A stretch of DNA of 64,000 nt from a virus. Shown one piece after another: positions 1 to 64,000 of this stretch. The position numbers and the translations under genes are program-made. The notes beneath the pieces are model-generated. The model was not told the origin of the DNA. It worked only from the letters and a program-made list of their open reading frames with translations, and did no database searches. The DNA lies in the IMG/VR virus record IMGVR_UViG_3300027770_000039, positions 32,001 through 96,000 of that record; one strand, given 5' to 3'. Each line of letters begins with the position of its first letter. Positions within the stretch are counted from its first letter, which is position 1.

Positions 1-2920
1 CCAATGATACGGTTTTAGTTGTTGGAAGGATTGAATTAACTGTGGTTCCAGAGGAAGAGCTTACGTCTACTGCCGTAATAATAAATCCGTTAATGTATGC
101 ATTAATATAAACCTTGCTACCAGAAACTTTTACTCTAACGTCGACATTGTATTGAGTTCCACCAAATACTCCCTCAAAAGTTGTAGTAGATGTTTTTTGT
201 GAATCAGCTAAGGTTTTTATTGAAGACCCGTCTGCCTTTATAATTCTAACTGATTTAGTCTCTTTTGAAACAGCAGACTTCGTGGTTTCTAAAATAACAT
301 AATACCCAGTTTTTCCTGTATAGTTTACAAAAAATCCCAAACCTGCGGAAACACCTTTTGTGTTAATATCTGTGTCTAAGAATATACTTGTACCAAAAGC
401 ATAATATTTTTCTGATAATAAAGGTGAGGGCAAGCCGTATGTTGGAAGAGATGAGTTTGTTGTTGATGTAGACAAAGACATTCCTTCAAAATTTCTATAA
501 GCAATGTTATATTGATTTTTTGATGTATTTGGATTCGACATCTTGAAATAAGATTTACCTGGATATATTTTTGTTGCAGAAACTGGATTTGAAGAAATAG
601 TTGCTGCATTCGTAATGCTAGATAATGTAAACTTTCCACTTCTCATTACTTTACCTGAAGAAGATCCAGACTTTGGGGTTACTTCAAAAAGGTATTTTCC
701 CAAACTTAAATTAGATATTGTAAATGGAGGATTACCAGTTGCCGCAGGCATATTTACTACCTCTTCAAAAATTTCGCTAAAAACACTTCCTCCATCTGAT
801 TTCAAAGCTTTTATAACGTACGAAGTTGGCACTGTTGTGGGAACTACAAAATCAATAGACACACTACTAGATGTAAGTTGTGTAACCCTTAAGTCATAAA
901 ATAGATCCCAGTTTGTAGTAGTTCCAGTTGATGTAGACTTTTGGGACGGATCAAATGTAACGTTTCTTAATTCCCAATTTCCTAGATTATTGTTTGCGGC
1001 ATCATGTTTAACTGCCACGGTTCCCAGGGCACCTCTTTTTTTAATTCTGTATCTTCCGCTTGGTTTAAAGTATGCGCTAGAAGAAGGATTATTTACATCT
1101 GAGTAACCAGCTTTACACAAAGATCTGTATTTATTTATATCTGCTGCGGACTCTACGTTTACTTTTCCAGTGCTTCCATCTAGAAATACGCAATCATATT
1201 CCATTGCATCATACTCAATAATTTCTGAATCTATAAGAACATACCCAGAAAAATTATAAAAAGATTGTTGCTCTGCATATACGTCTGTTGTTTGAGAATC
1301 AATAGTCAAGTAGGTATTTTCCAAAGCGCTAATATCTTGAGATAATCCTCCTGCACTTAATAATGTAGTAGGAGCGTTCCAAAGAGATCCAGAAGTACCT
1401 ATATAATCTGAAGTCATCTGTGTTTCCCACAAAACTTTTACGTAGTTTGCTCCAACTATATCTTTTTTATTAAATTTAATAATGTTTGGAAGAGTGGTTC
1501 CATCTGTTTCGTTGTAAAATGTCCAGGATATTGGTCTTGCTGTGTCATAGATATAATCTCTGCTGTAAAATTGCAGGATATTGTTTTCATCAAAAAATGC
1601 ATTCATCTGAATATCTCTGCATAGCTCTTGAATTGCTTCCCAAACTGTTTTTGAATCATCTGTCCACCAATAATTTACTTGAGGAATTGATTTTTCACTT
1701 GTTTCATTCAAATTAAATCTGTAGCTAGCAAAACCTATTGAGTCTAGAAGTCTTCTAATAATTGCAGTTACAGGATAGAATTCACACACAATATCTGGGC
1801 ATACGGTTTCCATTAAATACTTAGAGCCATCTAAAGAAAATATTGCTGCGCTTCCATACTCATCTATGTTAAAATCATTAATGTAATAAAATCCTTGGGA
1901 GACTTTGTCGTAAGAACCAGAAACGGTTGTTGCGTTGCTATGGTAGACATTAAAGAATGGGCGCAGCTCAGCATTTTTTACTAAGTACAACAATGAGCTA
2001 TCAAACTCAACAGAATCTCTAACATAAGAAACTATCTGAGATGTTACCTGATTATACTTAGCAATATTTGCTGACATGCTGTTTGCGGTAACAAATCCTA
2101 CTGGGAGTACGTCCGTGGAAGAAGATGAAGATTCTTTGCTAATATCAAAGTCTACTAAATCTGAAGATATATCCTTTACCCATCTTGCTGACAATTCAAT
2201 TACACCAATCATTCCTCCAAGATTTGAATTTGTTGCAGTAAGCTTAATTGATTTAATTGAAATTGGATTTGAGTAAGTTATTGGTTCTGTCAAAGCCGTG
2301 TTTACCCAAGAAGTTCCATTATAGTTTAATACAATATTTCCGTCTGTCGGTGTAGTAAATGGCCCAACTGACTGAGTTGTGTTGTCGGACTTAGTAATTA
2401 ATAAGGAGTAGTTAGTGGGAAGAAAATGATTTTTTTCAAATCTAATTACAATTTTATTTGATAAAGCATTTTTGTTTCCTTCAATAACCGTGTCTTGCTT
2501 ATACTTTACAGTTAGATCAATGTTAGTATTTTTTGCTCCTAGCCAATATTTATACTCAGTTTTTTCTCCAGGAATATATATTCTTGGCTGAGTTGAGGGA
2601 TACTGAACTGTTCTATACTTTGAAAAACTATTCGCTGGAGTATCTACAGATGAGAAAACATAATACTTTATACCTGACTCTAATGGTCTAAATGGCTTTA
2701 TTATAGAATCTACGGGAAACAATTTTTTATAAGGGTTTGGTTTTCCTGAAGGCCAATCAGAAATTTGAGAAGTATATGAAGAATCTGCCGTTGCTGAAGA
2801 AACAGTTATTCCATCAATCATAGAATTCATGTTGTACTCTATTACTAAACCAGCATCTGAAGTTACTGATTTTTGTTGCTTAAATAAATTAAGCAAATTA
2901 GTTTTACTTGAATCTATCAT
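1..2920 (-). CDS. Large minor tail / baseplate-hub-type protein, 3'-truncated by the window edge
   Basis: ATG at 2920 overlaps the stop of the upstream gene. The frame reads MIDSSKTNLLNLFKQQKSV... and is still open at position 2. It is absent from the ORF track, consistent with having no stop in the window. It lies downstream of the tape measure and distal tail genes. Confidence 0.7.
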   Translation of the reverse strand, partial: MIDSSKTNLLNLFKQQKSVTSDAGLVIEYNMNSMIDGITVSSATADSSYTSQISDWPSGKPNPYKKLFPVDSIIKPFRPLESGIKYYVFSSVDTPANSFSKYRTVQYPSTQPRIYIPGEKTEYKYWLGAKNTNIDLTVKYKQDTVIEGNKNALSNKIVIRFEKNHFLPTNYSLLITKSDNTTQSVGPFTTPTDGNIVLNYNGTSWVNTALTEPITYSNPISIKSIKLTATNSNLGGMIGVIELSARWVKDISSDLVDFDISKESSSSSTDVLPVGFVTANSMSANIAKYNQVTSQIVSYVRDSVEFDSSLLYLVKNAELRPFFNVYHSNATTVSGSYDKVSQGFYYINDFNIDEYGSAAIFSLDGSKYLMETVCPDIVCEFYPVTAIIRRLLDSIGFASYRFNLNETSEKSIPQVNYWWTDDSKTVWEAIQELCRDIQMNAFFDENNILQFYSRDYIYDTARPISWTFYNETDGTTLPNIIKFNKKDIVGANYVKVLWETQMTSDYIGTSGSLWNAPTTLLSAGGLSQDISALENTYLTIDSQTTDVYAEQQSFYNFSGYVLIDSEIIEYDAMEYDCVFLDGSTGKVNVESAADINKYRSLCKAGYSDVNNPSSSAYFKPSGRYRIKKRGALGTVAVKHDAANNNLGNWELRNVTFDPSQKSTSTGTTTNWDLFYDLRVTQLTSSSVSIDFVVPTTVPTSYVIKALKSDGGSVFSEIFEEVVNMPAATGNPPFTISNLSLGKYLFEVTPKSGSSSGKVMRSGKFTLSSITNAATISSNPVSATKIYPGKSYFKMSNPNTSKNQYNIAYRNFEGMSLSTSTTNSSLPTYGLPSPLLSEKYYAFGTSIFLDTDINTKGVSAGLGFFVNYTGKTGYYVILETTKSAVSKETKSVRIIKADGSSIKTLADSQKTSTTTFEGVFGGTQYNVDVRVKVSGSKVYINAYINGFIITAVDVSSSSGTTVNSILPTTKTVSL

Positions 2921-3378
2921 TATACCTGTTCCATTGTAAGAGATACGTTCCAAAATTCTTGAGGAGAATCTGTTGAATTTTCTTTTACGTTTCTTTTTAC
3001 TATTTCAAAAGAACATGAAGTAAACATCATTTCCATTGTTTTTGTAGTTCCACCATACACAATAGATAAATCAAAGGTAGCTCTACCAGATAAAGATCCA
3101 GAAGCCTTTGAAGCAGTTCCGTCATAAAAAGACTTTATGTCTACCGCTCCGTATCCTCCGTCTACAGTCATTGTTGAATGAGAAGGAAGCATGGACCAGG
3201 AAACATTTATGCTTTCTTTTTCTGAAACAAAGAATTTACGCATTGTTCCATTTGCCATTCTTTGAGTTTTTTCAATTCTTATTTTGTTCAAAGATACAGG
3301 TTGTCTATTATGCTCAGATAAATTTATTGTTGAGTTAAGTTTTAGTAAAGATCCAACTGGCAATACCATTGCTGTCAT
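2920..3378 (-). CDS. Distal tail (Dit-like) minor tail protein
   Basis: 152 aa directly after the tape measure gene; RMANGTMRK motif typical of this position in siphovirus tails. Confidence 0.6.
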   Translation of the reverse strand: MTAMVLPVGSLLKLNSTINLSEHNRQPVSLNKIRIEKTQRMANGTMRKFFVSEKESINVSWSMLPSHSTMTVDGGYGAVDIKSFYDGTASKASGSLSGRATFDLSIVYGGTTKTMEMMFTSCSFEIVKRNVKENSTDSPQEFWNVSLTMEQV

Positions 3379-6300
3379 TATATTGACCTCCCCCCTGCTA
3401 ATACTTTAATTCCTTTTTGTCTTGCCATTTCTTCAATTTGTGCAAAAAATTCTTTAGGATTATTTGGTGATTGTGCAAAATGAATTGGCATTGATTGAAT
3501 AATAACTGAAGAGGATGAGGAAGATTTAGATGAGTACACATTTCCTCCGTTATTATATCTAGGAACTGAATTTATAACTGGTCCTCCTGAATTCATCATT
3601 TTAACTAAACCGCCAGTTGCCATTTTTGGCTTTGATCCAGATGCCATGTTTGCATATGGCGAGGCAAAGCCCATAAAAGCTTTACCTAACCCTGTTTTAA
3701 TTTTTCCTAAAATAGAAGTATCTGTTTTTTTATTAGTTGAATCCTCTACAATTTTTGCAGCAGTAATATAAACACTTTCAGCTTTAATATCTTTAAGAGA
3801 CTCTGCGTATTTATCTGATATCTCTCTGGCTATTTCAGTTGTAGTTTTTGGTCTTCCTCTATCGGTAGGACTTGGCATATCGAATCCAGGTATTTTTTTA
3901 GCAGCATCTACTAGTTGAGCACCAGGAAGCGAAGTTCCTTTAGATTTATTTTTTGGATCCATATCGTATAAAAAGAAATTTGAAAGCGCTGTTTGCCATT
4001 CAGACATTTTTAATTTTGTTGCATCAATTTCTTTATCAAATCTTCCTAAATTATTTCCAGCAAGAGAAGCGCTATCAGCAATTTTTTGGTTAGAGTCACT
4101 TATTCTTTTCTTTTGTTCCTCCAGAACCTTAATATCGGCAGACTCTTTGCTGTCAATAGCAGACACTGCAACGTCTGTTTGTTTTTCTTTATTAAGAGAC
4201 TTTATGTCAAGCTGAGCCATTGCTGCTTTAGACATGTCTCCAGCGGCTAATGCATCTTGATATTCTAATTGCTTTTTCTTTATTGCCGTTAGGAAGTTTT
4301 CATCCTTTTGTTGATTAGATAAAGCTTTTCTTCTAGCATCTGCTTCTTCTTTAATTTTTCTAATTTTTTCATCAATAGCTTCAATTGCTTTTCTTGAATC
4401 AATTTGAGCTTTTGCGCTTTGTCCTTTAGACGAAGCCGCTGCTTGCGCTTTTCTTTTTTCTAATTCTATAAGACTATTATTAAGTTCAAATAAAGCTCCA
4501 CCTTGAGCAATTGAATCTTTAGCAACATCTTCGGAAATCATTGCTCTTAAAGTAAATAGTGCATTTGTTGCCGCTGCACCTTTATTTAAATCTCCTGTAT
4601 AACCTTGAGCTTGTAATCTTATTTTTTGCCACATGCTAAGACCTGTGTCCTGCAATGAAAGAAATTTTTCTGCTTCTTTATTTTGGCTTATTGCATCTTT
4701 TAATATATCCGAAGTAATGCCTTTTCTAAATTTAACATTTTGAGATATGCTGTCAGATACTATTTTTTCAGCCTGAATCAAGGATAGTTTGTTCTTGCTG
4801 TTTGATATTGATTCTTCTACTGCTGCGTTTGCAGCAGCAAATGCAGTTGTTAATGCATTTCTTTGGCTTGCAAGATCTTCTGAACCAAAAACTTCATTTA
4901 AAACTTTAAAGGCTTCTGTTGCTGCGGTTGCTGCATCTTTAATTTCATTAAAATAAGAATTTCCAACAGTGCTAGATCCTGCCAAAGCAAATTTTTCAGA
5001 CATTGCAAAAGCAGCATATATTTTTTTAGTAGCTTCTTCTGCTGCCATACCGCCTGCAATCATTTGGGTTTTTAATCTTTCTGCATAATCTTTGAGGTCT
5101 GATTCTTTCATTTTATTAATTGCTGCAATGGAATCAGACATGCTGCTTTTAACTTCTTCTTTTAATTTTCTGTATTCTTCAATAGTCATTTTTATTGGAA
5201 TACCAGCAGAGTTCATACTGTCATAAAGCATTTGATTTCTTTCAATAGTATCTTTTAGAATAGACATAGAATCTTTTAATGAGGTTTTATATTCTGTTAT
5301 ATTTAGTCCAGCTTTTTTAGCTGCATCTCCAGTCAAGCCATAAGATAAAGCATTTAATCTTAGATTTTCTTGGTGAACTTTATAAGCCTTGTAAGATGCC
5401 ATTACTACTGTTGTTCCTACTGCTAGAGCTAGGTTTGTTTTAGTCAACCCTCCAACAAGACCCATAAGTACTCTAGAAACTTTAGACCCTTGTGCTGCTG
5501 AATTTGCTAGAGACAATGCATATTTATTATTTGCTCTATACGCTTTATCTAATTTACCTGCATATTTTTCGTATGCTTCATCGGATCCTGGCGCCATCTT
5601 TGATCTGGCTGCTCCCGCTCCGCCCATAAGCATTCCTGGAAGCATAAATCCAGCCATGCTTCCCATCATTCCACCAGCATCACCACCTATGTTCTGGCCC
5701 ATGCCTCCAAGCATTTGAGATCCAACCATTCCAAGTGCCATTTGTGCAATCATTCCACCAGCGTTATATCCTCTAGGAGAAGCCTGCAAGCCACCGACCA
5801 TGCCACCCCTGTTGTATCCCATTTTCCATTTTCTAGTCAGTGCTATTGAGTTTGCGTCTGGTGCTATGTACCTTGGATTTGCCCATCCTTGTGCTAATTT
5901 TTTTAATGGCATTCCTAAAAATGCTTTTCTTCCATGTGAATTTACTGAATAATTATTTGGATTTATTCCCCTTACGGCAGGATTAAATTTCATACCACCA
6001 AATGGAAGTCCTGCTGCAACGTGTCCTCTTTCTGCACCAAACACTGATTTTATTGTTTTGCCAACTCCAAAAGATGGAGATTGTTGTCTTTGTGACTCTG
6101 GGTAAAGATCCTGCATTTTTTCATAATGTGGCTTTGCCATTGATTGAGGTATTCCGCCACCAGTTGAAATAAATGGTTGTGGTACTTTTTGTCCATCAAA
6201 GCCAACATTTTTAACACTGCCTTTTTTGACACCTTTATTTTTTTCATTTCTTTGGAATCCTAATGACATTATTTCTTCTAAGAAAGAAACTGGTCTTCCT

Positions 6301-9300
6301 TTTGCTGGGCTAAATCTTTTTACTTTGTTAATATGCTTGTGAATAATTCCTGAAACTATTTGATCGTATTGTTTTGGTGTTATATTTCCCGCTGACGTCA
6401 GTGCGGTTCTTATTTCTTTTTCCATAGGGTTTATGGCAAATTGTAAACTCTTTTTATCATAACCTAGCTGTGTTCCAATTTCATACAAAAGACCACCTGG
6501 GTGCATACCTTTTTTACGCATTTGCATAAAGTCATCTGCAAACATTTTTCCAGGTATTGTATCTCCTGGCGGAAGTCCTAGGCTAGCTCTTCTTCCATCT
6601 TGATCTGGGTGTGCAAGAATAGCATTCATCTTGCTTCCTTGCCAAAGCATTGTTGCTGGCAGGAATTGTCCTCCTGCATTTAATTTGTTACCACCAACTC
6701 CTGGACCGTTTATAGCGTACAATGTTTTTATATTATTTTGTGCTGTGTAAGGATCAATTACTGCTTCTCCAGGAGTAAGAACTACTGGAACTTCTCCGCC
6801 CTTATTCATTCCCATCATTGGCCCAAGAATATCCATATTTTCCGCTGTTGCCTGCTTGTTTACAACAAACGCTCCTTCTGGAAGAGTAGTTTGATAAGTG
6901 TCAGTGTTTCCAGTTCCAGGAACAATTCCACCAGTATTCATTTTAGGAATAGTTGTTTCATTAGAATAGCCTGCTCCGTAAGTCCTAACTCCAAGAGCTC
7001 TGGCAATTTTATCAATTATTTGAGCAGAAGGTCTCTTTGCTCTAAAAATTTCTTTAATATTGGCTTTACCTTTAGGGCTGACAACTGGTTGATTTATCAA
7101 AGGAACTTGTGTTAAGTTTGCAGTTTTACCCATACTAGCAGCCATCTGAGAAGTTGTTTGAGACATTAACATTTCTAGCTCAGCATTAATAGCAATTATT
7201 TTTGCACGAGCAGCGTCAAGATTAATTTTTCCTGCTTTTAATTGAGCTACTACTGCTGCTGATTGGCTTGCAGCATTTGTTGTTAACTGAGTCATTGCTG
7301 GAAGTAACTGTCCAAATGTTTTATTTATATCTGCACTAAATGTACCAGTTGTAGCAATTTCTTTCTTTAAATCAGCAACCTCTCTTTTTGACATCATAGA
7401 TAAGGTTCCCATTAATGCGTGCCACTTAGCCGCTTCTCCAGCAACTATTCCAGTTGATACTCCTCTTGATGTAGTTAATCCTTCGTACTCTGGTAAATTA
7501 CCTGTTGAAAATATTTGAGGAACAGCTCCTATTTTTTGATTTACAGGAATTGGTTGTGGGGTAAATGAGTGAATTGTTTGACTATTTTTTTGATCTTTGT
7601 TCATCGCAGAAACTGGGTTATGATGTGCTGCGGCTCTTGTTCCAATTGCTCCGATGTAAGGGCTATTAGGATTTACTGATCTTCCTCCTGCGGCAATAAC
7701 AGAATTTCCTGCCATTGTTGATACGCCTGGATTTGTAGCTATAATTGCACTATTGGCATCTGTTGCAAGTTTATTGTAAGAAGCGGAAAGTCTAGTTATA
7801 GATTGTTGAAGAATGTCTGCTGCTTTTGCATCACTGTAGAAGGTGGCTTCTACTAAGGCTCCTGCTTTATTTGCAGCAAGGATGTCTGGTGTGAGAAGTT
7901 TCCATCCAGCACCACCTTTAAATAACGCTCTAAACTGAGAAGCTCCTTTTATTATGTATCCAAAGAAGTTTGCAAGTACACCAGTTAACATAATCAGAGG
8001 TCCTGCAACTGCTGTCAGTCCTCCAAAGAAGGCCAATAATGATTTTAATGGAGCAGGTAGTTTATCTATAAACTTTAAAATTCCACTGACAATATTTATC
8101 AAATGAGTATTAATTGTTAAGAACTGTTCTCCTACGCCAGCAAGCTCTGCTTTAAGTGATTCTAAAGCTCTCTTGTATTTTCCAGAAGCAGATTCTGTAA
8201 CCATTGCTAATTCTCGTCCAGCAATGTTAGCTAGATCTTGAGAGCTTGCTTTCATTAAATCCATTACCTCTAAAGTTTGACTTCCTTGTTTTCCTAAATT
8301 TTCAAACAAAGCACTAATTCTTGCAAACTGGAATTTTCCAAACAGCTGCTCAATTGCTTGAGATTTTTGTAAAGGGTTTAGATTATCTAATCCTGCCTGT
8401 AAATCCAAAAGCGTAGCAGTAACATTTCCAGCGTTATCATTTACAATTGCTTTTAAGTTAATTCCAAAATCTGCAAATTTAGCAATAGCTACATCTGTTG
8501 GGTTAATTAAAGAAGCTAGTGCAGACTTAAGAGCATTTGCTCCTTCTGTTGCATTAATTCCGCCTTCTCTCATTGCTGTTAAATACAAAGCAAGATCTTG
8601 AACACTTCCTCCTAGACCTTTTATTACTGGTCCCGCTTTAGGGATTGCTTCTACTAAATCTGCAAGAGTTGTTGATGTCTGGTTTTCAACTGCGTTTAAA
8701 AAGTTAATTGATTCTGCTAACTCACCTGTATTTTGTTTAAAAGCTGATTGAATAGCAAGTGTGGCTTTCATTGCATCTTGTCTGTCAACTTCACCAAGTA
8801 CTGCAAGACGAGTTGTTTCTTTAATAGATCCTAGAAGTTCGTCTCCTTCTTTTCCAGTTGCAGCAATATCCGCTGCAAGACCTAAAGTTTCTTTAAATGA
8901 TGCTCCATATCCTTTTGCTAACTCTGCTGCTGTTGCTGAAACATCTGCTCTTATTTTTGCTAACTCTAAAGAAGATTTAGCAGTTAGTCCTCCATAAACT
9001 TTAGTTAATCTGGTTAACTCTTGATCTGCATTTCTAAATGCATCTGCTGAAGCCTTGCCAAATGCTGCAAGGGGTATAGTTAAACCTACTGTTAACTGAC
9101 GTCCTGCCCACTGAGTGTTCTTACCCCAGTTAATTAAAGAGTTGGCTCCTTCTTGAATTACTCTGTTCATGATTTGCAACTCTTGTCTTGCTAAAGCTGT
9201 TCTGTTTTTTACTTTGTCTAATCCAGTTGGAATATGAACATTGTATTGCATTAATCCTTCAGAGTTTTTACCTAGTGGTTGCAATATAGCATTCTGTAAC

Positions 9301-9650
9301 TGCACTTGTTGAGCAGCTAATTGTCTTACAATTCCGCTATTTGTTTTTACATGACCTTGATATACTTGAAAGAATTGTCTTAATTTTATTTGACCTTTAT
9401 CTAATTGAGATCCAAATTTCTCTACATCAGATTGAAGGTTTACGAAGTGGGTAGAAAATTGCCCAGTGCTTCTCATTGTTTCTGCAAAGGAACGGTTCAT
9501 TACCGCTGCTTGCGCTGAGAGGTTTTTGTTTGTTGCGTTTAGCTTTGTCTGTAAATTAGTTAAGGCTGAAGAAACCTTATTTAAGTCTACGATAAGGTTT
9601 GAAAAGTCTGCCGTAGCGACTATTCTGGTTACTATCTGATCTTCAGCCAT
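3378..9650 (-). CDS. Tail tape measure protein
   Basis: 2090 aa, Ala/Gly/Leu-rich and helical, with a TP901-like core and hydrophobic segments; follows the tail assembly chaperones. Confidence 0.95.
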   Translation of the reverse strand: MAEDQIVTRIVATADFSNLIVDLNKVSSALTNLQTKLNATNKNLSAQAAVMNRSFAETMRSTGQFSTHFVNLQSDVEKFGSQLDKGQIKLRQFFQVYQGHVKTNSGIVRQLAAQQVQLQNAILQPLGKNSEGLMQYNVHIPTGLDKVKNRTALARQELQIMNRVIQEGANSLINWGKNTQWAGRQLTVGLTIPLAAFGKASADAFRNADQELTRLTKVYGGLTAKSSLELAKIRADVSATAAELAKGYGASFKETLGLAADIAATGKEGDELLGSIKETTRLAVLGEVDRQDAMKATLAIQSAFKQNTGELAESINFLNAVENQTSTTLADLVEAIPKAGPVIKGLGGSVQDLALYLTAMREGGINATEGANALKSALASLINPTDVAIAKFADFGINLKAIVNDNAGNVTATLLDLQAGLDNLNPLQKSQAIEQLFGKFQFARISALFENLGKQGSQTLEVMDLMKASSQDLANIAGRELAMVTESASGKYKRALESLKAELAGVGEQFLTINTHLINIVSGILKFIDKLPAPLKSLLAFFGGLTAVAGPLIMLTGVLANFFGYIIKGASQFRALFKGGAGWKLLTPDILAANKAGALVEATFYSDAKAADILQQSITRLSASYNKLATDANSAIIATNPGVSTMAGNSVIAAGGRSVNPNSPYIGAIGTRAAAHHNPVSAMNKDQKNSQTIHSFTPQPIPVNQKIGAVPQIFSTGNLPEYEGLTTSRGVSTGIVAGEAAKWHALMGTLSMMSKREVADLKKEIATTGTFSADINKTFGQLLPAMTQLTTNAASQSAAVVAQLKAGKINLDAARAKIIAINAELEMLMSQTTSQMAASMGKTANLTQVPLINQPVVSPKGKANIKEIFRAKRPSAQIIDKIARALGVRTYGAGYSNETTIPKMNTGGIVPGTGNTDTYQTTLPEGAFVVNKQATAENMDILGPMMGMNKGGEVPVVLTPGEAVIDPYTAQNNIKTLYAINGPGVGGNKLNAGGQFLPATMLWQGSKMNAILAHPDQDGRRASLGLPPGDTIPGKMFADDFMQMRKKGMHPGGLLYEIGTQLGYDKKSLQFAINPMEKEIRTALTSAGNITPKQYDQIVSGIIHKHINKVKRFSPAKGRPVSFLEEIMSLGFQRNEKNKGVKKGSVKNVGFDGQKVPQPFISTGGGIPQSMAKPHYEKMQDLYPESQRQQSPSFGVGKTIKSVFGAERGHVAAGLPFGGMKFNPAVRGINPNNYSVNSHGRKAFLGMPLKKLAQGWANPRYIAPDANSIALTRKWKMGYNRGGMVGGLQASPRGYNAGGMIAQMALGMVGSQMLGGMGQNIGGDAGGMMGSMAGFMLPGMLMGGAGAARSKMAPGSDEAYEKYAGKLDKAYRANNKYALSLANSAAQGSKVSRVLMGLVGGLTKTNLALAVGTTVVMASYKAYKVHQENLRLNALSYGLTGDAAKKAGLNITEYKTSLKDSMSILKDTIERNQMLYDSMNSAGIPIKMTIEEYRKLKEEVKSSMSDSIAAINKMKESDLKDYAERLKTQMIAGGMAAEEATKKIYAAFAMSEKFALAGSSTVGNSYFNEIKDAATAATEAFKVLNEVFGSEDLASQRNALTTAFAAANAAVEESISNSKNKLSLIQAEKIVSDSISQNVKFRKGITSDILKDAISQNKEAEKFLSLQDTGLSMWQKIRLQAQGYTGDLNKGAAATNALFTLRAMISEDVAKDSIAQGGALFELNNSLIELEKRKAQAAASSKGQSAKAQIDSRKAIEAIDEKIRKIKEEADARRKALSNQQKDENFLTAIKKKQLEYQDALAAGDMSKAAMAQLDIKSLNKEKQTDVAVSAIDSKESADIKVLEEQKKRISDSNQKIADSASLAGNNLGRFDKEIDATKLKMSEWQTALSNFFLYDMDPKNKSKGTSLPGAQLVDAAKKIPGFDMPSPTDRGRPKTTTEIAREISDKYAESLKDIKAESVYITAAKIVEDSTNKKTDTSILGKIKTGLGKAFMGFASPYANMASGSKPKMATGGLVKMMNSGGPVINSVPRYNNGGNVYSSKSSSSSSVIIQSMPIHFAQSPNNPKEFFAQIEEMARQKGIKVLAGGRSI

Positions 9651-9660
9651 CTATATTATT

Positions 9661-10319
9661 TTACACCCTTGAGTATCCTAAGCCTGCGCCAATTCCAAAG
9701 CCTGCTTCATCAGCATAACTTCCTTGTAGTGAGACTACGTCGTCTGCACTTGCCTGTATACCCAGAGCCTTTCTTTTTATATCTTCAAAACTATTGCTTT
9801 CTTCTACGGAGCTTTCGTTTAAGTTAACTCCTTGCAAAGATGCTAAAAACTTTCTTTTTTCATCTTCCGTTTTGTGCATAGATTTAAAGGTTTGAATTAT
9901 TTCTGGCATTGAAAGATTTTCTTCGAGCTCTTCGTAATTTTTCCAATTACCTAAAAGAAAAACTTCCCCTAAGAGAGCGGCTAAATCGAGTTCTGACCAA
10001 CTAGAGCTCGTGCCGCTTCCAGGTTTGGGTCGTCAAGTTTAATTCCTCCGCAAACTTCAAGAATTCGATTAATTGTCGGCATGTCTAGTGCGTCTTCTAA
10101 TTTATCTCTGTCTGCTACTAATTCTGGTACTTGTGACTCAATTGCAATTCCACTTGCTGCAATTAAAATTGAAAGTGTTTCATCTTCATTTGCTGCAGTT
10201 TCTGTCTTTTTAATTTCTGCCATGAATTTTCGCAATGCTTTAATTGTCAATGGTTTTAACTTGACCTTTGCTCCATTTTGAAGTTCAATTTCTTCTACAT
10301 CATATACTGTTGTTGCCAA
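9661..10319 (-). CDS. Tail assembly chaperone G (9981..10319) and -1 frameshift product G-T (to 9661)
   Basis: Slippery heptamer C CCA AAC at 10029-10023. The -1 frame reads PGSGTSSSWSELDLAALLGEVFLLGNWKNYEELEENLS and runs into the ORF at 9909 (MPEIIQ...). Located between the tail tube and tape measure genes. Confidence 0.85.
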
Positions 10320-10375
10320 TTTATCCTCCTTGGATAGTTAAAATTATTATAACATATAGCAAACATAAGGGCAAT

Positions 10376-10404
10376 AAAAAGCCCCCCAAATAATGGGGGG
10401 CTTC
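10376..10404 (-). terminator. Rho-independent terminator after the major tail gene
   Basis: AAGCCCCCCA-loop-TGGGGGGCTT hairpin followed by a T run on the minus strand. Confidence 0.85.
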
Positions 10405-10424
10405 TATTAATTAATTTATATTAA

Positions 10425-11198
10425 TTAGTTCCAAGTACGGTCTATAATTACGCCATACTCTGAACCTGCATCACCTGATGCTCCTGATGGAAGCAAACGG
10501 AATGTTACTGGGAATGTTGATGCTGCGTTACGAGCCAAAGAGAACTGTGACTGTTGTACAGAAAGAACACGACGAGCATAATATACACGCTCTGTTTTTG
10601 ATGTTGCATCGCTTGTTGGAGCTTGTCCAACTGCAATTAGCTGACGCTCAACTGGGGCTGCGCCAAGGGCACCTGCCTCAAGTCCAAGAACTCCACCACT
10701 TAGTGTTGAAGCCTTTTGTCCAAATACCGCAAGAACGTTTTCAAGAGTACCTTCTGCGAATTCTGTTGCAATCATAACCTCCATAGCAGACTTAAACAGC
10801 TTAGCTGTATCAAGTAACTGATCTACAGTCACTGAGTCGTATGTTGGGTTGTAAGTAATTTGCAAACCGTTGTTTGTGTAACCTACGTTACGGTATGCTG
10901 CACCAGTTGTTCCTGGTGTAGTATCGATTGCGTTAAGTGAATCAATGTATGATGAACCTGCAACGTAACCAGTTACTGGGGATCCAGAACCTGCAGCACC
11001 GTTTTTAAATGCTGGTACTAATGTATTACGTGAAGCAGTTCCTGCTACTGCTGCTGTTGGTGTTGCTGTGTTTGAGGTCGCAACTGCTGCTGGGACCATG
11101 CTAGAATTATATCCTGTTGTTGTTGAATCTTCTACTGATAAAAACAGTGGAGATGCACCAACAAGAATATTTCTAGCGTTACCTGTATTTTGTGCCAT
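10425..11198 (-). CDS. Major tail (tube) protein
   Basis: 257 aa; NILVGA and VGYTNNG...DQL motifs typical of actinophage tail tubes; upstream of the chaperones. Confidence 0.85.
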   Translation of the reverse strand: MAQNTGNARNILVGASPLFLSVEDSTTTGYNSSMVPAAVATSNTATPTAAVAGTASRNTLVPAFKNGAAGSGSPVTGYVAGSSYIDSLNAIDTTPGTTGAAYRNVGYTNNGLQITYNPTYDSVTVDQLLDTAKLFKSAMEVMIATEFAEGTLENVLAVFGQKASTLSGGVLGLEAGALGAAPVERQLIAVGQAPTSDATSKTERVYYARRVLSVQQSQFSLARNAASTFPVTFRLLPSGASGDAGSEYGVIIDRTWN

Positions 11199-11304
11199 TA
11201 ATTTATTCCTCCTATATATATATACATATTAAAATCTTTTAATCAAGCTGGCTAGGCTTCTTTCCTCTAAGGCAATTATACGGAACAAGTCAACCAAAAG
11301 CAAC

Positions 11305-11817
11305 TTATAGAAATCTTCCTACCCTATCTACCATTCTGGCATACTTTACTTCCAAAATGACATCTGAAGACATTAGACCCTGCATTTCCTCTGATGGCTC
11401 TGTTGGGGATATATCGGCTACAAAAATGCTAAAAAATTTGAATTTATTAGATAGGCTTGCAAACCTATTTACGTCTCTTGCGGACTCGTCTACCCTTCTA
11501 AACTCATCAATCATAAAATTCCTAATCTCATTGATTTCTGAAACATCTGGGGAGTATATAGTAAAGAGTACCTGCTCACAGCAGACCATCCAATTTTCCT
11601 CATATGAGGTTCCAATTTTGTCATAAACTATATGTTTTTTTCCACTCAAAAATTGATCCATTTCAGATACCTGTTGGACAGGAATAATGGGAACTATTTT
11701 GTCGTTTATACTATCGCTAAAATATTCGTTCTCATCAAATATTTCAGCTGCCACCAATTTAGACCATAAAAATTTTCTTATTTCTAGAATTGCATCTAGT
11801 TTATAATTTGCTGTCAT
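11305..11817 (-). CDS. Tail terminator-like protein
   Basis: Size and position immediately before the tail tube gene. Confidence 0.55.
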   Translation of the reverse strand: MTANYKLDAILEIRKFLWSKLVAAEIFDENEYFSDSINDKIVPIIPVQQVSEMDQFLSGKKHIVYDKIGTSYEENWMVCCEQVLFTIYSPDVSEINEIRNFMIDEFRRVDESARDVNRFASLSNKFKFFSIFVADISPTEPSEEMQGLMSSDVILEVKYARMVDRVGRFL

Positions 11818-12602
11818 ATTAATGAGCCTCCAAATGACATCTCTACTGCTGAGTCCGCCATGCTTCTAATTGAATTTGGAGAAAATGAATATTGAACTGT
11901 TTTAATTGTTGCTGGTATTTTTAATGCTTTCATTGAAGCTGAATTAAATATATCTTTAAATCCAGATTTTTTAATAGATGAACTTACAAGGTTCCCGCTA
12001 AAAAATCTTGAATATTGTAAAGTAAATTGATTTTTAACACTAGGTCCTCCTGGCCTTTTAACGGTCACTGAAGCCCCTTTGGGCATAAAGACTGTCTCAC
12101 CATTGGATTCAAATACTAACCTCTCAGAATGGCGTGGAGCAATTTTAAGAGCCATTCCTGACTCCATCACAGACGCTTTGTTTTGAAATACGTGTTTCCT
12201 TTGTTTTTCTGGTCCAGGGACAAATGTTTTTGATGGTTCAAATTTAAAATTAACTTTAAAAGATATTCCTGCAGAATCTAAAGATGTTAGACTAAACAAT
12301 CTATCATTTGCACTTCCAGTCTTACCCCATTCATATACATGGTGAAATGCTTTTGGCTTTGATCTTGCTTGTGAATCTATGTATTGCCCAAAATCTTTTT
12401 CTATTTGATTAAACACTACTTTTTTAAAAGTACTTTTAAACTTTTTGCTATTGCTTAATTTGGCAACTACATTTGCTTGATAATATAAGGCAGCAGAAAT
12501 TTGTGCAATATTGCTGTCTTGAATAATTCCCTTTGGGCTTTTGTTATACATTAATCTTTCAAGACCAGAAGCTGCTTGAAGCAGCATTACGTTAGATTCC
12601 AA
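11814..12602 (-). CDS. Neck / tail completion protein
   Basis: Basic 262 aa protein in the head-tail joining block, with overlapping start/stop. Confidence 0.5.
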   Translation of the reverse strand: MESNVMLLQAASGLERLMYNKSPKGIIQDSNIAQISAALYYQANVVAKLSNSKKFKSTFKKVVFNQIEKDFGQYIDSQARSKPKAFHHVYEWGKTGSANDRLFSLTSLDSAGISFKVNFKFEPSKTFVPGPEKQRKHVFQNKASVMESGMALKIAPRHSERLVFESNGETVFMPKGASVTVKRPGGPSVKNQFTLQYSRFFSGNLVSSSIKKSGFKDIFNSASMKALKIPATIKTVQYSFSPNSIRSMADSAVEMSFGGSLI

Positions 12603-13020
12603 TTTGTTGATTCTCCGATCTCTTTAGAGAAGAATTATAACCAATTACTCTACCAAATGGATCTGTTATAGGACTACTTCCAATAACTTCAAATACTGTG
12701 GGTGTCTCTGATGGATAGTCTTGCTCTGTCCAAATTGATTTTCCGTCCCTGTCTTTAATGTTTGAAACCTTGTGCCTTAAAGATATTTTACTTTCGGTAC
12801 GAACTTGAATAATTTGCTCGTTTTTGTATTTGTTAGAAAAAGATTGGGCGTCTCCAGATCTAGAAGTTGAAGAATTACTTATAATGCTTTTTGCATAGCA
12901 TGGAATTGTTGAGTAATAAGACCATTCTTTTTTTATAGCACCAGTATTATCATCTTGAATATCTGTTTGTCTATAGATATCCAAGTTCATAGGCAACATG
13001 GACTGTATTAAATCTATCAT
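12592..13020 (-). CDS. Head closure / head-tail adaptor
   Basis: 142 aa beta-rich protein at the canonical position. Confidence 0.55.
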   Translation of the reverse strand: MIDLIQSMLPMNLDIYRQTDIQDDNTGAIKKEWSYYSTIPCYAKSIISNSSTSRSGDAQSFSNKYKNEQIIQVRTESKISLRHKVSNIKDRDGKSIWTEQDYPSETPTVFEVIGSSPITDPFGRVIGYNSSLKRSENQQIGI

Positions 13021-14006
13021 TAAATTACTACCATATTACTTAAAACATATGAGCTTAGTAACTGGTCTGCGTAGGCATTTCCAGTTCCAGCATATGCGCT
13101 AGAGCTATATTCAAATTTCCAATCAAATGCTTGAACATTTTTTGCGTATTTGTTTCTCCAGATAGAATCTTTAGAAAAGTAATCTTTCATTAACTCAATA
13201 CAAGCTTGGCTAACTTCTGTTGGAATCCTGTCCCATCCAAATTGACCATGAATTGTGTATCTAATATTTTTTCCAAACAAAAAACCGTCGCTATCATTAA
13301 CGCTAGGTGGCACAAATCCATTTGCAGTATAAACTGCATTGTCTATTGAATTAGTTTTATTGATTCTAATTCCAAAACCAGTTTCTGAAATAATTGGATT
13401 AAATATCCAGTTGTTGACAGCAGGGACAGATTGATTGTCAATTAAAAGGATATCGTTAGAATACAGTTTATTTAGTTTATTTATTTTATAAGGTAATACT
13501 AATACGTCTGAGTCTGATCCGTATACTACTTCTACGTCTTGGTATAAGTAAAACTCTTGACGTGTATGTCCTTCTATAATTTTTCTAGCATATCTCTCTG
13601 CAGATTGAATCTCTTGATAATTTTTATAATTTGGATCGCTAGGGTCTGATCCAAAATTTAGATCTTGCAAATGCTCATTAATGTTTATGTAAGGAGTGAC
13701 TACATCAACATATGATGCATGGTATCCCTCTGTTCCAGAAATTGAATACGACCAAACTAGCTTGAAACTTCTATTTCTTTCCGTATAGTTAAAAGGCAAT
13801 ATAACTTGATACGATCCAGAATCTGTTTCTACGCTAGTGGCCGTAAGTGTTGTTAAGATTGTAGTTGGGGAAATGGCAGGGACTATAGAAGGATCTTTTG
13901 TAACATCGTAAACTTTTACTGTAACTGTGTCTGGGCTGACAAGTTCAGACTCCCAATATATTTTGCTTTTTATTGGAGTCCTGCTATTTACATAAATCTC
14001 TGCCAT
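13020..14006 (-). CDS. Head-tail connector (gp6/gp15-like C-terminal part with N-terminal extension)
   Basis: GWDRIPTEVSQAC and TGNAYADQLL motifs typical of adaptor proteins. Confidence 0.6.
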   Translation of the reverse strand: MAEIYVNSRTPIKSKIYWESELVSPDTVTVKVYDVTKDPSIVPAISPTTILTTLTATSVETDSGSYQVILPFNYTERNRSFKLVWSYSISGTEGYHASYVDVVTPYININEHLQDLNFGSDPSDPNYKNYQEIQSAERYARKIIEGHTRQEFYLYQDVEVVYGSDSDVLVLPYKINKLNKLYSNDILLIDNQSVPAVNNWIFNPIISETGFGIRINKTNSIDNAVYTANGFVPPSVNDSDGFLFGKNIRYTIHGQFGWDRIPTEVSQACIELMKDYFSKDSIWRNKYAKNVQAFDWKFEYSSSAYAGTGNAYADQLLSSYVLSNMVVI

Positions 14007-14020
14007 TTTAAAAGGTTAAA

Positions 14021-14416
14021 TTAACTGTAGAAGTCTTGAACTTCCCTTGGGGTAGCTAATCTAAAACCTTCCTCCTTATCAAAAATTTCTTGAGCAGCTT
14101 CTGCAGACATTGCAACAAATGGATGTTCTTTTGTAAAAGTAAATCCTAAAGCATCGTATCTGTAATTGTCTCTTTCCATCTTAACTAACAAAGAATTTGG
14201 ATCTACTTCCTGATTTAAATCAAATCTTGGTAATACTTCAATTTCTTCTTTAGCTTCTTCAACATCTTTAATTGCTTTACTATACACTTCCCAGGTTACC
14301 CCGTCTTCTGTTAGCGCCGCAATAATGTCGGCTTTTCCTTTTAAATCACTTGCGTCTACGCCGAAGTCTTCGGCTGCCTTCTTTAATTCAGATAATTTCA
14401 ATGTCTCGAATGACAT
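14021..14416 (-). CDS. Small virion-associated protein with an N-terminal HeH/Rho-N-like motif
   Basis: LKLSELKKAAEDFGV...KADIIAAL; has its own extended -10 promoter after the capsid terminator. Confidence 0.5.
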   Translation of the reverse strand: MSFETLKLSELKKAAEDFGVDASDLKGKADIIAALTEDGVTWEVYSKAIKDVEEAKEEIEVLPRFDLNQEVDPNSLLVKMERDNYRYDALGFTFTKEHPFVAMSAEAAQEIFDKEEGFRLATPREVQDFYS

Positions 14417-14467
14417 ATGTTCTCCTTTTGGTTAGGTCGTTTAATTATATCACTAGTAAATTCAAAT

Positions 14468-14499
14468 GAAAAGCCCCCAAATTAAATTGGAGGCTTTTC
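14468..14499 (-). terminator. Rho-independent terminator after the major capsid gene
   Basis: AAAAGCCCCCAA...TTGGAGGCTTTT inverted repeat. Confidence 0.8.
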
Positions 14500-14524
14500 T
14501 TTAGATAAATAGATTATTTCTTAA

Positions 14525-15571
14525 TTAAGAAGCAACCTTAACATCTTTTACAACTACCCAAGCATCTGGTTGTTCGATTTGAACGCCAACTCGAGTATAC
14601 ATTGTGTACTCAATGGAGTCCTTACGAGGCCAGAAGAATCGGTAAACAGTTACATCACGCTTGATACCAATAACTACGTTATTTGGGAATGTCAAGTGGA
14701 TATCTCCGTGTGAACCTGATGGGCTTGCATATGTACCTGTTTGTGTCTCAGGAAGAAGTGGTACTTCAACAATTGGAATACCAAATGCGAAAGGTGCTAC
14801 ATATCCTGCTGCTCCACCAAGTCCTGGTGTTGCTCCACGGATAACGCTTGATGCGATATCTTGTGGGATTGTCTGGTTTGTGCCAATGCTGTTAGCATAT
14901 AGGAAATCCTGAATTAGGTTTGATCCTGCTAAGAAGCGAAGGTCTCCACGACGTTGCATGTATTTACGTGGCATTGCTTTTAATGCCTTGTTAAATAGCT
15001 CACGAGAAACTCCAGCTCCAGCTCCAGCTACAACTCGGCCATTGGCCTTAGATTTAGCTACAACTCCTTGGAATGCCTTGTACAGTGCATCTGATCCGCT
15101 GCCAACACCATTAAGGATTACATCCTCAATGTCGTTTCCTGCTTGTGTTGCCATCAATCGTGCAATGTGATCTTCTAGATCTGCACCCTCAATGTTGTCT
15201 TCTAGAGACTCAGTTGAAAGCTCCCAGTCTAGGCGCAATTTCTTTGTTGTCAAAGAAATCTTTGAGAAAGTAACTGCTGCGTTTGAAGCAGTGTCATCTC
15301 CTTCTGTTGCAAGTTTCATAAGCTTTTCGCCTACTGACATGCGGTCAATTTCTGCAGTGTCTGCTCTCATTCGAACGGTACGTGCGACTTTTCCAATTAC
15401 GGTTGCATCGAACATATAGTCTAAGAAGCGAGCTGACTGTTCTGGGTTAAGTAAACCACCGTTTCCGTTTTCGGAACCAGCGTGTGTACCTGTACCACCA
15501 GTAGTGGACGCAAAAGTACTTGTTGCTGTTGTACCAGCTGCGATTGTCTTTTCTAATGTTTCATTGCTCAT
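14525..15571 (-). CDS. Major capsid protein (HK97 fold)
   Basis: 348 aa; GGLLNPEQ and LSTESLEDNIEG motifs; follows the protease/scaffold gene. Confidence 0.92.
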   Translation of the reverse strand: MSNETLEKTIAAGTTATSTFASTTGGTGTHAGSENGNGGLLNPEQSARFLDYMFDATVIGKVARTVRMRADTAEIDRMSVGEKLMKLATEGDDTASNAAVTFSKISLTTKKLRLDWELSTESLEDNIEGADLEDHIARLMATQAGNDIEDVILNGVGSGSDALYKAFQGVVAKSKANGRVVAGAGAGVSRELFNKALKAMPRKYMQRRGDLRFLAGSNLIQDFLYANSIGTNQTIPQDIASSVIRGATPGLGGAAGYVAPFAFGIPIVEVPLLPETQTGTYASPSGSHGDIHLTFPNNVVIGIKRDVTVYRFFWPRKDSIEYTMYTRVGVQIEQPDAWVVVKDVKVAS

Positions 15572-15592
15572 TATTTTATTTCTCCTTATTTC

Positions 15593-16903
15593 TTACTTTA
15601 TTAGTTCGTTTACGGAACCGAGGAAAGAACCGTTCCATTTTGATTTTTGGACTTTTACTTCCCTAGACCCGCCAAGGTCTGAGGACTTCTTAATTGCAGT
15701 CTCTGATTCTACTGCATCGACACGCTTTTCTACTCCATCAATCGTGTTTCTGATGTTCTCAACAGTTTTGCTGAGCTCTGAGTGTTGTTCTGCCAACTCT
15801 GTAATTTTGCTTTCTACGCTTTTGCTTAAAATTTCAACTGCATTTTTAATAGTTGTAACTTGTGCTGCGTTTTCTTCTGAAGCTTTGTTTAGAGTTTCTG
15901 AGAAAAAGCCTTTTAAATCACCTAACATTTTTGCAAAATCAGGTTTTTCAACAACAATCTCATCAGAGATGTCTGTTGCTTTTTCAACGATTTCGGCAGA
16001 AGCATCTACTAATACGTCTTCTGTAATAGCTTTTTCAATTGTTGCTTCTGCAACAACTTCTACTTCTACTGCTGCGGTTTCTTCAACCACTGCGGTTTCT
16101 GTGTTTTCTGACACTTCATTACCTCCTTGTGCGTTTGCCTGTTTTGCGATTGTTTGTGTTTCAGGCAACGTTAATCTTGACTTCTTAAATGAAGCAAGAA
16201 TCTTTTCTATTTCTTTTGCTTTGTTTATATCATCAGTTTCTACCCAGCCAATTAGACTTGCTTGCTTGCCAGTTACTGGGGAATTGAATTCAGCGTCTGT
16301 TGACATAAATACAGAGTCGCTGTCTTCACAATAAAAAATATTTTCTGTTTTTAAGTTTGTAGAAATTCCTTTAAAAATTAATTGTCCATTCATTTTTTCA
16401 ATAGATAGAATATTGCACAATTCATTTGCTGGAGAATCTACTACTGACAGCTCCATTAAAGCATACTCTTTAATAAATCTAACTGTTTGCCCAGTTGCTT
16501 TGTTTACTTGATTGTCAGACTCTTTAATCTTTCCACCAATTGAAAATCCTGCAAGTGTTCCGTCTAGAATTTTTTCCCATGTATCTTGTGCGCCTTTTGA
16601 AATGTATGCATCTACATATACTCCACTATAAAAATCATTTGACTTTGGATCATAAAATGTTTCTGGTTTAAAAGAAACCATTTTGCCTACAGCGTTAGGA
16701 CCATGCATCTCTCTAATGTTGCCACGGAATCTTTCAAAAGCTCTCATGCTTGCTTCTGCTGTAACTACATCTCCTGTTTGATCTACGTTGTCTAAAGTAG
16801 CAAAACCAGAGACGGTTCTTTTCTCTCGATCAACCTTTGTAAAAGGGACCGATAGGCTAATATTATCTCCATTGCTGGACCAATAAGATTTTTCAATATT
16901 CAT
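15593..16903 (-). CDS. Prohead protease fused to a coiled-coil scaffold
   Basis: VSGFAT...REMH...GFSIGG...ELSVVDSPAN HK97 protease motifs and an acidic coiled-coil C-terminus. Start re-called at 16903 (MNIEKS), leaderless after TAAAAT. Confidence 0.88.
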   Translation of the reverse strand: MNIEKSYWSSNGDNISLSVPFTKVDREKRTVSGFATLDNVDQTGDVVTAEASMRAFERFRGNIREMHGPNAVGKMVSFKPETFYDPKSNDFYSGVYVDAYISKGAQDTWEKILDGTLAGFSIGGKIKESDNQVNKATGQTVRFIKEYALMELSVVDSPANELCNILSIEKMNGQLIFKGISTNLKTENIFYCEDSDSVFMSTDAEFNSPVTGKQASLIGWVETDDINKAKEIEKILASFKKSRLTLPETQTIAKQANAQGGNEVSENTETAVVEETAAVEVEVVAEATIEKAITEDVLVDASAEIVEKATDISDEIVVEKPDFAKMLGDLKGFFSETLNKASEENAAQVTTIKNAVEILSKSVESKITELAEQHSELSKTVENIRNTIDGVEKRVDAVESETAIKKSSDLGGSREVKVQKSKWNGSFLGSVNELIK

Positions 16904-16957
16904 ATGCCTAATTTTATAACGGTATTGTATATAAGGCAAATACTGGTTGCCTAATAA

Positions 16958-18547
16958 TTATTCGGTGACTCTTCCCCCACCTTTTTCATTTCTGCCCTCC
17001 CCAGAATTATCTGGTGAGTTGGCAGATCTTTCCTGAGTTCTTTTTCTAGAATTTAGGGCTTGTGCGGTTTGCTCAGATTTCTCCTGAGCTTTTAAATCTA
17101 CAACCTGATCCCCGCCATCTCGAGGAATCATTCCCTTCCTAATTCTAACTTCGTTAGGGGTAATTACCTGCATTCTTAAATATCTTTCATCAATTTTAGA
17201 CTGGGTGTCTTCGTCTGTTAAAGTTAATTCATTAAACTTTAGCATTACCGCATCTGTTTTTTCTAATATAATTCTATTTAATTTTTTCTCTAAAATGTCT
17301 TGTGCTGGTCTACACACCTGCTCCTTAAACATTTTATCTGCGTCTCTTGCAGAGGCTAAACTAATTCCTTCTGGAACTCCTATTTTATTTATTGGAACTC
17401 TGTGGGCTAAAAGAATTTCGTCTCTGTTGGACTTACGATACACGTTAAATGATGATTCCTGGGTTCCAGCTTCAATTGGCTCCATTTTAAATTCAACTTT
17501 TGAATCTGGGCTATCTGCTGGAAGTGGGACATACAAGGACCTATGATTTTTTCCTTTTAATCCAACTTGGAAAAATTCTAAAAGTTTACGCTCTGACTCT
17601 GGAGAGAGCTTGGCTCCCTTAACGGTAATAATATATCTAGGTACGGCTTTGTTTTCAAAATAGTCTAAATTATACTTACCAGCAAATTCATTTCCTGCAG
17701 TTGCGTTTTGTGCAGAAACAATATCTGGCAATCCATAATAATTGTTCATTGGTGTGTATTTCTTTAAATGAATAATTTCATTTGGTCTATCTGATCCATC
17801 TGCAATAGGATTTGGTGTTTCTAAATCTGCAAAGTTTCTAAAGAACACTGCCTTTCCATAAAGAAGCTGAATGAATCCGTCCCTTAGTCTACGAACACGC
17901 ATGGTTTTTGCTGGTATGTGTCCTATGTATCCAATATTACCTGCAACTGTTCTTCCTATTTCAATAAATCCATTTCCAGTTGCCTCTAGGTCAATATAGG
18001 CTTTTATTAATGTTTCTGTGAAAGTTTCTTCTTCGTTGGTTTTTTCTAGCCAAGCGTCTAAATCTTGTCTAAGCTTATTTAACTTCTTTCGAGCTCGATC
18101 TAATTGCTTTTGATCTTCAATATTATCTAGAGCATCATTTGCTTTTTTTGTTTCAACAAAAGTATACCCAAGTCCAACAATGTTGGCAACCTTTGCGTTA
18201 ATTGCTGCATAGTTGTATGGTGAAATTTCATAAATTTTAGAAAGATATTCCATGTTATATGTTGGCTCAACCAGGTCAAACATTGCGTAACCAGTAACTG
18301 CTTGCTGCATGAGGTTCTGTTGTGTGGCTGTTCCGTCTTGACCAACAAATCTTTTTGATAACTCTCTAGACATTTTTCTACGAAAGTTATTGCCCAAACC
18401 CTGAACTTTCTTTAATTCTGATTCTGTTATATTGAATGGGTCGCTGTCTAGAACAGGGGCTTTGTTATGAAATCTAGAAAAGTCTGACGAGTCTGAAATA
18501 TCTATGTTTTGAACAAAACTATTGTCTTCGTTTAGAAATTCTATCAT
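16958..18547 (-). CDS. Portal protein
   Basis: 529 aa; TGNGFIEI, EIIHLKKY, YYGLPD, ILLAHRVP and ITPNEVR portal motifs. Confidence 0.92.
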   Translation of the reverse strand: MIEFLNEDNSFVQNIDISDSSDFSRFHNKAPVLDSDPFNITESELKKVQGLGNNFRRKMSRELSKRFVGQDGTATQQNLMQQAVTGYAMFDLVEPTYNMEYLSKIYEISPYNYAAINAKVANIVGLGYTFVETKKANDALDNIEDQKQLDRARKKLNKLRQDLDAWLEKTNEEETFTETLIKAYIDLEATGNGFIEIGRTVAGNIGYIGHIPAKTMRVRRLRDGFIQLLYGKAVFFRNFADLETPNPIADGSDRPNEIIHLKKYTPMNNYYGLPDIVSAQNATAGNEFAGKYNLDYFENKAVPRYIITVKGAKLSPESERKLLEFFQVGLKGKNHRSLYVPLPADSPDSKVEFKMEPIEAGTQESSFNVYRKSNRDEILLAHRVPINKIGVPEGISLASARDADKMFKEQVCRPAQDILEKKLNRIILEKTDAVMLKFNELTLTDEDTQSKIDERYLRMQVITPNEVRIRKGMIPRDGGDQVVDLKAQEKSEQTAQALNSRKRTQERSANSPDNSGEGRNEKGGGRVTE

Positions 18548-18888
18548 TTGGATTTTCCTTGTCTTAACGCTTTCATTTCATCTTTATAGCTTCCAACGTC
18601 TAAAGCATCTGGGACTAATCCCCACTCTAATCTTTGTTTTTGATGCTCAAATTCTTCGTCATCTATCTTCCTTCTATTTGATAAAAATAAAGGGCTGCCT
18701 TCATAAATTCCATAAGATCTGGCTTCTCTTGCAAGAGCATCAATTCTTGATCTATTTCCTTTTAATGAGGTAATTGAAAGATAGTTGCCATCATCGTCTC
18801 CAACCCATCTTCCGTCAGGCATCTCCCAGACGTATATCCCTAGAGTTGTTTCTTCTACAGACGTTTGTTTAAAGTTTTTTATATCCAT
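18544..18888 (-). CDS. Conserved hypothetical protein upstream of the portal gene
   Basis: 114 aa; overlaps the portal start; preceded by a TGGTAAACT extended -10. Confidence 0.6.
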   Translation of the reverse strand: MDIKNFKQTSVEETTLGIYVWEMPDGRWVGDDDGNYLSITSLKGNRSRIDALAREARSYGIYEGSPLFLSNRRKIDDEEFEHQKQRLEWGLVPDALDVGSYKDEMKALRQGKSK

Positions 18889-18951
18889 TGTTCCCTAAGT
18901 TTACCATTATTTCAAAATAAAGTCCAGATCTTTGCCATATTCTAAATATAT

Positions 18952-20652
18952 TTAAATATTTTGTACCACTATCCAGTCAGAATTGAAATAATCAACCGAC
19001 AGCTCTGACATTTTACCTAGCTGATCTTCAATAATTGTACCTTGGGAAGATACATATTTATTAAAATGATCCTGAACTTTTTCGGCACTCAGGGCTGATT
19101 CATAAGTAGCCAAATTCTGATATAGGCTTTGCCCTCCCAAAACGCTAGATTTATTAATAGAAATTTCTCCATATATGCTATTTTCAAAAACAATAACAAC
19201 GTGGTAAAGAGAATCTTTTAAAAACAAATTATTTATATTAGTCTGGCTTGTCTTATCTACCCCATTAACGTATATCTTGGATATATTGCTTTTAGATATT
19301 GTATTGCTTGACCAAGTAAGGCTACTTGCGCTGTACCCGCTTGTAGCAACAGATGTAACCAACCCTCCATTTTGAATAGAATACGGTGTATAAAAAAACT
19401 CTATCGATTTTGTTGGGGTTGTCGTATTTATATAAAACGATGAAAGATTTTTTAAGCTGATGCCGTTTCTGTTATCTGTAGAAAGTATTTCATATTTGTT
19501 ATTGCTTACAGGGATGTCTTGCTGGCTGGCTATATAATTAGAGGAATTTTTTGAATAAATTTTTTGATTATTGTAAAAGCTTATGGATAAAAATTTTAAG
19601 GATGGAAGGTATACGCTATCGTCTGATGTTGTAAAATAAACCCTAATATATAAATTTCTTGTTTGACTAAAAGAGCTTAATGAATACTGGGGTACGGGTT
19701 GGCCATTAACGCAAGATTGATAGTTTTGTCCATCTATACTTACCGAAACAGATATTCCATTATCCCCGTCCCATTCAATTCTTGAAGAGTTCATTTCTGG
19801 TCCGCTTGGGATTGTAATAAAATCCTCAATAACAATAGACTGTGAATCTCCGTTTCCCTTTACAACACCGATAAATTCTTTTTGAGAGTTATAGTATAAA
19901 TTATTATCGTTAATAAAATACTGCCATGATTTATTGGCTGGATAGGAATAAGAATACTTTGTTGAAATTGATTTATCTGTAAGTTCAAAAAAATTACCTT
20001 GGTCTGGGTAAACTATTTGAGTAGGGCTTAAAGATTTATTTTCTAAATAATGAGATAAAACCTGATCTTTAGTCAAAGAATTTCTATAAAAAGATACACA
20101 ATTTAAGAGCATATAGTCTAAACTATTATTAACTGGTCCTGACTTCATTGTAATAGATTGATTTGAAAAAGAAAACCCAGACAGATCTTTTTCTGCTTCT
20201 ATCTTTCCATCTATATACAGTATAATTTTATTCTTATTGTATACTGCAACTATATATATAGATTTTTTTAAGAAAGGAACAGTGTACTCTATATGCTTTG
20301 TACCTATTGAAAATACTATATTACCTTTTTTATAAAATAGTCCTATATCATTAGAAGAGTCTCCTACAATTGGTATTTCTAAAGAAGAGGTAGTATTTAC
20401 CCTAACCCAGCATTCTATAGAAAATTGATCATCGGAAAAATTTTTAGTCGCAATTCCATCTATATCTATGTAGGTAATGGCGGCAGTTCCAGAAAGTTTT
20501 GAAGAGTTTTCTGCACCAATAACTAGTGGTAAATTTGTGTTATCTACCGATCCGAATATTGATACCTGATTGTCAAATCCAGAAATATCATCTGTTCCGC
20601 TTGGCCAAAAAGCCAGCGGGTTGTCTGATAAAACTCTAAGATTATACGACAT
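18952..20652 (-). CDS. Concanavalin A/LamG-domain virion protein
   Basis: VLSDNPLAFW, FSIECWV and LYIDG LamG motifs; leaderless start after TGGTACAAT. Confidence 0.75.
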   Translation of the reverse strand: MSYNLRVLSDNPLAFWPSGTDDISGFDNQVSIFGSVDNTNLPLVIGAENSSKLSGTAAITYIDIDGIATKNFSDDQFSIECWVRVNTTSSLEIPIVGDSSNDIGLFYKKGNIVFSIGTKHIEYTVPFLKKSIYIVAVYNKNKIILYIDGKIEAEKDLSGFSFSNQSITMKSGPVNNSLDYMLLNCVSFYRNSLTKDQVLSHYLENKSLSPTQIVYPDQGNFFELTDKSISTKYSYSYPANKSWQYFINDNNLYYNSQKEFIGVVKGNGDSQSIVIEDFITIPSGPEMNSSRIEWDGDNGISVSVSIDGQNYQSCVNGQPVPQYSLSSFSQTRNLYIRVYFTTSDDSVYLPSLKFLSISFYNNQKIYSKNSSNYIASQQDIPVSNNKYEILSTDNRNGISLKNLSSFYINTTTPTKSIEFFYTPYSIQNGGLVTSVATSGYSASSLTWSSNTISKSNISKIYVNGVDKTSQTNINNLFLKDSLYHVVIVFENSIYGEISINKSSVLGGQSLYQNLATYESALSAEKVQDHFNKYVSSQGTIIEDQLGKMSELSVDYFNSDWIVVQNI

Positions 20653-20677
20653 GATTAAATTGTACCATCAAGGAATT

Positions 20678-21367
20678 TTAATATCCGCCCACGTGAAAGA
20701 CCTGGCCCGACAAGCTGGAAGACTTTTCGTCAAAAAGTAACTCTACTAGATTTGCTATATCGGTTACAGTATACTCTTTCGGAACAACTTGACCTAGTAA
20801 TAAAGTTTGAAAATAAATTTCTGGCATAAATTTTGTAAATCTAGTTCTTATTGGTCCTGGGGCTATACAGTTTGGCCTAATTTTAGTACCGCATACTTGT
20901 TTAGCTAAAGACCTTGTGTATGTTTCTAAAGCTGCTTTTGATGCTGAATACATAGACTCTGAATTTATTTGATGCGCCGCTAAGCTTGATATGTTAACTA
21001 TTGGAGTATGTTTCTCTGGGTCTACAAGAGCAAGAAATTTAGATATAACATTATAGGGACCTAAAACGTTGACATTCATCATTTGCTCAACTTGTGGAAA
21101 AATTTCTCCATAAGCGGGTGATGGCCAGTAAGCACCAGCACAGTTTACAATTCCAGAAATAACAATATTTCTTTCTTTAATTGATTTAAATAAACTTTCT
21201 AGTTTTTCCTGATCAACAATATCTGTTTGTATGTACTCAAAGGTATCGCTATTATCAGAGTTTCTGACGTGCCTTCCAACTCCAATAACTTCGTGCCCTA
21301 AAGAGACTAGCCTTTTGGCAACTTCATTTCCAATTCCTCTGACTGCTCCTACTACTAAAACCGTCAT
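20678..21367 (-). CDS. Short-chain dehydrogenase/reductase
   Basis: GAVRGIG Rossmann motif, VNCAG, catalytic YSASK, NCIAPG. Confidence 0.92.
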   Translation of the reverse strand: MTVLVVGAVRGIGNEVAKRLVSLGHEVIGVGRHVRNSDNSDTFEYIQTDIVDQEKLESLFKSIKERNIVISGIVNCAGAYWPSPAYGEIFPQVEQMMNVNVLGPYNVISKFLALVDPEKHTPIVNISSLAAHQINSESMYSASKAALETYTRSLAKQVCGTKIRPNCIAPGPIRTRFTKFMPEIYFQTLLLGQVVPKEYTVTDIANLVELLFDEKSSSLSGQVFHVGGY

Positions 21368-22017
21368 TCTGTGCCATCCGAATAGTATGGCTTAGATCTA
21401 TTGTGATACCAATTTGGAAGAGCGTATCTAATTCCAGAAGTTATTGCCGATACTTCGTGGACGTATATGTAATTAGAAGGGAAGAACAATAAACTTCCTG
21501 CTTCTGGTTTTAAACTTACACCTGCATGTTCAAATTTAATATTTCCTCCTTCGTAATCATCGTTTAAATAAAGAAGTGCTGATAAAACTCTGCTGCTAAT
21601 TCCGTGGTCAGAATGTGCTGGCAAAAAGCCAGATTCCTTATACTTTAAAAGATGCATTGTTTTTTCTCTTGATTTAATATTTTTTTGAGAGTATGGATAA
21701 ATAGAAAAATAGTCTTGCAATCCTTTTTCTAATGCCCCAAATAAAACATCTGATATTTCTTTTTGTTCTTGATAAAATAGATCATCTTTTGAAATATCTT
21801 CAGATTTTGGGATAAACTTTTGCCAACAAAAAACAGTTTTTTCTTTTCCGCCGTGATCGTAATCCCAGGGTTGCCAGCCTCTTACATAAAGAGAATTGTA
21901 TCCAACAGACTCACTTCTTTTTATTTCTAAATCTTCAATTTTTTTAATTAGAGACTTAGGGTCTGGTATTATATTTTTATAATAAGCCATTCCTAGGGAA
22001 AGAATTTCTCTATTCAT
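21364..22017 (-). CDS. 2OG-Fe(II) oxygenase (prolyl-4-hydroxylase-like)
   Basis: HSD...LYLNDDYEGG...HEV...GIRY: facial triad plus the 2OG-binding Arg. Confidence 0.9.
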   Translation of the reverse strand: MNREILSLGMAYYKNIIPDPKSLIKKIEDLEIKRSESVGYNSLYVRGWQPWDYDHGGKEKTVFCWQKFIPKSEDISKDDLFYQEQKEISDVLFGALEKGLQDYFSIYPYSQKNIKSREKTMHLLKYKESGFLPAHSDHGISSRVLSALLYLNDDYEGGNIKFEHAGVSLKPEAGSLLFFPSNYIYVHEVSAITSGIRYALPNWYHNRSKPYYSDGTE

Positions 22018-22565
22018 TAAAATACTCCAAAATCTGGGTCGGCAAAGTCCATCTTTGTGGATTGCATGTAAAGCGCAGTAAATCTATTTCCTTTAGTTAT
22101 TTCTTTTACTCCGTGCAGATAATCATATTTATTTCCTGGGAAAAAAATAGCTGATAGGGATTTTGGTCTGTGCTCAAAATTTTGTTTAGGAAAATAGATT
22201 TCTCCACCTTCATAATCATCGTTTAAGTAAATTACAGTGCTGTATTCTATAAATGGTTCTTTTTCAATTGCATCAATATGAGGACTTCCACTTTGCCCTG
22301 GTTGCCACCATGATCCAAAAGCCTTGGTAACAATTACATTATCTTTTAAATTAAAAAATTCTTTTTGTATATGGTTTGCTCTTACTGAATATTTTTTAAG
22401 AATATCCATTACTCTATTATTGTATGGAAAAGCAGTTCCACCATTTCTATCTTTATAATACTCTGGGTACGGGTTTCTTTTTGAAGGAGATTGCATCTCT
22501 TCTATCAGGGCAAATGCATCTTGTTCTGATATAAAATCTTCTACAATTTTTATCATGCTGTTCAA
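22017..22565 (-). CDS. 2OG-Fe(II) oxygenase (prolyl-4-hydroxylase-like)
   Basis: HID...IYLNDDYEGG...HGV...GNRF. Confidence 0.9.
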   Translation of the reverse strand: MNSMIKIVEDFISEQDAFALIEEMQSPSKRNPYPEYYKDRNGGTAFPYNNRVMDILKKYSVRANHIQKEFFNLKDNVIVTKAFGSWWQPGQSGSPHIDAIEKEPFIEYSTVIYLNDDYEGGEIYFPKQNFEHRPKSLSAIFFPGNKYDYLHGVKEITKGNRFTALYMQSTKMDFADPDFGVF

Positions 22566-23383
22566 TTTATTACTCCTTTAAAGTTTAAATATCTTTCTCC
22601 GCCAACTTTGTCTGTTAATGAACCAGAAGGATCATACAAAACATCGTTTGTTGAAAATGGTAGACTTGATATTTCTAATCCAAACACCTGTTTAATGCTG
22701 GAACTCCATTTACTCACAAACTCATTATACCCGTGATATATAGAAAAAGGCAAATATTCGACCTTATCTAACTCAATTGTTTTATTTTTAAAAAAAGTTG
22801 TAGGAAGGGCAAAGATTTTTGTAAAATTAAAATATATAGCTAAATGTTCTCTTTCTCCATGATATTTTAAATAACCTGGCAATTTGTTATATAAAAAAGA
22901 CTTAGATTTTGTAAAAATAAAATCTTTATCTATATATTTTGTCAATGTGTCTTCAGAGATAGGCTCTTTTTTATATGAAACAATAAATGGGTTTTCTAAA
23001 TATGGTATAAGTCTGTGATTTCCAGAAATTATACAATCTTCATTGAGGCTGAGTAGTTCTATTTTTTGAACTAGATCTTCGTCCCAATTTTTATTTAGGC
23101 TTACCCCATCTCCAATTAGCAAAAAGTATTCTTTTTTGAAAAGTCTATACCCTTCTTGTTTATGCAAAATTGGGCTTTTAATGCTATCCCATTTTACATA
23201 TTTGTAATAAATTTTTACATTTGAATAGTTAGACTTTAAACTTTTTTTTCTATCAATATTGTTTTGATCAATTATATAAAAAAATAAATTGTTTAATCCA
23301 CTGGAATTTTCTATATTTTTTTCAACTAATTCTATTAAATCTTTATTTTGAAAAGAATACAAAACTATGCCAATATCTTTCAT
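22562..23383 (-). CDS. GT-A glycosyltransferase resembling the Skp1-hydroxyproline GlcNAc-transferase family (divergent)
   Basis: IGIVLYS...IIDQ...EYFLLI...NWDEDLV...FIFT...YHGE pattern; the canonical DSH motif is replaced by GDG. Confidence 0.55.
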   Translation of the reverse strand: MKDIGIVLYSFQNKDLIELVEKNIENSSGLNNLFFYIIDQNNIDRKKSLKSNYSNVKIYYKYVKWDSIKSPILHKQEGYRLFKKEYFLLIGDGVSLNKNWDEDLVQKIELLSLNEDCIISGNHRLIPYLENPFIVSYKKEPISEDTLTKYIDKDFIFTKSKSFLYNKLPGYLKYHGEREHLAIYFNFTKIFALPTTFFKNKTIELDKVEYLPFSIYHGYNEFVSKWSSSIKQVFGLEISSLPFSTNDVLYDPSGSLTDKVGGERYLNFKGVIN

Positions 23384-24060
23384 TCAAACAGATCCGTAAA
23401 AATACTATCTTCATTCATTGGTCCCTTTGGAACTAATATAATATCATAGGCAATTGTCATTCTTGGCTCATCCCCGTACCAGTCGTCTCTGCCATGTGGG
23501 TTGCCAGTTTCTGATAAAATAGCTCTATTGTTTTTATTAATATTTTCAAAAATATCTTTATTGTTGATTTTATAATAAGTAATCGAAGGTTCTGCTTTTA
23601 CGCAGTAGAATCCATGTAGCTGTGGAAATCCTGAACCGTCCATATGGTCGTGGAAAAACGAACTGTCTTTTCTTGGGTCTACCGAATGGACGTTGTTAAT
23701 TATTTTTTTATCTAAATTAAACCAACCATGGGTAATAAATTTTGACGAATTGTCGTTATAGCCATAGTACTCGCAAGCTTCTCTTGTCATGTCAGCAATA
23801 GCTTCTTTTAACTTTTTTATTTCTGGGTTGTCAAATTCCCAAATATTATACCTGTCACTATTTTTTGTAGCAATAGCATCCAGAATTCCTGGGTCTTGAG
23901 CTAGGGCTTTATTTAAGCCTTCTCCCATTTCTTTCCTTGCCTGTTCAACTAATTCATTATTTTTTTCTAACAAAAAACTATAAAGATTTTCTAAATTATT
24001 ATCTAAAGTTCTTTCAAAAAATTTATGATCTTTTTTTTCTTTCATAGAAGTGGTATCCAA
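23380..24060 (-). CDS. Putative 2OG-Fe(II)/DSBH oxygenase, paralog of 24042..24692
   Basis: GWFN...FHDH...HGFYCVKAEPS...PHG...RMTIAYD. Confidence 0.7.
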   Translation of the reverse strand: MDTTSMKEKKDHKFFERTLDNNLENLYSFLLEKNNELVEQARKEMGEGLNKALAQDPGILDAIATKNSDRYNIWEFDNPEIKKLKEAIADMTREACEYYGYNDNSSKFITHGWFNLDKKIINNVHSVDPRKDSSFFHDHMDGSGFPQLHGFYCVKAEPSITYYKINNKDIFENINKNNRAILSETGNPHGRDDWYGDEPRMTIAYDIILVPKGPMNEDSIFTDLFE

Positions 24061-24692
24061 TGCTGAGGACTTGCTTTTGCCTCAATGATAGAATTTAATG
24101 GCATAATATCATAAGCAATTGTAATTCTTGGTCCTTCCCAGTCCCAACTTCCCATAGCATGAGGGTGACCCATTTCTGAAACAATCATTCTGTTATCTAT
24201 ATTGTGATTTTCAGTTTCTTTTTCAAAAACTTTGTAATAAGTAATTGATGGTTCTGCTTTTACGCAATAAAATCCGTGAAAATAAGGAGCATAAGGACCT
24301 CCATGATCGTGCCAATCTAGTTTTCCAACTTCTGCATAATTTATGTTAAACCATCCTTGCACCATGTATTGCTGTTTATCAAAATCAATATCATAATAAG
24401 AACAAGCTTCTTTTATTACATCAGAAAGCTCTTTATACAGTTTGTAAATTCCTGGATGATAAAATTGAAAAACATTGTAGTCTCTCCATTTTATAGTAGA
24501 AACACTACCAGACTCTTTCCAATAGTCTGACTTGCCCACTTCTGTAATACCTTTAATGCTTAAATTTTCAATTTTAGAATATTGATCTTGTAAAAATAAA
24601 GACAAATCTTGTAAATCATTATCTAAAATCCTTTCAAAAAACTTGTGAGGTTTTCCGCTAGGTTTATTTTTTCCAGATAGGAAGTATTCCAT
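24042..24692 (-). CDS. Putative 2OG-Fe(II)/DSBH oxygenase
   Basis: GWFN...WHDH...HGFYCVKAEPS...HPHA...RITIAYD. Confidence 0.7.
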   Translation of the reverse strand: MEYFLSGKNKPSGKPHKFFERILDNDLQDLSLFLQDQYSKIENLSIKGITEVGKSDYWKESGSVSTIKWRDYNVFQFYHPGIYKLYKELSDVIKEACSYYDIDFDKQQYMVQGWFNINYAEVGKLDWHDHGGPYAPYFHGFYCVKAEPSITYYKVFEKETENHNIDNRMIVSEMGHPHAMGSWDWEGPRITIAYDIMPLNSIIEAKASPQHWIPLL

Positions 24693-25445
24693 TTATTTCT
24701 CTTTTCTTGTGTAGTTTTTTCTTTTCCATATAAAATCTTTATAATATGAATATATTGATATTCTTCTTTTTTCTTCTTTGATTTTTTTTACCACTATGTC
24801 TTCTTTGGAGTAATCCAATGACATTTCCCAGTTTTCTCTTTTAAATGGAAAAACTTGAAATATAGGCGTTCCTTTTTTAATAGTTCCCATAAAATTTCTT
24901 TTTAGAAAAAATGCTGTAAATACTGGTGCGTTCCATTCATCGGAGTCTATAACTCCAGAAAGAGTGGTAAATGGAAGATCATGTCTATTGTGTGGGTGTG
25001 TAATTAAAATAGAATACCCTGGTGGAGTTTCGCAATGCCAAGGAATTTTCCAGCCATAATGCATTGGATGGTGTTCATGTGGAACTGCAACTTCTATCAT
25101 GTTTCTTTTATCTACTAGCATAAAATTATTTGTATTTTTAATAGAAGGAAACCCATTTTTATCTAAACTTACCTCAATATCATCTTCTAGGCAAAACATA
25201 TAACCTGCTGTTAAGGAATCAAAAAATGGCATACATAATTTAGTAGAGCCAGCGCTACCGTCTGTTCCTCTATCATTTACTGGAAACAACCTTAGCAAAT
25301 CATTTGAGGTTTGAAATCTGGAAAGCTTTTTATACCACTCTGGCAAATTATTTATGGCAGGAGAGGGTGCGTCATAGTCTTTTGGTTCAAAATTAAGATT
25401 AACCTCTGCTGGGGTGAATTTAATTATTAAATTATTATCACTCAT
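24693..25445 (-). CDS. DUF6065-like protein
   Basis: PEWYKK...KLCMPFFDSLTAGY...TPPGYS...GVIDSD...GTPIFQVFPFKRENW. Confidence 0.6.
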   Translation of the reverse strand: MSDNNLIIKFTPAEVNLNFEPKDYDAPSPAINNLPEWYKKLSRFQTSNDLLRLFPVNDRGTDGSAGSTKLCMPFFDSLTAGYMFCLEDDIEVSLDKNGFPSIKNTNNFMLVDKRNMIEVAVPHEHHPMHYGWKIPWHCETPPGYSILITHPHNRHDLPFTTLSGVIDSDEWNAPVFTAFFLKRNFMGTIKKGTPIFQVFPFKRENWEMSLDYSKEDIVVKKIKEEKRRISIYSYYKDFIWKRKNYTRKEK

Positions 25446-26145
25446 TAATAATTTTTTTAATAACCTTTTCTGTAGCTTTTATAGAAATATAAAATAGTGG
25501 AGTATTTCTCTCTATTAACCTTATTTGTTTTTCATTAGATAAAAAACAAAAATCTATAAAAGTTGGTTCCTTTATTATATCATTATTATTAGTTTTTTCA
25601 AAGGTCCCACTAGTCTCAATAATGCATATTACTGGGTCTTTTTTAATATTTTTTATACTATACTCTGCATCGCAATCAACAATCCATGGTACATATATCT
25701 TAAAAATTCTGTCCGAAACTTGTTTAAAATTATTTTTATTTAACAAGTCTTTAAAGCTTTCAATAGACAAAAATGATGGATAAAACTGCCTAACCATAGA
25801 TTTTTCAGATGCATAAAATATACTAGAAACCTGTTTATTGCTTGTTGGATGTCCTTGCCAAAGAATATCTGAATAATTCTTGTATATTAGATTTATCTCA
25901 TTTTTAGAAACTATCTCTATTTCTGGTTTGATTCCAAAATTATCTACATATAAATTTATTGGTTTTAAAACATTATTTTTATATTTTTTTAAAACTTGAT
26001 CCCAGGTTGCCCAATCATAAAAAACGTTGCATTCTTTTAAAATATCTTTAAAACTCATTGAAGACATCTCTAGCCAAGAATTAGATTCAAATGGTGCCCT
26101 TAATATGGGAAACGTTTTATTTATCGAAATATCTTTTTTGACCAC
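25438..26145 (-). CDS. Hypothetical protein, possibly a degenerate DUF6065-like member
   Basis: FKIYVPW and IERNTPLFYI echo the neighbouring paralogs; translationally coupled to them. Confidence 0.45.
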   Translation of the reverse strand: MVKKDISINKTFPILRAPFESNSWLEMSSMSFKDILKECNVFYDWATWDQVLKKYKNNVLKPINLYVDNFGIKPEIEIVSKNEINLIYKNYSDILWQGHPTSNKQVSSIFYASEKSMVRQFYPSFLSIESFKDLLNKNNFKQVSDRIFKIYVPWIVDCDAEYSIKNIKKDPVICIIETSGTFEKTNNNDIIKEPTFIDFCFLSNEKQIRLIERNTPLFYISIKATEKVIKKIINE

Positions 26146-26852
26146 ATTTTTTTCCTATAACCATTTCTAAAAACTGATCTAACCGAAAGTTGCTGGGCTC
26201 TAATTTGTGTATCAGAATCTTTTTCTTTATTAAGCGAGCTTTCCCAATCATCTCTCTTAAAAGGAATAATTTGAATAATTGGAGTGCCTTGTTCAATTAC
26301 TCCTTTAAATCCTTTTTCTACAAAAAAAGACAAATAACCATCAGAAGCGTATTTATCTGTGTCTATCAACCCTGGGATAGCTTGTAGAGGGCTTTTTTCT
26401 CCGTGCATTGGGTTTATAAACAAACAACTATACCCTGGCTCTGTTCTGGCAACCCACATTGGATGTATTCTTATAACTTGCTTATGAAAATTATTAGGAA
26501 TAGGGTATTCTTTTATTTGTTCAGATAAATGATGAGCTAATAAAAATTTTTGAAACTCTCTTGTATCATTTGGAATATCAATTTTTAAAATATCTCCTGT
26601 AGCATCTATGCTTAAATCCATAGGGCAAAGTAAGTAATATCCAAAAGTCATAGAATCAAAAACAGCTTGACATTTTTTTACTGTTAAAAGCATATTTCCG
26701 CTATGAACAGATGTATCATCATTTAAATAGCTTTTTTGTTTTTTCCACCACTCTGGAAGCAATGAAGATACCGATTGAGGATTTGGGAATATTTTTTCAA
26801 GTCCTCTATACTTTGGAAGAAATTCAATCTTTATCAAACTAATGGAATCCAT
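26121..26852 (-). CDS. DUF6065-like protein, paralog of 24693..25445
   Basis: PEWWKK...TVKKC...MTFGY...TEPGYS...GLIDTD...GTPIIQIIPFKRDDW. Confidence 0.6.
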   Translation of the reverse strand: MDSISLIKIEFLPKYRGLEKIFPNPQSVSSLLPEWWKKQKSYLNDDTSVHSGNMLLTVKKCQAVFDSMTFGYYLLCPMDLSIDATGDILKIDIPNDTREFQKFLLAHHLSEQIKEYPIPNNFHKQVIRIHPMWVARTEPGYSCLFINPMHGEKSPLQAIPGLIDTDKYASDGYLSFFVEKGFKGVIEQGTPIIQIIPFKRDDWESSLNKEKDSDTQIRAQQLSVRSVFRNGYRKKMWSKKIFR

Positions 26853-27394
26853 TTCTGATAGTATTGTCTGTGCAAATTTTGTAATGTAGATACAGAAAAA
26901 TATAAAAACATACTATCTTTATTTATTGTATCACAAAAATCTATTATATCTCCTTTATCAAATAGAATTAAGGTACCTTCTGGCGTATCTATTTCTTTTT
27001 CATTAATTATCATTTTATTGTTATTGCTTTTAATTACATATATCCCAGAAAAATTTAACCTTGTTCTATCTGGAGTTGTCACCAAAAAATTGTTGACAGA
27101 TTGATCTAGTAAATTTCCTAATAAATAGTAATAATTATTTTCAAAGTTTATTTTGTTTTTTTTGCACTCTTCTTTAATAATTTTAGATATTTCTAAATAT
27201 AATTTGTATATTTCTTTATGGTACATTCCAAAAAAATTAAAAGTTTTATAATCAATTAAAGAAATTTTTTTTGTTTTAATTTTTGTTCTGACTCCCCATT
27301 TTGCAGAACCTACTTCTTCATACATTGAGTCAATCATATCTTTATATTGTTTATATAAGAATTCGTTTCTAATGTTTTCTAGTTTTGTTATCAT
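26834..27394 (-). CDS. Degenerate paralog of the 24042..24692 oxygenase, lacking metal ligands
   Basis: Shares FNFF.MYHK.IYKLY.E.S.IIKE.C and the C-terminal KWIPL with 24042..24692, but has no HxH or distal His. Confidence 0.55.
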   Translation of the reverse strand: MITKLENIRNEFLYKQYKDMIDSMYEEVGSAKWGVRTKIKTKKISLIDYKTFNFFGMYHKEIYKLYLEISKIIKEECKKNKINFENNYYYLLGNLLDQSVNNFLVTTPDRTRLNFSGIYVIKSNNNKMIINEKEIDTPEGTLILFDKGDIIDFCDTINKDSMFLYFSVSTLQNLHRQYYQKWIPLV

Positions 27395-27399
27395 AATTT

Positions 27400-28041
27400 T
27401 TATTTCTCTAAAATTTCATTTGGGTTTTTTTCGTAAGGTCTGAGAGAATGCCAAGTTGCTGGTAAAATAGGATCTTTAAAGTGCTCTAAGTCTGGCTCTG
27501 TAATAATTTCTTTTGATTCTCCCAAAATTATATTTTCATTTTTTTTATTTTTTGATCTTTTAAACCTTAAAGCTAATATTAATTTAGCTGATTGTTTATG
27601 CATAGCAGATCCAGTTTTGCTTGCAGAAACACCTTGTCTAACTCTAACATTATACTTTGCCCACCAAACAGTATATCCCAATATGGCCAATGAAATATTT
27701 ATTTTTTTTCTTCTATAATAAGGCTGGCAGTAAACTCTATTTATCACAGCATCTTTACATTTTTTTATATTATCATTTTGTATGTTTGAAATGTCTATCC
27801 ATGAAGTAGGATATTCGTTATTTATAAAATTAGAAAATATTAATGTTCCAGAAGGATTTTTATCATTAAGGTAAAGGCATTCTATGCCTTTGTTTCCATT
27901 TACGTCTTGCATTAAAGTCCATTGAATCCAAGAACCTTTTATATACTTAGGGTATTTTCTAAATATTGGAAAAATAAAACCTTTTGTTGATTTTGCACCA
28001 ACAAATCCCATATTGTAAATATGCTTAACTAAATTAAGCAT
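27400..28041 (-). CDS. GNAT-like acyltransferase (weak)
   Basis: INRVYCQPYYRRKKI resembles GNAT motif A. Start re-called at 28041, just after the Hint gene stop. Confidence 0.45.
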   Translation of the reverse strand: MLNLVKHIYNMGFVGAKSTKGFIFPIFRKYPKYIKGSWIQWTLMQDVNGNKGIECLYLNDKNPSGTLIFSNFINNEYPTSWIDISNIQNDNIKKCKDAVINRVYCQPYYRRKKINISLAILGYTVWWAKYNVRVRQGVSASKTGSAMHKQSAKLILALRFKRSKNKKNENIILGESKEIITEPDLEHFKDPILPATWHSLRPYEKNPNEILEK

Positions 28042-28046
28042 GCTTA

Positions 28047-29363
28047 TTAGGCAGGGGTTGTAGGGTCGGTGTCTCCTGCTGTAGAGTCTTTCCATTGCTG
28101 GTAAAGTACCTCTAGAGATTCAGAAACGCTTTGGTTTGGCTCAGTAATAACGTTAGGTGATGTTATGTCTAGTCTAACTGAGTCGTGGACTAAAGAGTTG
28201 TCTGTAAAGAATACGTCATAAGGCTCTGTGTTAATAGTAATAACTAACTCTGGTCCCTCTGAAACTCTTAGCTCAATAATTGGCTGCCAATCATTGAATG
28301 TTGGAGAGTAGATTAAATCTGTTTCTACAATTTCATTAGCTGAAATAAATCTTGCTATTCCATCTCTTTTGGTTAGAACCCAGTGTGTATTTGTATATTT
28401 ATTTCCGTTAATTACATAAGTGGTCATTGCAATGTTTGCTGAAATAGACACCACTGTTGTTTCAATATCAGTATTAATTTGTGGGGCAGCAGATGACCAA
28501 GATTCAATAATTTCTTCTAGTCCTACTCCGTCCATTGGCAAATCATCAATTGCTGCTGAGTACAGAATATCTCCTGCAGAAACGTTGTGAGCTAACACAA
28601 GACCTTCAGGAACCTTTGAATGAATTAATGTATCTGCTCCAATTGATTTTCCTGGTGTAAAGCCGAACGGGGTGAAGCCGAACGGGGTGAAGCCGAACGG
28701 GGTGAAGCCGAACGGGGTAAAGCCGAACGGTGCAAAGCTGAATGGGGTTGTAGTAATATTTCCTGAATAATTAGACCATGCTCCATTTCCATTAGCATTT
28801 CTAGCCCGCACTCTAAAGTTCCAAACAAAGTCATTGTTTTGGCTTGCAAAATCTACGCTGTTTGTTCCAACTGCTACGGTCTTATTGTCGTCTCCGCCTC
28901 CACCATTATCTTCTAAATAATAATCAATAATTGCTGATCCACCGTCTGCTGGTGTTGACCAGGAAGCTCTATTGTTTTGTGCTCCATTGTTTGCTGCTGA
29001 CGGAGTTGAAATTGTATCAGGCACTGTTGTTGCAGTAATGCTATTAGACGCAGCAGATGCTGGCGAGTTTCCAACTGCATTTGTTGCTATAACTGTAAAT
29101 GTGTATGCTGTATTTGATTGTAGACCAGTTACAGACAGGGGAGATGATGCTCCTGACGCAGTGTATGATCCTGGAGAGGATGTTACTGTGTATGATGTGG
29201 CTGCAGGTGAGTCTTCTGGTAAAGAAAACGTTACATCAGCACGTCCATTATTGAATGCACGACCTGAACCTACATCTGTTGCGGCTACTGACGTTGGTGC
29301 TTTTGGCTCCAAAAAGTCATTTGATGCCTGTGCCTTTTTACCGAATTTCTTACCTGCTGCCAT
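28047..29363 (-). CDS. Fibronectin type III x2 + (FGFTP)5 repeat + Hint (intein-like) domain protein
   Basis: FN3 motifs (VTGLQSNTAYTFTVIATNAVG; WNFRVRARNANG). Hint blocks: SIGADTLI (A), TNTH (B), INTEPYDVFFTDNSLVHDS (F/G). Confidence 0.85.
   Translation of the reverse strand: MAAGKKFGKKAQASNDFLEPKAPTSVAATDVGSGRAFNNGRADVTFSLPEDSPAATSYTVTSSPGSYTASGASSPLSVTGLQSNTAYTFTVIATNAVGNSPASAASNSITATTVPDTISTPSAANNGAQNNRASWSTPADGGSAIIDYYLEDNGGGGDDNKTVAVGTNSVDFASQNNDFVWNFRVRARNANGNGAWSNYSGNITTTPFSFAPFGFTPFGFTPFGFTPFGFTPFGFTPGKSIGADTLIHSKVPEGLVLAHNVSAGDILYSAAIDDLPMDGVGLEEIIESWSSAAPQINTDIETTVVSISANIAMTTYVINGNKYTNTHWVLTKRDGIARFISANEIVETDLIYSPTFNDWQPIIELRVSEGPELVITINTEPYDVFFTDNSLVHDSVRLDITSPNVITEPNQSVSESLEVLYQQWKDSTAGDTDPTTPA
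28654..28748 (-). repeat. In-frame 15-bp tandem repeat encoding FSFAP(FGFTP)5
   Basis: Units of GGGGTGAAGCCGAAC with only synonymous variation among the FGFTP copies. Confidence 0.95.
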
Positions 29364-29395
29364 TTTGAATCTCCTTTTTCCTATTTAAATTTCTA

Positions 29396-31099
29396 TTACG
29401 CCATCAAGTCGCCGTAGACAACCCATGTATTTGCTGCTCTCTTAAAGAGAGTTGCAGATGACCAGGTTGTACGAAGTTTCAAACCAGGTGTTGCGTTAAC
29501 AGTTACTCCACCAGCACCTGCAATTGTAACCTGACCAGTTGATGTCTGAAGGATATCAATAGAGGTTCCGACTGGGAAGTTTAGTGTTGCATCTGTTGGA
29601 ATTGTAAGTGTTAGTGCTGAAGATGATCCCATTTCAATTAAGTCATCTCTTTCAGTTAATGCTGAAAGTGTATAAGATGCTGTCTTCTGAATGATTGGTG
29701 TCCGTGATGGTACACCTTCCATTGTTTGTGTTCCGTCTGTAAATGCTACACCTGAAGCAGAGGCTGTAATTAATCCTGTTGCTGTAATTGCTGGTGCTGT
29801 TACTGTACCAGTAAATGTTGGTGAAGCAATTGGTGACTTTGTAGCAATTGAGTTTGTAATTGTTGTTGAGAATGATGCGTCATTTCCAAGAGCAGTTGCT
29901 AACTCATTAAGAGTATCAAGTACTGCAGGTGCTGATGCTACAAGGTTTGAAACTGCTGTTCCTACGAATGCTGTAGTTGCAACCTGTGTAGTTGATGTTC
30001 CTGCTGTTGCAGTTGGGGCAGTTGGTACACCAGTAAGTGCTGGTGAAGCAAGTGGTGCCTTTAGATCAAGTGCTGTCTGCGCTGCAGTTGAAACTGGCTT
30101 TGCTGTGTCTGCAGTATTATCAACATTTCCAAGACCAACCATTGACTTTGTAATACCAGAAACTGTTCCAGTGAAAGTTGGTGAGGCAAGGTCAGCCTTA
30201 AGTGCCAATCCTGAGTTAACAGTTGCAGTTAATGCTAATGCTGATGTGTCTGAAATACCGTGTACGCTTGTTGTATCTGCGGTGTGGGTATCTAAATTTG
30301 TTGCTGCTGTGGTAGCGGCAGCTGTAATTGCTGCTGCTCTAGCAGTTGCTTCTGCTGTAATTGCTGCGCCTCTAGCAGTTGCTTCTGCTGCGACTGCACC
30401 AGTAACATAAGTTTGATTTGCTAATACTGATGTGTCTGCAATTCCGTGTACAGATGTAGTATCATTGTTGTGAGCAGTAATTTCAGTATTGACATAGTTC
30501 ATTGTTGCCAATGCTGTCATGTCTGCTACTCCGTGAACGTTTGTGCTAACCTGACCGTGTGTTGCAATTCCTGCGACTGTCTGTGTTTGAATATCGTCTA
30601 CATATTTCTTAGTTGATGCATCATAATCTAATGTAGGTGTTGCAAGACCTGTGATTTTGCTATTACCCATTGCAATAGCGCCAGTCATTGTTCCGCCAGA
30701 TTTTGGTAATCTAGTATTTATGCTAGTATTCATTGTAGTTACAAAATTTGCGTCATCATTGATGGCTGCTGCTAACTCGTTAAGAGTATCTAGTACTCCA
30801 GGAGCTGCGTCAATTACATTTCCTAATTGATTAATCGGCACCTGTCCTTGTGCATCTAGTGATGCTACTCCGTTGGCAACGCCTCTATCGGCTACCTCAA
30901 GATAGTCTCCAAGTGTATTTGTTAAATCTGAAGGAACAACGTTTGCATAAGCTAGGGATGTCCAAGCAGTAGAACCTGTTCCAATTTTAGTTTTTCTAGT
31001 ATCTGACTCTACGCCCATTTCTCCTGCGGCTAGAGTTGGATTTGCTGAAGTCCATTGTGCTGCGGTACCTCTGCGAATTTGAATTCTTACTGTTGACAT
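29396..31099 (-). CDS. Tail fibre protein (Mtd-N/hyaluronidase-N-like N-terminus)
   Basis: IQIRRGTAAQWTSANPTLAAGEMGVESDT at the N-terminus; LDTLNELA and APLASPALTG fibre motifs; ends NTWVVYGDL. Confidence 0.8.
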   Translation of the reverse strand: MSTVRIQIRRGTAAQWTSANPTLAAGEMGVESDTRKTKIGTGSTAWTSLAYANVVPSDLTNTLGDYLEVADRGVANGVASLDAQGQVPINQLGNVIDAAPGVLDTLNELAAAINDDANFVTTMNTSINTRLPKSGGTMTGAIAMGNSKITGLATPTLDYDASTKKYVDDIQTQTVAGIATHGQVSTNVHGVADMTALATMNYVNTEITAHNNDTTSVHGIADTSVLANQTYVTGAVAAEATARGAAITAEATARAAAITAAATTAATNLDTHTADTTSVHGISDTSALALTATVNSGLALKADLASPTFTGTVSGITKSMVGLGNVDNTADTAKPVSTAAQTALDLKAPLASPALTGVPTAPTATAGTSTTQVATTAFVGTAVSNLVASAPAVLDTLNELATALGNDASFSTTITNSIATKSPIASPTFTGTVTAPAITATGLITASASGVAFTDGTQTMEGVPSRTPIIQKTASYTLSALTERDDLIEMGSSSALTLTIPTDATLNFPVGTSIDILQTSTGQVTIAGAGGVTVNATPGLKLRTTWSSATLFKRAANTWVVYGDLMA

Positions 31100-31151
31100 T
31101 TTATTCCCCTTTTACTGCTTTAGTTATGATATATTATATCATTTTTTTTTG

Positions 31152-31511
31152 TTATGCTATTGAACCTGAATCAAAAACAAGTTGAAATGAAGAGGTAGAG
31201 GGATCTCCACCACTAGCTACACCAGTTGTGCCTGAATTGTCTACTCCGTTGGCTTGAACTGTGTATATAGGCTCTCCATCATAATCGATTGCCAGACCAA
31301 GGTCCATAAATGAAATTTCTTCAGATAAGTCTGGGATATCTGTTGCAAGTGCAACGTTAACCCAAGTATTATCTAATTGAATTTGTAATTTATTTGATGC
31401 TGTATCGAATCTTAAAGGGGTTGTTCCTAGTATGACTGAAGACTGGAATGTGGCAGATCCTGCGACATTGAGTCCGTTCTTTATTCTAAAGTTTTTATCT
31501 GTTGTTGCCAT
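31152..31511 (-). CDS. Small tail-fibre-associated protein
   Basis: MATTDKNFRIKNGL N-terminus resembles that of 31580..32866. Confidence 0.6.
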   Translation of the reverse strand: MATTDKNFRIKNGLNVAGSATFQSSVILGTTPLRFDTASNKLQIQLDNTWVNVALATDIPDLSEEISFMDLGLAIDYDGEPIYTVQANGVDNSGTTGVASGGDPSTSSFQLVFDSGSIA

Positions 31512-31579
31512 TTAAGTTCACATATCCCCTAATTGTTTTTTTGGGGAGATTTCAGGCTCTCCCCTGGCCCTTTATTTAA

Positions 31580-32866
31580 TTATTTAATCAATGTTCCAAC
31601 TACAACAACTTCAGTGTTATTGTTTGCTGGGGTTACACGAATTCTTACATCTGAGCCAGAATAATCTGCAGTTACTGCAGCTAACTCTGTTCCGTTTGAA
31701 TATGTAATTCCATATTCAGAAACTGCTACGTTGTTAGAAGTATCAAGTGTAACTACTAGGTCTGATACCTGAGTGTGGCTACCATTTTTTGCTTTAACTA
31801 CAAGCTTAGCGCTTCTGTAATCTGCTGCTGCCCATGAGATAGCAGTTGTTGCTGCAGCGGTTACAATATTTCCAGTTGTTGCTGCAACTTGCTTGGCAAC
31901 AGAGTTGTAATTAATTGATGTAAATGCTGTAGTTCCGTTTTGCTGTGCTGTATTAGCTGCTGCTGCAGTTGCTTCTGCTGCTGCTTGAGCTGCGTTAGCT
32001 TTAGTTGTAGCATCTGAGGCTGCTGCAGACTGTGCTGCGTTAGCTTTAGTTGTAGCATCTGAGGCTGCTGCTGATGTTGCTGCAGTTTGTGCTGCATCTG
32101 CTGCTGCCTTTGCATATGCAGTTGTTGCAACCTGAGTTGTATTTGTTCCTGCTGCTGCGGTTGGTGCAGTTGGTGTTCCAGTCAATGCTGGTGATGCTAG
32201 AGGAGCTTTTGTTCCTAGAGCTGTTGTAATAGTTGTTGTATAGTTAGCGTCATCATTAATTGCTGCTGCAAGTTCATTTAATGTATTAAGAAGGTCTGGT
32301 GCGCCGTCTACTAATGTACTTACTGCTGATGAAATTGCTGTATTACGGTTTGAAACCTCTGTGCTAATTGCAGATGAAAGAGCGGATGCTGCTGTTGCTT
32401 CTGCTGCTGCTTGAGCTGCGTTGGCCTTTGAAGTAGCGTCTGCTGCTGCAGTTGCTACTGATGCTGCGTCACCTGATACTCTAAGTGCTGCTTCTGCTGC
32501 TACCTTAGTGGTTGCGTCTGATGCTGCAGTTGTTACTGATGCTGCGTCACCTGATACTCTAAGTGCTGCTTCTGCTGCTACCTTAGTGGTTGCGTCTGAT
32601 GCTGCTGCAGAAATTGCTGCTGATTGAGCAGATGAAGCTGATCCATAAGCATCAAATACGCTAGCCTTTACTGTAAGATTTCCTGCACCATCAACTGCAA
32701 ATGTTCCTGCGTCTACGGATTTTACAAGAGTGGCTCCTCCAACAAGGTTAAGGATGTAGGCATTTCCGCCTGTTTCTGTAAGTATATTTTGGCCATTGAT
32801 TGTACCTGTTGCGCCTTCAACTACAAGACCTGATTTGATTCTAAAGTTTTTTACTACTGTTGCCAT
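31580..32866 (-). CDS. Ala-rich tail fibre / virion structural protein
   Basis: DATTKANAAQ coiled repeats; LNTLNELAAAINDD motif; YRSAK-type C-terminal domain. Confidence 0.75.
   Translation of the reverse strand: MATVVKNFRIKSGLVVEGATGTINGQNILTETGGNAYILNLVGGATLVKSVDAGTFAVDGAGNLTVKASVFDAYGSASSAQSAAISAAASDATTKVAAEAALRVSGDAASVTTAASDATTKVAAEAALRVSGDAASVATAAADATSKANAAQAAAEATAASALSSAISTEVSNRNTAISSAVSTLVDGAPDLLNTLNELAAAINDDANYTTTITTALGTKAPLASPALTGTPTAPTAAAGTNTTQVATTAYAKAAADAAQTAATSAAASDATTKANAAQSAAASDATTKANAAQAAAEATAAAANTAQQNGTTAFTSINYNSVAKQVAATTGNIVTAAATTAISWAAADYRSAKLVVKAKNGSHTQVSDLVVTLDTSNNVAVSEYGITYSNGTELAAVTADYSGSDVRIRVTPANNNTEVVVVGTLIK
32456..32605 (-). repeat. 78-bp-period tandem duplication (26 aa) in the fibre gene
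   Basis: 32456-32527 is identical to 32534-32605. A second, 45-bp-period duplication lies near 31991/32036. Confidence 0.9.
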
Positions 32867-32886
32867 TTTTTATCCCCTTTTACTGC

Positions 32887-33456
32887 TTATATTTTTATTG
32901 CTGTTCTAATATATCTTGCAGTAACTGCTGTACTCGTTGGAGTTACGCATAGCCCTATTATACCTGAATTTTCTTCAAATGTAACATTTGCAAGAGAACT
33001 ACTTGTGTTAGAAATAATGTTTGACTGCGAGATGTTTATGTCGGTTCCATCATTAAGAACTAAAATGTCTGATGTTTCATAAAGACTTCCTCTGGAAAGC
33101 TGTAACTGATAGTTTACTGTCCTGAAAGCTGTTTTTGAAAATGTATCTAATGTTGTTTTGTTTTCTATACCACTTACAGTTAAATCGTTGTTTCCTTCAA
33201 GGCCTAAAAGAGTAACTGTTTCGTTAGTGGTATTGGACAAGTTTGAAAGTGTTGTCTGTACCGCTGCTACTTTGTACTGAATTGAGTTTACGTCTGTTGA
33301 GCCATTTATACCAACTTTTGCTTCAAGTGCTTCAATAGCATCATTGGCATTTATATGTTGATCTGCGTGTGAAGGACTTGCTAAACTGCTTGTGCTTGTC
33401 GGGTTTGTTAAAGTGTCTAAGCTTGTTGGGAAACTAGTTGCCAATTGTGCCACCAT
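32887..33456 (-). CDS. Virion structural protein
   Basis: FPTSLD...HADQHINANDAIEALEAKVG fibre N-terminal motif; C-terminal domain resembles that of 31580..32866. Confidence 0.6.
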   Translation of the reverse strand: MVAQLATSFPTSLDTLTNPTSTSSLASPSHADQHINANDAIEALEAKVGINGSTDVNSIQYKVAAVQTTLSNLSNTTNETVTLLGLEGNNDLTVSGIENKTTLDTFSKTAFRTVNYQLQLSRGSLYETSDILVLNDGTDINISQSNIISNTSSSLANVTFEENSGIIGLCVTPTSTAVTARYIRTAIKI

Positions 33457-33784
33457 CCATTGTTACTGCATTATTTATTATGTTTAGCTGAGAGTCTGGG
33501 ACTCCGCCGTCATACCCAATTATAACAGGGTTTTGTTCTTCAATTATTGAATTTTCATTTATTGTTTCAAAATCTAATTCGTTTACGTCTACTGTATGTA
33601 CGTTACCATCATAGTCGTGTGTGTGTGGCAAAAAAGACAGATCTCTTGTTAAAGAAACCCACCCATTTCCATCATGTATCTTTAAGGCTCTGTCAGTTAA
33701 ATTAAAAAACAAGTCTCCCATGCTTCCCTGTGGATCGGAAGCAAGAGAAACTATGTTTAATAAAGATTTAACCTTTTTAGACAT
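33434..33784 (-). CDS. Hypothetical tail-associated protein
   Basis: GDLFFN...LKIHDGNGW fibre motif and HTH (His-Thr-His) metal motif. Confidence 0.55.
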   Translation of the reverse strand: MSKKVKSLLNIVSLASDPQGSMGDLFFNLTDRALKIHDGNGWVSLTRDLSFLPHTHDYDGNVHTVDVNELDFETINENSIIEEQNPVIIGYDGGVPDSQLNIINNAVTMDGGTIGN

Positions 33785-33785
33785 T

Positions 33786-34853
33786 TTAGCCTACTACAAC
33801 AACTCTATATTGACTGGCTGTAGGGGCTGAAGCAAATCCTATTGATACTATATCTAAAGTTGAGTGTGTTGTATCTACAATAACTTCTTCTTTACTTGAT
33901 ATGTCATAAACAGTGACTGCTACGTCTCTTGTGTTTAAGAAATGAGATACTTGAAAAACAGTTGAAGACCCATCTCCAATTGTTTCTGAGTACTTTCTTG
34001 CAATTGCATGGTAAGGTGCTCCAGTGCTACCAAGTTTCCATTGATCTGCGGTTTCGTCCCAAAGAATTTCTGCGTCTGGGGCACTTCCTCTTTCTACAAC
34101 TATTCCAGCATCTACAGTAGGTGCGCCTGTTGCATTGCTGTTAAGCTTTACCTTATTATCTTCAATATTAATCTGTGTTGTATTTACAGAGTTTACTGTT
34201 CCTATTACATTTAGATTTCCGCCTACCTGTAAGTTTCCAGTAATTTCAACATCATTTGGAAGACCAATTGTTACAGCAGATGTTTCTGATCCTGAGCCAG
34301 TAACTTCAATTTCATTAACTGTACCAGCAATTGTTGCTATATAGTTTCCAGTTGTGTCTGATCCCAATGCAACAGAATTTGGCTGAATTGTGGTTGTAAT
34401 TGTAACATTGCCAAGATTTGTCATTGTAGCTGAGCCAGATACATCTCCAGAAAGAGTTATTACTGGATCTGGAATGCTTATTTCGCTAGCAGATGTTAAC
34501 CTACCTTGTGCATCAACTGTAAATGATGGAATAGAGGATGCTGACCCATATGTTCCAGCGGTAACCGCTGTGTTGTCTAGGTCTATTGTTGTTTCGCCAG
34601 TGGTGTCGTTATATGAGGCAGTTAATGATTGCCCACCAACTACATATTGACCAATTGCGTCTTGAATTACTTCTAATGAACCAGAAGTTGAGATCCAGTT
34701 TGTTCCATCAAAAAAGTATAAAATATTATTTGATGTATTAAAATAAATCTGTCCTGATACTGGTGACGATGGTGCGCTTGCTAAATTTTGAACTCTAGCA
34801 TTTAAAAGTTCATTTTTATTTAGATCAAGATTTACTACAAATTTTCTTGCCAT
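33786..34853 (-). CDS. Tail fibre / structural protein
   Basis: GQIYFN..., VTAGTYG...TVDAQGRLT, IEDNKV.LN and a C-terminal H.L...V.V domain. Confidence 0.7.
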   Translation of the reverse strand: MARKFVVNLDLNKNELLNARVQNLASAPSSPVSGQIYFNTSNNILYFFDGTNWISTSGSLEVIQDAIGQYVVGGQSLTASYNDTTGETTIDLDNTAVTAGTYGSASSIPSFTVDAQGRLTSASEISIPDPVITLSGDVSGSATMTNLGNVTITTTIQPNSVALGSDTTGNYIATIAGTVNEIEVTGSGSETSAVTIGLPNDVEITGNLQVGGNLNVIGTVNSVNTTQINIEDNKVKLNSNATGAPTVDAGIVVERGSAPDAEILWDETADQWKLGSTGAPYHAIARKYSETIGDGSSTVFQVSHFLNTRDVAVTVYDISSKEEVIVDTTHSTLDIVSIGFASAPTASQYRVVVVG

Positions 34854-34865
34854 TTTGTTTCTCCT

Positions 34866-35315
34866 TTATGACAGATATGCTGTCCCTGAAAATGGTTGAG
34901 CCATTCTCAGCGTTATTTTATTTAAACTATTGTAATCCACTTCAGTTTCTACAATATCGCCTGAACTAGCTTTTACTGTTACGTTTGGGCTAAATCCAAG
35001 ATTGTGCTGTATTTCTATGGAGTATGATCCTTGCAATAAAACAAGATTTTGTAAAGACCAAGAACTAGAAAAAGAAAACTCTCCTGGAGTTTGAACTAAG
35101 GTTACTTGCTGAGCATTACTCCAAGACAAATCATTAAGTTTTGGTCCATAGAATTTTGTTGTAACAATATCATAATAGAAATCTCCAGTTGTACCCAAAT
35201 TGTTTGAAGGTGCTCCAGAGCCATTTAATATTGTTCTTCCAGCAGGTCCTTGTGGTCCTGGGGAACTAACAACTACTTGATTTTTTACTCCTGATATAAA
35301 TACTTGCTCTGCCAT
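34866..35315 (-). CDS. Short collagen-containing structural protein
   Basis: PGPQGPAG, GDFYYD...YGPK and HNLGFSPNV motifs. Confidence 0.65.
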   Translation of the reverse strand: MAEQVFISGVKNQVVVSSPGPQGPAGRTILNGSGAPSNNLGTTGDFYYDIVTTKFYGPKLNDLSWSNAQQVTLVQTPGEFSFSSSWSLQNLVLLQGSYSIEIQHNLGFSPNVTVKASSGDIVETEVDYNSLNKITLRMAQPFSGTAYLS

Positions 35316-35662
35316 CAGATGGTTACCGATCTGCTAAGAGATATAAAGCCTTCAAGTAGTTTTATTTTATTCAAATTGCTATCTGTAACCATTATGTCAT
35401 ATGATGATTTTGGATAAAATAACTTGCTTGTTTGTGTTGGTGTCATCTTAATTGTTAGCTTACCGTTAGTGGGGTCTATTACAATTCCGCCAGATGGCGA
35501 TGTTAGGGTAAAAGCTAATTTAGTTCCGCCTTTTAAATCACGGACTTGCATTTTTGCAGAAGCGCCAGTTAGATCTATGGGATTTCCATCTTGATCTTGA
35601 TAAATTGCTTCAAACGTGTGGGTTGTGTTTTGATCCACTTCCCAATTTTTTTGTCCTGCCAT
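35315..35662 (-). CDS. BppU/LtfC-like baseplate-fibre adaptor
   Basis: PIDLTGASAKMQVR...YDI...KLLEG pattern. Confidence 0.65.
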   Translation of the reverse strand: MAGQKNWEVDQNTTHTFEAIYQDQDGNPIDLTGASAKMQVRDLKGGTKLAFTLTSPSGGIVIDPTNGKLTIKMTPTQTSKLFYPKSSYDIMVTDSNLNKIKLLEGFISLSRSVTI

Positions 35663-35733
35663 TTGCTAGTACTCCTAAATAGGAAAACTCCTATGCCAAT
35701 TTTAGCACAGGAGCTATCCCAATCGAGTAAGAT

Positions 35734-35958
35734 TTACTTCTTGGTGAATCCAAAAGCTAGTTCATTTGGATTTAACGCCTTCAAGATAACGGGGGCACAA
35801 GCTGCAATTCCGCCCATCAAAAGGTCTCTAGGGTTTGTGTTCCCTGTCATGTACAAGGCAATTGCCGCACCTAAGAAGTGGCGGCCATAACTTGCTAGTG
35901 CTGCTAGAATTTTTTCTTGCATTTCTAATAGTCCATTCTGTTTAAGATCTTTTTTCAT
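35734..35958 (-). CDS. Holin-like small membrane protein
   Basis: Two hydrophobic segments, ALNP.E.AFG C-terminus, AGGAGG RBS. Confidence 0.6.
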   Translation of the reverse strand: MKKDLKQNGLLEMQEKILAALASYGRHFLGAAIALYMTGNTNPRDLLMGGIAACAPVILKALNPNELAFGFTKK

Positions 35959-36206
35959 TTAGATCCTCCTATTTCTGAGCATTGCGCTCAGCAATTTTGG
36001 GGTTTAACCCAATTATATTATACTACCATAAATAGATATTGACAAGCCTGCCTAGTGTCCAGTCAGGGATCTCCAGCCTTGTAGAATTAAACTATTTACT
36101 ATATATATAGAAAAAAGATTAAAAATAATTTCAGGAACAATATAAAAATTACTTTTACCGACAGGTTTTTCTAAAAAAATCTTGTAAGATGTCTTAGAAT
36201 CTAGCC

Positions 36207-38141
36207 TCATGAAGAAATATCTACTAGCTCGCAGTTTCCGTCTGAGCTACAGGCAAGAGTGGCATTTGTAGATGTGCCATCTTCTGTTTCGTAAAAATAC
36301 AAGTCTGCCCATCTAATTTCTTTAGGCATTTTTGCAACCAGGTCTTCATATTCTAATTTAGAAACTTCTTGATACGGAGCCTGCTTGTATGAGTGATCAG
36401 ACATGGGCAAAAAAGATATACCAGAGACTTCATCAAAGTTTTTATATACCCAAGCTCCTACTTCCATCCATTCATCTTCTTTTACTGAAACTGTGATAGA
36501 TGGCTTATGCTCACACCATGCACGTTGGTAAACTAACCAAATATTTAAGTGTTCAATTGCCGTCAAATCTTTTCTAACCACAGCCCCGTCTGGAGCTTTT
36601 ATTGGAAACGAAAATACATAGGTGTCGTTTGGCTTCATAACGTCATCCTCTACTGGAATCCCAACTTCTTTTAAAAATGTAGATATTGGGTCTCCTTTTG
36701 AGCCACGAACTGTTCTAATGTAATACGGAGAATGCCAAGCATGCATTCCTGAAGATACTCCAACTAATTGAGATACTGTTCCCGATGGCTTTACACATGT
36801 AATAGCAGCAGACTCTGGAATTCCAAGATTTCCTGCCTCTTTTTTATTTGTCTTTCTAGCTTTTTCTCTAAGAGTCATTAAAAATGCTTCTAAAGACACC
36901 AAGTCTTCTTTTCCAGACATAAACTGATGACCAAATTGTCCAGTCAGAGATACCCCTAGTAATCTTTCCTCTTCTGTGTTATCTTTCCAAATTTTACGAA
37001 GGTACTTAAAATTAGTAAGAGTAGACTGCCATGTTCCAAGAATTGTTGCTAGTTCTACTTTACGCTCAATATCTTTTTTTGTATCTTTTTCACGTAGTAC
37101 GACTTCTGAAAGATTACAAAACTGATAAGGACGTAAAATAATTTCTGAACAAGGGTTAGTTCCGTAGTGTATATCTGGATCTCTTCTTCCATACTTGGCT
37201 GCCTGGGCTTGAGCTGCGGCCACATTGTATATACCTCGTTCTCCTGATTTTGAATCATATAAGGATTTCCATTCTGCAATAAATTGTTCCATCTCTGGTT
37301 TACGAGAATACGCAACAGAGTTATTTGAAAGAGCACGTTGTCCATTATGCTCCCACCAATTACCAGTTTTTGCTTGTGCCATTTCAATATCATTAATATT
37401 AGAAAGAGAAATTAATGCAGACCTTCTAACTCCACCAACTACCACAATTTCTCCAATCTTACACATAATGTCATGTGCCTCAATTGGTTTAAATGATCTA
37501 CCTGCTGCAGATTTAAATTTTGCAATTGTAAAATCAAACAAGTTAACTAATGGCTGTGGTCCTGATGACCTACCACCCATAGTTTTAAGTCTTGCGCCAG
37601 CGGGACGAAGTTTGCTTACATCAATTGAAGGAACTTGACCAGACCAAAGAAGTGCAAGCAATTCACGAAACGCTTTTGCCCAACCAGACTTAGAATCTTC
37701 AACAATAATTACTGTTGTAGACTTTTCAAAAGATTCTGGAATCGCTGGAAGCTTATTAATGTATTTATACTCAACGGAAAATCCTACTCCCGTTCCACAC
37801 ATAAGTATATACATTGTCTCGTCAAATGATCGTGGAGAATCTACTGGTATAAACGAACAGTTATATCCTGCAACATGGTCTCTATCTAAAGCAGGTCCTG
37901 CTGTCATTACAGATCTCATTGATGGCATTACATCACGATTGTAAACAGATTCTTTTAATTCTTTTAATAAATTTGGTTCTGGGACGTAGCCATTGTTGTC
38001 TTTAAGATACTTTATCATGTAGTCAAAATATCTATCTACTGTTTCTGCCCATGTCTCACGACGGTTTTCTTCTGAAATCCATCTTGCATAACGAGACAAT
38101 GCAATAAAATTTTCATATGGGTTTTCAATAATTTTTGACAT
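36207..38141 (-). CDS. nrdJ: Adenosylcobalamin-dependent (class II) ribonucleotide reductase
   Basis: YNC, GGVRRSALIS, TNPCSEI, CNLSEV, CVKPSGTVSQL and C-terminal CxxxxC. Confidence 0.93.
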   Translation of the reverse strand: MSKIIENPYENFIALSRYARWISEENRRETWAETVDRYFDYMIKYLKDNNGYVPEPNLLKELKESVYNRDVMPSMRSVMTAGPALDRDHVAGYNCSFIPVDSPRSFDETMYILMCGTGVGFSVEYKYINKLPAIPESFEKSTTVIIVEDSKSGWAKAFRELLALLWSGQVPSIDVSKLRPAGARLKTMGGRSSGPQPLVNLFDFTIAKFKSAAGRSFKPIEAHDIMCKIGEIVVVGGVRRSALISLSNINDIEMAQAKTGNWWEHNGQRALSNNSVAYSRKPEMEQFIAEWKSLYDSKSGERGIYNVAAAQAQAAKYGRRDPDIHYGTNPCSEIILRPYQFCNLSEVVLREKDTKKDIERKVELATILGTWQSTLTNFKYLRKIWKDNTEEERLLGVSLTGQFGHQFMSGKEDLVSLEAFLMTLREKARKTNKKEAGNLGIPESAAITCVKPSGTVSQLVGVSSGMHAWHSPYYIRTVRGSKGDPISTFLKEVGIPVEDDVMKPNDTYVFSFPIKAPDGAVVRKDLTAIEHLNIWLVYQRAWCEHKPSITVSVKEDEWMEVGAWVYKNFDEVSGISFLPMSDHSYKQAPYQEVSKLEYEDLVAKMPKEIRWADLYFYETEDGTSTNATLACSSDGNCELVDISS

Positions 38142-38393
38142 ATATACCTTTTTCTTCGCTTAGCGTTTGATTATTTTTGGATGAGGTCTAAGTGTATCAA
38201 ACTTTATTTATAAAAAGAAGTGTTTATAAGTTTTTTAAAAAATTATTATTACTCAACTAAAACAATGTTTAATAACTTAAATAGTTATATATAAACGCTA
38301 AATCATTACTTTACACAAAAAATATTAGTTGACTAGATTGACTTATTCTTGTTTCTAATGGTATTATTATAGTTCGTTATCTCTAAAGGAGGA

Positions 38394-38951
38394 ATGCCAA
38401 TGGAGAAAATTAAAGAACGTTTGAGTGATGTAGTCCATAACTGGATGGCAATAGGAGTAGTAGTACTATTTTTATTTTCCGTTCAACCAGGGCCTACGGC
38501 TTCTCAAGCTTTAACTGTAGAAATACAAAAAACTGAAAAACAACTAAAAAGAGAAATACTAGATAAGTTCAGCAATGAAACTTATAAGCACTCTCAAATT
38601 CTTTCCCCAGAAGATTTAAAAGATTTGCTGTGGGCTGTTGGATTTGAAGGAGCTAGTTTAAAAACAGCTTGGTCTGTTGCAAGGGTAGAATCAAACGGGA
38701 GACCGCTTGCTCTAAACGACAACAAATCGACTGGAGATAAATCTTACGGAATTTTTCAAATTAATATGCTAGGGGAACTTGGCGTAGACAGATTAGAAAA
38801 ATTTAATTTAGTTTCAAATAAGGAATTATTTGATCCAGTAACAAACGCAGAGATAACGTATTTTATGACTAAGGGCGGTAAAGATTGGTCATCATGGTCT
38901 GCTTCGACAGGCAAAGCCCAGGATATTGTAAAAGATTTCCCTAAACAATAA
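38394..38951 (+). CDS. Lysozyme-like transglycosylase with an N-terminal signal/anchor
   Basis: Catalytic VES motif, GIFQIN, DPVTNA and WSSW; TTGACT...TATTAT promoter and GGAGG RBS upstream. Confidence 0.8.
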   Translation: MPMEKIKERLSDVVHNWMAIGVVVLFLFSVQPGPTASQALTVEIQKTEKQLKREILDKFSNETYKHSQILSPEDLKDLLWAVGFEGASLKTAWSVARVESNGRPLALNDNKSTGDKSYGIFQINMLGELGVDRLEKFNLVSNKELFDPVTNAEITYFMTKGGKDWSSWSASTGKAQDIVKDFPKQ

Positions 38952-38960
38952 GGAGCCATA

Positions 38961-39179
38961 TTGAAAAAGATACAAATCGTATCTAAATATATAGCCCTAT
39001 CGGAAGAAGGCCTTGTTCCTAGACTTGAATGTCCTATGGATCAAGGCTTTCTTATGCCTAATGTAGATTTAAATGATAGAATATATTTATACTGCCTTTC
39101 TTGCAGTTACAAAACAACAATTGGGAGTAACCGTTATGAATCTATTGAAAAACTTGTTAAATCAAGAAGTTCCTACTGA
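38961..39179 (+). CDS. Small zinc-finger protein
   Basis: CPMD...CLSC; AAGGAG RBS with a TTG start. Confidence 0.6.
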   Translation: MKKIQIVSKYIALSEEGLVPRLECPMDQGFLMPNVDLNDRIYLYCLSCSYKTTIGSNRYESIEKLVKSRSSY

Positions 39180-39247
39180 CGGTGGTCAAATAAAAGAAAC
39201 AGACTCTATGGGTCGAGAAATATTTTGGCTAGACATAGGTAGACCCA

Positions 39248-39463
39248 ATGAATGAAGAAAAAGAGCCTTCTCAAAACTTAGAAGATAACCTTCCAATGGT
39301 TAATTATATTATGTTGCACAGGATATATGATTTATTAGTGCTAATATCGAAATCAGTTGCTGAGCCAGAAGAAGTTCAAAAAATGATTGACTATCACGAA
39401 AAAGGTTTTTTGCTTGGACCCGTTCCTTCTTTTACTTCTGTAGATAGCAATGAAGATGTCTAA
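39248..39463 (+). CDS. Conserved hypothetical protein
   Basis: NLPMVNYIMLHRIYDLL; coupled to its neighbours. Confidence 0.6.
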   Translation: MNEEKEPSQNLEDNLPMVNYIMLHRIYDLLVLISKSVAEPEEVQKMIDYHEKGFLLGPVPSFTSVDSNEDV

Positions 39464-40892
39464 AAAAAATCTAGTAAACATACCTCCTTTTTTTTATTTT
39501 CCAAAAAATATGTTTTATCTAAAACCAATGACTTTAAAAACTTTAAAGAAAAGAAATTTATTAGAAAAAATACCCAAGATAATTAAATTAAAAGCTAACT
39601 ACCATATTAACCAAGGAAATAGAGCAAAAAATTTATTAAAAATATTAAAAAAACATGGAGAAATTGTTTCTTTTTTTGTAAATAAGGAACTTTACATTAC
39701 AGCTTTTTCCCCAGAAGCTGCATACCAAGTATCTGTTGCTCAAAAAGATAACTTTTCAAAAGGTAGAGGCTGGAATAGAATTAGAAAATTTGGTGGCGAA
39801 GGCATGTTAACACTAGAAGAGCCTACCCATTCTGAAAGAAGAAATATTGCGCAGCCGAGCTTAAATTATAAAAAAATACAAAAAGATTATTTTGACATTA
39901 TGTGTGACAAATCTGAAAACAAAATGATTGATTGGCAAAGAAATAAAAAAATAGAAGTACATACTGAAATGGTGCATTTAACTCTTGAAATAGTTTGTCA
40001 ATCTCTATTTGGCATTGATTTTAAAGAAAAAACTTCTTTTGTTAAAAAACATATGGATATCTGTGTGACAAACGGAGAAAGAACGGTGTCTCCTCTACTT
40101 CATAGATTTGATCATACTAATTTACCAATCTTTAAACAATTTAGAGAATCTTCAATTGAGCTATACAACTTTGTTCAAAAAACTATTGATGAAAGAATTA
40201 AAAATCCTATAGAGTCAAACGATTTATTAAGTGTTTTTATAAAATCATACCAAGATCCAGAAAGCAATTTATCTTTATCTGACATAAATAATGAAATATT
40301 AACAATGCTACTGGCTGGGTTTGAAACTACGGCAAATGCTTTATCTTTTGCAATATGTAACATAAATGATAATCCTAAATACCTTGATCTTCTTAAAGAA
40401 GAAGCAAAAGAAATACTTTCAAAAAGAAATGATGATAATTTTATAGAATTAGTATCTAACGCAAAAATTTGCTCATCTATAATTAAAGAAACTTTGCGAA
40501 TTTATCCTCCTCTTTGGATACAGCCAAGATTTTGCAAAAAAGATTCTATAATTGACGGTTATTTTTTTCCACAAGGATCCAATATTGTTTTAAGCTCTTA
40601 TCCTATTCACAATAACCCTAAAATATATGAAAGTCCAGAAAAATTTATGCCAGAAAGATGGACTAAAGACTTTGAAACAAATCTTCCAAGAGGTTCGTAC
40701 TTTCCATTTGGAATGGGATCTAGAAAATGCATAGGAGATATGTTTGCTATGCTAGAAATGAAAGTAATTTTATTAAATATATTTGGAAACTTTGATTTAA
40801 ATACAAAGAAAAAAAATCCAGGTGGTCAATCACACGTTTCATACAGACCTTTAAAAAAAATAAAAGCTACAATTAAACCTATTGACTTATAA
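39450..40892 (+). CDS. Cytochrome P450
   Basis: I-helix LAGFETT, K-helix ETLR, PERW and heme-binding FGMGSRKCIG. Confidence 0.95.
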   Translation: MKMSKKNLVNIPPFFYFPKNMFYLKPMTLKTLKKRNLLEKIPKIIKLKANYHINQGNRAKNLLKILKKHGEIVSFFVNKELYITAFSPEAAYQVSVAQKDNFSKGRGWNRIRKFGGEGMLTLEEPTHSERRNIAQPSLNYKKIQKDYFDIMCDKSENKMIDWQRNKKIEVHTEMVHLTLEIVCQSLFGIDFKEKTSFVKKHMDICVTNGERTVSPLLHRFDHTNLPIFKQFRESSIELYNFVQKTIDERIKNPIESNDLLSVFIKSYQDPESNLSLSDINNEILTMLLAGFETTANALSFAICNINDNPKYLDLLKEEAKEILSKRNDDNFIELVSNAKICSSIIKETLRIYPPLWIQPRFCKKDSIIDGYFFPQGSNIVLSSYPIHNNPKIYESPEKFMPERWTKDFETNLPRGSYFPFGMGSRKCIGDMFAMLEMKVILLNIFGNFDLNTKKKNPGGQSHVSYRPLKKIKATIKPIDL

Positions 40893-40915
40893 ATTAAAAT
40901 ATTTTACTATTGCAT

Positions 40916-40995
40916 AGATGCAAGCTTACGGTTTGCAGTTGCGTTCTTTTAGAATGCATTAAGCCCAGACGGACCCGCCTCTGTCTGGGTTTATA
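40916..40995 (+). ncRNA. Candidate small RNA with its own promoter and terminator
   Basis: TTGACT-17-TACTAT at 40882-40910, three consecutive hairpins, the last followed by a T-rich run; no ORF. Confidence 0.45.
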
Positions 40996-41020
40996 TTTTA
41001 TTAGGGTGTATAATTAATTC

Positions 41021-41182
41021 ATGAGCCCAAGATATTTTTCTAAATTTACCAATAACCCCTCTTCTGAAGGCGGTTGGTATCATTTTACTGGTGCAAACTT
41101 CAAGCCAGGGGACCCTGAGTATAACATGTATATAAAATTTAAATTATTTAAGTATAAATTTAAAAAATTATTTAGAAAATAG
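41021..41182 (+). CDS. Small leaderless hypothetical protein (53 aa)
   Basis: GTGTATAAT -10 six bases before the ATG; reads MSPRYFSKF...KKLFRK. Confidence 0.5.
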   Translation: MSPRYFSKFTNNPSSEGGWYHFTGANFKPGDPEYNMYIKFKLFKYKFKKLFRK

Positions 41183-41268
41183 CTTTACCTAAACCTGCAG
41201 ATTAGCCCTCTTAAGCCTTTGAGAGCCGTTTTAAGACAATTTTATACACATCTGTCACCTATTTGCCA

Positions 41269-42018
41269 TTAAGAGGATTTAGACGCCTTAAACTCATTTT
41301 CAAATTGTTTACACATATTCGTAATTTCATCATACATTTCTGTAATTTCTAAAAAATTTTCTTTTTCTAAGTTTTCTTTAATTGTAAAAAACAATTTAGC
41401 CTTATTATAAATTTTAGGCTTTTCTTCTGGTACGGCATTAGTGTACCCTGGATGAGATAATGGGTGAACTCGTATTTCTTTTCTTGCTTTTTCTAAAAAT
41501 TTATCACAATCTTCATTAGAAAGAGAAAGATCTTTTCCTAACAGTGCTTTTGTGAAAAAATTAATATCTGACGTAACCTGGTCGAAAGTAAAGACATTAA
41601 GATTTTTAAAATTATCTAGTGTCGCTTTGGCATACCCTTTATATATCTGTATCTGGGCATATATGTGTTCGTCCATATTAAAGTCAGGGATTTCTGCTGC
41701 AATAACAACCCCGTTAGATACAGTATCTCCAGCTCCCCCATACGTTTTAGTAATTACTGAAGATATAACATCTTTAGGGTTTCTTACAACAGTAACCTGT
41801 TTTATTGTGTCATAAATTCCATACAATGACATGATGTTGTTAGATCTTGATACAAAGTTATTGTCAAAAGACGGGATAGGGCTAGTGTTAATTGTATTTA
41901 TATTAGAATCTAGAGGATTTCCTCCTCTACGGTTAATACTTTTTGCTAATAGGTATTGTGACCAAGTAGATCCACTTCTAGGCATAGAGTTAATTATTAT
42001 TTGATTGTATTTATACAT
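41269..42018 (-). CDS. Sulfotransferase-like protein
   Basis: 5'-PSB-like SMPRSGSTW and 3'-PB-like VRNPKDVISS. Confidence 0.7.
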   Translation of the reverse strand: MYKYNQIIINSMPRSGSTWSQYLLAKSINRRGGNPLDSNINTINTSPIPSFDNNFVSRSNNIMSLYGIYDTIKQVTVVRNPKDVISSVITKTYGGAGDTVSNGVVIAAEIPDFNMDEHIYAQIQIYKGYAKATLDNFKNLNVFTFDQVTSDINFFTKALLGKDLSLSNEDCDKFLEKARKEIRVHPLSHPGYTNAVPEEKPKIYNKAKLFFTIKENLEKENFLEITEMYDEITNMCKQFENEFKASKSS

Positions 42019-42742
42019 TATATCTCTTATATTCTCGGTCTAGTGAATCGTCGAAAAAGAGAGTGAATTTGGATATTTCATGTTCTCCTAATTTCTTGCC
42101 ACTTAGATCAATTCCTTTTCGATAAAGTCCAGTACCCCTACCAAGTTCTGTCTGACTATCTACATATGCATGTTGATCTTCAGGTGGAAAGTCCTCTAAC
42201 ATTCTTTCATTATATTTAACAGTAATTTTACTATTATTAAGTGCGGCGGCGGAAAAGGGCATAAATGCTGCTATTTGTGTATATGCAGGTATAGTTATTT
42301 TCTTATTAGGTTCGGTTAACCTCAAAGTAATTTCCCATGCACCTTTAAAAAAGGAGGTGGAAAGAAGTGTTGTATATACCTGAAATCCTTCATAGAACTT
42401 ATTAGGAATAGGATAGGCCAACATGCTAGTATTCTTATCTGTCTTAAATCTAAGTCCTGTAGATATAGCTAATGTGGCCCAACCTCTATGTTTATGTATC
42501 CAAGTATCTCCAGAATGTACTGTAATTCCATGATTTTCTTCTGAGTCATATGTCCCATCCCAGGTAAAGGAGATATCTTCTGGAAATGATATGCCATACC
42601 CCATCTGGTTAGCCAATGTCATAGGCATACATCTGTATACTGCATCAAATGGAAGATTATCCATCCAATCTCTCTGTACTGGAAGAGGAGAAATTATTCC
42701 AGATCCCCCGCCTTTTAATTTATAAACTTCAACCTCGTACAT
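42011..42742 (-). CDS. DUF6065 family protein
   Basis: RDWMD...YRCMPMTLANQMGY...FTWDG...GLRFKT. Confidence 0.7.
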   Translation of the reverse strand: MYEVEVYKLKGGGSGIISPLPVQRDWMDNLPFDAVYRCMPMTLANQMGYGISFPEDISFTWDGTYDSEENHGITVHSGDTWIHKHRGWATLAISTGLRFKTDKNTSMLAYPIPNKFYEGFQVYTTLLSTSFFKGAWEITLRLTEPNKKITIPAYTQIAAFMPFSAAALNNSKITVKYNERMLEDFPPEDQHAYVDSQTELGRGTGLYRKGIDLSGKKLGEHEISKFTLFFDDSLDREYKRYNV

Positions 42743-42943
42743 TTAAACCAATACGTAGGATAGAAATATGTAAGCAAATCCAAAGATAAGCATACTTGCA
42801 ACTAGCTTCTTATAAATAGTACCCATCCCATCATTATACAATATTAGACTATATATAGCTATATAATCCTAGTTGACTAGAATATATATACCAACATTAC
42901 AAGAAAAAAGATTACTCCTATGGTTATATAATCTGCTTTGCCA

Positions 42944-43477
42944 TTATTCATTAATTTCAGTTACCTTAAAATTGTCCCAAACAACAAATGCAGTTACAGG
43001 TCTTACTTTTTTGTTTTTACTAGGCTGATGATGATTCCAATAACATAAATCTTGCTTATTAGCAGTTTCTATAGCTTCCTCTTCACTATTAGCCATAACT
43101 TCAATTTCATAAGATTCTTCCGTTTTGCATAAAACTTTATAGGACTTGCTTCCTTCTCCAAATTTCTGTCTTGGATCTACTAAAAACGTATATTCAAAAA
43201 ATTTTCCTTTTAATACTTCAAATTTAAGTTTTTCATTAAAAAGTATAGATCCACCTTCACATACGGATGTAATTTTGTCTCCAGTTTCTTCTGGAAATAC
43301 CACGCTAAAATTATCTTCTCTAGCTACTAAAGCTTTTATATAAAAAGGATCTTTATTTTCATAACGATACATGTATTTACTTATTACCGTTTGTTGGATT
43401 TTCATCATAACTTCTAGATTATCTTCTAAGTTTAAGCCATGGAAGGTATTAACATTTGTTACTATGCACTCTTCCAT
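42944..43477 (-). CDS. Hypothetical protein
   Basis: GAAGGA RBS; the C-terminal IEVMANSEEEAIETA motif is common in phage proteins. Confidence 0.6.
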   Translation of the reverse strand: MEECIVTNVNTFHGLNLEDNLEVMMKIQQTVISKYMYRYENKDPFYIKALVAREDNFSVVFPEETGDKITSVCEGGSILFNEKLKFEVLKGKFFEYTFLVDPRQKFGEGSKSYKVLCKTEESYEIEVMANSEEEAIETANKQDLCYWNHHQPSKNKKVRPVTAFVVWDNFKVTEINE

Positions 43478-43527
43478 ATATTTCCTTCTATGCTTTATGT
43501 TTTCTGTGTATTTTCCAGAATTGGAGC

Positions 43528-43690
43528 ATAGGAACCCCTACACCCCTTAAAAATTAAAGAGTATCCCCGAAACTGGCACTAGGTTGTAAACCCGCAATTA
43601 ATCGGTTCCTGCTTTGCTTAATGACTTTTCCGTCATTGTATGCACCTGAAGTTTAACCCCTTGATATTATCTCCGAAAACTGTTCAAGGT
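43528..43690 (-). ncRNA. Candidate structured leader / ncRNA
   Basis: TTGACC-18-TATCAT promoter (43724-43695); stems AACCTTGA/TCAAGGGGTT, AATGAC/GTCATT and AGGAACC/GGTTCCT; no ORF. Confidence 0.4.
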
Positions 43691-43733
43691 TATCATGATA
43701 GCATTTAAAATATTTCTAGGTCAAGGATATTTA

Positions 43734-44024
43734 TTATTTATTTTTAGGAATTAAAGTCTGAGGTCCTTCTGTACCAAATAAAGATTTTTTAATAGGAACA
43801 CAGTTAGGTACCTGTCGACCATTTTTATCTTTCATGCCTACCTGCTTGTATCCGCTCCAACAAGCCTTTTGCATATTGTCCCATTTGTCTTCTTCTTCGT
43901 TATCTGACTCATAATCTTCGGATTTATACATATTGTCATGGCCTTTGCACATTTTCATATCACAGCCACCGCTTGCCTTGCACGCCATGCAGCCATTACA
44001 CTTACAGCTTATTGTATTATCCAT
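43734..44024 (-). CDS. Cys-rich protein with a CWxGY...PNCVP motif
   Basis: N-terminal CxCxxCxxC cluster; KACWSGYKQVGMKDKNGRQVPNCVP; leaderless after TGCTATAAT. Confidence 0.7.
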   Translation of the reverse strand: MDNTISCKCNGCMACKASGGCDMKMCKGHDNMYKSEDYESDNEEEDKWDNMQKACWSGYKQVGMKDKNGRQVPNCVPIKKSLFGTEGPQTLIPKNK

Positions 44025-44318
44025 AATTAAATTATAGCATTATTAATTTTAAGATCTTAGATATATAATCTTAGTCGACTAGTATTTTAGATTTCATAAA
44101 ATGTTAATATATTTTTAATTTGTATGATACACCCCTGCGAGATGTCCGATATGCCCCATTAGTGCGACCATATGTGATGTAACTCATATGGTTTTAGCAA
44201 AGTTTTTTTTAATTTGTCCGACATGTCCGATTTGTGAGTGGCAAATTGTCAGTCCCCCCTGTTAGGATTATAGTATAAAGAAAGTAAGAAACTCTTACTA
44301 AAGAAAGGCGGTAATCTA

Positions 44319-44423
44319 ATGAACGATTATCTAGACTATATGGACGAAATCTACGAGGAACTCGTAGAGGAATTCGGACACGAAATTGAGTCCGTGTGTG
44401 AGCATAATCACACTAACGCCTAA
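44319..44423 (+). CDS. 34-aa highly acidic peptide, first gene of the rightward region
   Basis: MNDYLDYMDEIYEELVEEFGHEIESVCEHNHTNA; GAAAGGCGG RBS downstream of the 44246 promoter. Confidence 0.55.
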   Translation: MNDYLDYMDEIYEELVEEFGHEIESVCEHNHTNA

Positions 44424-44583
44424 CGGCGTGTCGCTTGATAATGTCAGTCTAATCTGATAGTCTTGCGACATACAAATTAAATAAAGAATTAGAGCGTGAG
44501 CCTAGCAAATAATCCGAAAGGTGAGCCTAGCAAATAACCGCTCAATAACCAACTAACAACTAACGAAAAGGATAGAAAATAAA

Positions 44584-45249
44584 ATGACAATAACATACTC
44601 AATATGGGACGGCGCTCAACTACTAGGCGTTGATTTCAAGGCTACTAGCGCCGATGAAATGAATAAGGTCGTAGCAGACCTACAAAAAGTTTCTAAAAAT
44701 GTTGTAGCACATATGCGAAAGGTGGAAATGTAATGATGACTAAATGGGATACTATTCAGGCAGATGTAAGCGATGCTTATGCTTATCTTGATGAAGAAGA
44801 AGCCTATAATAAGGCACTAGAAGAAGGCTTAGTAATAGGCTCTACCGAATATGACGAAGATGAATTATCTAAATCATTAACATTAGATTGGGAGGCATAC
44901 GAATAATGAACTTAGAATTGTTATTAGATAGCGAATACTTTTCGCTATACATTAACGGGCTTTGGCCTAATGGTGTCGGTATAGATATCCCGACATGGCT
45001 ACTAGTTGGCTCTATTGCTTTTGTTTATTCTATCGTATTACTTAGAAGAGATAAATGAAATCACAATTAGAGAAAGAAATCGAAATAAAAGAAAGTTTCG
45101 ACCAGATGTTAGATGATAGTTATCCCGATGTAAAAATCGGATACTCAACATTTACCGCCTCCGAAATACTTTTTAATTGCGACCCTATCGCTTACCAAAT
45201 GGGATTAGTAGAGCATGAAGATTATTTAGCAGAAATGGAAAATGAATAA
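44584..45249 (+). CDS. Run of four coupled small early ORFs (MTITYSIWDG..., MMTKWDTIQAD..., MNLELLLDSE..., MKSQLEKEIE...)
   Basis: Overlapping stop/start junctions with RBSs; only 45055..45249 appears in the ORF track. Confidence 0.55.
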
Positions 45250-45626
45250 TGGAAAACGGCGCAGATAAGTTAGCTAACCAATTTAAAAATTCGGTTGAGT
45301 TAGATCACCTAACCGAAATACAATTAAAAATGGTTGAAGAAATTTTACTAAATAAATTTGGTAAAAAAATAAAATAAATAACGGCGTGTCGGCTTGACAA
45401 AATCGGAAGCGCCCACAAAAGCTGTGGGGGCATTTTGTGATTTAAGACACACTATAAAAAAACCCCGAATCCTGCGGCGTGTCGATTTGACAGACAATTC
45501 GGACATTTAGGTGTGATTAACAACACACTGCTTGAGCGTCTCATTATTTGGAATTACTGGAAAGTAACATGAAATTGTCGGTGGCTTCCGCTATAATTGC
45601 GGTATAACGAAAGGAAGTGGCTAACA

Positions 45627-45827
45627 ATGGCTAACTTATACACAATAGAAAACTTGCTAATTGGCAAGACTTACAAATCAACAACTTTGCGTGGAGAAAT
45701 TATCTCAGCAGAGAAATCTCCTCACCCAATTTGGTATGGTGATAATACCGAAGCCTATTTGGTAGAAATTAACGCTGGAACTTTCCGCAATAAATTCCGC
45801 ACAATAGCGGTGAAAGTTGGTGAGTAA
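45627..45827 (+). CDS. Small early protein (MANLYTIENLL...)
   Basis: Start re-called after the AACGAAAGGAAG RBS, downstream of the 45575 promoter. Confidence 0.65.
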   Translation: MANLYTIENLLIGKTYKSTTLRGEIISAEKSPHPIWYGDNTEAYLVEINAGTFRNKFRTIAVKVGE

Positions 45828-46351
45828 TAATGGGATACATTGAAATTTTCACCATGAATTCTGAGGGTGCTGGGTGGCTTGACCTCTCAGATATTCCCGC
45901 CGAAACTTTATTAGAATTGGAAATCGGATTATTTCAGGAAGGTGCGCTCTAGGGCGTGTCTATCCCGAAATTGTCGGTGGCTTAGGCTATAATTACATTA
46001 ACAACAACGAAAGGAAAACTAAAGTGGGAAATATACTAGAAATACTTGCCGTATCTTGTGATGAGTGTGGCGGTGCTGGCTTCGTATTTTGGGGCGATGA
46101 AAACAATTACGATGTAGAGAGTTGCGATTGCGCTCTAGAAATGTGGGGTATCTAATGTATAGACTAGATACTTACTATGATGGCGAATTAGAATATACAC
46201 ACAAATTCGCTGACGCATTACAAGCATTTGAGGCTTTTGCAAAATGTTATGATGTCGGATTTGCTAAAGAATTCGCAACATATAATTTATCTTTGCCAAC
46301 GGGCAAAATGTATACTAAAAACTTTAATCGGATTGGATTGGTGTCGCAGAA

Positions 46352-46543
46352 ATGATGACCCGAAAAGATTATATTGCTACTGCTGAAATATTAAAATATA
46401 TTAGCAATAAAACTCACCCTGCTGTTTTTTCTAAAACCGTTCATGACTTTGCGGAGATGTTTGCAAAAGATAATGAGCGATTTGATGTAACAAAATTTCA
46501 TGAAGCGAGTGGGTATCGTGTTCCTAACTTCTCTTCAAAATAA
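46352..46543 (+). CDS. Small phage protein (MTRKDY...DNERFD..KF family)
   Basis: Recognisable small-phage-protein motif; coupled to the upstream ORF. Confidence 0.65.
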   Translation: MMTRKDYIATAEILKYISNKTHPAVFSKTVHDFAEMFAKDNERFDVTKFHEASGYRVPNFSSK

Positions 46544-46975
46544 AGTAAAACGAATTCAGGAATTGCGCCGTAGTAATGCGGCGCAACCTGTTCGCAATAA
46601 AAAAAAATACACACGCAAAATAAAACATAAAAAATCTGATCTAATTTAATTGTGGATAGCTAACAACGCGGTCGGGCGTGTCGCGCCCACAAGGGTGCGG
46701 GGTCGGGCGTGTCCTTAAGAGTGTGATTAAAAACACCCTGAAAGCTGGGGTGTTTTGTAATAAATGTCAGTCAACCCTGATATACTATCAACTCAAACAA
46801 CGAAAGGTCAACTCATGAATGATATTAACTCATGCTACTGTACTAACTATTCTATTTGCACAATTTGTGTAATGGGATATTACCGTGATGAAACATTCGA
46901 CTATATGGAAACACGTATGGCCGATGCGGAAATGGGGGATTTATAATGTCGGACCCAACTGTTATAATTACTCCC

Positions 46976-47695
46976 ATGAAATTAAAAAGATCTAATGATC
47001 GCAAAGTCGCTAACCTTGTTACAAAGAATGGCAAGCAAGCAGCAATTGCTAATACTTTTGGCCTGCCTGCAGGTAAGTCATACTCATGCCCTGGCGCAAC
47101 TACTATTTGTGAGACTGTTTGCTATGCGGGAAAATTAGAAAAACTTTATAAGGCTGTTAAGGCTAATCTGCTGCACAATTGGGAATTGTTACGCAATGCG
47201 GATAATGACACAATGGTGCGTTTATTGGATGAGATGATCATAGAATTTGTTGCCGATTGTGATAAGAAGAATGCGCCTAAGTTATTCCGTATCCACTGGG
47301 ATGGCGATTTTTTTAATGATACTTATACCTATGCCTGGAAGACTATTATCGAAAAGCATTCCGATATTCAATTTTGGGTGTACACGCGGGTAAAAGACGC
47401 AGCGCTTATTCTAAAAGATATATCTAATCTATCTTTATATTATTCTACGGATGATGATAATAAAGAGATCGGCCATGAACTAAAAGTAAATGAAGGAATT
47501 CGCCTTGCTTACTTAGGAAAGACTTTTGCGCTTACCGAAAGTACAATGAAAGAATTGACGGGTAAGCCTGGCGCTAAATGTCCTGAGAATATGAAAAGTA
47601 TTCCGCTTATCTCAAGCGCAGGCAGTGCGTGTGTATCATGCGGCTTATGTGTTTATGGTAAAGCAGATATTAGATTTAGTGCTAGTAAAAAATAA
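46976..47695 (+). CDS. Gp88-like Fe-S / radical-SAM-related phage protein
   Basis: FGLPAG..YSCPGA...C...CYA, FRIHWDGDF, FWVYT and a C-terminal CP...CxxCxxC. Leaderless ATG 7 nt after TATAAT (46963-46968). Confidence 0.75.
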   Translation: MKLKRSNDRKVANLVTKNGKQAAIANTFGLPAGKSYSCPGATTICETVCYAGKLEKLYKAVKANLLHNWELLRNADNDTMVRLLDEMIIEFVADCDKKNAPKLFRIHWDGDFFNDTYTYAWKTIIEKHSDIQFWVYTRVKDAALILKDISNLSLYYSTDDDNKEIGHELKVNEGIRLAYLGKTFALTESTMKELTGKPGAKCPENMKSIPLISSAGSACVSCGLCVYGKADIRFSASKK

Positions 47696-47989
47696 ACAGA
47701 AAAGGTATAATATACTATGGAATTAATTGGAGCGCTAATTGGATTCTTTTTTGTTTTGTTTTTAATTTTTCCCCCTTTAATTTTTTTATTTGTTTTATTA
47801 TATACAAAACCTGATATAGATAACAACGGGCTTAGCGGGGAACAATAGCGCCGAAGCTGCGCCCACAAGGGTACGGGGTCGGGCGTGTCGTTACGGGTGT
47901 GATGTAAAACACCCCGAAACCCTACAGATATGTAAAGAATTGTCGGTGTATTGTGGTAAAATACTCTTATCCAACAACGAAAGGCTCTA

Positions 47990-48753
47990 ATGAAAACACT
48001 AGAACACTCTCTTAGATTTATTACAGAGTTAGATGAAACTAATCCAACCGCACAACGATTACTAGCATTAGATACAACTACGCAGGCACTATTATTAGAA
48101 GCCATGCTACACAATTTACTTGTTCCTGATATTATGCCACTTATAGATAATCTAAACTCAGGCAATTCTTACGCAACACTAAAGGTTGTGAAATAATGTT
48201 AGCAACTGCCATCGGAATACTTGACGCAACCAAAGATAGTATTTTTGACGATGAAATTATGGGATTAGCAGGCGAACTCCATGAACGCAGAAATGAACTA
48301 TCAGATGAAACTTTTGCTAAGTATTTATTTATGTATTCCACAGCCCTATCTAGCAAAGTAGCCGACCTAGTAACTAAGGTCTGCCTAAGCAAAGAGGAAA
48401 TGTCGGTGCTATGCGCTACAATAGACGAAATGGACAACCTATCAGAAACTATACTAGAAGAGGATAAATAAATGGGAAGCATAACAGCACTAGGAATACA
48501 GGATACAGTTTTGGATTTAGAAACACAATTACTCTATCACTTAAAGGGTAATCATTACCCTCCCGTTCCAGCTGAAATGGTAAAGCCTTGTATAGATGCC
48601 ATTGACGCATACTACGATAATGATTTTGATCGAGAGATAGATATGCCTAAAGTAAATGATTTTCAGATTACCTATAAGGGAAGCCTTACCGCACCAGCGT
48701 GGGCTATCGTAGAGCAACACCACCTAGAGTTTTGGCTGCCTGAATGTGATTAA
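47990..48753 (+). CDS. Three coupled small early ORFs (47990..48196, 48196..48471, 48472..48753)
   Basis: RBS and promoter upstream; the last ORF has the HL.GNHYPPVP...IVEQHHL motif seen in phage early genes. Confidence 0.65.
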
Positions 48754-48847
48754 CCTCACACAATAACTTTCTCAAATAATGAGATGCGGATACTAAATGT
48801 CGGTGGTGTCCGCTATAATACTACTAACAACAAACGAAAGGAAACAA

Positions 48848-49003
48848 ATGACCAACTCAACACTAGAGGTCGGACAGACCTACACAACTACAACCAGTAA
48901 TGTTGTAGGTATTATCAAAGCAATAGACAACCACCCAAGCGGTGTAAGTCGTATCTTGCTTGATGTAAATGGCAAAGAGCGTTGGACAAGTCTAACTAAC
49001 TAA
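48848..49003 (+). CDS. Small early protein (MTNSTLEVGQ...)
   Basis: Start re-called after AACGAAAGGAAA. Confidence 0.6.
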   Translation: MTNSTLEVGQTYTTTTSNVVGIIKAIDNHPSGVSRILLDVNGKERWTSLTN

Positions 49004-49071
49004 GCGTAAGGCGGATACCGCTTGTCGGTGGTATCCGCTATAATAAACCCACCTAACGAAAGGAAACACAA

Positions 49072-49494
49072 ATGGCAAGAGGCAAAGCAATACAGGTAAA
49101 AATACCTACTGCTAAGGTTATCAAAGCCTTAGAAACAAGATTAGCCAAACTAGAGGCTGATTACACAAAGCAAGATGAAAATGAAGCAAAGTTCCAAAAG
49201 AAATTGGAAGCATGGAAAAAAGATATTGGGAAGTGGGCTATTGCTAATTTCTCAAAGGCGCAAGACCTACGCACCAACTATCGCCAATGGAACAAAACTC
49301 TCAATGTTGATTTTGATATTGTAGTAAGCGAAAAGGATTTTCCTGCTGAACCAGTAAAGGACTACGAGCAAATCCATCAGCACTCTTATCGTGAGATGAA
49401 AGACGAAATGGAAAATGCTATCCGTATTCTTAAAATGACCGATGAGGAAACAGTTAGCGCAAGCACCTATAACGCTATTGCTCGTTATCTCTAA
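49072..49494 (+). CDS. Hypothetical coiled-coil early protein
   Basis: Own promoter and RBS; 140 aa. Confidence 0.7.
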   Translation: MARGKAIQVKIPTAKVIKALETRLAKLEADYTKQDENEAKFQKKLEAWKKDIGKWAIANFSKAQDLRTNYRQWNKTLNVDFDIVVSEKDFPAEPVKDYEQIHQHSYREMKDEMENAIRILKMTDEETVSASTYNAIARYL

Positions 49495-49566
49495 ATAACA
49501 GATGGGGGCTAGACAAAATCTAGCCCCCTATGTTATACTTTTTATCCCTACTAACAAAGGAACAAA

Positions 49567-49779
49567 ATGCGATATAGATTAGAAATCTATGATGCTAATA
49601 AATCTCACGACATTTCCATACCACTTGCTGAAAGTATCAACTATCCAAAAATTGCTAACATAGTTAAGCAAAATATAAAAAACTTTCAGGGTGATGTAAA
49701 AGCATATGTATTTGATGTAACTAATAATAAAAAGATCACAGCGGCGTATTTCCCAGAAGAAATTCATTCACTAATCTAA
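49567..49779 (+). CDS. Hypothetical protein
   Basis: TAGACA-18-TATACT promoter and AAAGGA RBS. Confidence 0.6.
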   Translation: MRYRLEIYDANKSHDISIPLAESINYPKIANIVKQNIKNFQGDVKAYVFDVTNNKKITAAYFPEEIHSLI

Positions 49780-49955
49780 AGCTTGGGGCGGGTTTTTATG
49801 TTTTCCCGCCCCATCTTCCCATGCGCCCAACCTTGGGGACTTATCCACAGCCTTACGGAAATCTGTGGAAAACCCCTGAAACCTGATGTAAAATAAGATA
49901 GACAATGTCAGTGCCAACTGTTATAATAAACCTAACAAACAAACGAAAGGATAAA

Positions 49956-50963
49956 ATGGCTCATAATCTAGAAGTGCAAGATGGTGAAGTAGCATTTGCG
50001 TTACGTGGCGCACCTGCTTGGCACAATCTTGCAAATCGCATTTTCGCTCAAGATGAAAATGTAACTACCGCAACAATGCTTGAAGAAGCAAAGTTAAATA
50101 ACTGGAATGTTCGCTTGTCGGACGTTGCAGATCACATCCCTAACACATGGAGAAATACATCAGATAATTTCTATGTGATTCGTGATAACCCATTTGATCA
50201 AGGCACTGATGTTCTATCAGTTGTTGGAAAGCGATACAAGACTGTTCAGAATGAAGAGTTATTTCAATTCGCCGACAACGTTTTAGACAATGGCGATGCA
50301 AAATGGGAATCTGCTGGCTCAATTAAAAAGGGCAAAGTTGTATTCGGCTCATTGGATATTCCTCGTGAAATCGTATTAGACCCACAAGGTGTTAACGATA
50401 GAACTAAGTTATATTTAATCGTATGGACATCACACGACGGCTCAGTTGCCGTTCAAGCAGCAATCACACCTGTTCGTGTTGTCTGCCAAAATACTCTTAA
50501 CCTTGCAATGAAGGGCGCTAAGCAATCTTTCAAGATTCGCCACACACAAACTGCTGAAGGCAGAATTGTGCAAGCCCGTCAAGCATTGGGATTAACATTT
50601 GCGTATGCAGATGAATTTCAAAAGCAAGCACAAGAGTTATTTACTCAATCAGTTACCGATAAGCAATTCTCGGATTTGATTCGCAATCTATACCCAAAGC
50701 CTGAGTCAGATGTTAAAGGCGCATTGAAGAAGTGGGAGAATAAGGTTGTTCTAATTGATGACCTTTATCATAACTCACCAACTAATTCTACAATCAAGGG
50801 AACTGCTTGGGGTGCATTTAATGCACTAACTGAGCGTTTAGATTATTACCGCACATCACGCACTGGTAATACTGAATCGCTAAATGCTGGCGCAAGTGGG
50901 TTCGACCCAATTTTAACTGCAGAGAAAAATAAAATTCTCAAAGCAGTTAAAGCCTTAGCCTAA
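49956..50963 (+). CDS. DUF932 family (phage/plasmid-like) protein
   Basis: PAWH.L, VVGKRYKTVQN, SHDGS, TPVRVVCQNTL, IRHT and TAWGAFNA.TE..D; start re-called at MAHNLEV. Confidence 0.85.
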   Translation: MAHNLEVQDGEVAFALRGAPAWHNLANRIFAQDENVTTATMLEEAKLNNWNVRLSDVADHIPNTWRNTSDNFYVIRDNPFDQGTDVLSVVGKRYKTVQNEELFQFADNVLDNGDAKWESAGSIKKGKVVFGSLDIPREIVLDPQGVNDRTKLYLIVWTSHDGSVAVQAAITPVRVVCQNTLNLAMKGAKQSFKIRHTQTAEGRIVQARQALGLTFAYADEFQKQAQELFTQSVTDKQFSDLIRNLYPKPESDVKGALKKWENKVVLIDDLYHNSPTNSTIKGTAWGAFNALTERLDYYRTSRTGNTESLNAGASGFDPILTAEKNKILKAVKALA

Positions 50964-50969
50964 ATAAAT

Positions 50970-50994
50970 GGGGCCCGAAAGGGCCCCGTTTCTT
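50970..50994 (+). terminator. Hairpin GGGGCCC-GAAA-GGGCCCC
   Basis: Perfect GC stem with a GNRA loop followed by GTTTCTT. Confidence 0.7.
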
Positions 50995-51068
50995 GGTCCA
51001 TTAGCTCAGCTGGTTAGAGCGCTACCCTGTCACGGTAGAGGCCGACGGTTCAAGTCCGTTATGGATCG
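50995..51068 (+). tRNA. tRNA-Asp(GTC)
   Basis: Acceptor GGTCCAT/ATGGATC, anticodon arm CTACC-CTGTCAC-GGTAG, GGTTCAAGTCC T arm, G discriminator. Confidence 0.93.
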
Positions 51069-51072
51069 CAAA

Positions 51073-51146
51073 GTGCCATTAGCTTAGTTGGTTAAAGCCC
51101 CGAACTCATAATTCGGTAATCGTAGGTTCAAGTCCTACATGGCACA
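51073..51146 (+). tRNA. tRNA with CAT anticodon (elongator Met or Ile2)
   Basis: Acceptor GTGCCAT/ATGGCAC, anticodon arm CCGAA-CTCATAA-TTCGG; lacks the initiator GGG/CCC stem. Confidence 0.9.
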
Positions 51147-51269
51147 CAAGCTGCGCCCAACCTTAGAGGCTCGATCAACGCTTTACGGGTGTTATATAAA
51201 ATCCCCCAAAACCTATTGCAAATGTCAGTAGCCTCTGCTACAATTACGACATTCAACGAAAGGAATAAT

Positions 51270-52043
51270 ATGCCAAATTGGGTATATAACACATTAACGA
51301 TACAAGGTCCAAAGTCTGAAATTGATTCTATTAAGGATAGACTTAATAAGCCGTTTACTTTAGCACAAGAGAATCATGGTATGGGAGATATTACTCCTAA
51401 TGGTTTCCCCACCAAAATTAAAGAGGTTACTTATAGTAATCCTGTTTTTGCTTTCTTTAATATCCACTCATATAAAGATGAAGGTATTACTGATGAAGAG
51501 TATGCCTGCCAGCCTGACCGTTCAGGTCTTGACTTAAATGACCCTGATTGGTTCCGCAAATCTGTTGAGTTTGCTAAGACTCAGAAAGATTGGTATTCAT
51601 GGAATCAATCTAACTGGGGAACTAAATGGGATGTAGCCGTATCAGATGATGACAAATATCCTGAAACCGAATTGCTTGAACACAAGTCTGAAGGTGATGA
51701 TAACTGGCTTCTATATAAATACGAGACTGCTTGGTCACCTGCTGTAACTATCTTAACTAAACTATCTAATCTTGTTCCGAACTCCCTTCTCACATTAGAG
51801 TTTGAGGAAGAGACAGGCTGGGGTGGGGAATATGAGATTGTTCGTGGCGAAGTAAAAGAATTGGCAGAATGGGATAACCGTTGCTATGCTTGCCAATCTT
51901 ATGACACATTAAGTTATTGTGAAAATGACTGTGGCGAATTCTGTTCATCTTGTAATCAAGGCTCATGGCAGGATGCAGAGGCAATGGAAAAATGTCAGAC
52001 CCACATGGTACTATTAACCACTACCGAAACGAAAGGAAACTAA
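51270..52043 (+). CDS. DUF1281/YubB ferredoxin-like family protein
   Basis: MPNWVYNTLTI...DWYSWNQSNWGTKWD...ETAWSP with a C-terminal Cys cluster. Confidence 0.8.
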   Translation: MPNWVYNTLTIQGPKSEIDSIKDRLNKPFTLAQENHGMGDITPNGFPTKIKEVTYSNPVFAFFNIHSYKDEGITDEEYACQPDRSGLDLNDPDWFRKSVEFAKTQKDWYSWNQSNWGTKWDVAVSDDDKYPETELLEHKSEGDDNWLLYKYETAWSPAVTILTKLSNLVPNSLLTLEFEEETGWGGEYEIVRGEVKELAEWDNRCYACQSYDTLSYCENDCGEFCSSCNQGSWQDAEAMEKCQTHMVLLTTTETKGN

Positions 52044-52044
52044 C

Positions 52045-53491
52045 ATGGAAGACACATACGGAGCAACAGTAACACCTGCTGTACCTGCTACATACAATCC
52101 TAGTGCACTTGTGCAATACAAGTTTATTGAAGGAGAAAATGTAACATATCCAATTGCTAAAGTTACAGACTTAGAATGGGACCTAGAACAAGGTCGACGT
52201 TCTCGTGATAACTTTAACGAACTTAAAGGTACAGTTAATGAATTAGAAGAACTTCTAGTTGAACTGTATAATCCTAATTATACAAAAGAAGAAGCGCTGC
52301 AACAAATTGCAGAACTATTTGGATTTGAACTATCAAAGACAGTTACCATAACTGGAACTATTAACTTTGAAGTAATAATGCAAGTACCACTTGATGAGGT
52401 TGAAGATTTTGATGCTCATTACAAACTTGGCGATGAACTTTCTTTAACATCTTACAATGGCGATGTTGAAGTTAATGATTGGTCAATCGAAAGCACAGAT
52501 GTGGATTGGAACTAATGTACTTTGAACTTACCGCACCCGATAGGCTGTCAATGGAGATGGCCTATTGGGATGCACAAATAATCGGACTAGACCCAACTGC
52601 AATGTCACCGTTGACTTTCAATGTTGGAACTGGTAGTATTGAGAAAGTAAGTAAGATTCGTGACAAGTATAATTTAACTGAAAGTTATACCTCAGACTAC
52701 GAACCTACTGGATACACTAGGAGATAATATGTCAGATTACAAAGATGGTTTTGACGACGGGTATAAATTTGCTCGTGAAGAGATTATCGAAAAGCTATCA
52801 GAGATTGATATTAATGATATTGATTCCTGGATTTTAGATCGTCTAGCAGAAATGATGGAAGGTAATCAACTGTGATGGCTGAAGATGTATCCCCAGTTTA
52901 TTATTGCGATAGCTGCAGCGTAGCCCGTGCATCATATCTAATTAAACTATTAGATGGTGAACTGGCATTTTGCACACATCATTATAATAAATCTAAAAAG
53001 GCCCTTGACGAAAAGGCCTATGAAGTGGTAGAATTAAATAAAACGGAAGAGTCACCTAAACTAAAAGAAATGGCGGAATAGCAATGGGAGATAGAGCAAA
53101 CTTTGGATTCGTTCAACCGAACGGACAAACAATTGTATTATACGGTCACTGGGCAGGACATCAAATGCTAGGTAAATTAGCGGACGCTGTCATTGCTGCG
53201 AGACCACGCTGGAATGATTCATCATATGCAACACGTATCGCTATTAGCAATATCATTGCTGATCAGTGGAATATGGAAACTGGATGGGGCCTATACGTAA
53301 ATGAGATTGGCGACAATGAACATAAGATTGCCATCATTGATTGGGACCAGCAAACATTCAGTCTTCATGAGCATACGGATGCACGAGATCCTTTAAACAA
53401 AGTCCGTGGCATGAATAACAAAGCGCTCTTCACAATGGACCTAACTTCATTCTGTGAGAAGTATGCATTGGAAAGATTACTAGTAGTTTAA
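52045..53491 (+). CDS. Operon of hypothetical early ORFs (52045..52515, 52515..52727, about 52729..52874, 52872..53081 Zn-finger, 53084..53491)
   Basis: Coupled ORFs with RBSs; acidic composition. Confidence 0.6.
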
Positions 53492-53503
53492 ATTTAGAAG
53501 AAC

Positions 53504-53610
53504 GAATGGTGCATCTCCTTTAGATGCTAAGTAAGGCAGGCTTTCCTTTCGTTGAGGTCCTAGCAGCCATTCATCCTAAACCCCTATGACCCTTCTGGCA
53601 TGGGGGTTTA
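53504..53610 (+). ncRNA. Candidate anti-RBS small RNA (three-way junction plus terminal hairpin)
   Basis: GAATGG/CCATTC closing stem; GCATCT-CCTTT-AGATGC hairpin; a second stem-loop exposing TTTCCTTTCGTTG; 3' hairpin TAAACCCCTATG/CATGGGGGTTTA. Confidence 0.55.
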
Positions 53611-53782
53611 GCTTTGCGCTCACGGGTGAGGGTAGCATATGCTCTTTACGGAAGTCAAATTTATTTTCCTGAAATCCTAGCATATGGACAAAGCTGGGCT
53701 CATGTGGTGTGAATCACACGGATATAGCCTATACAATGTCAGTGGTATGTTATATAATTAAGGTCCTAGCGAAAGGAAATAT

Positions 53783-55011
53783 ATGTCATTCTTGGAGAAT
53801 GAAAACCAAATGGTGATAGACGCAGAATATTCTTATATTGGAGAACAACTGGTCGAAGACTGGACTAACTCTAATTTAGATGAAGGTCAACTATTTGCAG
53901 ATTTTAGATTTGCTGAAATGTGTGAGAGTAATTATCTAAAGGGTAGATTTAATCAGTTTTATGATTTAAAACCCGAAGACCAATACTATGTAGAATGGGA
54001 TGAGGAAGCATAATGTTAGGTTATACATATAAAGATATACAAGCATTTGGTAATAGTCTTACTTGGGCTATTGATACCGCCAAATCTCAGGGTGAAGAAC
54101 AACAGTATAAACAATTATTAATTGTATGGGATTTTTTTGAAGGTCTACTAGCAGAAGGGTATATAGATGAGAACACATACTACGGATAAGTTAATAGAAT
54201 ATATGAATATTCATTTAATTAGTCTTAATCAAGACTTAGATAAGGATTTGAATGTTGAATCTAAGATAAATATCCAAGGACAAATTATGGCTATAGAACA
54301 TCTATTGGAGGTATATAATGAGTTATAAGGATACTCTATTGGAACCCCGCCTTCAAAAACTGGTGGACCTGGGGGAATCAGGCACTGACATTCTGCACGG
54401 GGAATTAAAGAACCTTATGCTGGAAGCAGAGACTCAGCTTGATTATGCTACCAAAGCTGAGGAAGAATCAGAGGAAGCAATGGACTCTATGGAAAGAAGG
54501 TATTGGGAAGGCCAACTAGAGGCATTGACAGAATGCTATATATTGACGTATAATTTAACCTTCGCCATAAATGAAAGGATTATATCCCGTGGATGACATT
54601 CAGTATGACAGAGGACAAAAAATTAAAATGCAGTTGGACCAAATGGTCAATACTTTAAATGGCATGGATGTTTCATTGTCACTAGTATGGCTTTGGACAT
54701 GGGATTTAATTAGAGATAAATATGATCAATACTCTAAGGACGATCTTTATAGCGATTTAACAATTACTGATGGGACAACCCTTGATACTATCTGGGATAA
54801 ATTATGGTCTCAGGTTCCCGCCTCATTTACTCTGGAGTATGGCGCAGAGTACATAGATGAGGCTATAACAGACTGGATGTTAGACAACGGCTTCCTTACT
54901 GTGCTAGATGATGACGGCTGGCTGAATGACGATGAAGACATAGTAGATCTAACTGCAGAGGAAGAGACAGCAATGATTGAAGGATTAGTTAATCTAAACG
55001 AGATCCCATAA
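53783..55011 (+). CDS. Operon of very acidic hypothetical ORFs (53783..54013, 54318..54596, about 54589..55011 and two small unlisted ORFs)
   Basis: Downstream of the 53736 promoter; D/E-rich. Confidence 0.6.
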
Positions 55012-55137
55012 ACTTGTGGGCAAGGGGGCATAGCATAGTTTTTACGAGGCTATATACAAATCCCCCAATTTATGATAAAATATAAGAAAAGCTTTCTGAT
55101 CTTCAAGGCGGAGCTCAGATTTATCGAAAGGCAACAA

Positions 55138-55284
55138 ATGACAACAAAACGTGAATATCTAAAAAGCAAGGGCATTACAGTTGGTCGCCGTGGTCGCTTC
55201 TCAGGAGCTGCCAAGGTTGTGTTAGCGGAAGCTGACAAGAACGGTATGAAGTTTACAGCCGAAGTCCCAACAAAGACTAAGTAA
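55138..55284 (+). CDS. Lsr2-like DNA-binding-domain-only protein
   Basis: REYLKSKGITVGRRGRFS matches the Lsr2 C-terminal AT-hook (R.W....G..V..RGR); start after CGAAAGG. Confidence 0.65.
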   Translation: MTTKREYLKSKGITVGRRGRFSGAAKVVLAEADKNGMKFTAEVPTKTK

Positions 55285-55367
55285 ACAAACTAACATTGGG
55301 AGGGGTTGAGAGAACGTGCTCTTGACCTTTCCCAACCTTTTTGATAAAATCTTAATGAGAGGCGGAC

Positions 55368-55637
55368 ATGGGTAAAAGAACAGACGAAGATAAAATAGCA
55401 GAACAGTTACAAGAAGTTCTAGACAATCATTGGTTCAACCCTTCTATATGTGCCAGTGTAATTGTAAATAGATTTCCATTATATACGCAAGACAGATTAA
55501 TGGATTTAATGAAAGAAATTATTAAAGAGCAGGCTTCTAAGTTCCGACCTTATTGGGAGGAAGGAGTAACTTCCGAAGCAATTATGCTAGCAAGTCATCT
55601 TGCTGAGGTTATAGAAATGCATGAGCCCCTGGCATGA
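55368..55637 (+). CDS. Hypothetical protein
   Basis: TTGACC...TAAAAT promoter and GAGGCGG RBS. Confidence 0.6.
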   Translation: MGKRTDEDKIAEQLQEVLDNHWFNPSICASVIVNRFPLYTQDRLMDLMKEIIKEQASKFRPYWEEGVTSEAIMLASHLAEVIEMHEPLA

Positions 55638-56995
55638 CCGAAAAAGTCAAAGCTGGCAAGGATCGAAAGAAAGCTAATCATTCTTTAAGGACATTCCGTA
55701 AATGGAAGAAAAATGAGGCGGCTAAGAAACAAGCAGAAATAGATAGATACAATAATCTATGTGGTCCAGTAACCATAACATATATAAGTAAATAAACATA
55801 CATCTGGGATATATGCCTGATATGTACCATTGGTACACATTGGGTTATATGTCCCATTTGTTGTATATAGCTAAGGGCAGAATGTTGTCTTTACGATAAG
55901 GTATAAAAAATCCTGGAAAATATCTCAGAATATATAATAAATGTATATTAATTTAAAGAAACATATATAGAATATAACAAAATATATATAAAATATGGCA
56001 GAATATGTGGGCAAAATTTCCACTTTACGAGACATGTTTAAATATCCTGGAACACATTTATATAACATATATATAACATATGGCCCAAAGCTCTTGACAA
56101 TATGGGTAATATATGCCATGTGGGGCAATGTGGAGCATTACGGGGCTAAGTGGGGATCGCTCAATTACATGTATATCTATCTAAGTATATATTGATAACA
56201 TTTACGTTATAATTAATAGCATTTACTTTGATAGATCTCTGATGAATATGGCTCTAAAAGGTCATATAAGGCTATTAGAGAGGGTATAAAGTTCGGGGGG
56301 ATATAGGAATTAGGAGCATATTTTAGCCAATTAGAATGGAGCTTCTCCAGTATCTTTGGCTATACGTAATTGCTCTCTACCCCATGCATGGAATATGTCT
56401 ATCTGATTCTGGGTATATAAGCACATCTGACATAGTGAATATACTAGATCGCCTTTGGTATATAGGAAGAGTTCTTTATCTATATAACATACATTGCATT
56501 CCATGGCTTCCCCGCTTTTTATTTATCTGATCTAAATAGCTCGATTACTCCACCTATGATAGCAATGGCTGATATACCTAACATTAGATAGATCCAATAT
56601 ACGTATAGAATAGCCATTATTTACAATTCATACAGTAATATGGAGCACGTAGGTGATCTATACCGACATATCCTGATTTAGCACATTTGTAACATGTAGC
56701 TTTAACTATATTAGGATCTCCAAAATCTACCCATTTGATCCGTGTATCTCTGGTGTAAAATACCTTAGTTGCATACCATGTAATGGCTATTAGTAGTAGT
56801 TCTATCATTGTTCCCGCCTTTCAACAATTATGAGTGCATCCACAATCTGGACACTCTCCCCCTGGAGCAGCATTACAATCATCGCACCAGTCTGGTGGAT
56901 TTTGCTTATATCCTGGTATCTTTATTTCAGTCATATAATATATTATACTATATCTATATTATTTTAGTCAACTACTTTATATGTACTAAATATTG

Positions 56996-57066
56996 CTTCA
57001 GGTGTAGGAATCGGACCTACATTATCAGTTTCGGAAACTGCTCTACGACCATTATAGGAACCTGAA
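56996..57066 (-). tRNA. tRNA-Arg(CCG), atypical
   Basis: Acceptor TTCAGGT/ACCTGAA; D stem CTAT/GTAG; anticodon loop TTCCGAA; T arm GTAGG-TCCGATT-CCTAC (TCC instead of TTC). Confidence 0.65.
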
Positions 57067-57496
57067 ATTATTTAGTTTCCTATGATGATAATCCTTTAAA
57101 TGAGTGACATTCACATACGCCTACTACATCATATTTCTTTTCATCAACTTTAGCTATATCGCTATATTTAGCTTTACTCTGACAGTAATGACACTTCTCT
57201 GTCTCTTCCGTTTTTTCCAGAAATATCTCAAAATTATCTAATATGCCCATAGTAACCATTATAGCATAATATGGTCAACGTAGTTGACTGAAAACTATCT
57301 ACTTTTCGCCGCACTTTTAATCGTGGAATATAGATCATTATTCTTTTATAATTGATCTATCTATTCTTCGTATCTCGTATGAGCATACAGGGCATTCACC
57401 TATTACTAAATAATTTTTAGACTCTAGCTGAGTTATTGCGTTGACTTGGCCAGAGACTACCTTTTTACAATATTTGCAGTAAGCCTTGGTTATAAT

Positions 57497-57883
57497 TTAA
57501 ATTACTTCCTGGCCAGATTTTTCAACTACAAATCCGTTCTCTCTATCAAAAAGAACATAGTCTAAAGACTTAACGTCAAAGTATGTTTTAAACAAAGCTA
57601 TTACTTTTTCAAAATCTAGTTCACCGCATGTATATAGATCAAACTGGATTAGGCCTGGACGCTCCTCGTCCCAGATATGGAATGCAGCATGGCTTGTTTC
57701 AATCATAACAACACCAGTAAGGCCTCTGTTTCCTTCTTTGTTTACATATGAGGTAAATGGTCCCTTTATGATTTTCATATCTACAGACTCAATAAGATCT
57801 TTTAAGAAATCAATTCCCTGCTGCTCAGACCTAACTGGGTCTGATATTCTTGCATTTACTAATAGATGTTTGTGATATATCAT
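57497..57883 (-). CDS. speD: S-adenosylmethionine decarboxylase proenzyme
   Basis: HLLV...G.TGVVMIETSH...HIWDE...FDLYTCG pyruvoyl-enzyme motif. Confidence 0.85.
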   Translation of the reverse strand: MIYHKHLLVNARISDPVRSEQQGIDFLKDLIESVDMKIIKGPFTSYVNKEGNRGLTGVVMIETSHAAFHIWDEERPGLIQFDLYTCGELDFEKVIALFKTYFDVKSLDYVLFDRENGFVVEKSGQEVI

Positions 57884-58537
57884 TTATCTGCCTGTCCTAA
57901 AAATTCACTATTCCATAGATTGGACAGTGATTCATTGCCAATGTCATCAAAGTAGTATCTCTTTTTTTCTGGGCTGTAGATCCAGCCTTTCCATAAACCA
58001 GTTTCTTCTTCCGCCCATGTTAGATTGGTTGGAGTTTCATTTATAGCATTATCAAATTCTTTCATTAATGACTCGCTCATATGCCGTTGTCTTCCATATA
58101 CTTTAAACGCTCTTCGTATTTTTCCCAATATGGCACCCCGCTTGCATCGTAGTCAGATCCTAGTCTATCTAGCATCTCTTTATTTTCTGCAGAAATACTT
58201 TTGATCTTTTTTCTTAATAACTCTAATTTTTTAAAATCTTTGCAATTTTGACAAAGAGCTGTGTCAAAATCTTCAAAAGATATAGAAACTTTTGTCCAGC
58301 AGTTGTAGCACAAGTAATCCATTGATTTTATTTTCAATCTTCGCCCTCAATCTCTTCAGCCAGCGACTCAATATCTTCATCAATTAAGTCTTTAAATTTT
58401 TTATAAAAAGATTTACTTAATTTTTCTACTTCTTCTATTATCCAGTAAAGCTCTTCTTCACTAAAATCATCAATATGATCCAGTATAAAGTCATCTACTA
58501 AATTTAAGGTTTCATTTCTTAAATCAAAATTAAACAT
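57880..58537 (-). CDS. Three small hypothetical ORFs (57880..58128, 58077..58337, 58334..58537)
   Basis: Coupled ORFs; 58537 is leaderless after TAGTATAAT. Confidence 0.5.
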
Positions 58538-58569
58538 AATATAATTATACTATTATTTGCTAGTAAAGG

Positions 58570-59112
58570 TCAACTATAGTCTTGAACAATTATTTGTGAG
58601 GGCAGGCTGGTATGTATATCAAACTTAGCAGACACTTCAATAGCTTTGTTTGCCGATAAAATTGCGTCTTCTATGGTGTCTATCTTTTGACCCATCACGT
58701 AGCCTATGGCTATATTTTTTCCGCTTCCAGTTCCATATACCTTGTAGTCACTTTTGCTTATAGAAAAATCTGGGCCTATGTCGAATATTTTACCTTTTAC
58801 TGATATTAAGAAATTAAAGTCTGCTTCATCATGAGACCAGTCGTAATTTGCTTTCTTTAAGCATTTCATCATTGAGGGAATCATTTTGTTTACCACCCAC
58901 GTATTAATATCTCCAGATATCTTAGGGGGTTTCCATGAGTATGCAATTATGTCCCCAGGTCTTGCATCTCCCCTTAACCCAACAATTAGATCTTTATATT
59001 TAATTAGCTTTGGGGTATCTTGGCTTACCATCTTAAAGTTATCATCTGTAATCTGGCTGTCTGCTGCCATGACCGACCAACAGCATCCTTCTATGCCTAC
59101 TATAGTTGTCAA
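58570..59112 (-). CDS. Proteasome-beta/HslV-like Ntn protease
   Basis: N-terminal MTTIVG, AADSQIT...K, GSG and D..T motifs. Confidence 0.8.
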   Translation of the reverse strand: MTTIVGIEGCCWSVMAADSQITDDNFKMVSQDTPKLIKYKDLIVGLRGDARPGDIIAYSWKPPKISGDINTWVVNKMIPSMMKCLKKANYDWSHDEADFNFLISVKGKIFDIGPDFSISKSDYKVYGTGSGKNIAIGYVMGQKIDTIEDAILSANKAIEVSAKFDIHTSLPSQIIVQDYS

Positions 59113-59419
59113 CAGTTTTTAATATCTGTTATTATAGCCTCACCAAGCTCTTTGGTAAAATGGACATGACTCTCAGACAGTTTCTCAAATGCTGGAAAAA
59201 GAATGTTTATAATTTTGTTTTTAATTATTGTTTCATAATTTGACAAAATCTGTTCTGCTTTTAAAAATTGTTCATCTTCCATTTATTCCTCCTTGTTACA
59301 GTATTTTATTGAATTATCACATATTGGGTATTCGGCAGATCCTTCACAATTACAGGCTTTAGATATGCTTATTCCTTTTTTTATTAAAGACTCTTTAACA
59401 ATCTGTGGTATGTCTTTTG

Positions 59420-60034
59420 TCATGTTTTTGATTTATCATTCCACCAACGAACATTATTCCCACTATGTTTTCCAGCATTAGTTGAGTTTCCAGTAAGCAT
59501 AATTCTTAAAAGAGCTGGCAACTGATATCTTGGCTGGTCCGATCCAGATGTTACAAAAAAATCAATTAATCCTTTTAAAACATAATATGTTGTTAAAGAA
59601 TATAGGTTTGGTTTTTCTTGACAATTATAGTCAAAAGCAATTAGCTGGTATTTATCATGTAAAAAAATAATTTCATCAAGATTATGTGTTTTTTGTAAAT
59701 TATCTAGCCATGCCTGTTCTTTATGACTTATTGCATAAATATTAGAATTTAAACGCTTTCCATAATCTTTTTTATTTTGATTTAAAACCTTTAAATCTCT
59801 TATAGAATCTGGTGAATCTGCATTAAAAAAATGCAAAATTGTTGGTTCGCTAAAGTTTACCCAATCTTCATTTACAATAAATAAAGGAGCTTCCGTTCCT
59901 AGCGATGGATTAAACTTTGGATTATACGAATGCTTTAAGACACCAGCAATATCTATTCCGTGTCGGATAGGCATTTGCAAATCGTTACTTTCTTTTTTGC
60001 TTAACCGAATAGATTCAGCTTCGGCAGGATTCAA
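59420..60034 (-). CDS. AhpC/TSA (peroxiredoxin)-fold protein lacking the catalytic Cys
   Basis: LGTEAPLF...ILHFFNADSPDS...IYAIS...FLHD pattern. Confidence 0.45.
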   Translation of the reverse strand: MNPAEAESIRLSKKESNDLQMPIRHGIDIAGVLKHSYNPKFNPSLGTEAPLFIVNEDWVNFSEPTILHFFNADSPDSIRDLKVLNQNKKDYGKRLNSNIYAISHKEQAWLDNLQKTHNLDEIIFLHDKYQLIAFDYNCQEKPNLYSLTTYYVLKGLIDFFVTSGSDQPRYQLPALLRIMLTGNSTNAGKHSGNNVRWWNDKSKT

Positions 60035-60517
60035 TTAAGGTCTCCAACCTCTTAGCAACAATGAAAGTTCATAAAATCTTTTATTTTCTTGAGCCCAAGC
60101 TATTTTATTATCTTTTACTAAATAATCAGGGAAACCAAGTTTTTCATCATCACCAGTTCCGATAGCCGATGCTTCTTCTTCAGCATTAGTTATTCCTTTG
60201 TACAAAACTGATTTATAATTTGCTTGAATAGACTGATCTAAATCGTAAACATCATGTACATTATTTAATCCAACTAATCCTGGGACTGTTGATTTAAATG
60301 CTTGAACATCTTCTTCGTTATTATCCCAAACTAAACAAATCTTTATATCTTTAATTGTATTTTCAGTCATTGCTTGCACTAAAGACCTGCTTTTTCCATT
60401 TGCATTTGGCCTAGCAATTCTTCCCATAAACAAAACAAGGGCTTCCTCATTAGAATTTTGAGATAACCAATCAAATTGTGGTGCAGCATCTCCTACGCTT
60501 AACATATCTTTATTCAT
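60035..60517 (-). CDS. Redoxin-like protein (degenerate)
   Basis: MLSVGDAAPQF N-terminus; GFPDYLVKDNKI cis-Pro-like motif. Confidence 0.4.
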   Translation of the reverse strand: MNKDMLSVGDAAPQFDWLSQNSNEEALVLFMGRIARPNANGKSRSLVQAMTENTIKDIKICLVWDNNEEDVQAFKSTVPGLVGLNNVHDVYDLDQSIQANYKSVLYKGITNAEEEASAIGTGDDEKLGFPDYLVKDNKIAWAQENKRFYELSLLLRGWRP

Positions 60518-60572
60518 AAATTAAATCTCCTTTAGGTTTTGACCTACACTAATTATATATTAAAAATCAACC

Positions 60573-61490
60573 TTAGTCAATAGAGCAGTCTAGTATTACT
60601 TTGCCATAGGTCTTCCTGCTAAGTATATCATAATGCGCCTTAGAAGCCTCTTCAAGTGGATATTTAAAATCTGTGTATGTCTTAAGCAGACCCTTTTCAA
60701 CTAAAGAAAATAATAGATTTACAGTATCAATAAATTTAGACGGCTCATCAAAACAATTATGTAGCCAGAATCCAGAAACAGTTTTAGACCCACTCATTAA
60801 TATTTTAGGATCAACAAGATTTATGGGATAATTATTAAAATTTTCATCTGCCATTCCATAAATTACAAGTCTTCCAAAATTTTTTAATAAAGACAAGTCC
60901 CTCCCTATGTCTGATCCAGACATGTTTAAAATTACATCAAATTTTTTATTATGTATATTAGTTTTAACTCCCATTTCATTAAAAATTTTAATGACGGAAT
61001 CTTTTGTGGATGTTGAATAAACATCAGCATTCAGCATTTTGGCCAGCTGAATAGCAATTGATCCTACACCACTGCCACCAGAATAGATTAAAACACTTTC
61101 TCCACTTTTAACATTTCCTATGGTATTTATTAAATGCCAAGCAGAAGATCCTTGTATAAAAACGTGCAAAGCCTGCGAAAACGAGATGCTGTCTGGAATT
61201 TCTAATGTTAAATTTTTCCAAAGATTGGCTTTAGCTGCGTAGCTTCCAGATGGACATATTCCAATTACTCTTTTTTTATTTTTATCAAAACCTGCCGCTT
61301 CACCACCAGGAATAAATGGAGTTCTTGATGTCATTAAGTATGTATTTTTTATTTGATGAGTGTCTGCAAAATTTACTCCAATTTCTTTTACATCAATTAA
61401 AGTATGCCCTGGCATTTCTTTTAAATCTGCAACTTCTTGAAATAACATTGAATCTGGCCCACCAAATTCTTTTACTATTATTGCCTTCAT
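60573..61490 (-). CDS. NADPH:quinone oxidoreductase (zeta-crystallin/MDR family)
   Basis: MKAI...FGGP, GVNFAD, PFIPGGEAAG, GGSGVGSIAIQLAK and GKVIL. Confidence 0.92.
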   Translation of the reverse strand: MKAIIVKEFGGPDSMLFQEVADLKEMPGHTLIDVKEIGVNFADTHQIKNTYLMTSRTPFIPGGEAAGFDKNKKRVIGICPSGSYAAKANLWKNLTLEIPDSISFSQALHVFIQGSSAWHLINTIGNVKSGESVLIYSGGSGVGSIAIQLAKMLNADVYSTSTKDSVIKIFNEMGVKTNIHNKKFDVILNMSGSDIGRDLSLLKNFGRLVIYGMADENFNNYPINLVDPKILMSGSKTVSGFWLHNCFDEPSKFIDTVNLLFSLVEKGLLKTYTDFKYPLEEASKAHYDILSRKTYGKVILDCSID

Positions 61491-61507
61491 TTTATTCCTT
61501 TTTTTCT

Positions 61508-62107
61508 TTATAGGGTTTTTGGAAGTATGTCAATGACCAAATGTATTCTGTCTGTCAGTCCATCGTTACGAACAGAGTGCAAATTGCTTTTATTTATTTC
61601 CCAGCATTCGCCAACTTTCATAAACTTTTTAGTATTGCCATTTGTAAAAGATGTTTTTTCATTAGTTGTTAATACAATATGATATCTTTTTGTTTCTTTT
61701 GAATATTTTAAAAAATCAACGCTTACACTGTTATCTGAATAATCTCTATGCTCTGGAATTGAAGTTTGCGGCAAAAGATTAGAAAGAGCAATGCTGCCAT
61801 GGATCTTTCCAGGATTAATTGATTCCAAATATCTTGCAATAGGTTTCACTAAATCCCATAATTCTTGGTCCTTGCTTACAATTTTTGGACTTAATGGCTT
61901 TTTATTTACAATAGCTTGTCTTATTATAGTAGACAAATGACCAAATCCAACTTCTGCAATTTGATAACTAGAAGTCCAAAGAAAATAATTATCTTTGGTC
62001 CCGTCAAAATGTTCTTTTGGCAGAGTTAAAACTTTTTTGGACAATTTTTCTATATCAAAATTTGCAATAAAATTAAAATCAAAATCCTTAAATTCTTCTT
62101 TTTTCAT
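61508..62107 (-). CDS. Aspartyl/asparaginyl beta-hydroxylase-like 2OG oxygenase
   Basis: IPEHRD...RYHIVLTTN...GECWEIN...HSVRN.G...RIHLVID; start re-called at MKKEEF (leaderless). Confidence 0.85.
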   Translation of the reverse strand: MKKEEFKDFDFNFIANFDIEKLSKKVLTLPKEHFDGTKDNYFLWTSSYQIAEVGFGHLSTIIRQAIVNKKPLSPKIVSKDQELWDLVKPIARYLESINPGKIHGSIALSNLLPQTSIPEHRDYSDNSVSVDFLKYSKETKRYHIVLTTNEKTSFTNGNTKKFMKVGECWEINKSNLHSVRNDGLTDRIHLVIDILPKTL

Positions 62108-62142
62108 ATAATTAATTATATCATATATGCTATAATATTGAA

Positions 62143-62853
62143 ATGCATAATTTAGAGCAAGATAGCTCATCTTCTAATTTTTTTCAACATATATCTAAAA
62201 ATCAATTAAAAAAAACTAATGTTTATTCTACTAGAGAAGATTTTTTATTAGAAAATTTAAAACAAAAATCAAGAATTATTGAAATTGGTACCCTAGCGGG
62301 AGATTTTGCCTATCACATTTTAACAGAATATGATCCAGAATATTTGCTTTTAGTTGACATATTTGGTCAAGAAGATGTCGGCGTTTATGTAAACAAAATA
62401 CAACCAGAAAAAAGATTTACCCCAGAAAATCATAAAGACTGGGTTTTTAAAAGATTTGAAAAATACAAAAACGTTGAAGTTAAATGGTCTAGGGGCTTTG
62501 AAGCTCTTTCAAATTATCATAAAACTTTATCAAAAAATTCTTCTTGGGACTCAAGTGATAATTTATTTGACTTTATATATTTAGACTCAAATCATAATTT
62601 CTCAAATGTTTTAAGAGAACTGCTTTCAGCGGAGCCTTTAATTAAAGTGGGCGGTGTTATTGGAATTAATGACTATATGCTTAACGGAATTTTTACTGAG
62701 GAGATATTTAATAATTCAGAATGGAAAGACGTTTCTTACGGAACAATGCAGGGGGCTAGTTTTTTCTTAAATAAGTTTCCCAATTGGCACGTTATGTCTA
62801 TTGCTTTAAATGGTGCTGGGAACATGGATTTGTTTTTACAAAAAGAATCATGA
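62143..62853 (+). CDS. Class I SAM-dependent methyltransferase (Methyltransf_24-like)
   Basis: IEIGTLAGDF...VD.F...FDFIYLDSNH...GGVIGINDY. Confidence 0.8.
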   Translation: MHNLEQDSSSSNFFQHISKNQLKKTNVYSTREDFLLENLKQKSRIIEIGTLAGDFAYHILTEYDPEYLLLVDIFGQEDVGVYVNKIQPEKRFTPENHKDWVFKRFEKYKNVEVKWSRGFEALSNYHKTLSKNSSWDSSDNLFDFIYLDSNHNFSNVLRELLSAEPLIKVGGVIGINDYMLNGIFTEEIFNNSEWKDVSYGTMQGASFFLNKFPNWHVMSIALNGAGNMDLFLQKES

Positions 62854-63072
62854 CCTATTAATTAAACGTTTTTGATATTTTTTTATAACAATACTAATTA
62901 GTGATAAAAATACTAAATACGTAAAAATAATAAAATTCTTAATTTTATTCAATTACTTGTGTTTTTTCGCATCTCAGGCAAACTAAATAAGTTTTTCCTG
63001 TAAATGGACATGAGGATTCTAATGGCTTATGTCCTATTATCAAGCATTTTAAATTACTAAAAAATTGTATTT

Positions 63073-64000
63073 TCATAAATTATCATTTTTTCTAAATTCT
63101 ATTAAATCTTCATAAAGTTTTTGATCAACTTGTTTAAAATTTTGCAATAATGGTTCAACTATCCTAGGAGTTATATTATATAAAGCAATATGTAAATTTT
63201 TTGACAACCTATTTTTAGCTTCAGAATCTATCATATTGTAAAAACTTTTAGCAAATCTATATATGCTGTTATTAGCCTTTTCTTTTTCATACTTATAATA
63301 TAATTTTCCATCTACAAAAGTAGTTAATTCTTTGGCAACATGCTTTGATATTGGATTTATATCTACTCCATTAAGTCTACTTTTTTGAACTAATGGGTAG
63401 GTTGTAATTCTATCTAGCAGACCGCCATCTGGCGACAATCCTATACCTTGAGTAACATTAGAAGGAGACCATGCCATTTTTTCAATGTCTAGCCATTGAT
63501 GATATTCGCTGTTATTTATTTCTACAATTCCCAATTCTATTAATGGAAATTCATTATGTGGCCAAACATTATTCATTCTAAATATATTAAAATCAAATAA
63601 GTCATCATTATCAGCTGGTATAACTTGTGCATACATTTTCCATTTTGGAAAATTATTATTTTTAATAGATTCATAAAAATCTTTAGTGTAATAATGAGGG
63701 TAGTTTAGAGATACACGCTGAGCTTCTTCGTCAGACATGTATTCATTTCCCTGCATTGTTTTAAAATGAAATTTAACCCAATACCTTTGCTTTTCTGAAT
63801 TAATAAAAGAAAAAGTGTTTACTCCATAACCATTCATGTTTCTCCATGTTTTAGGAATGCCACGATCTCCCCAAGTCATTAATATATTGTGAGTTGAGCC
63901 AGGATTTTGTCCAAACCAATTCCATCTTTCTTCATTTTCAAGCATTCCAGAAGCGTAGTTAACTTGTTGTGAGCTATGAAATCTTTTAATTTCTTTTCTA
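63073..64000 (-). CDS. Monofunctional heme catalase, 5'-truncated by the window edge
   Basis: DRGIPKTWRNMNGYGVNTF, WVKFHFKT.QG, FPKWKMYAQV, VWPH.EFPLIE.G, SPD..L..R...Y; the frame is open from 63945 to the edge. Confidence 0.88.
   Translation of the reverse strand, partial: RKEIKRFHSSQQVNYASGMLENEERWNWFGQNPGSTHNILMTWGDRGIPKTWRNMNGYGVNTFSFINSEKQRYWVKFHFKTMQGNEYMSDEEAQRVSLNYPHYYTKDFYESIKNNNFPKWKMYAQVIPADNDDLFDFNIFRMNNVWPHNEFPLIELGIVEINNSEYHQWLDIEKMAWSPSNVTQGIGLSPDGGLLDRITTYPLVQKSRLNGVDINPISKHVAKELTTFVDGKLYYKYEKEKANNSIYRFAKSFYNMIDSEAKNRLSKNLHIALYNITPRIVEPLLQNFKQVDQKLYEDLIEFRKNDNL

Follow-up and report, generated by a model that had tools for sequence, protein, structure and literature searches.

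Eleven co-directional minus-strand genes (g01–g11) of a complete 111-kb freshwater actinobacterial phage genome, lying directly 3′ of an FN3-(PFGFT)5-Hint gene at positions 20678–28041 of the window (the whole 64,000-nucleotide stretch analysed), most likely form a protein hydroxylation and glycosylation island that decorates a phage protein. We base this conclusion on the pairing of two P4H-type oxygenases with a glycosyltransferase (GT) from a family that glycosylates hydroxyproline (Hyp) or threonine. Among candidate targets the adjacent PFGFT repeat leads as the most likely. The full reading, in which the block is a late-expressed protein-modification island of the fibre module with the neighbouring (PFGFT)5 segment as its likeliest target, is offered tentatively, at a little under an even chance, and in it both the substrate's identity and all catalytic steps are inferred. 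The assignment to freshwater actinophages follows from WhiB, a portal 58% identical to those of Streptomyces phages and lake metagenome sources.

A preliminary description had placed about eleven genes with overlapping or abutting ends behind the Hint-repeat gene, and this layout is confirmed. Neighbouring genes in the block are spaced by −25 to +5 nt, and the FN3-repeat-Hint gene, with which the fibre block ends, stops 5 nt before the start of g01, whose position (28041) is backed by alignment of homologues. Minus-strand terminator-like sites are absent within 20–31 kb, promoter-like sites show no excess over shuffled sequence, and contigs from RNA libraries (four lake metatranscriptomes) run across the junction of the repeat gene and g01, a weak hint. 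The cassette genes are translationally coupled to the structural operon. GC content is 0.42 in the fibre genes but only 0.23–0.36 in the cassette. Past the LamG-like gene on the downstream side lie a 114-aa ORF and the portal gene (portal match 8e-32), a flank that keeps synteny with the cassette in class A relatives. The block and its flanks comprise the following genes.

29396–31099, minus strand: fibre protein with an Mtd_N domain, 567 aa, upstream flank (Mtd_N 3.5e-15)
28047–29363, minus strand: FN3x2-(PFGFT)5-Hint protein, 438 aa (fn3 4e-12)
27400–28041, minus strand: g01, weakly GNAT-like protein, 213 aa (Acetyltransf_1 in 2/7 homologues, E 0.007)
26834–27394, minus strand: g02, degenerate g06/g07 paralogue, 186 aa (blastp to g06 6e-10)
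26121–26852, minus strand: g03, DUF6065/phrog_7084 family, 243 aa (phrog_7084 1e-43)
25438–26145, minus strand: g04, probable divergent DUF6065-like paralogue, 235 aa (hhalign against the g03/g05 profile)
24693–25445, minus strand: g05, DUF6065/phrog_7084 family, g03 paralogue, 250 aa (phrog_7084 1.7e-32; blastp to g03 9e-28)
24042–24692, minus strand: g06, DSBH (2OG-oxygenase fold) protein, 216 aa (AF2 model pLDDT 78; VIA structural matches)
23380–24060, minus strand: g07, g06 paralogue, 226 aa (blastp to g06 1e-44)
22562–23383, minus strand: g08, GT-A glycosyltransferase, 273 aa (AF2 pLDDT 88; GT60/PF11397-related)
22017–22565, minus strand: g09, predicted P4H-type 2OG-Fe(II) oxygenase, 182 aa (phrog_61, 2OG-Fe(II) oxygenase, 1e-16)
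21364–22017, minus strand: g10, predicted P4H-type 2OG-Fe(II) oxygenase, 217 aa (PF13640 2e-14, 54.8 bits, cut-off 27)
20678–21367, minus strand: g11, classical FabG-like SDR, 229 aa (adh_short 7e-36)
18952–20652, minus strand: LamG-like (Laminin_G_3) protein, 566 aa, downstream flank (Laminin_G_3 8e-9)

The repeat PFSFAPFGFTPFGFTPFGFTPFGFTPFGFT (28656–28745) has no other of its kind within the window, where the (PFGFT)5 segment is the sole repeat with both Pro and Thr and where neither a collagen repeat nor a further Pro-rich repeat was found. FN3-Hint homologues carry PFGFT, PFGFS or PFGVFGFS repeats.

The GT of the block, g08, is a divergent relative of the GT60/PF11397 polypeptide Hyp/Thr GlcNAc-transferases, in keeping with the family first proposed for it. 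In the VIA comparison g08 matches the catalytic domain of GalNAc-T2 with a Z of 18.5, and GT27 polypeptide GalNAc-transferases fill all of the first 20 rows. PF11397 matches occur in 7/18 g08 family members, all below threshold, as is that of g08 itself; the family HMM recovers genuine members of PF11397 (1e-10 to 1e-21), and hhalign of the family against the protein P0306 gives a probability of 97.3% (E 1.6e-11). The His of the GT27/GT60 DxH motif is missing from the g08 family. To our knowledge, all characterised CAZy GT27/GT60 members glycosylate polypeptides. Four distant g08 relatives (P0273, P0281, P0285 and P0305) combine several PF11397 and PF13640 P4H-type domains in a single polypeptide, and a P4H-like gene follows within three ORFs of g08 in 48 of 50 distinct cases across two genomic contexts. 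The association of a P4H with a Hyp/Thr-GlcNAc-transferase lineage, already suspected in this genome, is thus real and conserved.

The two prolyl-4-hydroxylase-like genes also hold up: judged from their intact HxD…H…R residues, g09 and g10 are predicted P4H-type 2OG oxygenases. The site reads H-I-D…H…R in g09, where the catalytic residues line up in the family alignment, and H135-S-D…H187…R in g10, whose PDB matches (phmmer, E 1e-4 to 2.5e-3) have Tet-like dioxygenases on top and include prolyl 3-hydroxylase 1, a Bacillus anthracis P4H and a PKHD hydroxylase. Three further P4H-like genes are scattered through the genome outside the cassette, one of them adjoining a carbamoyltransferase gene, so the P4H family is common in accessory regions; among these extra paralogues are some beside carbamoyltransferase and SGNH-like genes. 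We likewise recover three HxH-type DSBH paralogues, one degenerate. The most conserved cassette gene, g06, has 935 homologues without a Pfam domain and invariant residues H128-x-H130, H178 and R189 in the homologue alignment; g07 keeps the aligned His/Arg motifs (H-x-H…H…R). In g02 the WHDH, HPH and RxT positions are substituted and the His/Arg site is absent (alignment compared with the translation by eye), and this gene is probably a dead copy of the g06/g07 DSBH proteins. Structural matches of g06 reach Z 14.6 to 3bvc/2rg4 and 11–12 to PHD1/2, SnoN/K, ThoJ and EctD, the small-molecule oxygenases SnoN/K, ThoJ and EctD equalling the prolyl hydroxylases. Among the structural neighbours of g06 is the P. 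putida P4H, from a structure of its complex with EF-Tu, and those in BFVD are hypothetical proteins of cyanophages as well as 2OG oxygenases. Within the cassette, blastp links g02 with g06, g06 with g07, g03 with g05, and g09 with g10 (4e-12).

Among the remaining genes, the SDR call stands, with g11 showing GxxxGxG, NCAG and YSASK in its translation and 3-oxoacyl-ACP reductases as best PDB matches (1e-20); it has no obvious role on a peptide. Of three supposed DUF6065-like paralogues, g03 and g05 are secure through phrog_7084 (DUF6065 scores of 26.2 and 21.2 bits, cut-off 26.6), and conserved residues were identified in the g03-family alignment. The third, g04, is weakly supported as a copy: hhalign against the g03/g05 profile gives E 4.4e-4 and a probability of 34% over 165 colinear columns, including a shared GTP motif, and its Atlas feature scores are 0.93–0.94 to viral clusters, one of them partly DUF6065. 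Homologues of g03 stand alone in haloarchaeal HF2-like viruses, where one DUF6065 homologue adjoins a ribonucleotide reductase (RNR) gene. The GNAT-like call for g01 is weak: Pfam, PHROG and NCBIfam give no match for the protein itself, its Atlas feature score is 0.91, and its motif DRxYTSPxYRRK lines up with YRRMGIGSSLG of the L044 copy. Both g01 and g11 are restricted to full (class A) cassettes, and g01 is always accompanied by g02.

One possible sequence of events starts with g09 and g10, which would hydroxylate proline, after which g08 would attach a sugar either to the resulting hydroxyproline or to threonine/serine. Further modifications might be added by g06 and g07, with their H-x-H…H…R site, and perhaps by the DUF6065-like g03 and g05, while g02 and g04, as putative catalytically dead paralogues, may act as binding or scaffold subunits. 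The SDR g11 and the weakly GNAT-like g01 may tailor the sugar or sugar donor.

The Skp1 pathway of Dictyostelium and Toxoplasma joins the PhyA prolyl 4-hydroxylase to Gnt1 (CAZy GT60/PF11397) in hydroxyproline glycosylation. The cassette shares with it a PF13640-type prolyl-hydroxylase-like oxygenase and a GT60-lineage GT, neighbours here and fused in distant relatives, and the GT-A fold of g08, closest to polypeptide GalNAc-transferases, is like that pathway's GT lineage. Unlike the Skp1 system, the cassette is phage-encoded and has neither a Skp1-like target nor the later-acting GTs (PgtA, AgtA and Gat1), g08 falls below the PF11397 threshold in a family without the DxH His, and the phage set is enlarged by numerous oxygenase-fold paralogues and an SDR and lies next to a Hint-repeat gene. 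Among viruses, Mimivirus L230 is a collagen lysyl hydroxylase/glucosyltransferase, and the PBCV-1 prolyl 4-hydroxylase acts on Pro-rich repeats. There, as predicted here, the virus supplies its own 2OG hydroxylase and GT for repeat-bearing structural proteins; those are giant viruses of eukaryotes with collagen-like or PAPK-type repeats, whereas this is a tailed actinophage with a PFGFT repeat, a different GT family and a candidate target gene that ends in a Hint self-processing domain.

Co-occurrence of the enzyme set with FN3-repeat-Hint genes is borne out for position: in loci picked solely by a DNA pattern for PFGF[ST]PFGF, cassette-family genes lie within two ORFs after 38/39 FN3-type repeat-Hint genes with downstream DNA (immediately after in 35), although the loci all belong to a single clade of related phages, in which the adjacency may reflect inherited synteny and not functional coupling. 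The set behind these genes varies from 1 to about 12 genes, and across classes the enzyme genes stay directly 3′ of the FN3-repeat-Hint gene while other neighbours change. At this spot relatives also encode other enzymes of a protein-modifying kind, namely Asp/Asn beta-hydroxylase-like (2e-12), TP_methylase (2e-21) and sulfotransferase-like proteins. A second repeat-Hint paralogue in relatives, with PASTA repeats, has a P4H-like gene two ORFs downstream. Independence from repeat-Hint genes, which the preliminary description had named as contrary evidence, is seen in part: in class D at least 16 loci have a sub-block (g04-g05-g06-g08-P4H-P4H) at a place remote from the FN3-Hint gene, where it adjoins carbamoyltransferase and SGNH-like genes and where a CHAP lysin is encoded near holin-like genes. 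In 7 class D loci the GT/P4H block has, 2–4.5 kb upstream, a gene for a PA14 protein that contains a long Pro/Thr-rich repeat; this ORF was not found in classes other than D. Genome G002, with a class D-type locus, has a Pro-poor (AFG)n FN3-Hint repeat almost without Ser/Thr, and its GT/P4H block persists elsewhere. Many relatives have a class II RNR inside the block, and L020-type relatives have a collagen-repeat/S74 fibre gene immediately after the SDR.

The (PFGFT)5 segment is favoured as target by the tight coupling behind its gene, by the positional co-occurrence seen in 38/39 loci, by the GT27/GT60 lineage of g08 with the GT/P4H fusions and conserved pair, and by the Pro-bearing repeat proteins (PASTA-repeat-Hint and PA14) near other P4H/GT loci; the (AFG)n genome, the RNR inside the block, the scattered P4H genes, the GC drop, the missing DxH His, the small-molecule oxygenases among the neighbours of g06 and the SDR count against it, as do the class D neighbours, carbamoyltransferase and SGNH-like genes being suited to sugar or small-molecule chemistry. 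It is rather doubtful that the cassette hydroxylates and glycosylates some other protein, such as the Mtd_N fibre, the LamG-like protein, the collagen-like fibres of relatives or a host protein. The GT60/P4H link and fusions imply a protein substrate without naming which, and the L020-type fibre gene, the class D block near the PA14 protein instead, the enzymes kept in G002 beside a repeat without Ser/Thr, and the 21–25% Ser+Thr of the flanking fibre proteins all allow for such a target. A host protein has a precedent, since a bacterial P4H acts on EF-Tu, and g06 has the P. putida enzyme among its neighbours. However, the window offers no collagen or other Pro-rich repeat, the enzymes hold their position 3′ of the FN3-repeat-Hint gene as other neighbours change, and the second repeat-Hint paralogue has its own nearby P4H-like gene.

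It is unlikely that the block is instead an accessory (moron/AMG-type) island at a fibre/head recombination hot spot, adjacent to the repeat by position only and acting on host envelope glycans, sugar nucleotides, small metabolites or 2OG itself. The RNR, the class D gene company, the similar company of the extra P4H-like paralogues, the low cassette GC, the DUF6065 homologue alone beside RNR in haloarchaeal viruses and a FabG-like SDR suited to small-molecule chemistry would all fit such an island. T4-like cyanophages carry multi-copy 2OG-Fe(II) oxygenase, phytanoyl-CoA dioxygenase-like and carbamoyltransferase genes (Sullivan et al. 2010, PMC3037559), and their dispersed oxygenase genes have proposed roles in DNA repair or 2OG balance (PMC3037559). 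This aquatic phage resembles them in its several oxygenase-fold paralogues per genome, in the carbamoyltransferase neighbours in class D and elsewhere in its genome, and in g06, whose nearest viral structures are cyanophage proteins; it differs in that its genes form one translationally coupled block, which is anchored to the gene of a repeat protein and includes a polypeptide-type GT. That coupling to the structural operon speaks against an accessory island, as do the best solved matches of g08, polypeptide GalNAc-transferases from families whose characterised members modify polypeptides, the fusion of distant g08 relatives to P4H domains, and the two different Pro-bearing repeat proteins that adjoin the block in its two contexts. 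Hypermodification of phage DNA, by TET/JBP-like base hydroxylation and then glycosylation, is very improbable: g10 has weak matches to Tet_JBP (E 0.004) and a Naegleria Tet-like dioxygenase (E 1e-4), and PHROG names of related families include 'DNA endonuclease', but g10 fits P4H-type PF13640 far better, g08 belongs to a polypeptide-modifying lineage, domain searches found no DNA methyltransferase, kinase or base-modifying partner in the block, and the block sits in the structural rather than the replication module.

Of the phage-encoded modification pathway first proposed, the enzyme types (P4H pair and GT) and the positional linkage largely stand. Acylation of the repeat, which depended on the weak GNAT call of g01, and a RiPP-like released peptide are not supported. 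As in RiPP clusters, genes of tailoring type, those for hydroxylase and glycosyltransferase among them, come directly after a repeat-bearing 'precursor' gene; unlike in such clusters, the 'precursor' is a 438-aa FN3 fibre-module protein rather than a short leader-core peptide, and searches of the cassette with Pfam, PHROG and NCBIfam found no leader, recognition element, leader peptidase or other dedicated protease, or exporter. Mycobacteriophages are described as encoding GTs that O-glycosylate their own virion proteins (Freeman et al. 2023, Cell Host Microbe 31:1216; cited in PMC12801897). The present GT is likewise actinophage-encoded, with decoration of its own virion proteins a prediction. 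The mycobacteriophage GTs are reportedly not GT60-like and unpaired with prolyl hydroxylases or other oxygenases, and their targets are said to be capsid and tail-tube C-termini.

The preliminary description placed a block of eleven genes directly behind the gene for a Hint-terminated repeat protein, and both gene layout and junctions confirm this. Every gene between 14.5 and 33 kb lies on the minus strand, in the following arrangement.

29396-31099, minus strand: Mtd_N fibre gene, upstream of the repeat gene
28047-29363, minus strand: FN3x2-(PFGFT)5-Hint gene (the repeat gene), directly upstream of g01
27400-28041 down to 20678-21367, minus strand: g01 to g11, the eleven ORFs after the repeat gene
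After g11, in order: LamG-like protein, 114-aa ORF, portal, prohead protease, capsid gene

Cassette junctions range from -25 to +5 nt, with 5 nt between the stop of the repeat gene and the start of g01, and no terminator-like site was found on the coding strand between 20 and 31 kb of the window. Contigs from the RNA libraries of four lake metatranscriptome runs, representing relatives about 92-96% identical, bridge the junction of the repeat-Hint gene and g01 (window 27684-28695), a weak hint that the two are co-transcribed. These contigs also have a 3-4-nt insertion at 28046/28047. Contig depth, which does not allow genes to be ranked, is lower over the cassette than over the fibre genes, and the RNA libraries may be contaminated with DNA. 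GC content is 0.42 in the two fibre-module genes versus 0.23-0.36 in the cassette (0.226 in g02), and the sharp fall, compared over 20678-29363, sits where the repeat gene gives way to g01 (window 28041-28049). The genome that holds the window is complete, at 110,973 bp with direct terminal repeats. Because it encodes a WhiB protein (gene at genome 104746-104919) and a portal that shares 58% identity with its counterparts in large Streptomyces siphophages, and because near-identical DNA is present in freshwater metagenomes, its earlier designation as a freshwater actinophage is reasonable. Several freshwater metagenomes contain half or more of the words sampled from the window.

Association between the enzymes and repeat-Hint genes, the test that the preliminary description had proposed, was examined in both directions, and by position it is positive. 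Starting from g06, we took 80 IMG/VR loci (59-95% identity) from 381 matching stretches and annotated them with HMMs iterated for every gene of the cassette, which proved to be modular, with four classes of gene order.

Class A (window-like): FN3-Hint, g01, g02, g03, g04, g05, g06, (g07), g08, P4H, P4H, SDR, LamG
Class B: FN3-Hint, g04, g03, g05, g06, g07, g08, g07, RNR, P4H
Class C: FN3-Hint, g06, g07, RNR, P4H
Class D: g04, g05, g06, g08, P4H, (x), P4H; FN3-Hint gene absent from the locus

An 18-sequence Hint alignment was too diverse as a seed for the reverse search, and a degenerate DNA pattern for PFGF[ST]PFGF was used instead, yielding 65 distinct repeat ORFs, 50 with usable downstream DNA. 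Among the 39 FN3-type repeat genes, a cassette-family gene comes directly next in 35 and within two ORFs in 3 more, so that 38/39 are followed by cassette-family genes; the one repeat gene without cassette-family genes nearby encodes a large variant of 1018 aa. All loci come from one phage clade, and the adjacency counts are therefore not independent events. No match to the whole cassette (blastn, distant mode) or to g06 (tblastn) was found among 50,697 phage records.

The glycosyltransferase g08 belongs to a lineage that glycosylates polypeptides. The window protein has no Pfam match at E ≤ 1, and a profile search of PDB sequences with its alignment returned nothing significant. Its AF2 model, built from 18 homologues (pLDDT 88), has a GT-A fold closest to the GT27/GT60 catalytic domain, superposing on the catalytic domain of GalNAc-T2 with VIA Z 18.5 and rmsd 3.0 over 227 residues; the best 20 rows of this comparison are all GT27 polypeptide GalNAc-transferases, followed by GT2-type enzymes (Z 15-16.5), with no GT60 chain among the matches listed. 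PF11397, the Gnt1/GT60 family, is matched by 7/18 members of the g08 family only at E ≥ 1e-3, just short of significance, and g08 does not reach its curated cut-off. Searched against 1.84 billion proteins, the family profile found 381 relatives, the distant ones being bona fide PF11397 proteins (127-922 bits) that the g08 family HMM detects at 1e-10 to 1e-21; hhalign against one of them, P0306, gives 97.3% probability and E 1.6e-11. By these profile comparisons the link from g08 to PF11397 is a transitive one. In the hhalign alignment the invariant D92 of the g08 family pairs with the D of DSH in P0306, the His position being G, D, N or Q across the family, and a conserved YGEEE pairs with HGEE (compare the (W/H/Y)G(G)EE motif of GT27/GT60). 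H217 is also invariant and could be the distal metal ligand. Since the profile threshold is not reached, PF11397 is linked only transitively and the His of DxH is not kept, g08 is a sister or divergent branch of GT60/PF11397 and not a curated member. The proposed resemblance to the hydroxyproline GlcNAc-transferase family thus survives as to lineage, through the GalNAc-T-like fold and the PF11397 link, although the g08 family has not kept the His of DxH. We predict an enzyme of the polypeptide Hyp/Thr GlcNAc-transferase lineage, which may transfer GlcNAc from UDP-GlcNAc to Hyp or Thr of a polypeptide.

The two genes behind g08 encode P4H-type oxygenases that may act on peptidyl-proline. PF13640 matches g10 at 2e-14 (54.8 bits, cut-off 27), while g09, with no match in Pfam, is placed by phrog_61 (1e-16) and by 47% identity to its paralogue g10 over the catalytic core. 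Both have the HxD...H iron triad and the Arg that supplies the basic residue for the 2OG C5 carboxylate; in the P4H alignment H135 and H187 (g10 numbering) are invariant, and both window proteins retain the Asp and Arg. Distant PDB relatives of g10 by sequence are prolyl 3-hydroxylase 1 (P3H1) and the Bacillus anthracis P4H, with Tet-like and PKHD hydroxylases at similar E-values. When g10 was modelled in complex with the 195-245 segment of the repeat protein, without controls, the score was 0.01, which speaks neither for nor against binding. A P4H-like gene follows g08 within three ORFs in 48/50 distinct cases, in class A and class D contexts alike. Moreover, four distant g08 relatives of 1,344-2,461 aa fuse several PF11397 and PF13640 domains in one chain, domain-fusion evidence that both activities share one substrate, much as PhyA and Gnt1 both act on Skp1. 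Such fusions lend independent support to the view that the two families are functionally linked in general. P0273, P0281, P0285, P0297 and P0305 are giant multidomain distant relatives of g08 with 4-8 matched PF11397 (GT60) stretches and P4H-type oxygenase domains, and some giant fusions also have AhpC/TSA, protein O-fucosyltransferase or PLOD-GT domains.

Two further families surround this pair. The g06/g07 family (the two are 39% identical) has no Pfam domain and 935 hits. The g06 model (pLDDT 78) is a double-stranded beta-helix with the 2OG/Fe(II) oxygenase fold by Foldseek and VIA; its nearest structures are uncharacterised bacterial proteins (3bvc, 2rg4; VIA Z about 14.5), followed at Z 11-12 by the prolyl hydroxylases PHD1/2 and the small-molecule oxygenases SnoN/K, ThoJ and EctD, while a profile search of PDB sequences with the g06 alignment gave nothing significant. 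The residues H128-D129-H130 ... H178 ... R189 are invariant and form an H-x-H...H...R variant of the usual site; the canonical HxD/E...H triad is absent, with His and not Asp/Glu two residues past the first His. This may be a putative 3-His site, both of whose loops have low pLDDT in the g06 model. A 591-aa g06 fusion to a coiled-coil region, on a 2.3-kb contig, was set aside as a probable chimera or frameshift. A scan for g06 also hit lake MAGs at four loci, with the labels Flavobacterium, Bacteroidia, Crocinitomicaceae and Synechococcus; these are probably binned viral contigs, and no host is assigned from them. Aligned with the N-terminal half of g06, g02 lacks all of its invariant His and Arg residues and so reads as a dead copy of g06/g07. 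The second family, g03 and g05, matches phrog_7084 (1e-43 and 2e-32) and falls just below or below the 26.6-bit cut-off of DUF6065 (PF19541), at 26.2 and 21.2 bits. Its alignment has no His triad, a profile search of PDB sequences found no relative, and a literature search for DUF6065 returned nothing relevant. A degenerate third copy is probably g04, tied to this family by hhalign (E 4e-4) and Atlas features only. No hhalign link was found among the oxygenase-like families (g03/5 vs g06, g03/5 vs P4H, g06 vs P4H). At the end of the cassette, g11 is, from its translation, a FabG-like classical SDR (adh_short, 7e-36; best PDB relatives FabG, 1e-20) in which all motifs can be read: GAVRGIG, NCAG, NISS and YSASK.

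Acylation, also part of the originally proposed pathway, finds no support beyond g01, which is only weakly GNAT-like: the window protein does not match the GNAT profile, Acetyltransf_1 matches 2/7 homologues (E 0.007), and at motif A (R/Q-x-x-G-x-G/A) g01 reads YRRKKIN where the copy in the related locus L044 reads YRRMGIG (Atlas 0.91, few shared features). A RiPP-like layout of leader and core does not hold either, as the upstream product is a 438-aa FN3-Hint protein and not a short precursor, and no RiPP recognition element, peptidase or transporter family was matched among the 11 products in Pfam, PHROGs or NCBIfam.

The best-supported reading is that the cassette hydroxylates and O-glycosylates a protein, as an island expressed together with the fibre genes. 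Its substrate is probably a protein of some kind, and the adjacent PFGFT segment, the only Pro/Thr repeat within the window, is the leading candidate for the target, at somewhat under an even chance. Several observations count against so simple an assignment. The genome encodes three more PF13640 P4H-like proteins outside the cassette, a class II RNR lies inside the block of many relatives, and in class D the sub-block can sit away from the FN3-Hint gene. In G002, a class D genome that is 90% complete, about 58 kb separate the enzyme block from the FN3-repeat-Hint gene, and only a DUF6065-like gene, RNR and head genes follow the latter; carbamoyltransferase, SGNH-like genes and a CHAP lysin are the neighbours of the class D block. 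The features concerned are as follows.

L221:11820-13373, minus strand: FN3x3-repeat-Hint variant of G002, with an (AFG)n repeat (FAPFGAFGAFGAFG...) and almost no Ser/Thr
L064:4186-6150, L069:1923-4028 and five other class D loci: PA14/PT-repeat protein
L073:11460-13496, also a ~676-aa ORF in L088 and most class B/C loci: class II RNR
G000:C1 2885-3169, 12866-13111 and 105918-106178 (loci L225, L224 and L226): additional P4H-like genes of this phage

Against these observations stands another one from class D. Where upstream DNA suffices, a PA14 protein is encoded 2-4.5 kb upstream of the class D block; its long repeat is rich in Pro, Thr and Glu, with 21-28 Pro in every 60 residues, and matches the Pfam PT repeat in the L069 copy. 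No such ORF was found in the other classes. With the PFGFT repeat gene in one context and the PA14/PT-repeat gene in the other, the GT/P4H block therefore adjoins a Pro/Thr-bearing repeat protein in both. That another protein is the target is doubtful. We hold it to be unlikely that the genes are an accessory island whose substrates are glycans or small molecules, a role of the kind proposed for cyanophage 2OG oxygenases (PMC3037559). This rival is favoured by the B12-dependent RNR of classes B and C, which interrupts the block between g06/g07-type genes and the P4H-like gene, and the polypeptide-glycosylating lineage of the GT counts against it. DNA hypermodification by a TET/JBP-type oxygenase with a GT is most improbable; Tet-like enzymes are among the distant relatives of g10, as are P3H1 and a P4H.

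A further elaboration of the island reading, which we regard as speculative and doubtful, is a modular, RiPP-like tailoring pathway throughout the clade, in which the fibre repeat is hydroxylated, glycosylated and then cleaved or transferred by the Hint domain. A Skp1-type prolyl hydroxylase and a GT60-like GT would work with two more oxygenase-fold families and with dead paralogues that would bind substrate. Their joint action would leave the "FG-like" Phe/Pro/Thr repeat of a fibre protein both hydroxylated and glycosylated, ready for cleavage or transfer by the C-terminal Hint domain, and the carriers would be a large clade of abundant freshwater actinophages. If so, virion proteins would undergo post-translational modification of a new class, and the multi-copy 2OG oxygenases of aquatic phages, long unexplained, would gain a first concrete class of substrate.

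In its workings the cassette most resembles the PhyA/Gnt1 pair of Skp1, a hydroxylase with a GT, and likewise the fibre-modifying hydroxylase/GT enzymes of giant viruses; it also recalls mycobacteriophage virion glycosylation. To our knowledge, prolyl hydroxylation with Hyp/Thr glycosylation has so far been known from eukaryotic Skp1, trypanosome mucins and giant-virus fibres, and if the reading as a protein-modification island is true it would extend to tailed phages of bacteria. Actinophages would then have a second kind of virion glycosylation, which could affect adsorption, the range of hosts and how stable virions are in lakes. The chemistry is familiar; we found no description of the carrier (a tailed phage), of the partners (two further oxygenase-fold families with dead paralogues) or of the anchoring to a Hint-terminated Phe/Pro repeat protein, and a literature search for GT60 in phages found nothing relevant. 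Aquatic phages, cyanophages especially, encode numerous paralogous 2OG-Fe(II) oxygenases, and what these act on has gone unexplained since they were first catalogued (PMC3037559). Here three 2OG-oxygenase-type families stand beside a GT of polypeptide-glycosylating lineage and are tied by position to a defined repeat protein, which brings the substrate question within reach of a handful of recombinant proteins and one synthetic peptide, (PFGFT)n.

Relatives vary further around the cassette site, where extra Asp/Asn beta-hydroxylase-like, TP_methylase-family and sulfotransferase-like genes occur, and in the repeat protein itself.

L015:12131-12838, L022:5789-6502, also L001/L002/L006 at about 11500-12200: TP_methylase-family gene
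L141:9325-10212, minus strand, with neighbours; also L151, L156, L158, L163 and L114: PASTA-repeat-Hint gene

In the closest relatives the TP_methylase-family gene (236-238 aa; PF00590, 2e-21) separates g08 from g09; the window does not have it. A second repeat-Hint family, carried by class C genomes, combines a PASTA domain at the N-terminus with PFGFT/PFGAFGFT repeats and a Cys1...HN Hint. Next to its gene comes a ~205-aa ORF, which resembles a stand-alone Hint-like domain without the first Cys, and after that a P4H-like gene. Some FN3-repeat proteins have no Hint and end straight after the repeats (L057:7980-9203, L060:8879-9928, L093:8735-9943, L109, L144, L154, L175), one of them in a Cys-rich tail (TGCTPCCCGYYGCVQDGCHI). 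The Hint domain is thus dispensable in part of the clade, and oxygenase-fold genes still follow there. The class D PA14 protein also has coiled coils and a C-terminal membrane anchor, and between its gene and the block lie holin-like small membrane proteins, a proteasome-like Ntn hydrolase and a secreted S8 protease. Of the three P4H-like genes outside the window, one lies beside a carbamoyltransferase fragment, and a second has an SGNH-like gene as its neighbour and is close to the WhiB gene. A DUF6065 homologue adjoins RNR in HF2-like viruses of haloarchaea (L014). Finally, in class A relatives of the L020 type the SDR is followed not by the LamG-like protein but by a collagen-repeat fibre with an S74 intramolecular chaperone domain (L020:14034-15092), and collagen-like proteins are natural P4H substrates.

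What the first reader, a model, noticed from the sequence alone, without database searches (positions are those of the whole stretch)
28047..29363. Self-processing FN3-(FGFTP)5-Hint protein with Ser1 and an unusual His-Asp-Ser end
Two FN3 domains are followed by FSFAP(FGFTP)5GK and then a Hint domain beginning at Ser (28646), with a TxxH block B (TNTH). It ends VHD-S (28190-28179) instead of the usual HN-C/S/T and is followed by a tail of about 43 aa. Established Hint chemistry (an N-O acyl shift) would activate the C-terminus right after the aromatic/proline repeat. That would allow cleavage, Hedgehog-like ligation to a small molecule or protein, or splicing to the tail. Its place at the end of the tail-fibre block suggests a fibre tip that matures autocatalytically and exposes a modified hydrophobic repeat.
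Basis: partly seen in the sequence, partly recalled or inferred. Interest (0 to 1): 0.85.

Follow-up and report, generated by a model that had tools for sequence, protein, structure and literature searches.

The report
Self-removing Hint cap on phage fibre protein
A protein in the fibre gene block of an uncultured 111-kb phage ends in a genuine intein/Hedgehog-type (Hint) self-processing domain that uses serine and aspartate instead of cysteine and asparagine. It most likely cuts itself off the end of a phenylalanine/proline repeat, and it belongs to a large viral family for which I found no published description.

Summary
The ORF at 28047-29363 (-) has two FN3 domains, PFSFA+(PFGFT)5, then P-G-K|S240, TNTH, VHD-S and a 44-aa tail.

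The Hint reading holds, although Pfam does not detect it:
- The AF2 model has pLDDT 89.5.
- Every strong fold match is a Hint domain (Z 16.7 to BIL2, 16.5 to C. thermocellum BIL, 16.4 to Hedgehog).
- Structural alignments put S240 on intein residue 1 and D394 on the terminal Asn.
- The position-1 nucleophile (Ser or Cys) and the block-B His are kept across a family seen on more than 290 IMG/VR contigs.

New here: orthologues with the same FN3-repeat body carry a Cys-type cap that ends THN-K* or VHI-K*. They have no C-extein, so the shared function lies at the N-terminal junction, not in splicing to the tail.

My best reading is a self-removing C-terminal cap (0.5). Rivals are transfer or ligation (0.25), splicing (0.1) and an inactive domain (0.07).

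Ser/Asp caps are usually followed by an abutting GNAT-like gene, which no Cys/Asn-cap locus has. 2OG-oxygenase-like genes follow both cap types.

Cultured Erwinia jumbo phages carry a family member at the end of a tail-fibre protein.

The scan had already found this module on another genome. It is a new variant of a known kind.

The parts
28047..29363 (-). Whole gene, 438 aa: N-terminal peptide, 2x FN3, Phe/Pro repeat, Hint cap, helical tail
29292..29363 (-). Conserved N-terminal peptide (residues 1-24; family consensus ..SQxANDFLEP..), possibly a virion-attachment segment (inferred)
   Evidence: alignment A1
28746..29291 (-). Two FN3 domains (about residues 25-113 and 114-206)
   Evidence: Pfam fn3 E=4e-12, two stretches
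28653..28745 (-). PFSFA+(PFGFT)5+P repeat (residues 207-237). The copy number varies from 3 to 13 among relatives
28644..28649 (-). Predicted scissile junction K239|S240. S240 is Hint position 1, the nucleophile
   Evidence: Structural alignments map model residue 6 (=S240) to intein residue 1. This column is Ser in 83, Cys in 17 and Glu in 1 of 101 aligned members
28182..28646 (-). Hint (Hedgehog/intein) fold domain, S240-D394
   Evidence: AF2 pLDDT 89.5; Foldseek; VIA Z 16.7/16.5/16.4; profile hits to BIL domains and inteins
28383..28394 (-). Block B T324-N-T-H327 (B:7 and B:10)
   Evidence: His in 111 of 115 members; Thr or Ser in 114 of 115
28215..28226 (-). Family-specific E-P-Y-D380-383 motif. 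D383 sits at block F position 13, where inteins usually have His. F:4 is T376, where inteins usually have Asp
   Evidence: alignments to 2lwy and 9hth; F:4/F:13 definitions from PMC4031507
28179..28190 (-). V392-H393-D394 | S395: block G with Asp in place of the terminal Asn, then the +1 Ser
   Evidence: Model residue 160 (=D394) aligns with the last intein residue.
28050..28181 (-). 44-aa tail with an amphipathic helix V413-A429 (28077-28127; L417, Y421 and W424 are conserved). Only the query's subfamily has it
27400..28041 (-). Abutting downstream gene (213 aa from the start supported by homologues), GNAT-like. It is linked to Ser/Asp-type caps
21364..24692 (-). 2OG-Fe(II)-oxygenase-like genes (24042-24692, 22017-22565, 21364-22017) in the low-GC block downstream. 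Homologues follow both cap types
29396..34853 (-). Fibre-like genes directly upstream
   Evidence: PHROG tail-fibre hits and Pfam Mtd_N

Best explanation
Residues 240-394 form a catalytically competent Hint-superfamily (BIL/Hog-like) autoprocessing domain that serves as a self-removing C-terminal cap.

Inferred chemistry, following established Hint chemistry:
1. Ser240, assisted by Thr324/His327 (block B), attacks the K239 carbonyl in an N-to-O acyl shift.
2. The resulting oxyester is resolved, most likely by water.
3. This releases a 24.5-kDa FN3-FN3-(PFGFT)n-GK product and a 21.8-kDa cap (Hint plus helical tail).

The conserved event is at the N-terminal junction. Asp394 and Ser395 are features of the Ser-type clade and are not needed for the shared function.

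What the cap is for is a weaker inference. It may keep the sticky Phe/Pro repeat soluble, or time its exposure, until the protein is made or assembled. This would be analogous in outcome, but not in fold, to the self-cleaving C-terminal chaperone domains of tail spikes.

Shown: the fold, the residue conservation, the architecture and the comparative pattern. Inferred: the activity, the cleavage site, hydrolysis as the resolving step, and the biological role.
For: - Fold: the AF2 model has pLDDT 89.5 and pTM 0.85. All 48 Foldseek hits at E<=0.001 are Hint domains. VIA-align gives Z 16.7 to BIL2 (6tmm), 16.5 to BIL (2lwy), 16.4 to Hedgehog (1at0), and 13-16 to many inteins. Several alignments map model 6..160 to intein 1..last residue.
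- Sequence: family profiles hit 2lwy (E=2.7e-6) and the Ser1 Aes123 PolB1 intein 9hth (E=2.8e-6).
- Conservation across 25-40% identity: position 1 is Ser in 83 and Cys in 17 of 101 aligned members; the block-B His is present in 111 of 115.
- The domain is C-terminal: most members have 9 or fewer residues after D/N.
- Orthologues with the same body (first 120 aa about 85% identical) carry a Cys-type cap ending THN-K* (28 clusters) or VHI-K* (4).
- No Hint-less allele appears among the 120 best matches to the N-terminal part.
- Nearly all members have a Pro/aromatic low-complexity linker right before the nucleophile.
Against: - No experiment has been done, so cleavage is inferred.
- Oxyesters hydrolyse slowly, which fits a helper or an alternative nucleophile.
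- The +1 Ser is kept in most Ser/Asp members, which is the hallmark of splicing-competent inteins.
- Block F departs from inteins (F:4 is Thr/Ser, F:13 is Asp), so the catalytic details may differ.
- I could not inspect model coordinates to check the active-site geometry.
Confidence: 0.5

Rival explanations
1. Hedgehog/BUBL-like transfer. The K239 oxyester is resolved not by water but by a specific nucleophile, such as a Lys amine of another virion protein, a cell-envelope amine, or a small molecule. This would covalently attach the FN3-repeat product by its C-terminus. The GNAT-like protein encoded immediately downstream might catalyse or direct this acyl transfer.
For: - The top structural match is the Tetrahymena BIL2 domain (Z 16.7), which forms Lys isopeptide conjugates (PMC8616854).
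- The architecture of passenger, C-terminal Hint and a short helical extension parallels Hedgehog's Hint plus sterol-recognition region (PMC7765530).
- A GNAT-like gene abuts Ser/Asp caps in 68 of 77 loci, plus L129 and L143. It is absent from all 28 loci with Cys/Asn caps.
- Its fold matches are all GNAT acyltransferases (Z 5.3-6.8), and some members carry an RxxGxG/A motif.
Against: - The GNAT assignment is weak: Z is below 8, pLDDT is 74, and Pfam reaches only E=0.004 in 3 of 29 members.
- The motif is degenerate in the window's own copy.
- The cap type changed once on the tree, so the association may be a single inherited event.
- Some Ser/Asp caps lack the partner (L114, L116, L118).
- No acceptor has been identified.
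Confidence: 0.25
2. True cis-splicing. Ser240, Asp394 cyclisation and the Ser395 nucleophile join K239 to the 44-aa tail. The products would be a 29.2-kDa spliced protein and a 17.0-kDa excised Hint.
For: - Ser1, a penultimate His, a terminal Asp and a +1 Ser are all present.
- Inteins ending in Asp or Gln can splice by the same steps (PMC4031507).
- The +1 Ser is conserved in most Ser/Asp members.
Against: - Orthologues end THNK* or VHIK*, with no C-extein.
- Most Ser/Asp members have only 3-9 residues after Asp.
- The tail exists only in one subfamily.
- No intein-less allele (FN3-repeat joined directly to the tail) appears among the 120 best N-terminal matches.
- The tail helix is modelled with pLDDT above 80 together with the Hint domain.
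- F:4 Asp and F:13 His are absent.
Confidence: 0.1
3. The Hint fold is retained as an inactive structural or receptor-binding tip domain and stays on the mature protein.
For: - It is the distal, fast-evolving part of a protein in a fibre block: cap identity is 25-40% where the neighbouring RNR is 82-91% identical.
- Some members have lost G:6 His or G:7 Asn/Asp.
Against: - Position 1 is Ser or Cys in 100 of 101 aligned members, with a single Glu, and the block-B His is nearly invariant despite deep divergence. That is hard to explain without catalysis.
- Cap swapping between orthologues argues against a specific binding role.
Confidence: 0.07

Closest known systems
Bacterial intein-like (BIL) domains, types A and B (Amitai 2003; Dassa 2004; C. 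thermocellum BIL, PDB 2LWY)
   Same: Hint fold (Z 16.5, rmsd 1.7 over 130 residues; profile E=2.7e-6). They sit in variable surface or secreted-type proteins rather than in conserved enzymes, and they mainly cleave rather than splice (PMC7664689, PMC7765530).
   Different: The query uses Ser1, an Asp end, a +1 Ser, Asp at F:13 and an EPYD motif. It is always C-terminal, follows a Pro/aromatic linker and is viral. Pfam Hint_2 and other Hint models miss the query, and the relatives scanned (the 50 members of A2 and eight further proteins) stay below cut-off.
BIL2 of the Tetrahymena BUBL1 locus (PDB 6TMM/6Y75)
   Same: Best structural match (Z 16.7). It is a precedent for a Hint domain that hands its N-terminal passenger to a Lys amine.
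   Different: It is eukaryotic, flanked by ubiquitin-like domains and of Cys/Asn type. No conjugation is shown here.
Hedgehog C-terminal autoprocessing (Hog) domain (PDB 1AT0)
   Same: The architecture is passenger, then C-terminal Hint, then a short extra segment. Only the N-terminal acyl shift is used (Z 16.4).
   Different: Hedgehog uses Cys and cholesterol as the nucleophile and is eukaryotic. Pfam Hint (PF01079) does not hit the query.
Class 1 inteins with Ser1 or with Asp/Gln ends (for example the cysteine-less Aes123 PolB1 intein, PDB 9HTH)
   Same: Ser1 chemistry, TxxH, a penultimate His and a +1 Ser. An Asp end is tolerated in some inteins. The family profile hits 9hth at E=2.8e-6.
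   Different: The query is not inserted in a conserved host protein, there is no intein-less allele, orthologues have no C-extein, and F:4/F:13 differ.
C-terminal intramolecular chaperone domains of tail spikes and fibres (Peptidase S74 type; from general knowledge)
   Same: A C-terminal domain of a phage appendage protein that removes itself autocatalytically at a Ser.
   Different: The fold and chemistry are unrelated. The fold search returned only Hint domains.
C-termini of the Erwinia jumbo phage pEa_SNUABM_5 'putative tail fiber protein' (MW366843, 69539-70972) and the Phage NCTB 'large intein domain protein'
   Same: Members of the same family. hhalign gives 99.1% probability, E=5.5e-19 for the Erwinia protein. 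Both have C1...TxxH...HN at the extreme C-terminus of fibre-cluster proteins, with E-P-Y-D in the Erwinia protein and E-E-N-D at that position in NCTB.
   Different: They are Cys/Asn type with other N-terminal bodies and no FGFTP repeat. The records do not annotate them as self-processing caps.

Membership tests
Hint (Hedgehog/intein) superfamily | Horseshoe-shaped HINT fold | tested here: met
   AF2 pLDDT 89.5. VIA Z 13-16.7 to about 25 Hint structures covering model residues 3-163. Foldseek finds 48 hits at E<=0.001, all Hint.
Hint (Hedgehog/intein) superfamily | Cys/Ser nucleophile at position 1 and block-B TxxH | tested here: met
   S240 aligns to intein residue 1. Position 1 is Ser in 83, Cys in 17 and Glu in 1 of 101 aligned members; block-B His is present in 111 of 115.
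Hint (Hedgehog/intein) superfamily | Autocatalytic acyl shift and cleavage | not testable with these tools
   This needs expression and mass spectrometry.
Intein (class 1) | In-frame insertion in a host protein with functional exteins on both sides, and existence of intein-less alleles | tested here: not met
   The domain is terminal. Orthologues end THNK* or VHIK*. No Hint-less allele appears among the 120 best N-terminal matches.
Intein (class 1) | Terminal Asn (or Asp/Gln) plus a +1 Ser/Thr/Cys | tested here: met
   H393-D394|S395. Asp ends are accepted per PMC4031507.
Intein (class 1) | Block F assisting residues (F:4 usually Asp, F:13 usually His) | tested here: not met
   F:4 is T376 (Ser/Thr in the family) and F:13 is D383, from profile alignments to 2lwy and 9hth.
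BIL type B / Pfam Hint_2 (PF13403) | Match to the curated model at its gathering score | tested here: not met
   The query has no hit. Relatives score 13-26 bits against a cut-off of 28.4.
BIL type A | Cys1, C-terminal His-Asn, no +1 nucleophile, located in variable non-conserved proteins | tested here: inconclusive
   The query has Ser1, His-Asp and Ser+1. The Cys/Asn branch of the same family fits the motif pattern. No type-A model was available to score.
Hedgehog Hog domain (Pfam Hint PF01079) | Match to the model, and sterol or adduct transfer | tested here: not met
   The query has no hit. One distant relative scores 19.3 bits against a cut-off of 29.7. Transfer is not testable.
GNAT acyltransferase (downstream partner, 27400-28041) | GNAT fold with the acyl-CoA motif RxxGxG/A | tested here: inconclusive
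   All 50 listed VIA rows are GNAT-fold or closely related acyltransferases, but Z is only 5.3-6.8. Pfam Acetyltransf_1 reaches E=0.004 in 3 of 29 members. The motif is present in some members and degenerate in the window's copy.

The most novel reading that the evidence does not exclude
The Ser/Asp Hint cap and the abutting GNAT-like protein form a two-gene, ATP-independent protein-ligation device. The cap converts the K239 peptide bond into an oxyester. The GNAT-like partner uses that protein ester as acyl donor, in place of acyl-CoA, and attaches the FN3-repeat product to an amine on the virion or on the host envelope. The Pro-rich repeat would be hydroxylated by the 2OG oxygenases that follow both cap types.
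Probability: 0.1. Interest if true: 0.85.

Novelty: new variant of a known kind. Interest (0 to 1): 0.6.

Why it matters
Hint domains are known as inteins, as Hedgehog processing domains and as bacterial BIL domains. This family is large and essentially viral, and curated Hint models miss it. It always caps the C-terminus of fibre-block proteins behind a Pro/aromatic linker.

It also exists in two interchangeable chemistries, Cys/Asn and Ser/Asp, on otherwise orthologous proteins. That gives three things:
- a natural experiment on how Hint chemistry is tuned for an oxygen nucleophile;
- a second, unrelated solution to the self-removing C-terminal domains of phage appendages;
- possibly a compact Ser-based, cysteine-free self-cleaving tag.

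The link to a GNAT-like gene and to 2OG oxygenases, if functional, would point to new post-translational chemistry on virions.

Tried and rejected
- Direct Pfam, PHROG and NCBIfam scans of the query gave no Hint hit. phmmer against PDB gave nothing. The link to Hint needed profiles and a fold model.
- Complex prediction of the Hint cap with the GNAT-like partner returned no verdict (score 0.02). It counts neither for nor against binding.
I took genomic context from the search for related loci instead.
- Single-protein locus searches with P0160 and P0126 found nothing in viral contigs.
- The genome-contig scan found only four real matches, all on short MAG contigs with conflicting phylum labels, so it gives no host inference. 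Two further matches, L083 and L084, are off-frame low-complexity hits in high-GC DNA.
- Ser-with-Asp versus Cys-with-Asn covariation looks striking in raw counts (72/16/8/0). It maps to one Cys/Ser change and two Asn/Asp changes on the tree, so it cannot be tested statistically.
- The ESM Atlas search for the partner was uninformative (scores 0.91-0.92, low feature sharing).
- A Peptidase-S74-type chaperone domain was considered and rejected: the fold is Hint.
- A mobile intein was considered and rejected; see the membership test.
- I could not read model coordinates, so the active-site geometry was not checked.
- The literature searches found no description of C-terminal Hint caps on phage fibre proteins. 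The library is incomplete, so this is not proof of absence.

Full report
**What is there.** The window lies in a complete 110,973-bp virus record with direct terminal repeats. On the minus strand, ORF 28047-29363 encodes 438 aa. In order, it has:
- a conserved N-terminal peptide;
- two FN3 domains (Pfam fn3 E=4e-12, two stretches);
- PFSFA+(PFGFT)5+P at residues 207-237, encoded by a 15-bp tandem array (5.9 copies, 90% matches);
- G238-K239, then S240;
- TNTH at 324-327 and VHD-S at 392-395;
- a 44-aa tail.

**Is it a Hint domain?** Direct scans say no: Pfam, PHROGs and NCBIfam give no Hint hit, and phmmer against PDB gives nothing. Three independent lines say yes.

1. Distant homologues. A phmmer scan of 1.8 billion representatives with residues 235-438 found 115 relatives. 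In the more distant ones, Cys occupies the Ser240 column and the domain ends VHN. They have TxxH and weak hits to Intein_splicing, Hint_2, Hom_end_hint, Hint and PT-HINT, all below Pfam's cut-offs.
2. Profiles. Family profiles hit the C. thermocellum BIL domain 2lwy (E=2.7e-6), the cysteine-less Ser1 Aes123 PolB1 intein 9hth (2.8e-6), gp41-1 and the Pho RadA intein. Apart from FN3 proteins, nothing else scores significantly.
3. Fold. An AF2 model built on 115 sequences has pLDDT 89.5 and pTM 0.85.
   - All 48 Foldseek matches at E<=0.001 are Hint domains.
   - VIA-align gives Z 16.7 (BIL2, 6tmm), 16.5 (2lwy), 16.4 (Hedgehog, 1at0) and 13-16 for about twenty inteins.
   - Several alignments run from model residue 6 to 160 against intein residue 1 to the last residue. 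Since model residue n is protein residue n+234, S240 sits on the intein nucleophile and D394 on the terminal Asn.

**Active-site map.** The block nomenclature is from PMC4031507.

| Position | Query residue | Family |
|---|---|---|
| A:1 | S240 | Ser 83, Cys 17, Glu 1 |
| B:7 | T324 | Ser 79, Thr 35 |
| B:10 | H327 | His 111 of 115 |
| F:4 | T376 | Ser/Thr, where inteins prefer Asp |
| F:13 | D383, in a family-specific EPYD motif | Asp 107 of 115, where inteins prefer His |
| G:6 | H393 | His 84, Tyr 18, Phe 8 |
| G:7 | D394 | Asp 78, Asn 33 |
| +1 | S395 | Ser 60, otherwise varied |

Position 1 is Ser or Cys in 100 of 101 aligned members, with one Glu, and the block-B His survives 25-40% overall identity. 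That argues for retained catalysis.

The raw pairing is Ser1/Asp 72, Cys1/Asn 16, Ser1/Asn 8, Cys1/Asp 0. On a tree, however, Cys/Ser changed once and Asn/Asp twice. The pairing is therefore a clade pattern, not a tested covariation.

**Architecture of the family.**
- The domain is almost always at the very C-terminus. More than half of the members have 9 or fewer residues after D/N, and the 36-46-aa tail with the helix L417/Y421/W424 is confined to the query's subfamily.
- Upstream of the nucleophile, nearly every member has a Pro/aromatic low-complexity linker such as PFGFT, PPYFPPFF, AFGAFS or poly-Pro. In the 30 residues before the junction, P, F, G and T dominate.
- The N-terminal bodies vary: FN3, PASTA, Ig-like, collagen, Calx-beta.
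- The FGFxP copy number ranges from 3 to 13 among close relatives, and near-identical proteins mostly differ in length by multiples of 5 aa.

**The decisive comparison.** I searched with the N-terminal part alone, residues 1-239. This recovered about 34 clusters of orthologous FN3-FN3-(FGFxP)n proteins on similar 110-118-kb contigs whose C-terminal cap is a Cys-type Hint. An example is P0215, 402 aa, with its first 120 aa about 85% identical to the query. Its cap reads ...FGFTPWRVGP|CVHEDTLI...SLNH...CEPQDWF...THN-K*. Twenty-eight clusters end THNK and four end VHIK, so the latter lack even the Asn.

These proteins have no C-extein to splice to, and some cannot cleave at the C-terminal junction. 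The function shared by the two interchangeable caps must therefore lie at the N-terminal junction. No Hint-less allele, which would be about 283 aa, appears among the 120 best matches. The shortest of those is 389 aa.

This is why I rank cap removal by cleavage or transfer at K239|S240 above splicing to the tail. The query does have the formal splicing set of Ser1, His-Asp and Ser+1, and Asp-ended inteins can splice.

**Context.** The transcription order on the minus strand is:
- class II RNR;
- small genes;
- three fibre-like genes (PHROG tail-fibre hits, Mtd_N);
- the Hint-capped gene;
- a low-GC block (28-30% against 41%) of accessory genes;
- portal, protease and major capsid-like genes;
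- a 2090-aa tape measure.

The fibre block therefore precedes the head module, and whether these are tail or head fibres is open.

Relatives are on at least 294 IMG/VR contigs for the Ser/Asp type and 238 for the P0215 search. One contig holds two capped proteins (L088 and L099). Among 185,579 species genomes, only four short MAG contigs hold a real relative, so the family is essentially viral.

In deposited phage genomes the family occurs at the C-terminus of two proteins, both in tail-fibre clusters:
- a 'putative tail fiber protein' of Erwinia jumbo phage pEa_SNUABM_5 and relatives (hhalign 99.1%, E=5.5e-19; C1...THEH...EPYD...VHN-T plus 10 aa);
- the 'large intein domain protein' of Phage NCTB.

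**Linked genes.**
- The gene abutting the Hint gene lies at 27400-28041, five bases after the stop. It has homologues directly downstream in 68 of 77 Ser/Asp-cap loci, often overlapping the Hint gene's stop, and in L129 and L143. It is absent from all 28 Cys/Asn-cap loci and from three atypical Ser caps, L114, L116 and L118.
- Its AF2 model (pLDDT 74) matches only GNAT acyltransferases, at modest Z of 5.3-6.8. Some members carry RxxGxG/A, and Pfam Acetyltransf_1 is weak. I call it GNAT-like with moderate confidence.
- 2OG-Fe(II)-oxygenase-like genes are at 21364-22017 (PF13640, E=2e-14), 22017-22565 and 24042-24692 (Atlas score 0.96-0.97 to 2OG-FeII_Oxy_5 clusters). Such genes follow the capped gene in both cap types, within about 70 nt in Cys/Asn loci whose genome arrangement otherwise differs.
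- These associations are suggestive of tailoring of the Pro-rich repeat or of help in resolving the oxyester. They are not independent of shared ancestry.

**Mechanism and odds.**
- Best reading (0.5): a self-removing cap. An N-to-O shift at K239-S240 is followed by hydrolysis, giving 24.5 + 21.8 kDa.
- Transfer or ligation in the manner of Hedgehog or BUBL BIL2 (isopeptide to Lys, PMC8616854), perhaps with the GNAT-like partner: 0.25.
- Cis-splicing to the tail (29.2 + 17.0 kDa): 0.1.
- An inactive structural tip: 0.07.

**Known or new?** The domain belongs to the Hint superfamily by fold and motifs. It fails the defining contextual test for inteins and is not captured by curated Hint, Hint_2 or PT-HINT models. 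BIL domains are the closest described kind (PMC7765530, PMC7664689).

I found no paper describing C-terminal Hint caps on phage fibre proteins. The library is limited, so this is not proof of absence. The scan itself has already reported the same module on another genome (e1-5954739 and e1-5954728), with the same conclusion. I file it as a new variant of a known kind.

Noticed in passing
window 27400-28041 (-): A GNAT-like gene lies five bases after the Hint gene's stop. Homologues directly follow Ser/Asp-type caps in 68 of 77 loci and none of the 28 loci with Cys/Asn caps. The listed ORF start at 28095 is probably too early; homologues support 28041.
   Followed up: partly
window 20678-27394 (-): A low-GC block (28-30% against 41% in the fibre and Hint genes) holds accessory genes: at least three 2OG-Fe(II)-oxygenase-like genes, two DUF6065 paralogues (24693-25445, 26121-26852) and an SDR (20678-21367). 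2OG-oxygenase-like genes follow the capped gene in both cap types, including lineages with a different genome arrangement.
   Followed up: partly
window 2-20652 and 29396-38141: The fibre-like genes and the Hint-capped gene lie upstream of the portal, protease and capsid genes, not after the 2090-aa tape measure (3378-9650). They may be head fibres or side fibres rather than distal tail fibres.
   Followed up: no
L088 and L099 (IMGVR_UViG_3300009159_000062): One 70-kb viral contig carries two different proteins ending in the same FGFTP-repeat plus Cys-type Hint cap. The repeat and cap therefore behave as a portable module.
   Followed up: partly
L085:2984-4417 (Erwinia phage pEa_SNUABM_5) and L086:569-4483 (Phage NCTB): Cultured or deposited jumbo phages have family members at the extreme C-terminus of tail-fibre-cluster proteins. 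They are annotated only as 'putative tail fiber protein', 'virion structural protein' or 'large intein domain protein'.
   Followed up: partly
P0245, P0249, P0253, P0260: These Cys-type caps end VHI-K*. The terminal Asn is replaced by Ile, so C-terminal cleavage by cyclisation is impossible, yet the nucleophile is kept.
   Followed up: no
window 18952-20652 (-): A 566-aa protein just upstream of the portal. It is 24% identical over 96% of its length to proteins of about 100 Streptomyces phages, one of them annotated as LamG domain-containing. Its function is unclear and no obvious large terminase was seen nearby.
   Followed up: no
L083, L084: These apparent matches in Actinomycetota MAG contigs are off-frame low-complexity artefacts in high-GC DNA, not relatives.
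   Followed up: yes

Follow-up and report, generated by a model that had tools for sequence, protein, structure and literature searches.

Which factor reads the promoter-like motif that recurs ahead of small genes in one block of an uncultured phage genome? We addressed this question in a 64-kb window (the whole stretch analysed, positions 32,001 to 96,000 of virus record IMGVR_UViG_3300027770_000039; coordinates below are those of the window), where the motif had been proposed, from the sequence alone, to be a host DNA-damage promoter recognised by the activator PafBC. The phage is an uncultured 111-kb lytic actinophage. Its actinophage nature follows from a WhiB protein, a gp88 53% identical to that of mycobacteriophage D29 and a portal protein 58% identical to those of Streptomyces phages, and searches of the genome for an integrase of the tyrosine or serine type were negative. 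The mycobacterial host that had also been suggested is not supported, given a genome GC content of 35% and relatives that are uncultured metagenomic phages. When the phage WhiB was used as a query on genome contigs, only two matches were returned, apparently on misbinned contigs, and the matches of a word-index search for the host RecA with the phage RecA were swamped by phage relatives.

A promoter class confined to one block

A pattern scan of the window for WTGTCRGW-N9-TAnnnT returned 14 matches between 44246 and 53758, all on the + strand (Table 1), at a chance level of 0.40 and with at most two matches in any shuffle. Across the entire 110,973-bp genome, the forward matches were the same 14, the reverse strand and a backwards control gave none, and no PafBC-type site was found outside this interval. 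The original prediction thus had the strand right and the number, 13, one too low; its example site at 45575 was confirmed letter for letter, and its remark that the motif does not precede the structural genes agrees with a count of zero sites on their strand. The site at 48400, recognised earlier as embedded in a coding sequence, lies inside an ORF and 50 nt upstream of the next gene, and a second embedded site at 51992 had been missed.

These 14 sites are real promoters and form one special class. Their anatomy comprises a −10 hexamer TAnAAT, usually with a TG extension, and the element TGTCRG, which at about −26 replaces the −35 box; no −35 consensus is present, positions −6 to −1 being nearly without information in both the genome and the family sites. 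As to the extension, 13 of this genome's 14 sites have G at −14; among family sites, 80% do, and 64% have T at −15. A gene with the common ACGAAAGG ribosome site and its start codon follows 25–50 nt past each site, except for one leaderless ATG. This start, at 46976 behind the site at 46946, had been predicted to be leaderless; the in-frame ATG lies 7 nt past TATAAT, and the Pfam GP88 match begins exactly at its residue, which supports the assignment. Terminator-like hairpins were found upstream of several sites, and the sites stand at the head of short transcription units in the main + strand block, which we infer to be probably the early region; the other + strand genes of the genome occur only at 38.4–41.2 kb. 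Canonical sigma-70-type promoters were not enriched (67 observed, 76 expected), and examples include TTGACT-18-TATAAT at 56971-56942 (−), upstream of small Cys-rich leaderless genes, and TTGACA-18-TATAAT at 54525 (+). The host-takeover module of phage SPO1 packs numerous small genes closely together and provides every one of them with a strong promoter and a ribosome site, and the block described here is alike in its compactness, small genes, individual promoters and ribosome sites. However, the SPO1 early promoters are of the ordinary host sigma A type, whereas those of the present phage appear to belong to a stress-activator class.

Table 1. Promoters and associated features of the block, in window coordinates
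Feature	Position	Strand	Sequence or context
PafBC-type promoter 1	44246..44268	+	TTGTCAGTC-N8-TAGGAT; next gene 44319-44423
PafBC-type promoter 2	44441..44463	+	next genes start at 44584
PafBC-type promoter 3	45575..45597	+	TTGTCGGTG-N8-TATAAT; gene 45627-45827
PafBC-type promoter 4	45971..45993	+	gene 46024-46155
PafBC-type promoter 5	46764..46786	+	gene 46815-46946
PafBC-type promoter 6	46946..46968	+	ahead of leaderless GP88 gene, ATG 46976
GP88-family gene (PF17338)	46976..47695	+	53% identity to mycobacteriophage D29 gp88
PafBC-type promoter 7	47940..47962	+	gene 47990-48196
PafBC-type promoter 8	48400..48422	+	within 3' end of ORF 48196-48471; gene 48472-48753
PafBC-type promoter 9	48797..48819	+	gene 48848-49003
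PafBC-type promoter 10	49022..49044	+	gene 49072-49494
PafBC-type promoter 11	49905..49927	+	DUF932 gene 49956-50963, then tRNA-Asp and tRNA-Met (50995-51147)
PafBC-type promoter 12	51222..51244	+	gene 51270-52043
PafBC-type promoter 13	51992..52014	+	within 3' end of gene 51270-52043; gene 52045-52515
PafBC-type promoter 14	53736..53758	+	gene 53783-54013
CRP/GlxR-like boxes (n = 6)	44173, 44397, 45436, 45512, 48745, 53703 (span 44173..53718)		TGTGA-N6-TCACA, at most 1 mismatch
Main + strand block	44246..55637	+	about 30 small genes and 2 tRNAs; presumed early region

Agreement with PafBC-activated host promoters

PafBC is present in almost every actinobacterial species, and its ChIP consensus is tGTCgg(N10)tA(N3)T, in which a −26 element replaces the −35 box and the GTC triplet is read by PafB (PMC8635444). 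The claimed equality with this consensus holds, TGTCRG-N10-TAnnnT being the same in letters and spacing (PMC8635444). The −26 element has the conserved GTC triplet in 14/14 sites, and the N10 spacing to TAnnnT is found at all 14 sites and at 6–20 sites per relative, while a search with N11 gave scattered matches only, nearly all on the opposite strand. PafBC promoters of Mycobacterium and other Actinobacteria, read by sigma adaptation (PMC8635444, PMC11804915), are accordingly alike in the TGTCRG −26 element with its invariant GTC, in the exact 10-nt gap to the TAnnnT −10 and in the missing −35 consensus.

In metagenomes, the same promoter type was found at a minimum of 120 cellular recA loci, some of them on low-GC (44%) contigs that have an SOS box and the actinobacterial neighbourhood ftsK-pgsA-cinA-HTH-DUF3046-recA-recX. 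Positions 7–10, which lie outside both search patterns, show the same preferences in phage and cells (T/A at position 7, G/C at positions 8–10), an agreement that spans the 35%-GC phage and mostly GC-rich cells. Compared with the cellular promoters, the phage has 14 copies in tandem that precede small genes and not repair genes, an AT-rich −10 (TAtAAT) that is mostly TG-extended, a phased CRP-like box at about half of its family's sites, and A over G at position 5, where the family favours TGTCAG (84%) and the consensus for M. smegmatis reads tGTCgg.

Conservation in relatives and a second conserved box

All 80 metagenomic relatives examined carry the motif, with 6–20 same-strand copies each, and their 1.3 Mb hold 1087 sites on the + strand versus 7 on the − strand. 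The five complete relatives have 14–19 sites each, on one strand and nearly all in a single block of 10–13 kb. When the family was scanned without a forced core, we obtained 486 perfect sites; the T, G, T and C of the −26 element were almost never substituted, and the rare single mismatches fell mostly at the last G. No motif enrichment was detected in the Streptomyces phages Coruscant and BillNye, which have related structural genes, suggesting that the trait is specific to this phage lineage. When viral sequences were scanned for TTGTCAGTGGC-N6-TAnnnT, loci with several sites turned up in this phage family only, with single matches in high-GC viral contigs, and none of the literature searched describes phage promoters of this type.

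The window also contains six CRP/GlxR-like boxes, all inside the block, versus two expected in the whole window, and five of the six are followed by a predicted start site at a distance of 54.5–94.5 bp. The relatives contain 729 such boxes (15 for the control), whose distance from the predicted start peaks about every 10 bp between 54.5 and 94.5, and about half of the family's promoters have a helically phased box upstream. By sequence and placement, TGTGA-N6-TCACA upstream on one helical face, the boxes fit a putative CRP/GlxR class I activation site.

Candidate readers of the −26 element

Because promoter sequence and spacing equal those of PafBC-activated host promoters, the phage probably borrows this host switch. 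On the sequence evidence, we consider it rather likely that host PafBC, armed by single-stranded DNA, drives the presumed early block through the 14 promoters; we infer both PafBC as the reader and single-stranded DNA as the trigger. Of the original interpretation, the promoter class and the PafBC consensus stand, as does the actinophage assignment, but its alternative of a phage-encoded WYL mimic does not: no WYL or HTH_11 domain was detected in the genome, nor was HTH_Crp_2. No Sigma70_r2 or Sigma70_r4_2 match to a phage sigma factor was obtained in the same genome either. The early proteins scanned contained no HTH, and about 27 early or neighbouring proteins, many of unknown family, gave no match to a MotA/AsiA-type activator or co-activator family.

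Since the majority of the block's proteins belong to no recognisable Pfam family, a novel activator encoded by the phage is conceivable, which would read the −26 element and recruit the host RNA polymerase in the manner of T4 MotA/AsiA, the likeness to PafBC promoters being convergence or mimicry of geometry. The two canonical −35 promoters named above could express such a factor first, and the missing motif in Coruscant and BillNye would fit as well. We nevertheless regard this as unlikely, as the element is present from the block's first promoters onwards, its letters, R degeneracy, exact N10 and positions 7–10 all fit cellular recA promoters, and the HTH, WYL and sigma domain searches were negative. 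The middle promoters of T4, which combine a −10 with a MotA box at −30, do provide a parallel, in that an upstream box at fixed distance replaces the −35 and is recognised by a protein that forms a bridge to sigma domain 4; however, in T4 sigma appropriation the readers are phage-encoded, whereas here none was found and the box matches the site of a host activator.

The host sigma A holoenzyme might also act alone on extended −10 promoters, with TGTCRG serving as the site of another host protein or as the operator of a late-acting phage repressor. Extended −10 promoters function without a −35 in mycobacteria, mycobacteriophage L5 has asymmetric one-orientation repressor sites containing TGTCAAG, and the frequency of G at −14 in the family means that the promoters may be active without any activator. 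Yet TGTCRG is kept in the roughly one fifth of family sites that have no TG, and the −26 element is better conserved than the extended −10. An operator would also sit poorly with the invariant spacing between element and −10, with an element that, unlike stoperators, never occurs away from a −10, and with the failure to find an integrase or a repressor-type HTH, so that we judge this account quite unlikely. We further considered that the sites act as DNA or RNA hairpins (CRG-N6-CYG), like N4-type hairpin promoters, given that position 5 (R) pairs with position 14 (Y) in 11 of the 14 sites. This covariation disappears across 644 unique family sites, where G at position 5 is accompanied at position 14 by T (60), G (30) or C (20) and only 44% have C at position 13; the hairpin reading was rejected, its probability being next to nil.

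Proposed mechanism and implications

Under the PafBC reading, the −10 would be read by the host housekeeping RNA polymerase (sigma A), and the host PafBC heterodimer, activated by single-stranded DNA, would slot in between the DNA and sigma domain 4, where it would read the GTC of the −26 element; such 'sigma adaptation' has been demonstrated at mycobacterial recA. Single-stranded DNA from phage DNA entry, replication or host damage could then fire or boost the block, with the CRP/GlxR-like box at about half of the family's promoters as a possible second host input. Counting against this scheme, PafBC needs single-stranded DNA, of which little may be available when infection has just begun; the extended −10, the family's preference for TGTCAG and the missing enrichment in Coruscant and BillNye weigh against it as well. 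The arrangement resembles SOS (LexA)-coupled phage promoters in tying phage expression to a host DNA-damage signal, but it would involve activation rather than derepression, through a LexA-independent pathway. It also differs from SOS-coupled prophage induction, since the phage looks lytic and no integrase was found; prophage induction was rejected on this ground. As a tentative and unlikely extension, two host sensors might ignite the phage programme, PafBC through infection-made single-stranded DNA and cAMP-CRP through the energy state, while the 14 copies per replicating genome would titrate PafBC and starve the host repair and defence regulon.

To our knowledge, the only role described for PafBC promoters is that of a DNA-damage switch of the host itself. 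If the PafBC reading is true, a widespread group of uncultured actinobacterial phages would set the timing of its genes by the single-stranded-DNA alarm of the host instead of by factors of its own. Lytic phages would then have a novel means of detecting infection or host stress, and the sites would form a collection of natural PafBC-responsive promoters that is simple and portable.

Gene content and affiliation of the phage

The window covers bases 32001-96000 of a 110,973-bp IMG/VR virus record. This record has terminal repeats and 35% GC, and describes a tailed phage (tape measure of 2090 aa, portal, protease and tail fibres) that also encodes ribonucleotide reductase, DnaE, RecA, a PD-(D/E)XK nuclease, catalase and 3 tRNAs. 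The - strand carries almost every gene, with two + strand blocks as the exceptions (table). A search for an integrase detected none, and the phage thus looks lytic. Its WhiB-like protein, its GP88 (53% identity to mycobacteriophage D29 gp88, with homologues in Streptomyces phages) and its portal (58% identity to Stanwilliamsviridae Streptomyces phages) identify it, as judged by sequence similarity, as an actinophage; nothing in the present evidence makes it a mycobacteriophage. The catalase (Pfam Catalase, E 1e-86) is an unusual gene for a phage; some freshwater actinobacteria require external catalase for growth. The phage RecA is full-length (RecA and RecA_C domains) and has >6000 related database proteins, the best 120 of which are 85-99% identical, indicating an abundant phage family; no PafBC-type promoter precedes the phage recA.

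Coordinates of features (window positions unless marked genome; L094 and L096 are retrieved sequence loci)
Feature	Position	Strand	Remark
Main gene block	44.2-55.6 kb	+	presumed early region
Small gene block	38.4-41.2 kb	+	
Promoter sites (14)	44246-53758	+	WTGTCRGW-N9-TAnnnT
CRP/GlxR-like palindromes	44173-53718		upstream of 5/14 promoters
TGTCCGA x3	44143-44230		divergent region directly upstream of first promoter
Candidate anti-RBS stretch	53495-53625		ORF-free
Canonical promoter TTGACA-18-TATAAT	54525	+	has -35 box
Canonical promoter TTGACT-18-TATAAT	56971-56942	-	has -35 box
Two small Cys-rich genes	56900-57260	-	zinc-ribbon-like
Tailoring-type cassette	20678-29363	one strand	long; 2OG-oxygenase-like, DUF6065-like and other genes, behind a Hint-domain protein
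DUF6065 and sulfotransferase matches	41269-42742		
Catalase, 426 aa	L096:1073-2353 = genome 95073-96353 (window 63073 onward)	-	extends beyond window end
RecA	L094:13557-14561 (genome coordinates)	-	

A one-strand array of predicted promoters

We found 14 motif matches in the window (0.40 expected), and the whole genome holds the identical 14 sites and 0 in reverse; the same-strand location given in the original prediction therefore stood, while its count of 13 did not. The core runs TGTCRG, 10 nt, TAnnnT, with an extended -10 (G at -14 in 13/14 sites). Most sites are followed after 15-30 nt by a shared ribosome site and then a start codon, and this ribosome site, ACGAAAGG, occurs in 9 + strand copies after a promoter (1 expected). 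At 46946, where a leaderless gene had been claimed, an in-frame ATG lies 7 nt past TATAAT and the Pfam GP88 match starts at exactly that residue, so the GP88 gene is probably leaderless. Sites 48400 and 51992 fall inside the 3' ends of preceding genes (the former had been predicted to lie within a coding sequence), and terminator-like hairpins occur at twice the shuffle frequency, several of them immediately upstream of promoters. Together, the ribosome sites and start codons, the leaderless ATG and the hairpins indicate that the 14 sites are promoters heading short transcription units. No -35 consensus was visible in them, and canonical sigma-70-type matches showed no enrichment; given that canonical promoters with a -35 box were found elsewhere, the block promoters are a separate class.

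Several further features were observed nearby. The two Cys-rich genes each start 7 nt past TATAAT, which makes a leaderless start probable for both. The gene near 56,930 has a canonical -35 (TTGACT), and its promoter class differs from that of the + strand block. In the ORF-free stretch, the ribosome site common to nine early genes appears as its reverse complement, CCTTTCGTT, with a strong terminator hairpin after it; the stretch could encode an anti-RBS small RNA (fold z-score only -1.9). TGTCCGA, which closely resembles the -26 element but has C at position 5, occurs 7 times in the whole window (2.4 expected).

Conservation among related phages

A DUF932 protein search of IMG/VR gathered 177 relatives, uncultured metagenomic phages, 80 of which we examined for the motif. 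Each carried 6-20 copies, on the gene strand save for a handful of cases (1087 + strand sites versus 7 - strand in 1.3 Mb), and five complete relatives (112-120 kb) had 14-19 one-strand sites apiece, almost all within a single 10-13 kb block. The family logo reads AAW-TGTC-A/G(84/16)-G-T-S-S ... T-G-n-TAtAAT. When only the -10 and a downstream ribosome site were required, the scan returned 486 sites with a perfect core and 25 whose core had one mismatch (18/25 at the last G), leaving T, G, T and C of the core essentially invariant. A viral scan with one motif variant found multi-site loci only in phages with early genes homologous to the block, and the motif was not enriched in two Streptomyces phages whose structural genes are related. 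A hairpin reading was rejected because the position 5/14 pairing present in this genome's 14 sites is absent across the family.

Correspondence with PafBC promoters and cellular recA

The in vivo consensus of the host activator PafBC is tGTCgg(N10)tA(N3)T, with its 5' part at -23 to -28, no -35 motif, and a GTC triplet read by PafB (PMC8635444); the RecA-NDp motif also occurs in other Actinobacteria (PMC8223512). The claimed identity with this consensus held, in that letters, R degeneracy and spacing of the phage element all agree with PMC8635444. No paper on phage promoters of the PafBC type turned up in the literature library searched.

We also searched metagenome contigs for matches to the promoter pattern with a RecA N-terminal motif at a fitting distance downstream, and obtained at least 120 recA loci, most of them GC-rich. 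In two of these (L142, L128; 44% GC), ATGTCAGT...TATCTT lies 32 nt upstream of recA, with an SOS box (TCGAAC-N4-GTTCGA) just upstream, in the order ftsK-pgsA-cinA-HTH-DUF3046-recA-recX, which we take to be the actinobacterial arrangement. Three other recA loci (L172, L160, L097; ~50% GC) carry a second PafBC-type site, TGTCAGAGCCAAC...TAGATT, ~750 bp upstream of the recA promoter, which probably serves another damage-response gene. At positions that the search pattern left free, 55 unique cellular recA promoters and the phage family sites had T or A at position 7 (82% and 93%, respectively) and G or C at positions 8 (86% and 91%), 9 (84% and 92%) and 10 (74% and 66%). These preferences oppose the background, since the phage, at 35% GC, favours G/C at positions 8-10 and the mostly GC-rich cellular DNA favours A/T at position 7; they argue for a single reader common to both promoter sets.

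Candidate readers and a possible second input

The main rivals of the PafBC reading are a phage-encoded reader of no recognised family, acting in the manner of T4 MotA, and extended -10 promoters independent of PafBC, with TGTCRG as an operator. Searching the genome for WYL, Sigma70_r2, r4_2, HTH_Crp_2 and HTH_11 gave 0 matches, which lends nothing to the phage-encoded WYL mimic previously suggested (no WYL or HTH_11 match) or to a phage sigma factor (no Sigma70_r2 or r4_2 match). No HTH family appeared among ~27 early or neighbouring proteins either; since many of these have no recognised family, a missing reader domain is not proof of absence. The operator alternative draws on the TG extension, which might render the activator dispensable and is a weak point of the PafBC reading. 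Another weak point is that activation requires ssDNA bound to the WYL domains (PMC11804915), here at the very start of infection.

TGTGA-N6-TCACA boxes (<=1 mismatch) number 6 in the window, all within the block (2 expected for the whole window). Relatives hold 729 boxes versus 15 for the reversed control, with a box <=130 bp upstream in 466/843 unique promoter contexts. Measured from the predicted start, box centres peak about every 10 bp (54.5, 64.5, 74.5, 84.5 and 94.5), with a separate peak near 69.5. This pattern resembles that of class I activation by a host protein of the CRP/GlxR type; no CRP-type HTH was found in the phage. With moderate confidence, we consider the most likely mechanism to be one in which host sigma A polymerase would transcribe the block through sigma adaptation by host PafBC, and CRP may provide an optional second input at these promoters.

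Follow-up and report, generated by a model that had tools for sequence, protein, structure and literature searches.

We describe a new structured RNA family of freshwater actinobacterial phages: the evidence strongly supports that 53504-53572 is a real RNA gene, and the only invariant unpaired word of this RNA is exactly complementary to a tag recurring in the leaders of the early genes. The window, that is, the whole stretch of 64,000 nucleotides analyzed here, derives from IMGVR_UViG_3300027770_000039, a complete virus record of 110,973 bp with terminal repeats and a G+C content of 35%, in which the RNA is present as a single copy. Its proteins indicate an actinobacterial phage: Pfam GP88, DUF932, and DUF7455 are matched, and distant homologues occur in phages of Streptomyces, Gordonia, and Mycobacterium. 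At the DNA level, blastn and megablast returned no relatives among GenBank phages. The family belongs to uncultured freshwater actinobacterial phages that are abundant in lake viromes, our survey of IMG/VR contigs having yielded more than 200 related contigs with the same RNA.

How firmly is this RNA gene established? When the 135-aa ORF preceding the RNA served as the query, 61 and then 53 further IMG/VR loci were retrieved, and a pattern describing the RNA alone returned at least 120 additional stretches, 80 of which were examined with a covariance model (R1). This model had been built from the first, ORF-retrieved set and matched 75 of the 80 pattern-derived stretches (76 when the window is included). 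In the RNAalifold consensus, 10 of the 16 pairs show compensatory changes. Across 56 distinct rows, 94.2% of the cells of the three helices are paired, as compared to 28–46% when the partners are slid, and the helix covariation score amounts to 0.51 rather than the value of about 0.06 obtained with slid partners. P1, for instance, occurs as GAAUGG/CCAUUC, UAGGG/CCCUA, and CAAGG/CCUUG, and P2 as GCGGCU/AGUCGC, GCCGCU/AGUGGC, and GCAUCU/AGAUGC. An invariant U·G pair and the many G·U pairs indicate that the + strand is the selected one. Rfam scans of the window and ten relatives at gathering thresholds reported tRNAs only, and permissive scans gave nothing beyond chance-level matches (E > 0.7), with C4 (RF01695) not being matched.

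The sequence-only reading from which this work departed had drawn the segment as a three-way junction, transcribed from the + strand at the end of an early operon. Both aspects were corroborated: the fold is recovered in the window and backed by covariation in relatives, and the RNA at this place is genuine, conserved, and structured. Folded on its own, 53504-53610 forms the three-way junction and, 3′ of it, a strong hairpin ending in a U-rich tail (z = −3.4). The RNA would be about 110 nt long in the window phage and about 150 nt, including an extra 5′ hairpin, in most relatives. Its junction pairs and a 9-nt linker (UAAGUAAAG) are nearly invariant in the family. The second, anti-SD-like CCUUU loop that had been pointed out is present in the window (53517-53521) but not conserved, as the closest relatives read CCAUA and most other relatives carry a long extension of P2 at this site. 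The positions of all features are compiled in Table 1.

Table 1. Small RNA, proposed targets, and neighboring elements in the window (coordinates count from the first nucleotide of the window).
Feature	Position	Strand	Basis
Leader tag plus SD (AACGAAAGG), proposed targets	45606, 46006, 46799, 47976, 48833, 49055, 49942, 51255, 52028	+	Motif search
135-aa ORF, phrog_31860	53084-53491	+	Stop codon 12 nt before P1
Small-RNA three-way-junction core	53504-53572	+	MFE fold, RNAalifold consensus, covariation
Helix P1	53504-53510/53566-53572	+	Fold
Helix P2	53511-53516/53522-53527	+	Fold
Conserved linker UAAGUAAG	53528-53535	+	Conservation
Helix P3, bulged A 53562	53536-53540/53559-53564	+	Fold
Loop core CUUUCGUU, complement of leader tag AACGAAAG	53546-53553	+	Conservation, complementarity
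Terminator-like G+C-rich hairpin (53577-53610), then weak U tract; likely RNA 3′ end	53577-53619	+	Fold, terminator scan
Dispersed multipartite element copy, outside RNA	53616-53690	+	Comparison by eye
Next early promoter TGTCAGTG..TATAAT plus variant leader AGCGAAAGGAAA of gene 53783	53737-53782	+	Motif, duplex energy

Two further features of the fold deserve mention. A subgroup of relatives has a long P3 loop (e.g., L007:3495-3520), the 5′ portion of which, UUUACUUA, is fully complementary to the conserved linker UAAGUAAA. Pairing between the two would permit either a pseudoknot or a different hairpin in these relatives; both words are A/U-rich, and the pairing shows no clear covariation. 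A search of the window for a target complementary to the linker returned none. Secondly, the family consensus shares GGUGCGGCU with the 3′ end of 16S rRNA (the window reads GGUGCAUCU), yet mimicry of 16S helix 45 was rejected because this stretch forms a covarying stem.

As the sequence-only reading had noticed, the extended form of the leader tag is matched base for base by 53542-53554; the complementarity amounts to 12–13 bp in the window phage. The loop core is invariant in all 113 ORF-anchored loci that reach past the ORF (60/60 and 53/53 in the two rounds of retrieval), while the 135-aa protein drifts to about 55% identity across loci. When the pattern tolerated an altered G in the core, 120 stretches were returned, and none of the 80 examined matched the RNA model. 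In a set of 212 distinct loci (1.58 Mb), we counted 212 antisense words within the RNA and six at other places on the same strand, as against 855 copies of the sense tag on the strand of the RNA. Ensemble predictions for 105 distinct RNAs assign to UUCGUU a mean unpaired probability of 0.62–0.87, compared to 0.42 for the whole RNA, and the flanks of the core are more paired (unpaired probability 0.25–0.35). The core is thereby predicted to lie in a 7-nt apical loop that is closed by a C:G pair and contains a UUCG of the YUNR type, a motif linked to antisense RNA loops. The earlier statement that the loop exposes the whole complement was true in part: in the window, UCGUU (53549-53553) is predicted to be open (p > 0.9), whereas the adjoining CCUU forms a weak inner stem of 4 bp with GAGG. 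Like the seed of a trans-acting base-pairing sRNA, the loop is conserved, predicted to be accessible, and complementary to translation initiation regions.

The counterpart of this loop, AACGAAAGG, is found nine times on the + strand of the window (45606-52036), where the shuffled expectation is 0.38 and none of 100 shuffles reached a count of 10; on the minus strand it occurs only once, at 53545-53553. Number and positions of the nine copies had been given correctly from the letters alone, as had the ...GGAAA extension of four of them. A start codon follows 4–9 nt after every + strand copy. About 13–18 nt ahead of each copy stands a promoter-like cassette, TGTCRGTG-N8-TAnnnT, of which the window contains about 13 between 45576 and 53760, all on the + strand; in the relatives, 899 of 918 non-redundant cassettes are likewise on the strand of the RNA. 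Nine of the 14 early-promoter leaders of the window carry AACGAAAGG, which is confined to the first gene behind each early promoter and missing from internal operon genes. The cassette matches the actinobacterial RecA-independent (PafBC) promoter motif, the consensus of which is known from mycobacteria. PafBC acts through RecA-NDp (10.1101/612655). The phage encodes no WYL-domain protein, and the PafBC-driven regulon of the initial reading is supported by the motif match only.

What sets the tag apart from an ordinary SD sequence? In 642 non-redundant promoter-linked leaders of relatives, the bases before GAAAG are A (96%), A (84%), and C (86%). The distance between the tag and the −10 box varies from 13 to 18 nt in the same leaders, which argues that the three extra bases are coupled to the SD rather than to the promoter. 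In one ORF set of this genome, CGAAAG precedes 4 of 11 early genes and none of 120 non-early genes. The non-early and late genes use AAAGGAG instead, implying that the extra bases of the tag are unneeded for 16S pairing in the host; the early-class-specific tag is thus longer than such pairing needs, in agreement with the initial reading. An extended 16S tail of the host was considered as a possible cause of the tag; the late genes have a standard SD. In the accompanying genome scan, 16S 3′ ends reading ...CCTCCTTTCG instead of ...TTTCT came, among the matches listed, from Dependentiae/Babeliales, Rhodanobacteraceae (Dyella, Rhodanobacter, Luteibacter), Caldilineaceae, and others, with no actinobacterium among these matches.

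Since the core is invariant on both sides, covariation between loop and leader was examined on the flanks. Beyond the core, loops pair on average over 2.80 bp with their own leaders and over 2.16 bp with the leaders of other loop types, the own leaders being ahead in 19 of 24 loop types, although the largest type shows the opposite and the counts are not phylogenetically independent. When a G follows the core in the loop, 40% of the leaders have a C at −4, compared to 4–19% with other loop bases. This suggests a weak co-evolution of the loop and leader flanks, the core itself giving no signal. As to chance, an 8-mer antisense to at least five leaders arose in 301 of 20,000 doublet-preserving shuffles of the RNA (1.5%), a figure that concerns the window alone and compares with the nine of 14 leaders observed. 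Coincidence becomes much less likely given that, within this covarying RNA, the antisense word alone is both invariant and unpaired.

What, then, might be the role of this RNA? The reading we favor, albeit tentatively, is that it acts in trans and represses translation class-wide, its loop pairing with the tag and the SD of the tagged early first cistrons. A small, stable RNA would present its apical loop on top of the covarying three-way junction, and the loop core would anneal to the tag at the 5′ edge of the SD, overlapping the SD itself, over 8 bp in all family members and 12–13 bp in the window phage. Such pairing would occlude 30S binding and may also expose the mRNA to decay, such that translation of the tagged early transcripts would be lowered together. 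Both the encounter of loop and leader RNAs and a repressive outcome are inferred here. It is also possible, although we hold this with some reserve, that the tag serves as an 'address' at the 5′ edge of the SD, read by the RNA loop, through which the whole early class might be switched up or down. Two points weigh against an antisense function, in addition to the highly conserved junction and the tag without the RNA in DSL-LC01 (see below): with one RNA gene facing a dozen or more early promoters, stoichiometry poses a problem, and part of the complement is predicted to be held in the 4-bp inner stem in the window phage.

Alternatively, the main partner of the RNA could be a different one—a protein (possibly the product of the 135-aa ORF), the ribosome, or a host RNA—and the match to the tag secondary or incidental, for example, as mimicry of an anti-SD-like surface. 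We regard this as rather unlikely, even though several observations speak in its favor. The conservation of the junction and the linker exceeds the need of a simple antisense RNA, which hints at a protein or a tertiary partner, and the RNA is tied to the ORF, a homologue of which lies directly upstream in 107 of the 111 loci retrieved by the RNA pattern alone. The ORF product, however, has no Pfam match, and its AF2 model (pLDDT 88) matches no fold in the PDB (best Z 3.7), leaving it without a recognizable RNA-binding fold. Likewise, another main partner would leave unexplained why the one 8-mer that is both invariant and unpaired is exactly antisense to the word most often repeated in the early region, a match whose chance of 1.5% refers to the window alone and leaves the family-wide invariance uncounted.

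A third point in favor of a different partner comes from DSL-LC01, a cultured freshwater Actinomycetia phage (129 kb, 58% G+C) whose homologue of the 135-aa ORF is 44% identical. This phage has 22 early leaders of the form AACGA-CGAAAGGAC, which is the window tag with a 3-nt insertion, all of them on one strand between 24.0 and 43.4 kb of its record (L364, L365) and behind a different conserved promoter class (..TTCTAAAGATGTTATAAT..). The covariance model detected no RNA homologue in DSL-LC01, and its antisense words (five 7-mers) are at background level. A tag without the RNA implies that the tag is older or wider than the RNA and not maintained by the RNA alone; the RNA may hence exploit a pre-existing leader tag but does not explain it. 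In the soil phages Wofford and Yvonnetastic, the leader tag is absent. One of the five lies in an intergenic stretch of the DSL-LC01 record (4180-4380; L358), located after a terminator, and reads CUUUCGUUG, with CUCCUUUC 40 nt later and then ACUAGCAG. Although reminiscent of the family, this stretch was rejected as a member, as it showed no match to the model, no homology, and a word count at background.

Could the RNA instead work in cis, be it as a 3′-UTR stabilizer of the upstream operon or as an anti-SD folding on the next RBS in read-through transcripts? In the window, the RNA shows no convincing promoter of its own and follows the stop codon of the ORF after 12 nt; this copy would ride on the upstream operon. 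The same arrangement, in which an extended −10 box is absent and the RNA begins just after the ORF stop, is seen in 27 of 129 distinct relatives (21%). The leader of the next gene, AGCGAAAGGAAA of gene 53783, is moreover the best predicted partner of the loop (−25.7 kcal/mol, the lowest of 495 translation initiation regions), with part of this duplex energy being due to a palindromic CUAG common to both RNAs. In lake metatranscriptomes, one contig spans the 3′ end of the ORF and the junction. Assembled contigs from four RNA runs touch parts of 51.5-55.5 kb; they come without ends, strand, or abundance, and in some runs coverage of the RNA segment is low or absent, from which nothing follows.

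Nonetheless, we deem action in cis improbable, for in 92 of the 129 distinct relatives (71%) the RNA has a dedicated extended −10 box (TGnTAnAAT) 31–43 nt upstream, followed by the 5′ hairpin. A terminator, a promoter-upstream module of roughly 120 nt, and a full early promoter stand between the RNA and the next gene of the window. In relatives, too, an early promoter with its upstream module separates the terminator from the next gene, which is not the layout of a riboswitch or 5′ leader. Furthermore, the downstream gene varies among relatives, whereas the RNA is constant. A terminator-like hairpin and a T run follow the RNA in at least 104 of the 129 distinct relatives.

The extended −10 box that the RNA has in 71% of the relatives belongs to a class other than the early promoters, and the RNA is therefore not simply an output of the early regulon, which renders doubtful the original proposal that it provides delayed feedback. 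In most relatives the box is near-perfect (TATGNTATAAT) and sits, together with a covarying 5′ hairpin, directly upstream of the RNA (e.g., L007:3405-3447); the window and the two relatives closest to it (L001, L002) have lost both elements by deletion. On the other side of the RNA lies one copy of a dispersed element, composed of GCGCYCA plus a short hairpin .. TTACGG .. CCTGAAA (CCCTGAAA), with other copies, compared by eye, at 45409, 46683, 47859, 49823, and 51153. Several of the early promoters have a copy on their upstream side, preceded by the end of a gene or by a terminator, and the block is conserved in relatives 3′ of the RNA terminator.

The surroundings of the RNA raise yet another alternative, which we consider similarly improbable: it might be a translation-related stable RNA of a tRNA/tmRNA region, or a tmRNA relic, rather than a regulator of leaders. 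In Streptomyces phage Wofford (L356:1201-1897), the ORF homologue is followed 21 nt on by a tmRNA (tag ANSNVASAYALAA), and it is this arrangement that brings a translation-related role into play. Two distant phage lineages hence have a structured RNA gene next to the ORF, an arrangement that Yvonnetastic and DSL-LC01 do not share. The relatives checked have a conserved tRNA-Asp(GTC) some 1.4 kb upstream of the ORF, and the tRNA genes of the window (50995-51147), among which tRNA-Met adjoins tRNA-Asp, lie about 2 kb upstream. T4 provides a comparison with its stable RNAs C and D, the role of which is unknown. However, neither ARAGORN nor Rfam places a tRNA or tmRNA at the site of the RNA in the window or in relatives. 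ARAGORN reports no tmRNA in the window or in seven family relatives, but does detect that of Wofford, which in turn is not matched by covariance model R1. The RNA lacks a CCA end and a T arm, and a tag reading frame is excluded, as the loop length differs between subtypes by non-multiples of three. For this reason we also rejected a tag-peptide (tmRNA) reading of ...CUAGCAGCC, which resembles Leu-Ala-Ala codons but whose frame is inconsistent between subtypes.

Finally, that U/C-rich and A/G-rich low-complexity words match by coincidence in a segment that is merely a terminator region appears highly improbable in light of the family-wide covariation, the invariance of the core, and the strand exclusivity, even if the 1.5% from the shuffles is, for the window alone, not astronomically small.

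If our favored reading of a trans-acting repressor were true, an sRNA whose seed is directed against a tag that most early transcripts carry on their first gene would constitute a new way of timing a lytic program. Such a role would account for the conservation, in early leaders, of bases outside the SD core, and by means of the tag the early class could be told apart from late and host messages. The more than 200 contigs from lake viromes represent a ready set of natural variants, and DSL-LC01, having the tag without the RNA, a natural test bed. Should the antisense idea fail, the new and strongly supported family of structured phage RNAs would stand nevertheless.

Few phage-encoded small RNAs are known, and most of these target either one gene of the phage or genes of the host. 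One of them, the c4 antisense RNA of P1 and P7, is a compact phage RNA derived from an operon transcript, whose exposed loops pair over an RBS and block translation; by means of two loops, it controls one downstream gene pair within its own operon. The RNA described here resembles c4 (RF01695) in being phage-encoded and compact and in having a loop complementary to a sequence that overlaps the RBS. It differs in that a single loop faces a tag present in 9 of 14 early leaders and in that it has no sequence or structure match in Rfam. With the tmRNA of Streptomyces BE-cluster phages, it shares a genomic slot, directly 3′ of the homologue of the 135-aa ORF, but differs from it in size and by having neither a tRNA-like domain nor a tag frame nor a match to the model.

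Among cellular RNAs, actinobacterial 6C RNA and staphylococcal RsaE and RNAIII form stable hairpins with C/U-rich loop seeds directed against the purine-rich RBSs of many mRNAs. An unpaired, pyrimidine-rich loop facing purine-rich RBSs is likewise found in the window RNA, which in contrast is phage-borne, without a match in Rfam, and has a seed reaching 5′ of the SD into the AAC tag. Unlike the targets of 6C, RsaE, and RNAIII, this tag distinguishes one class of transcripts from all other genes.

Phage T4 has two proteins with a remit comparable to the one proposed here: RegA, a translational repressor, and RegB, an endoribonuclease that cuts early SD sequences. Early control in T4 has been reviewed (PMC2988021). 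By analogy, we propose that the window phage may shut down its early class post-transcriptionally through a feature of the RBS region. The T4 factors are proteins, whereas the specificity element in the window phage would be an RNA, with repression as its putative outcome. If true, uncultured freshwater actinophages would harbor a widespread, RNA-based equivalent of RegA and RegB.
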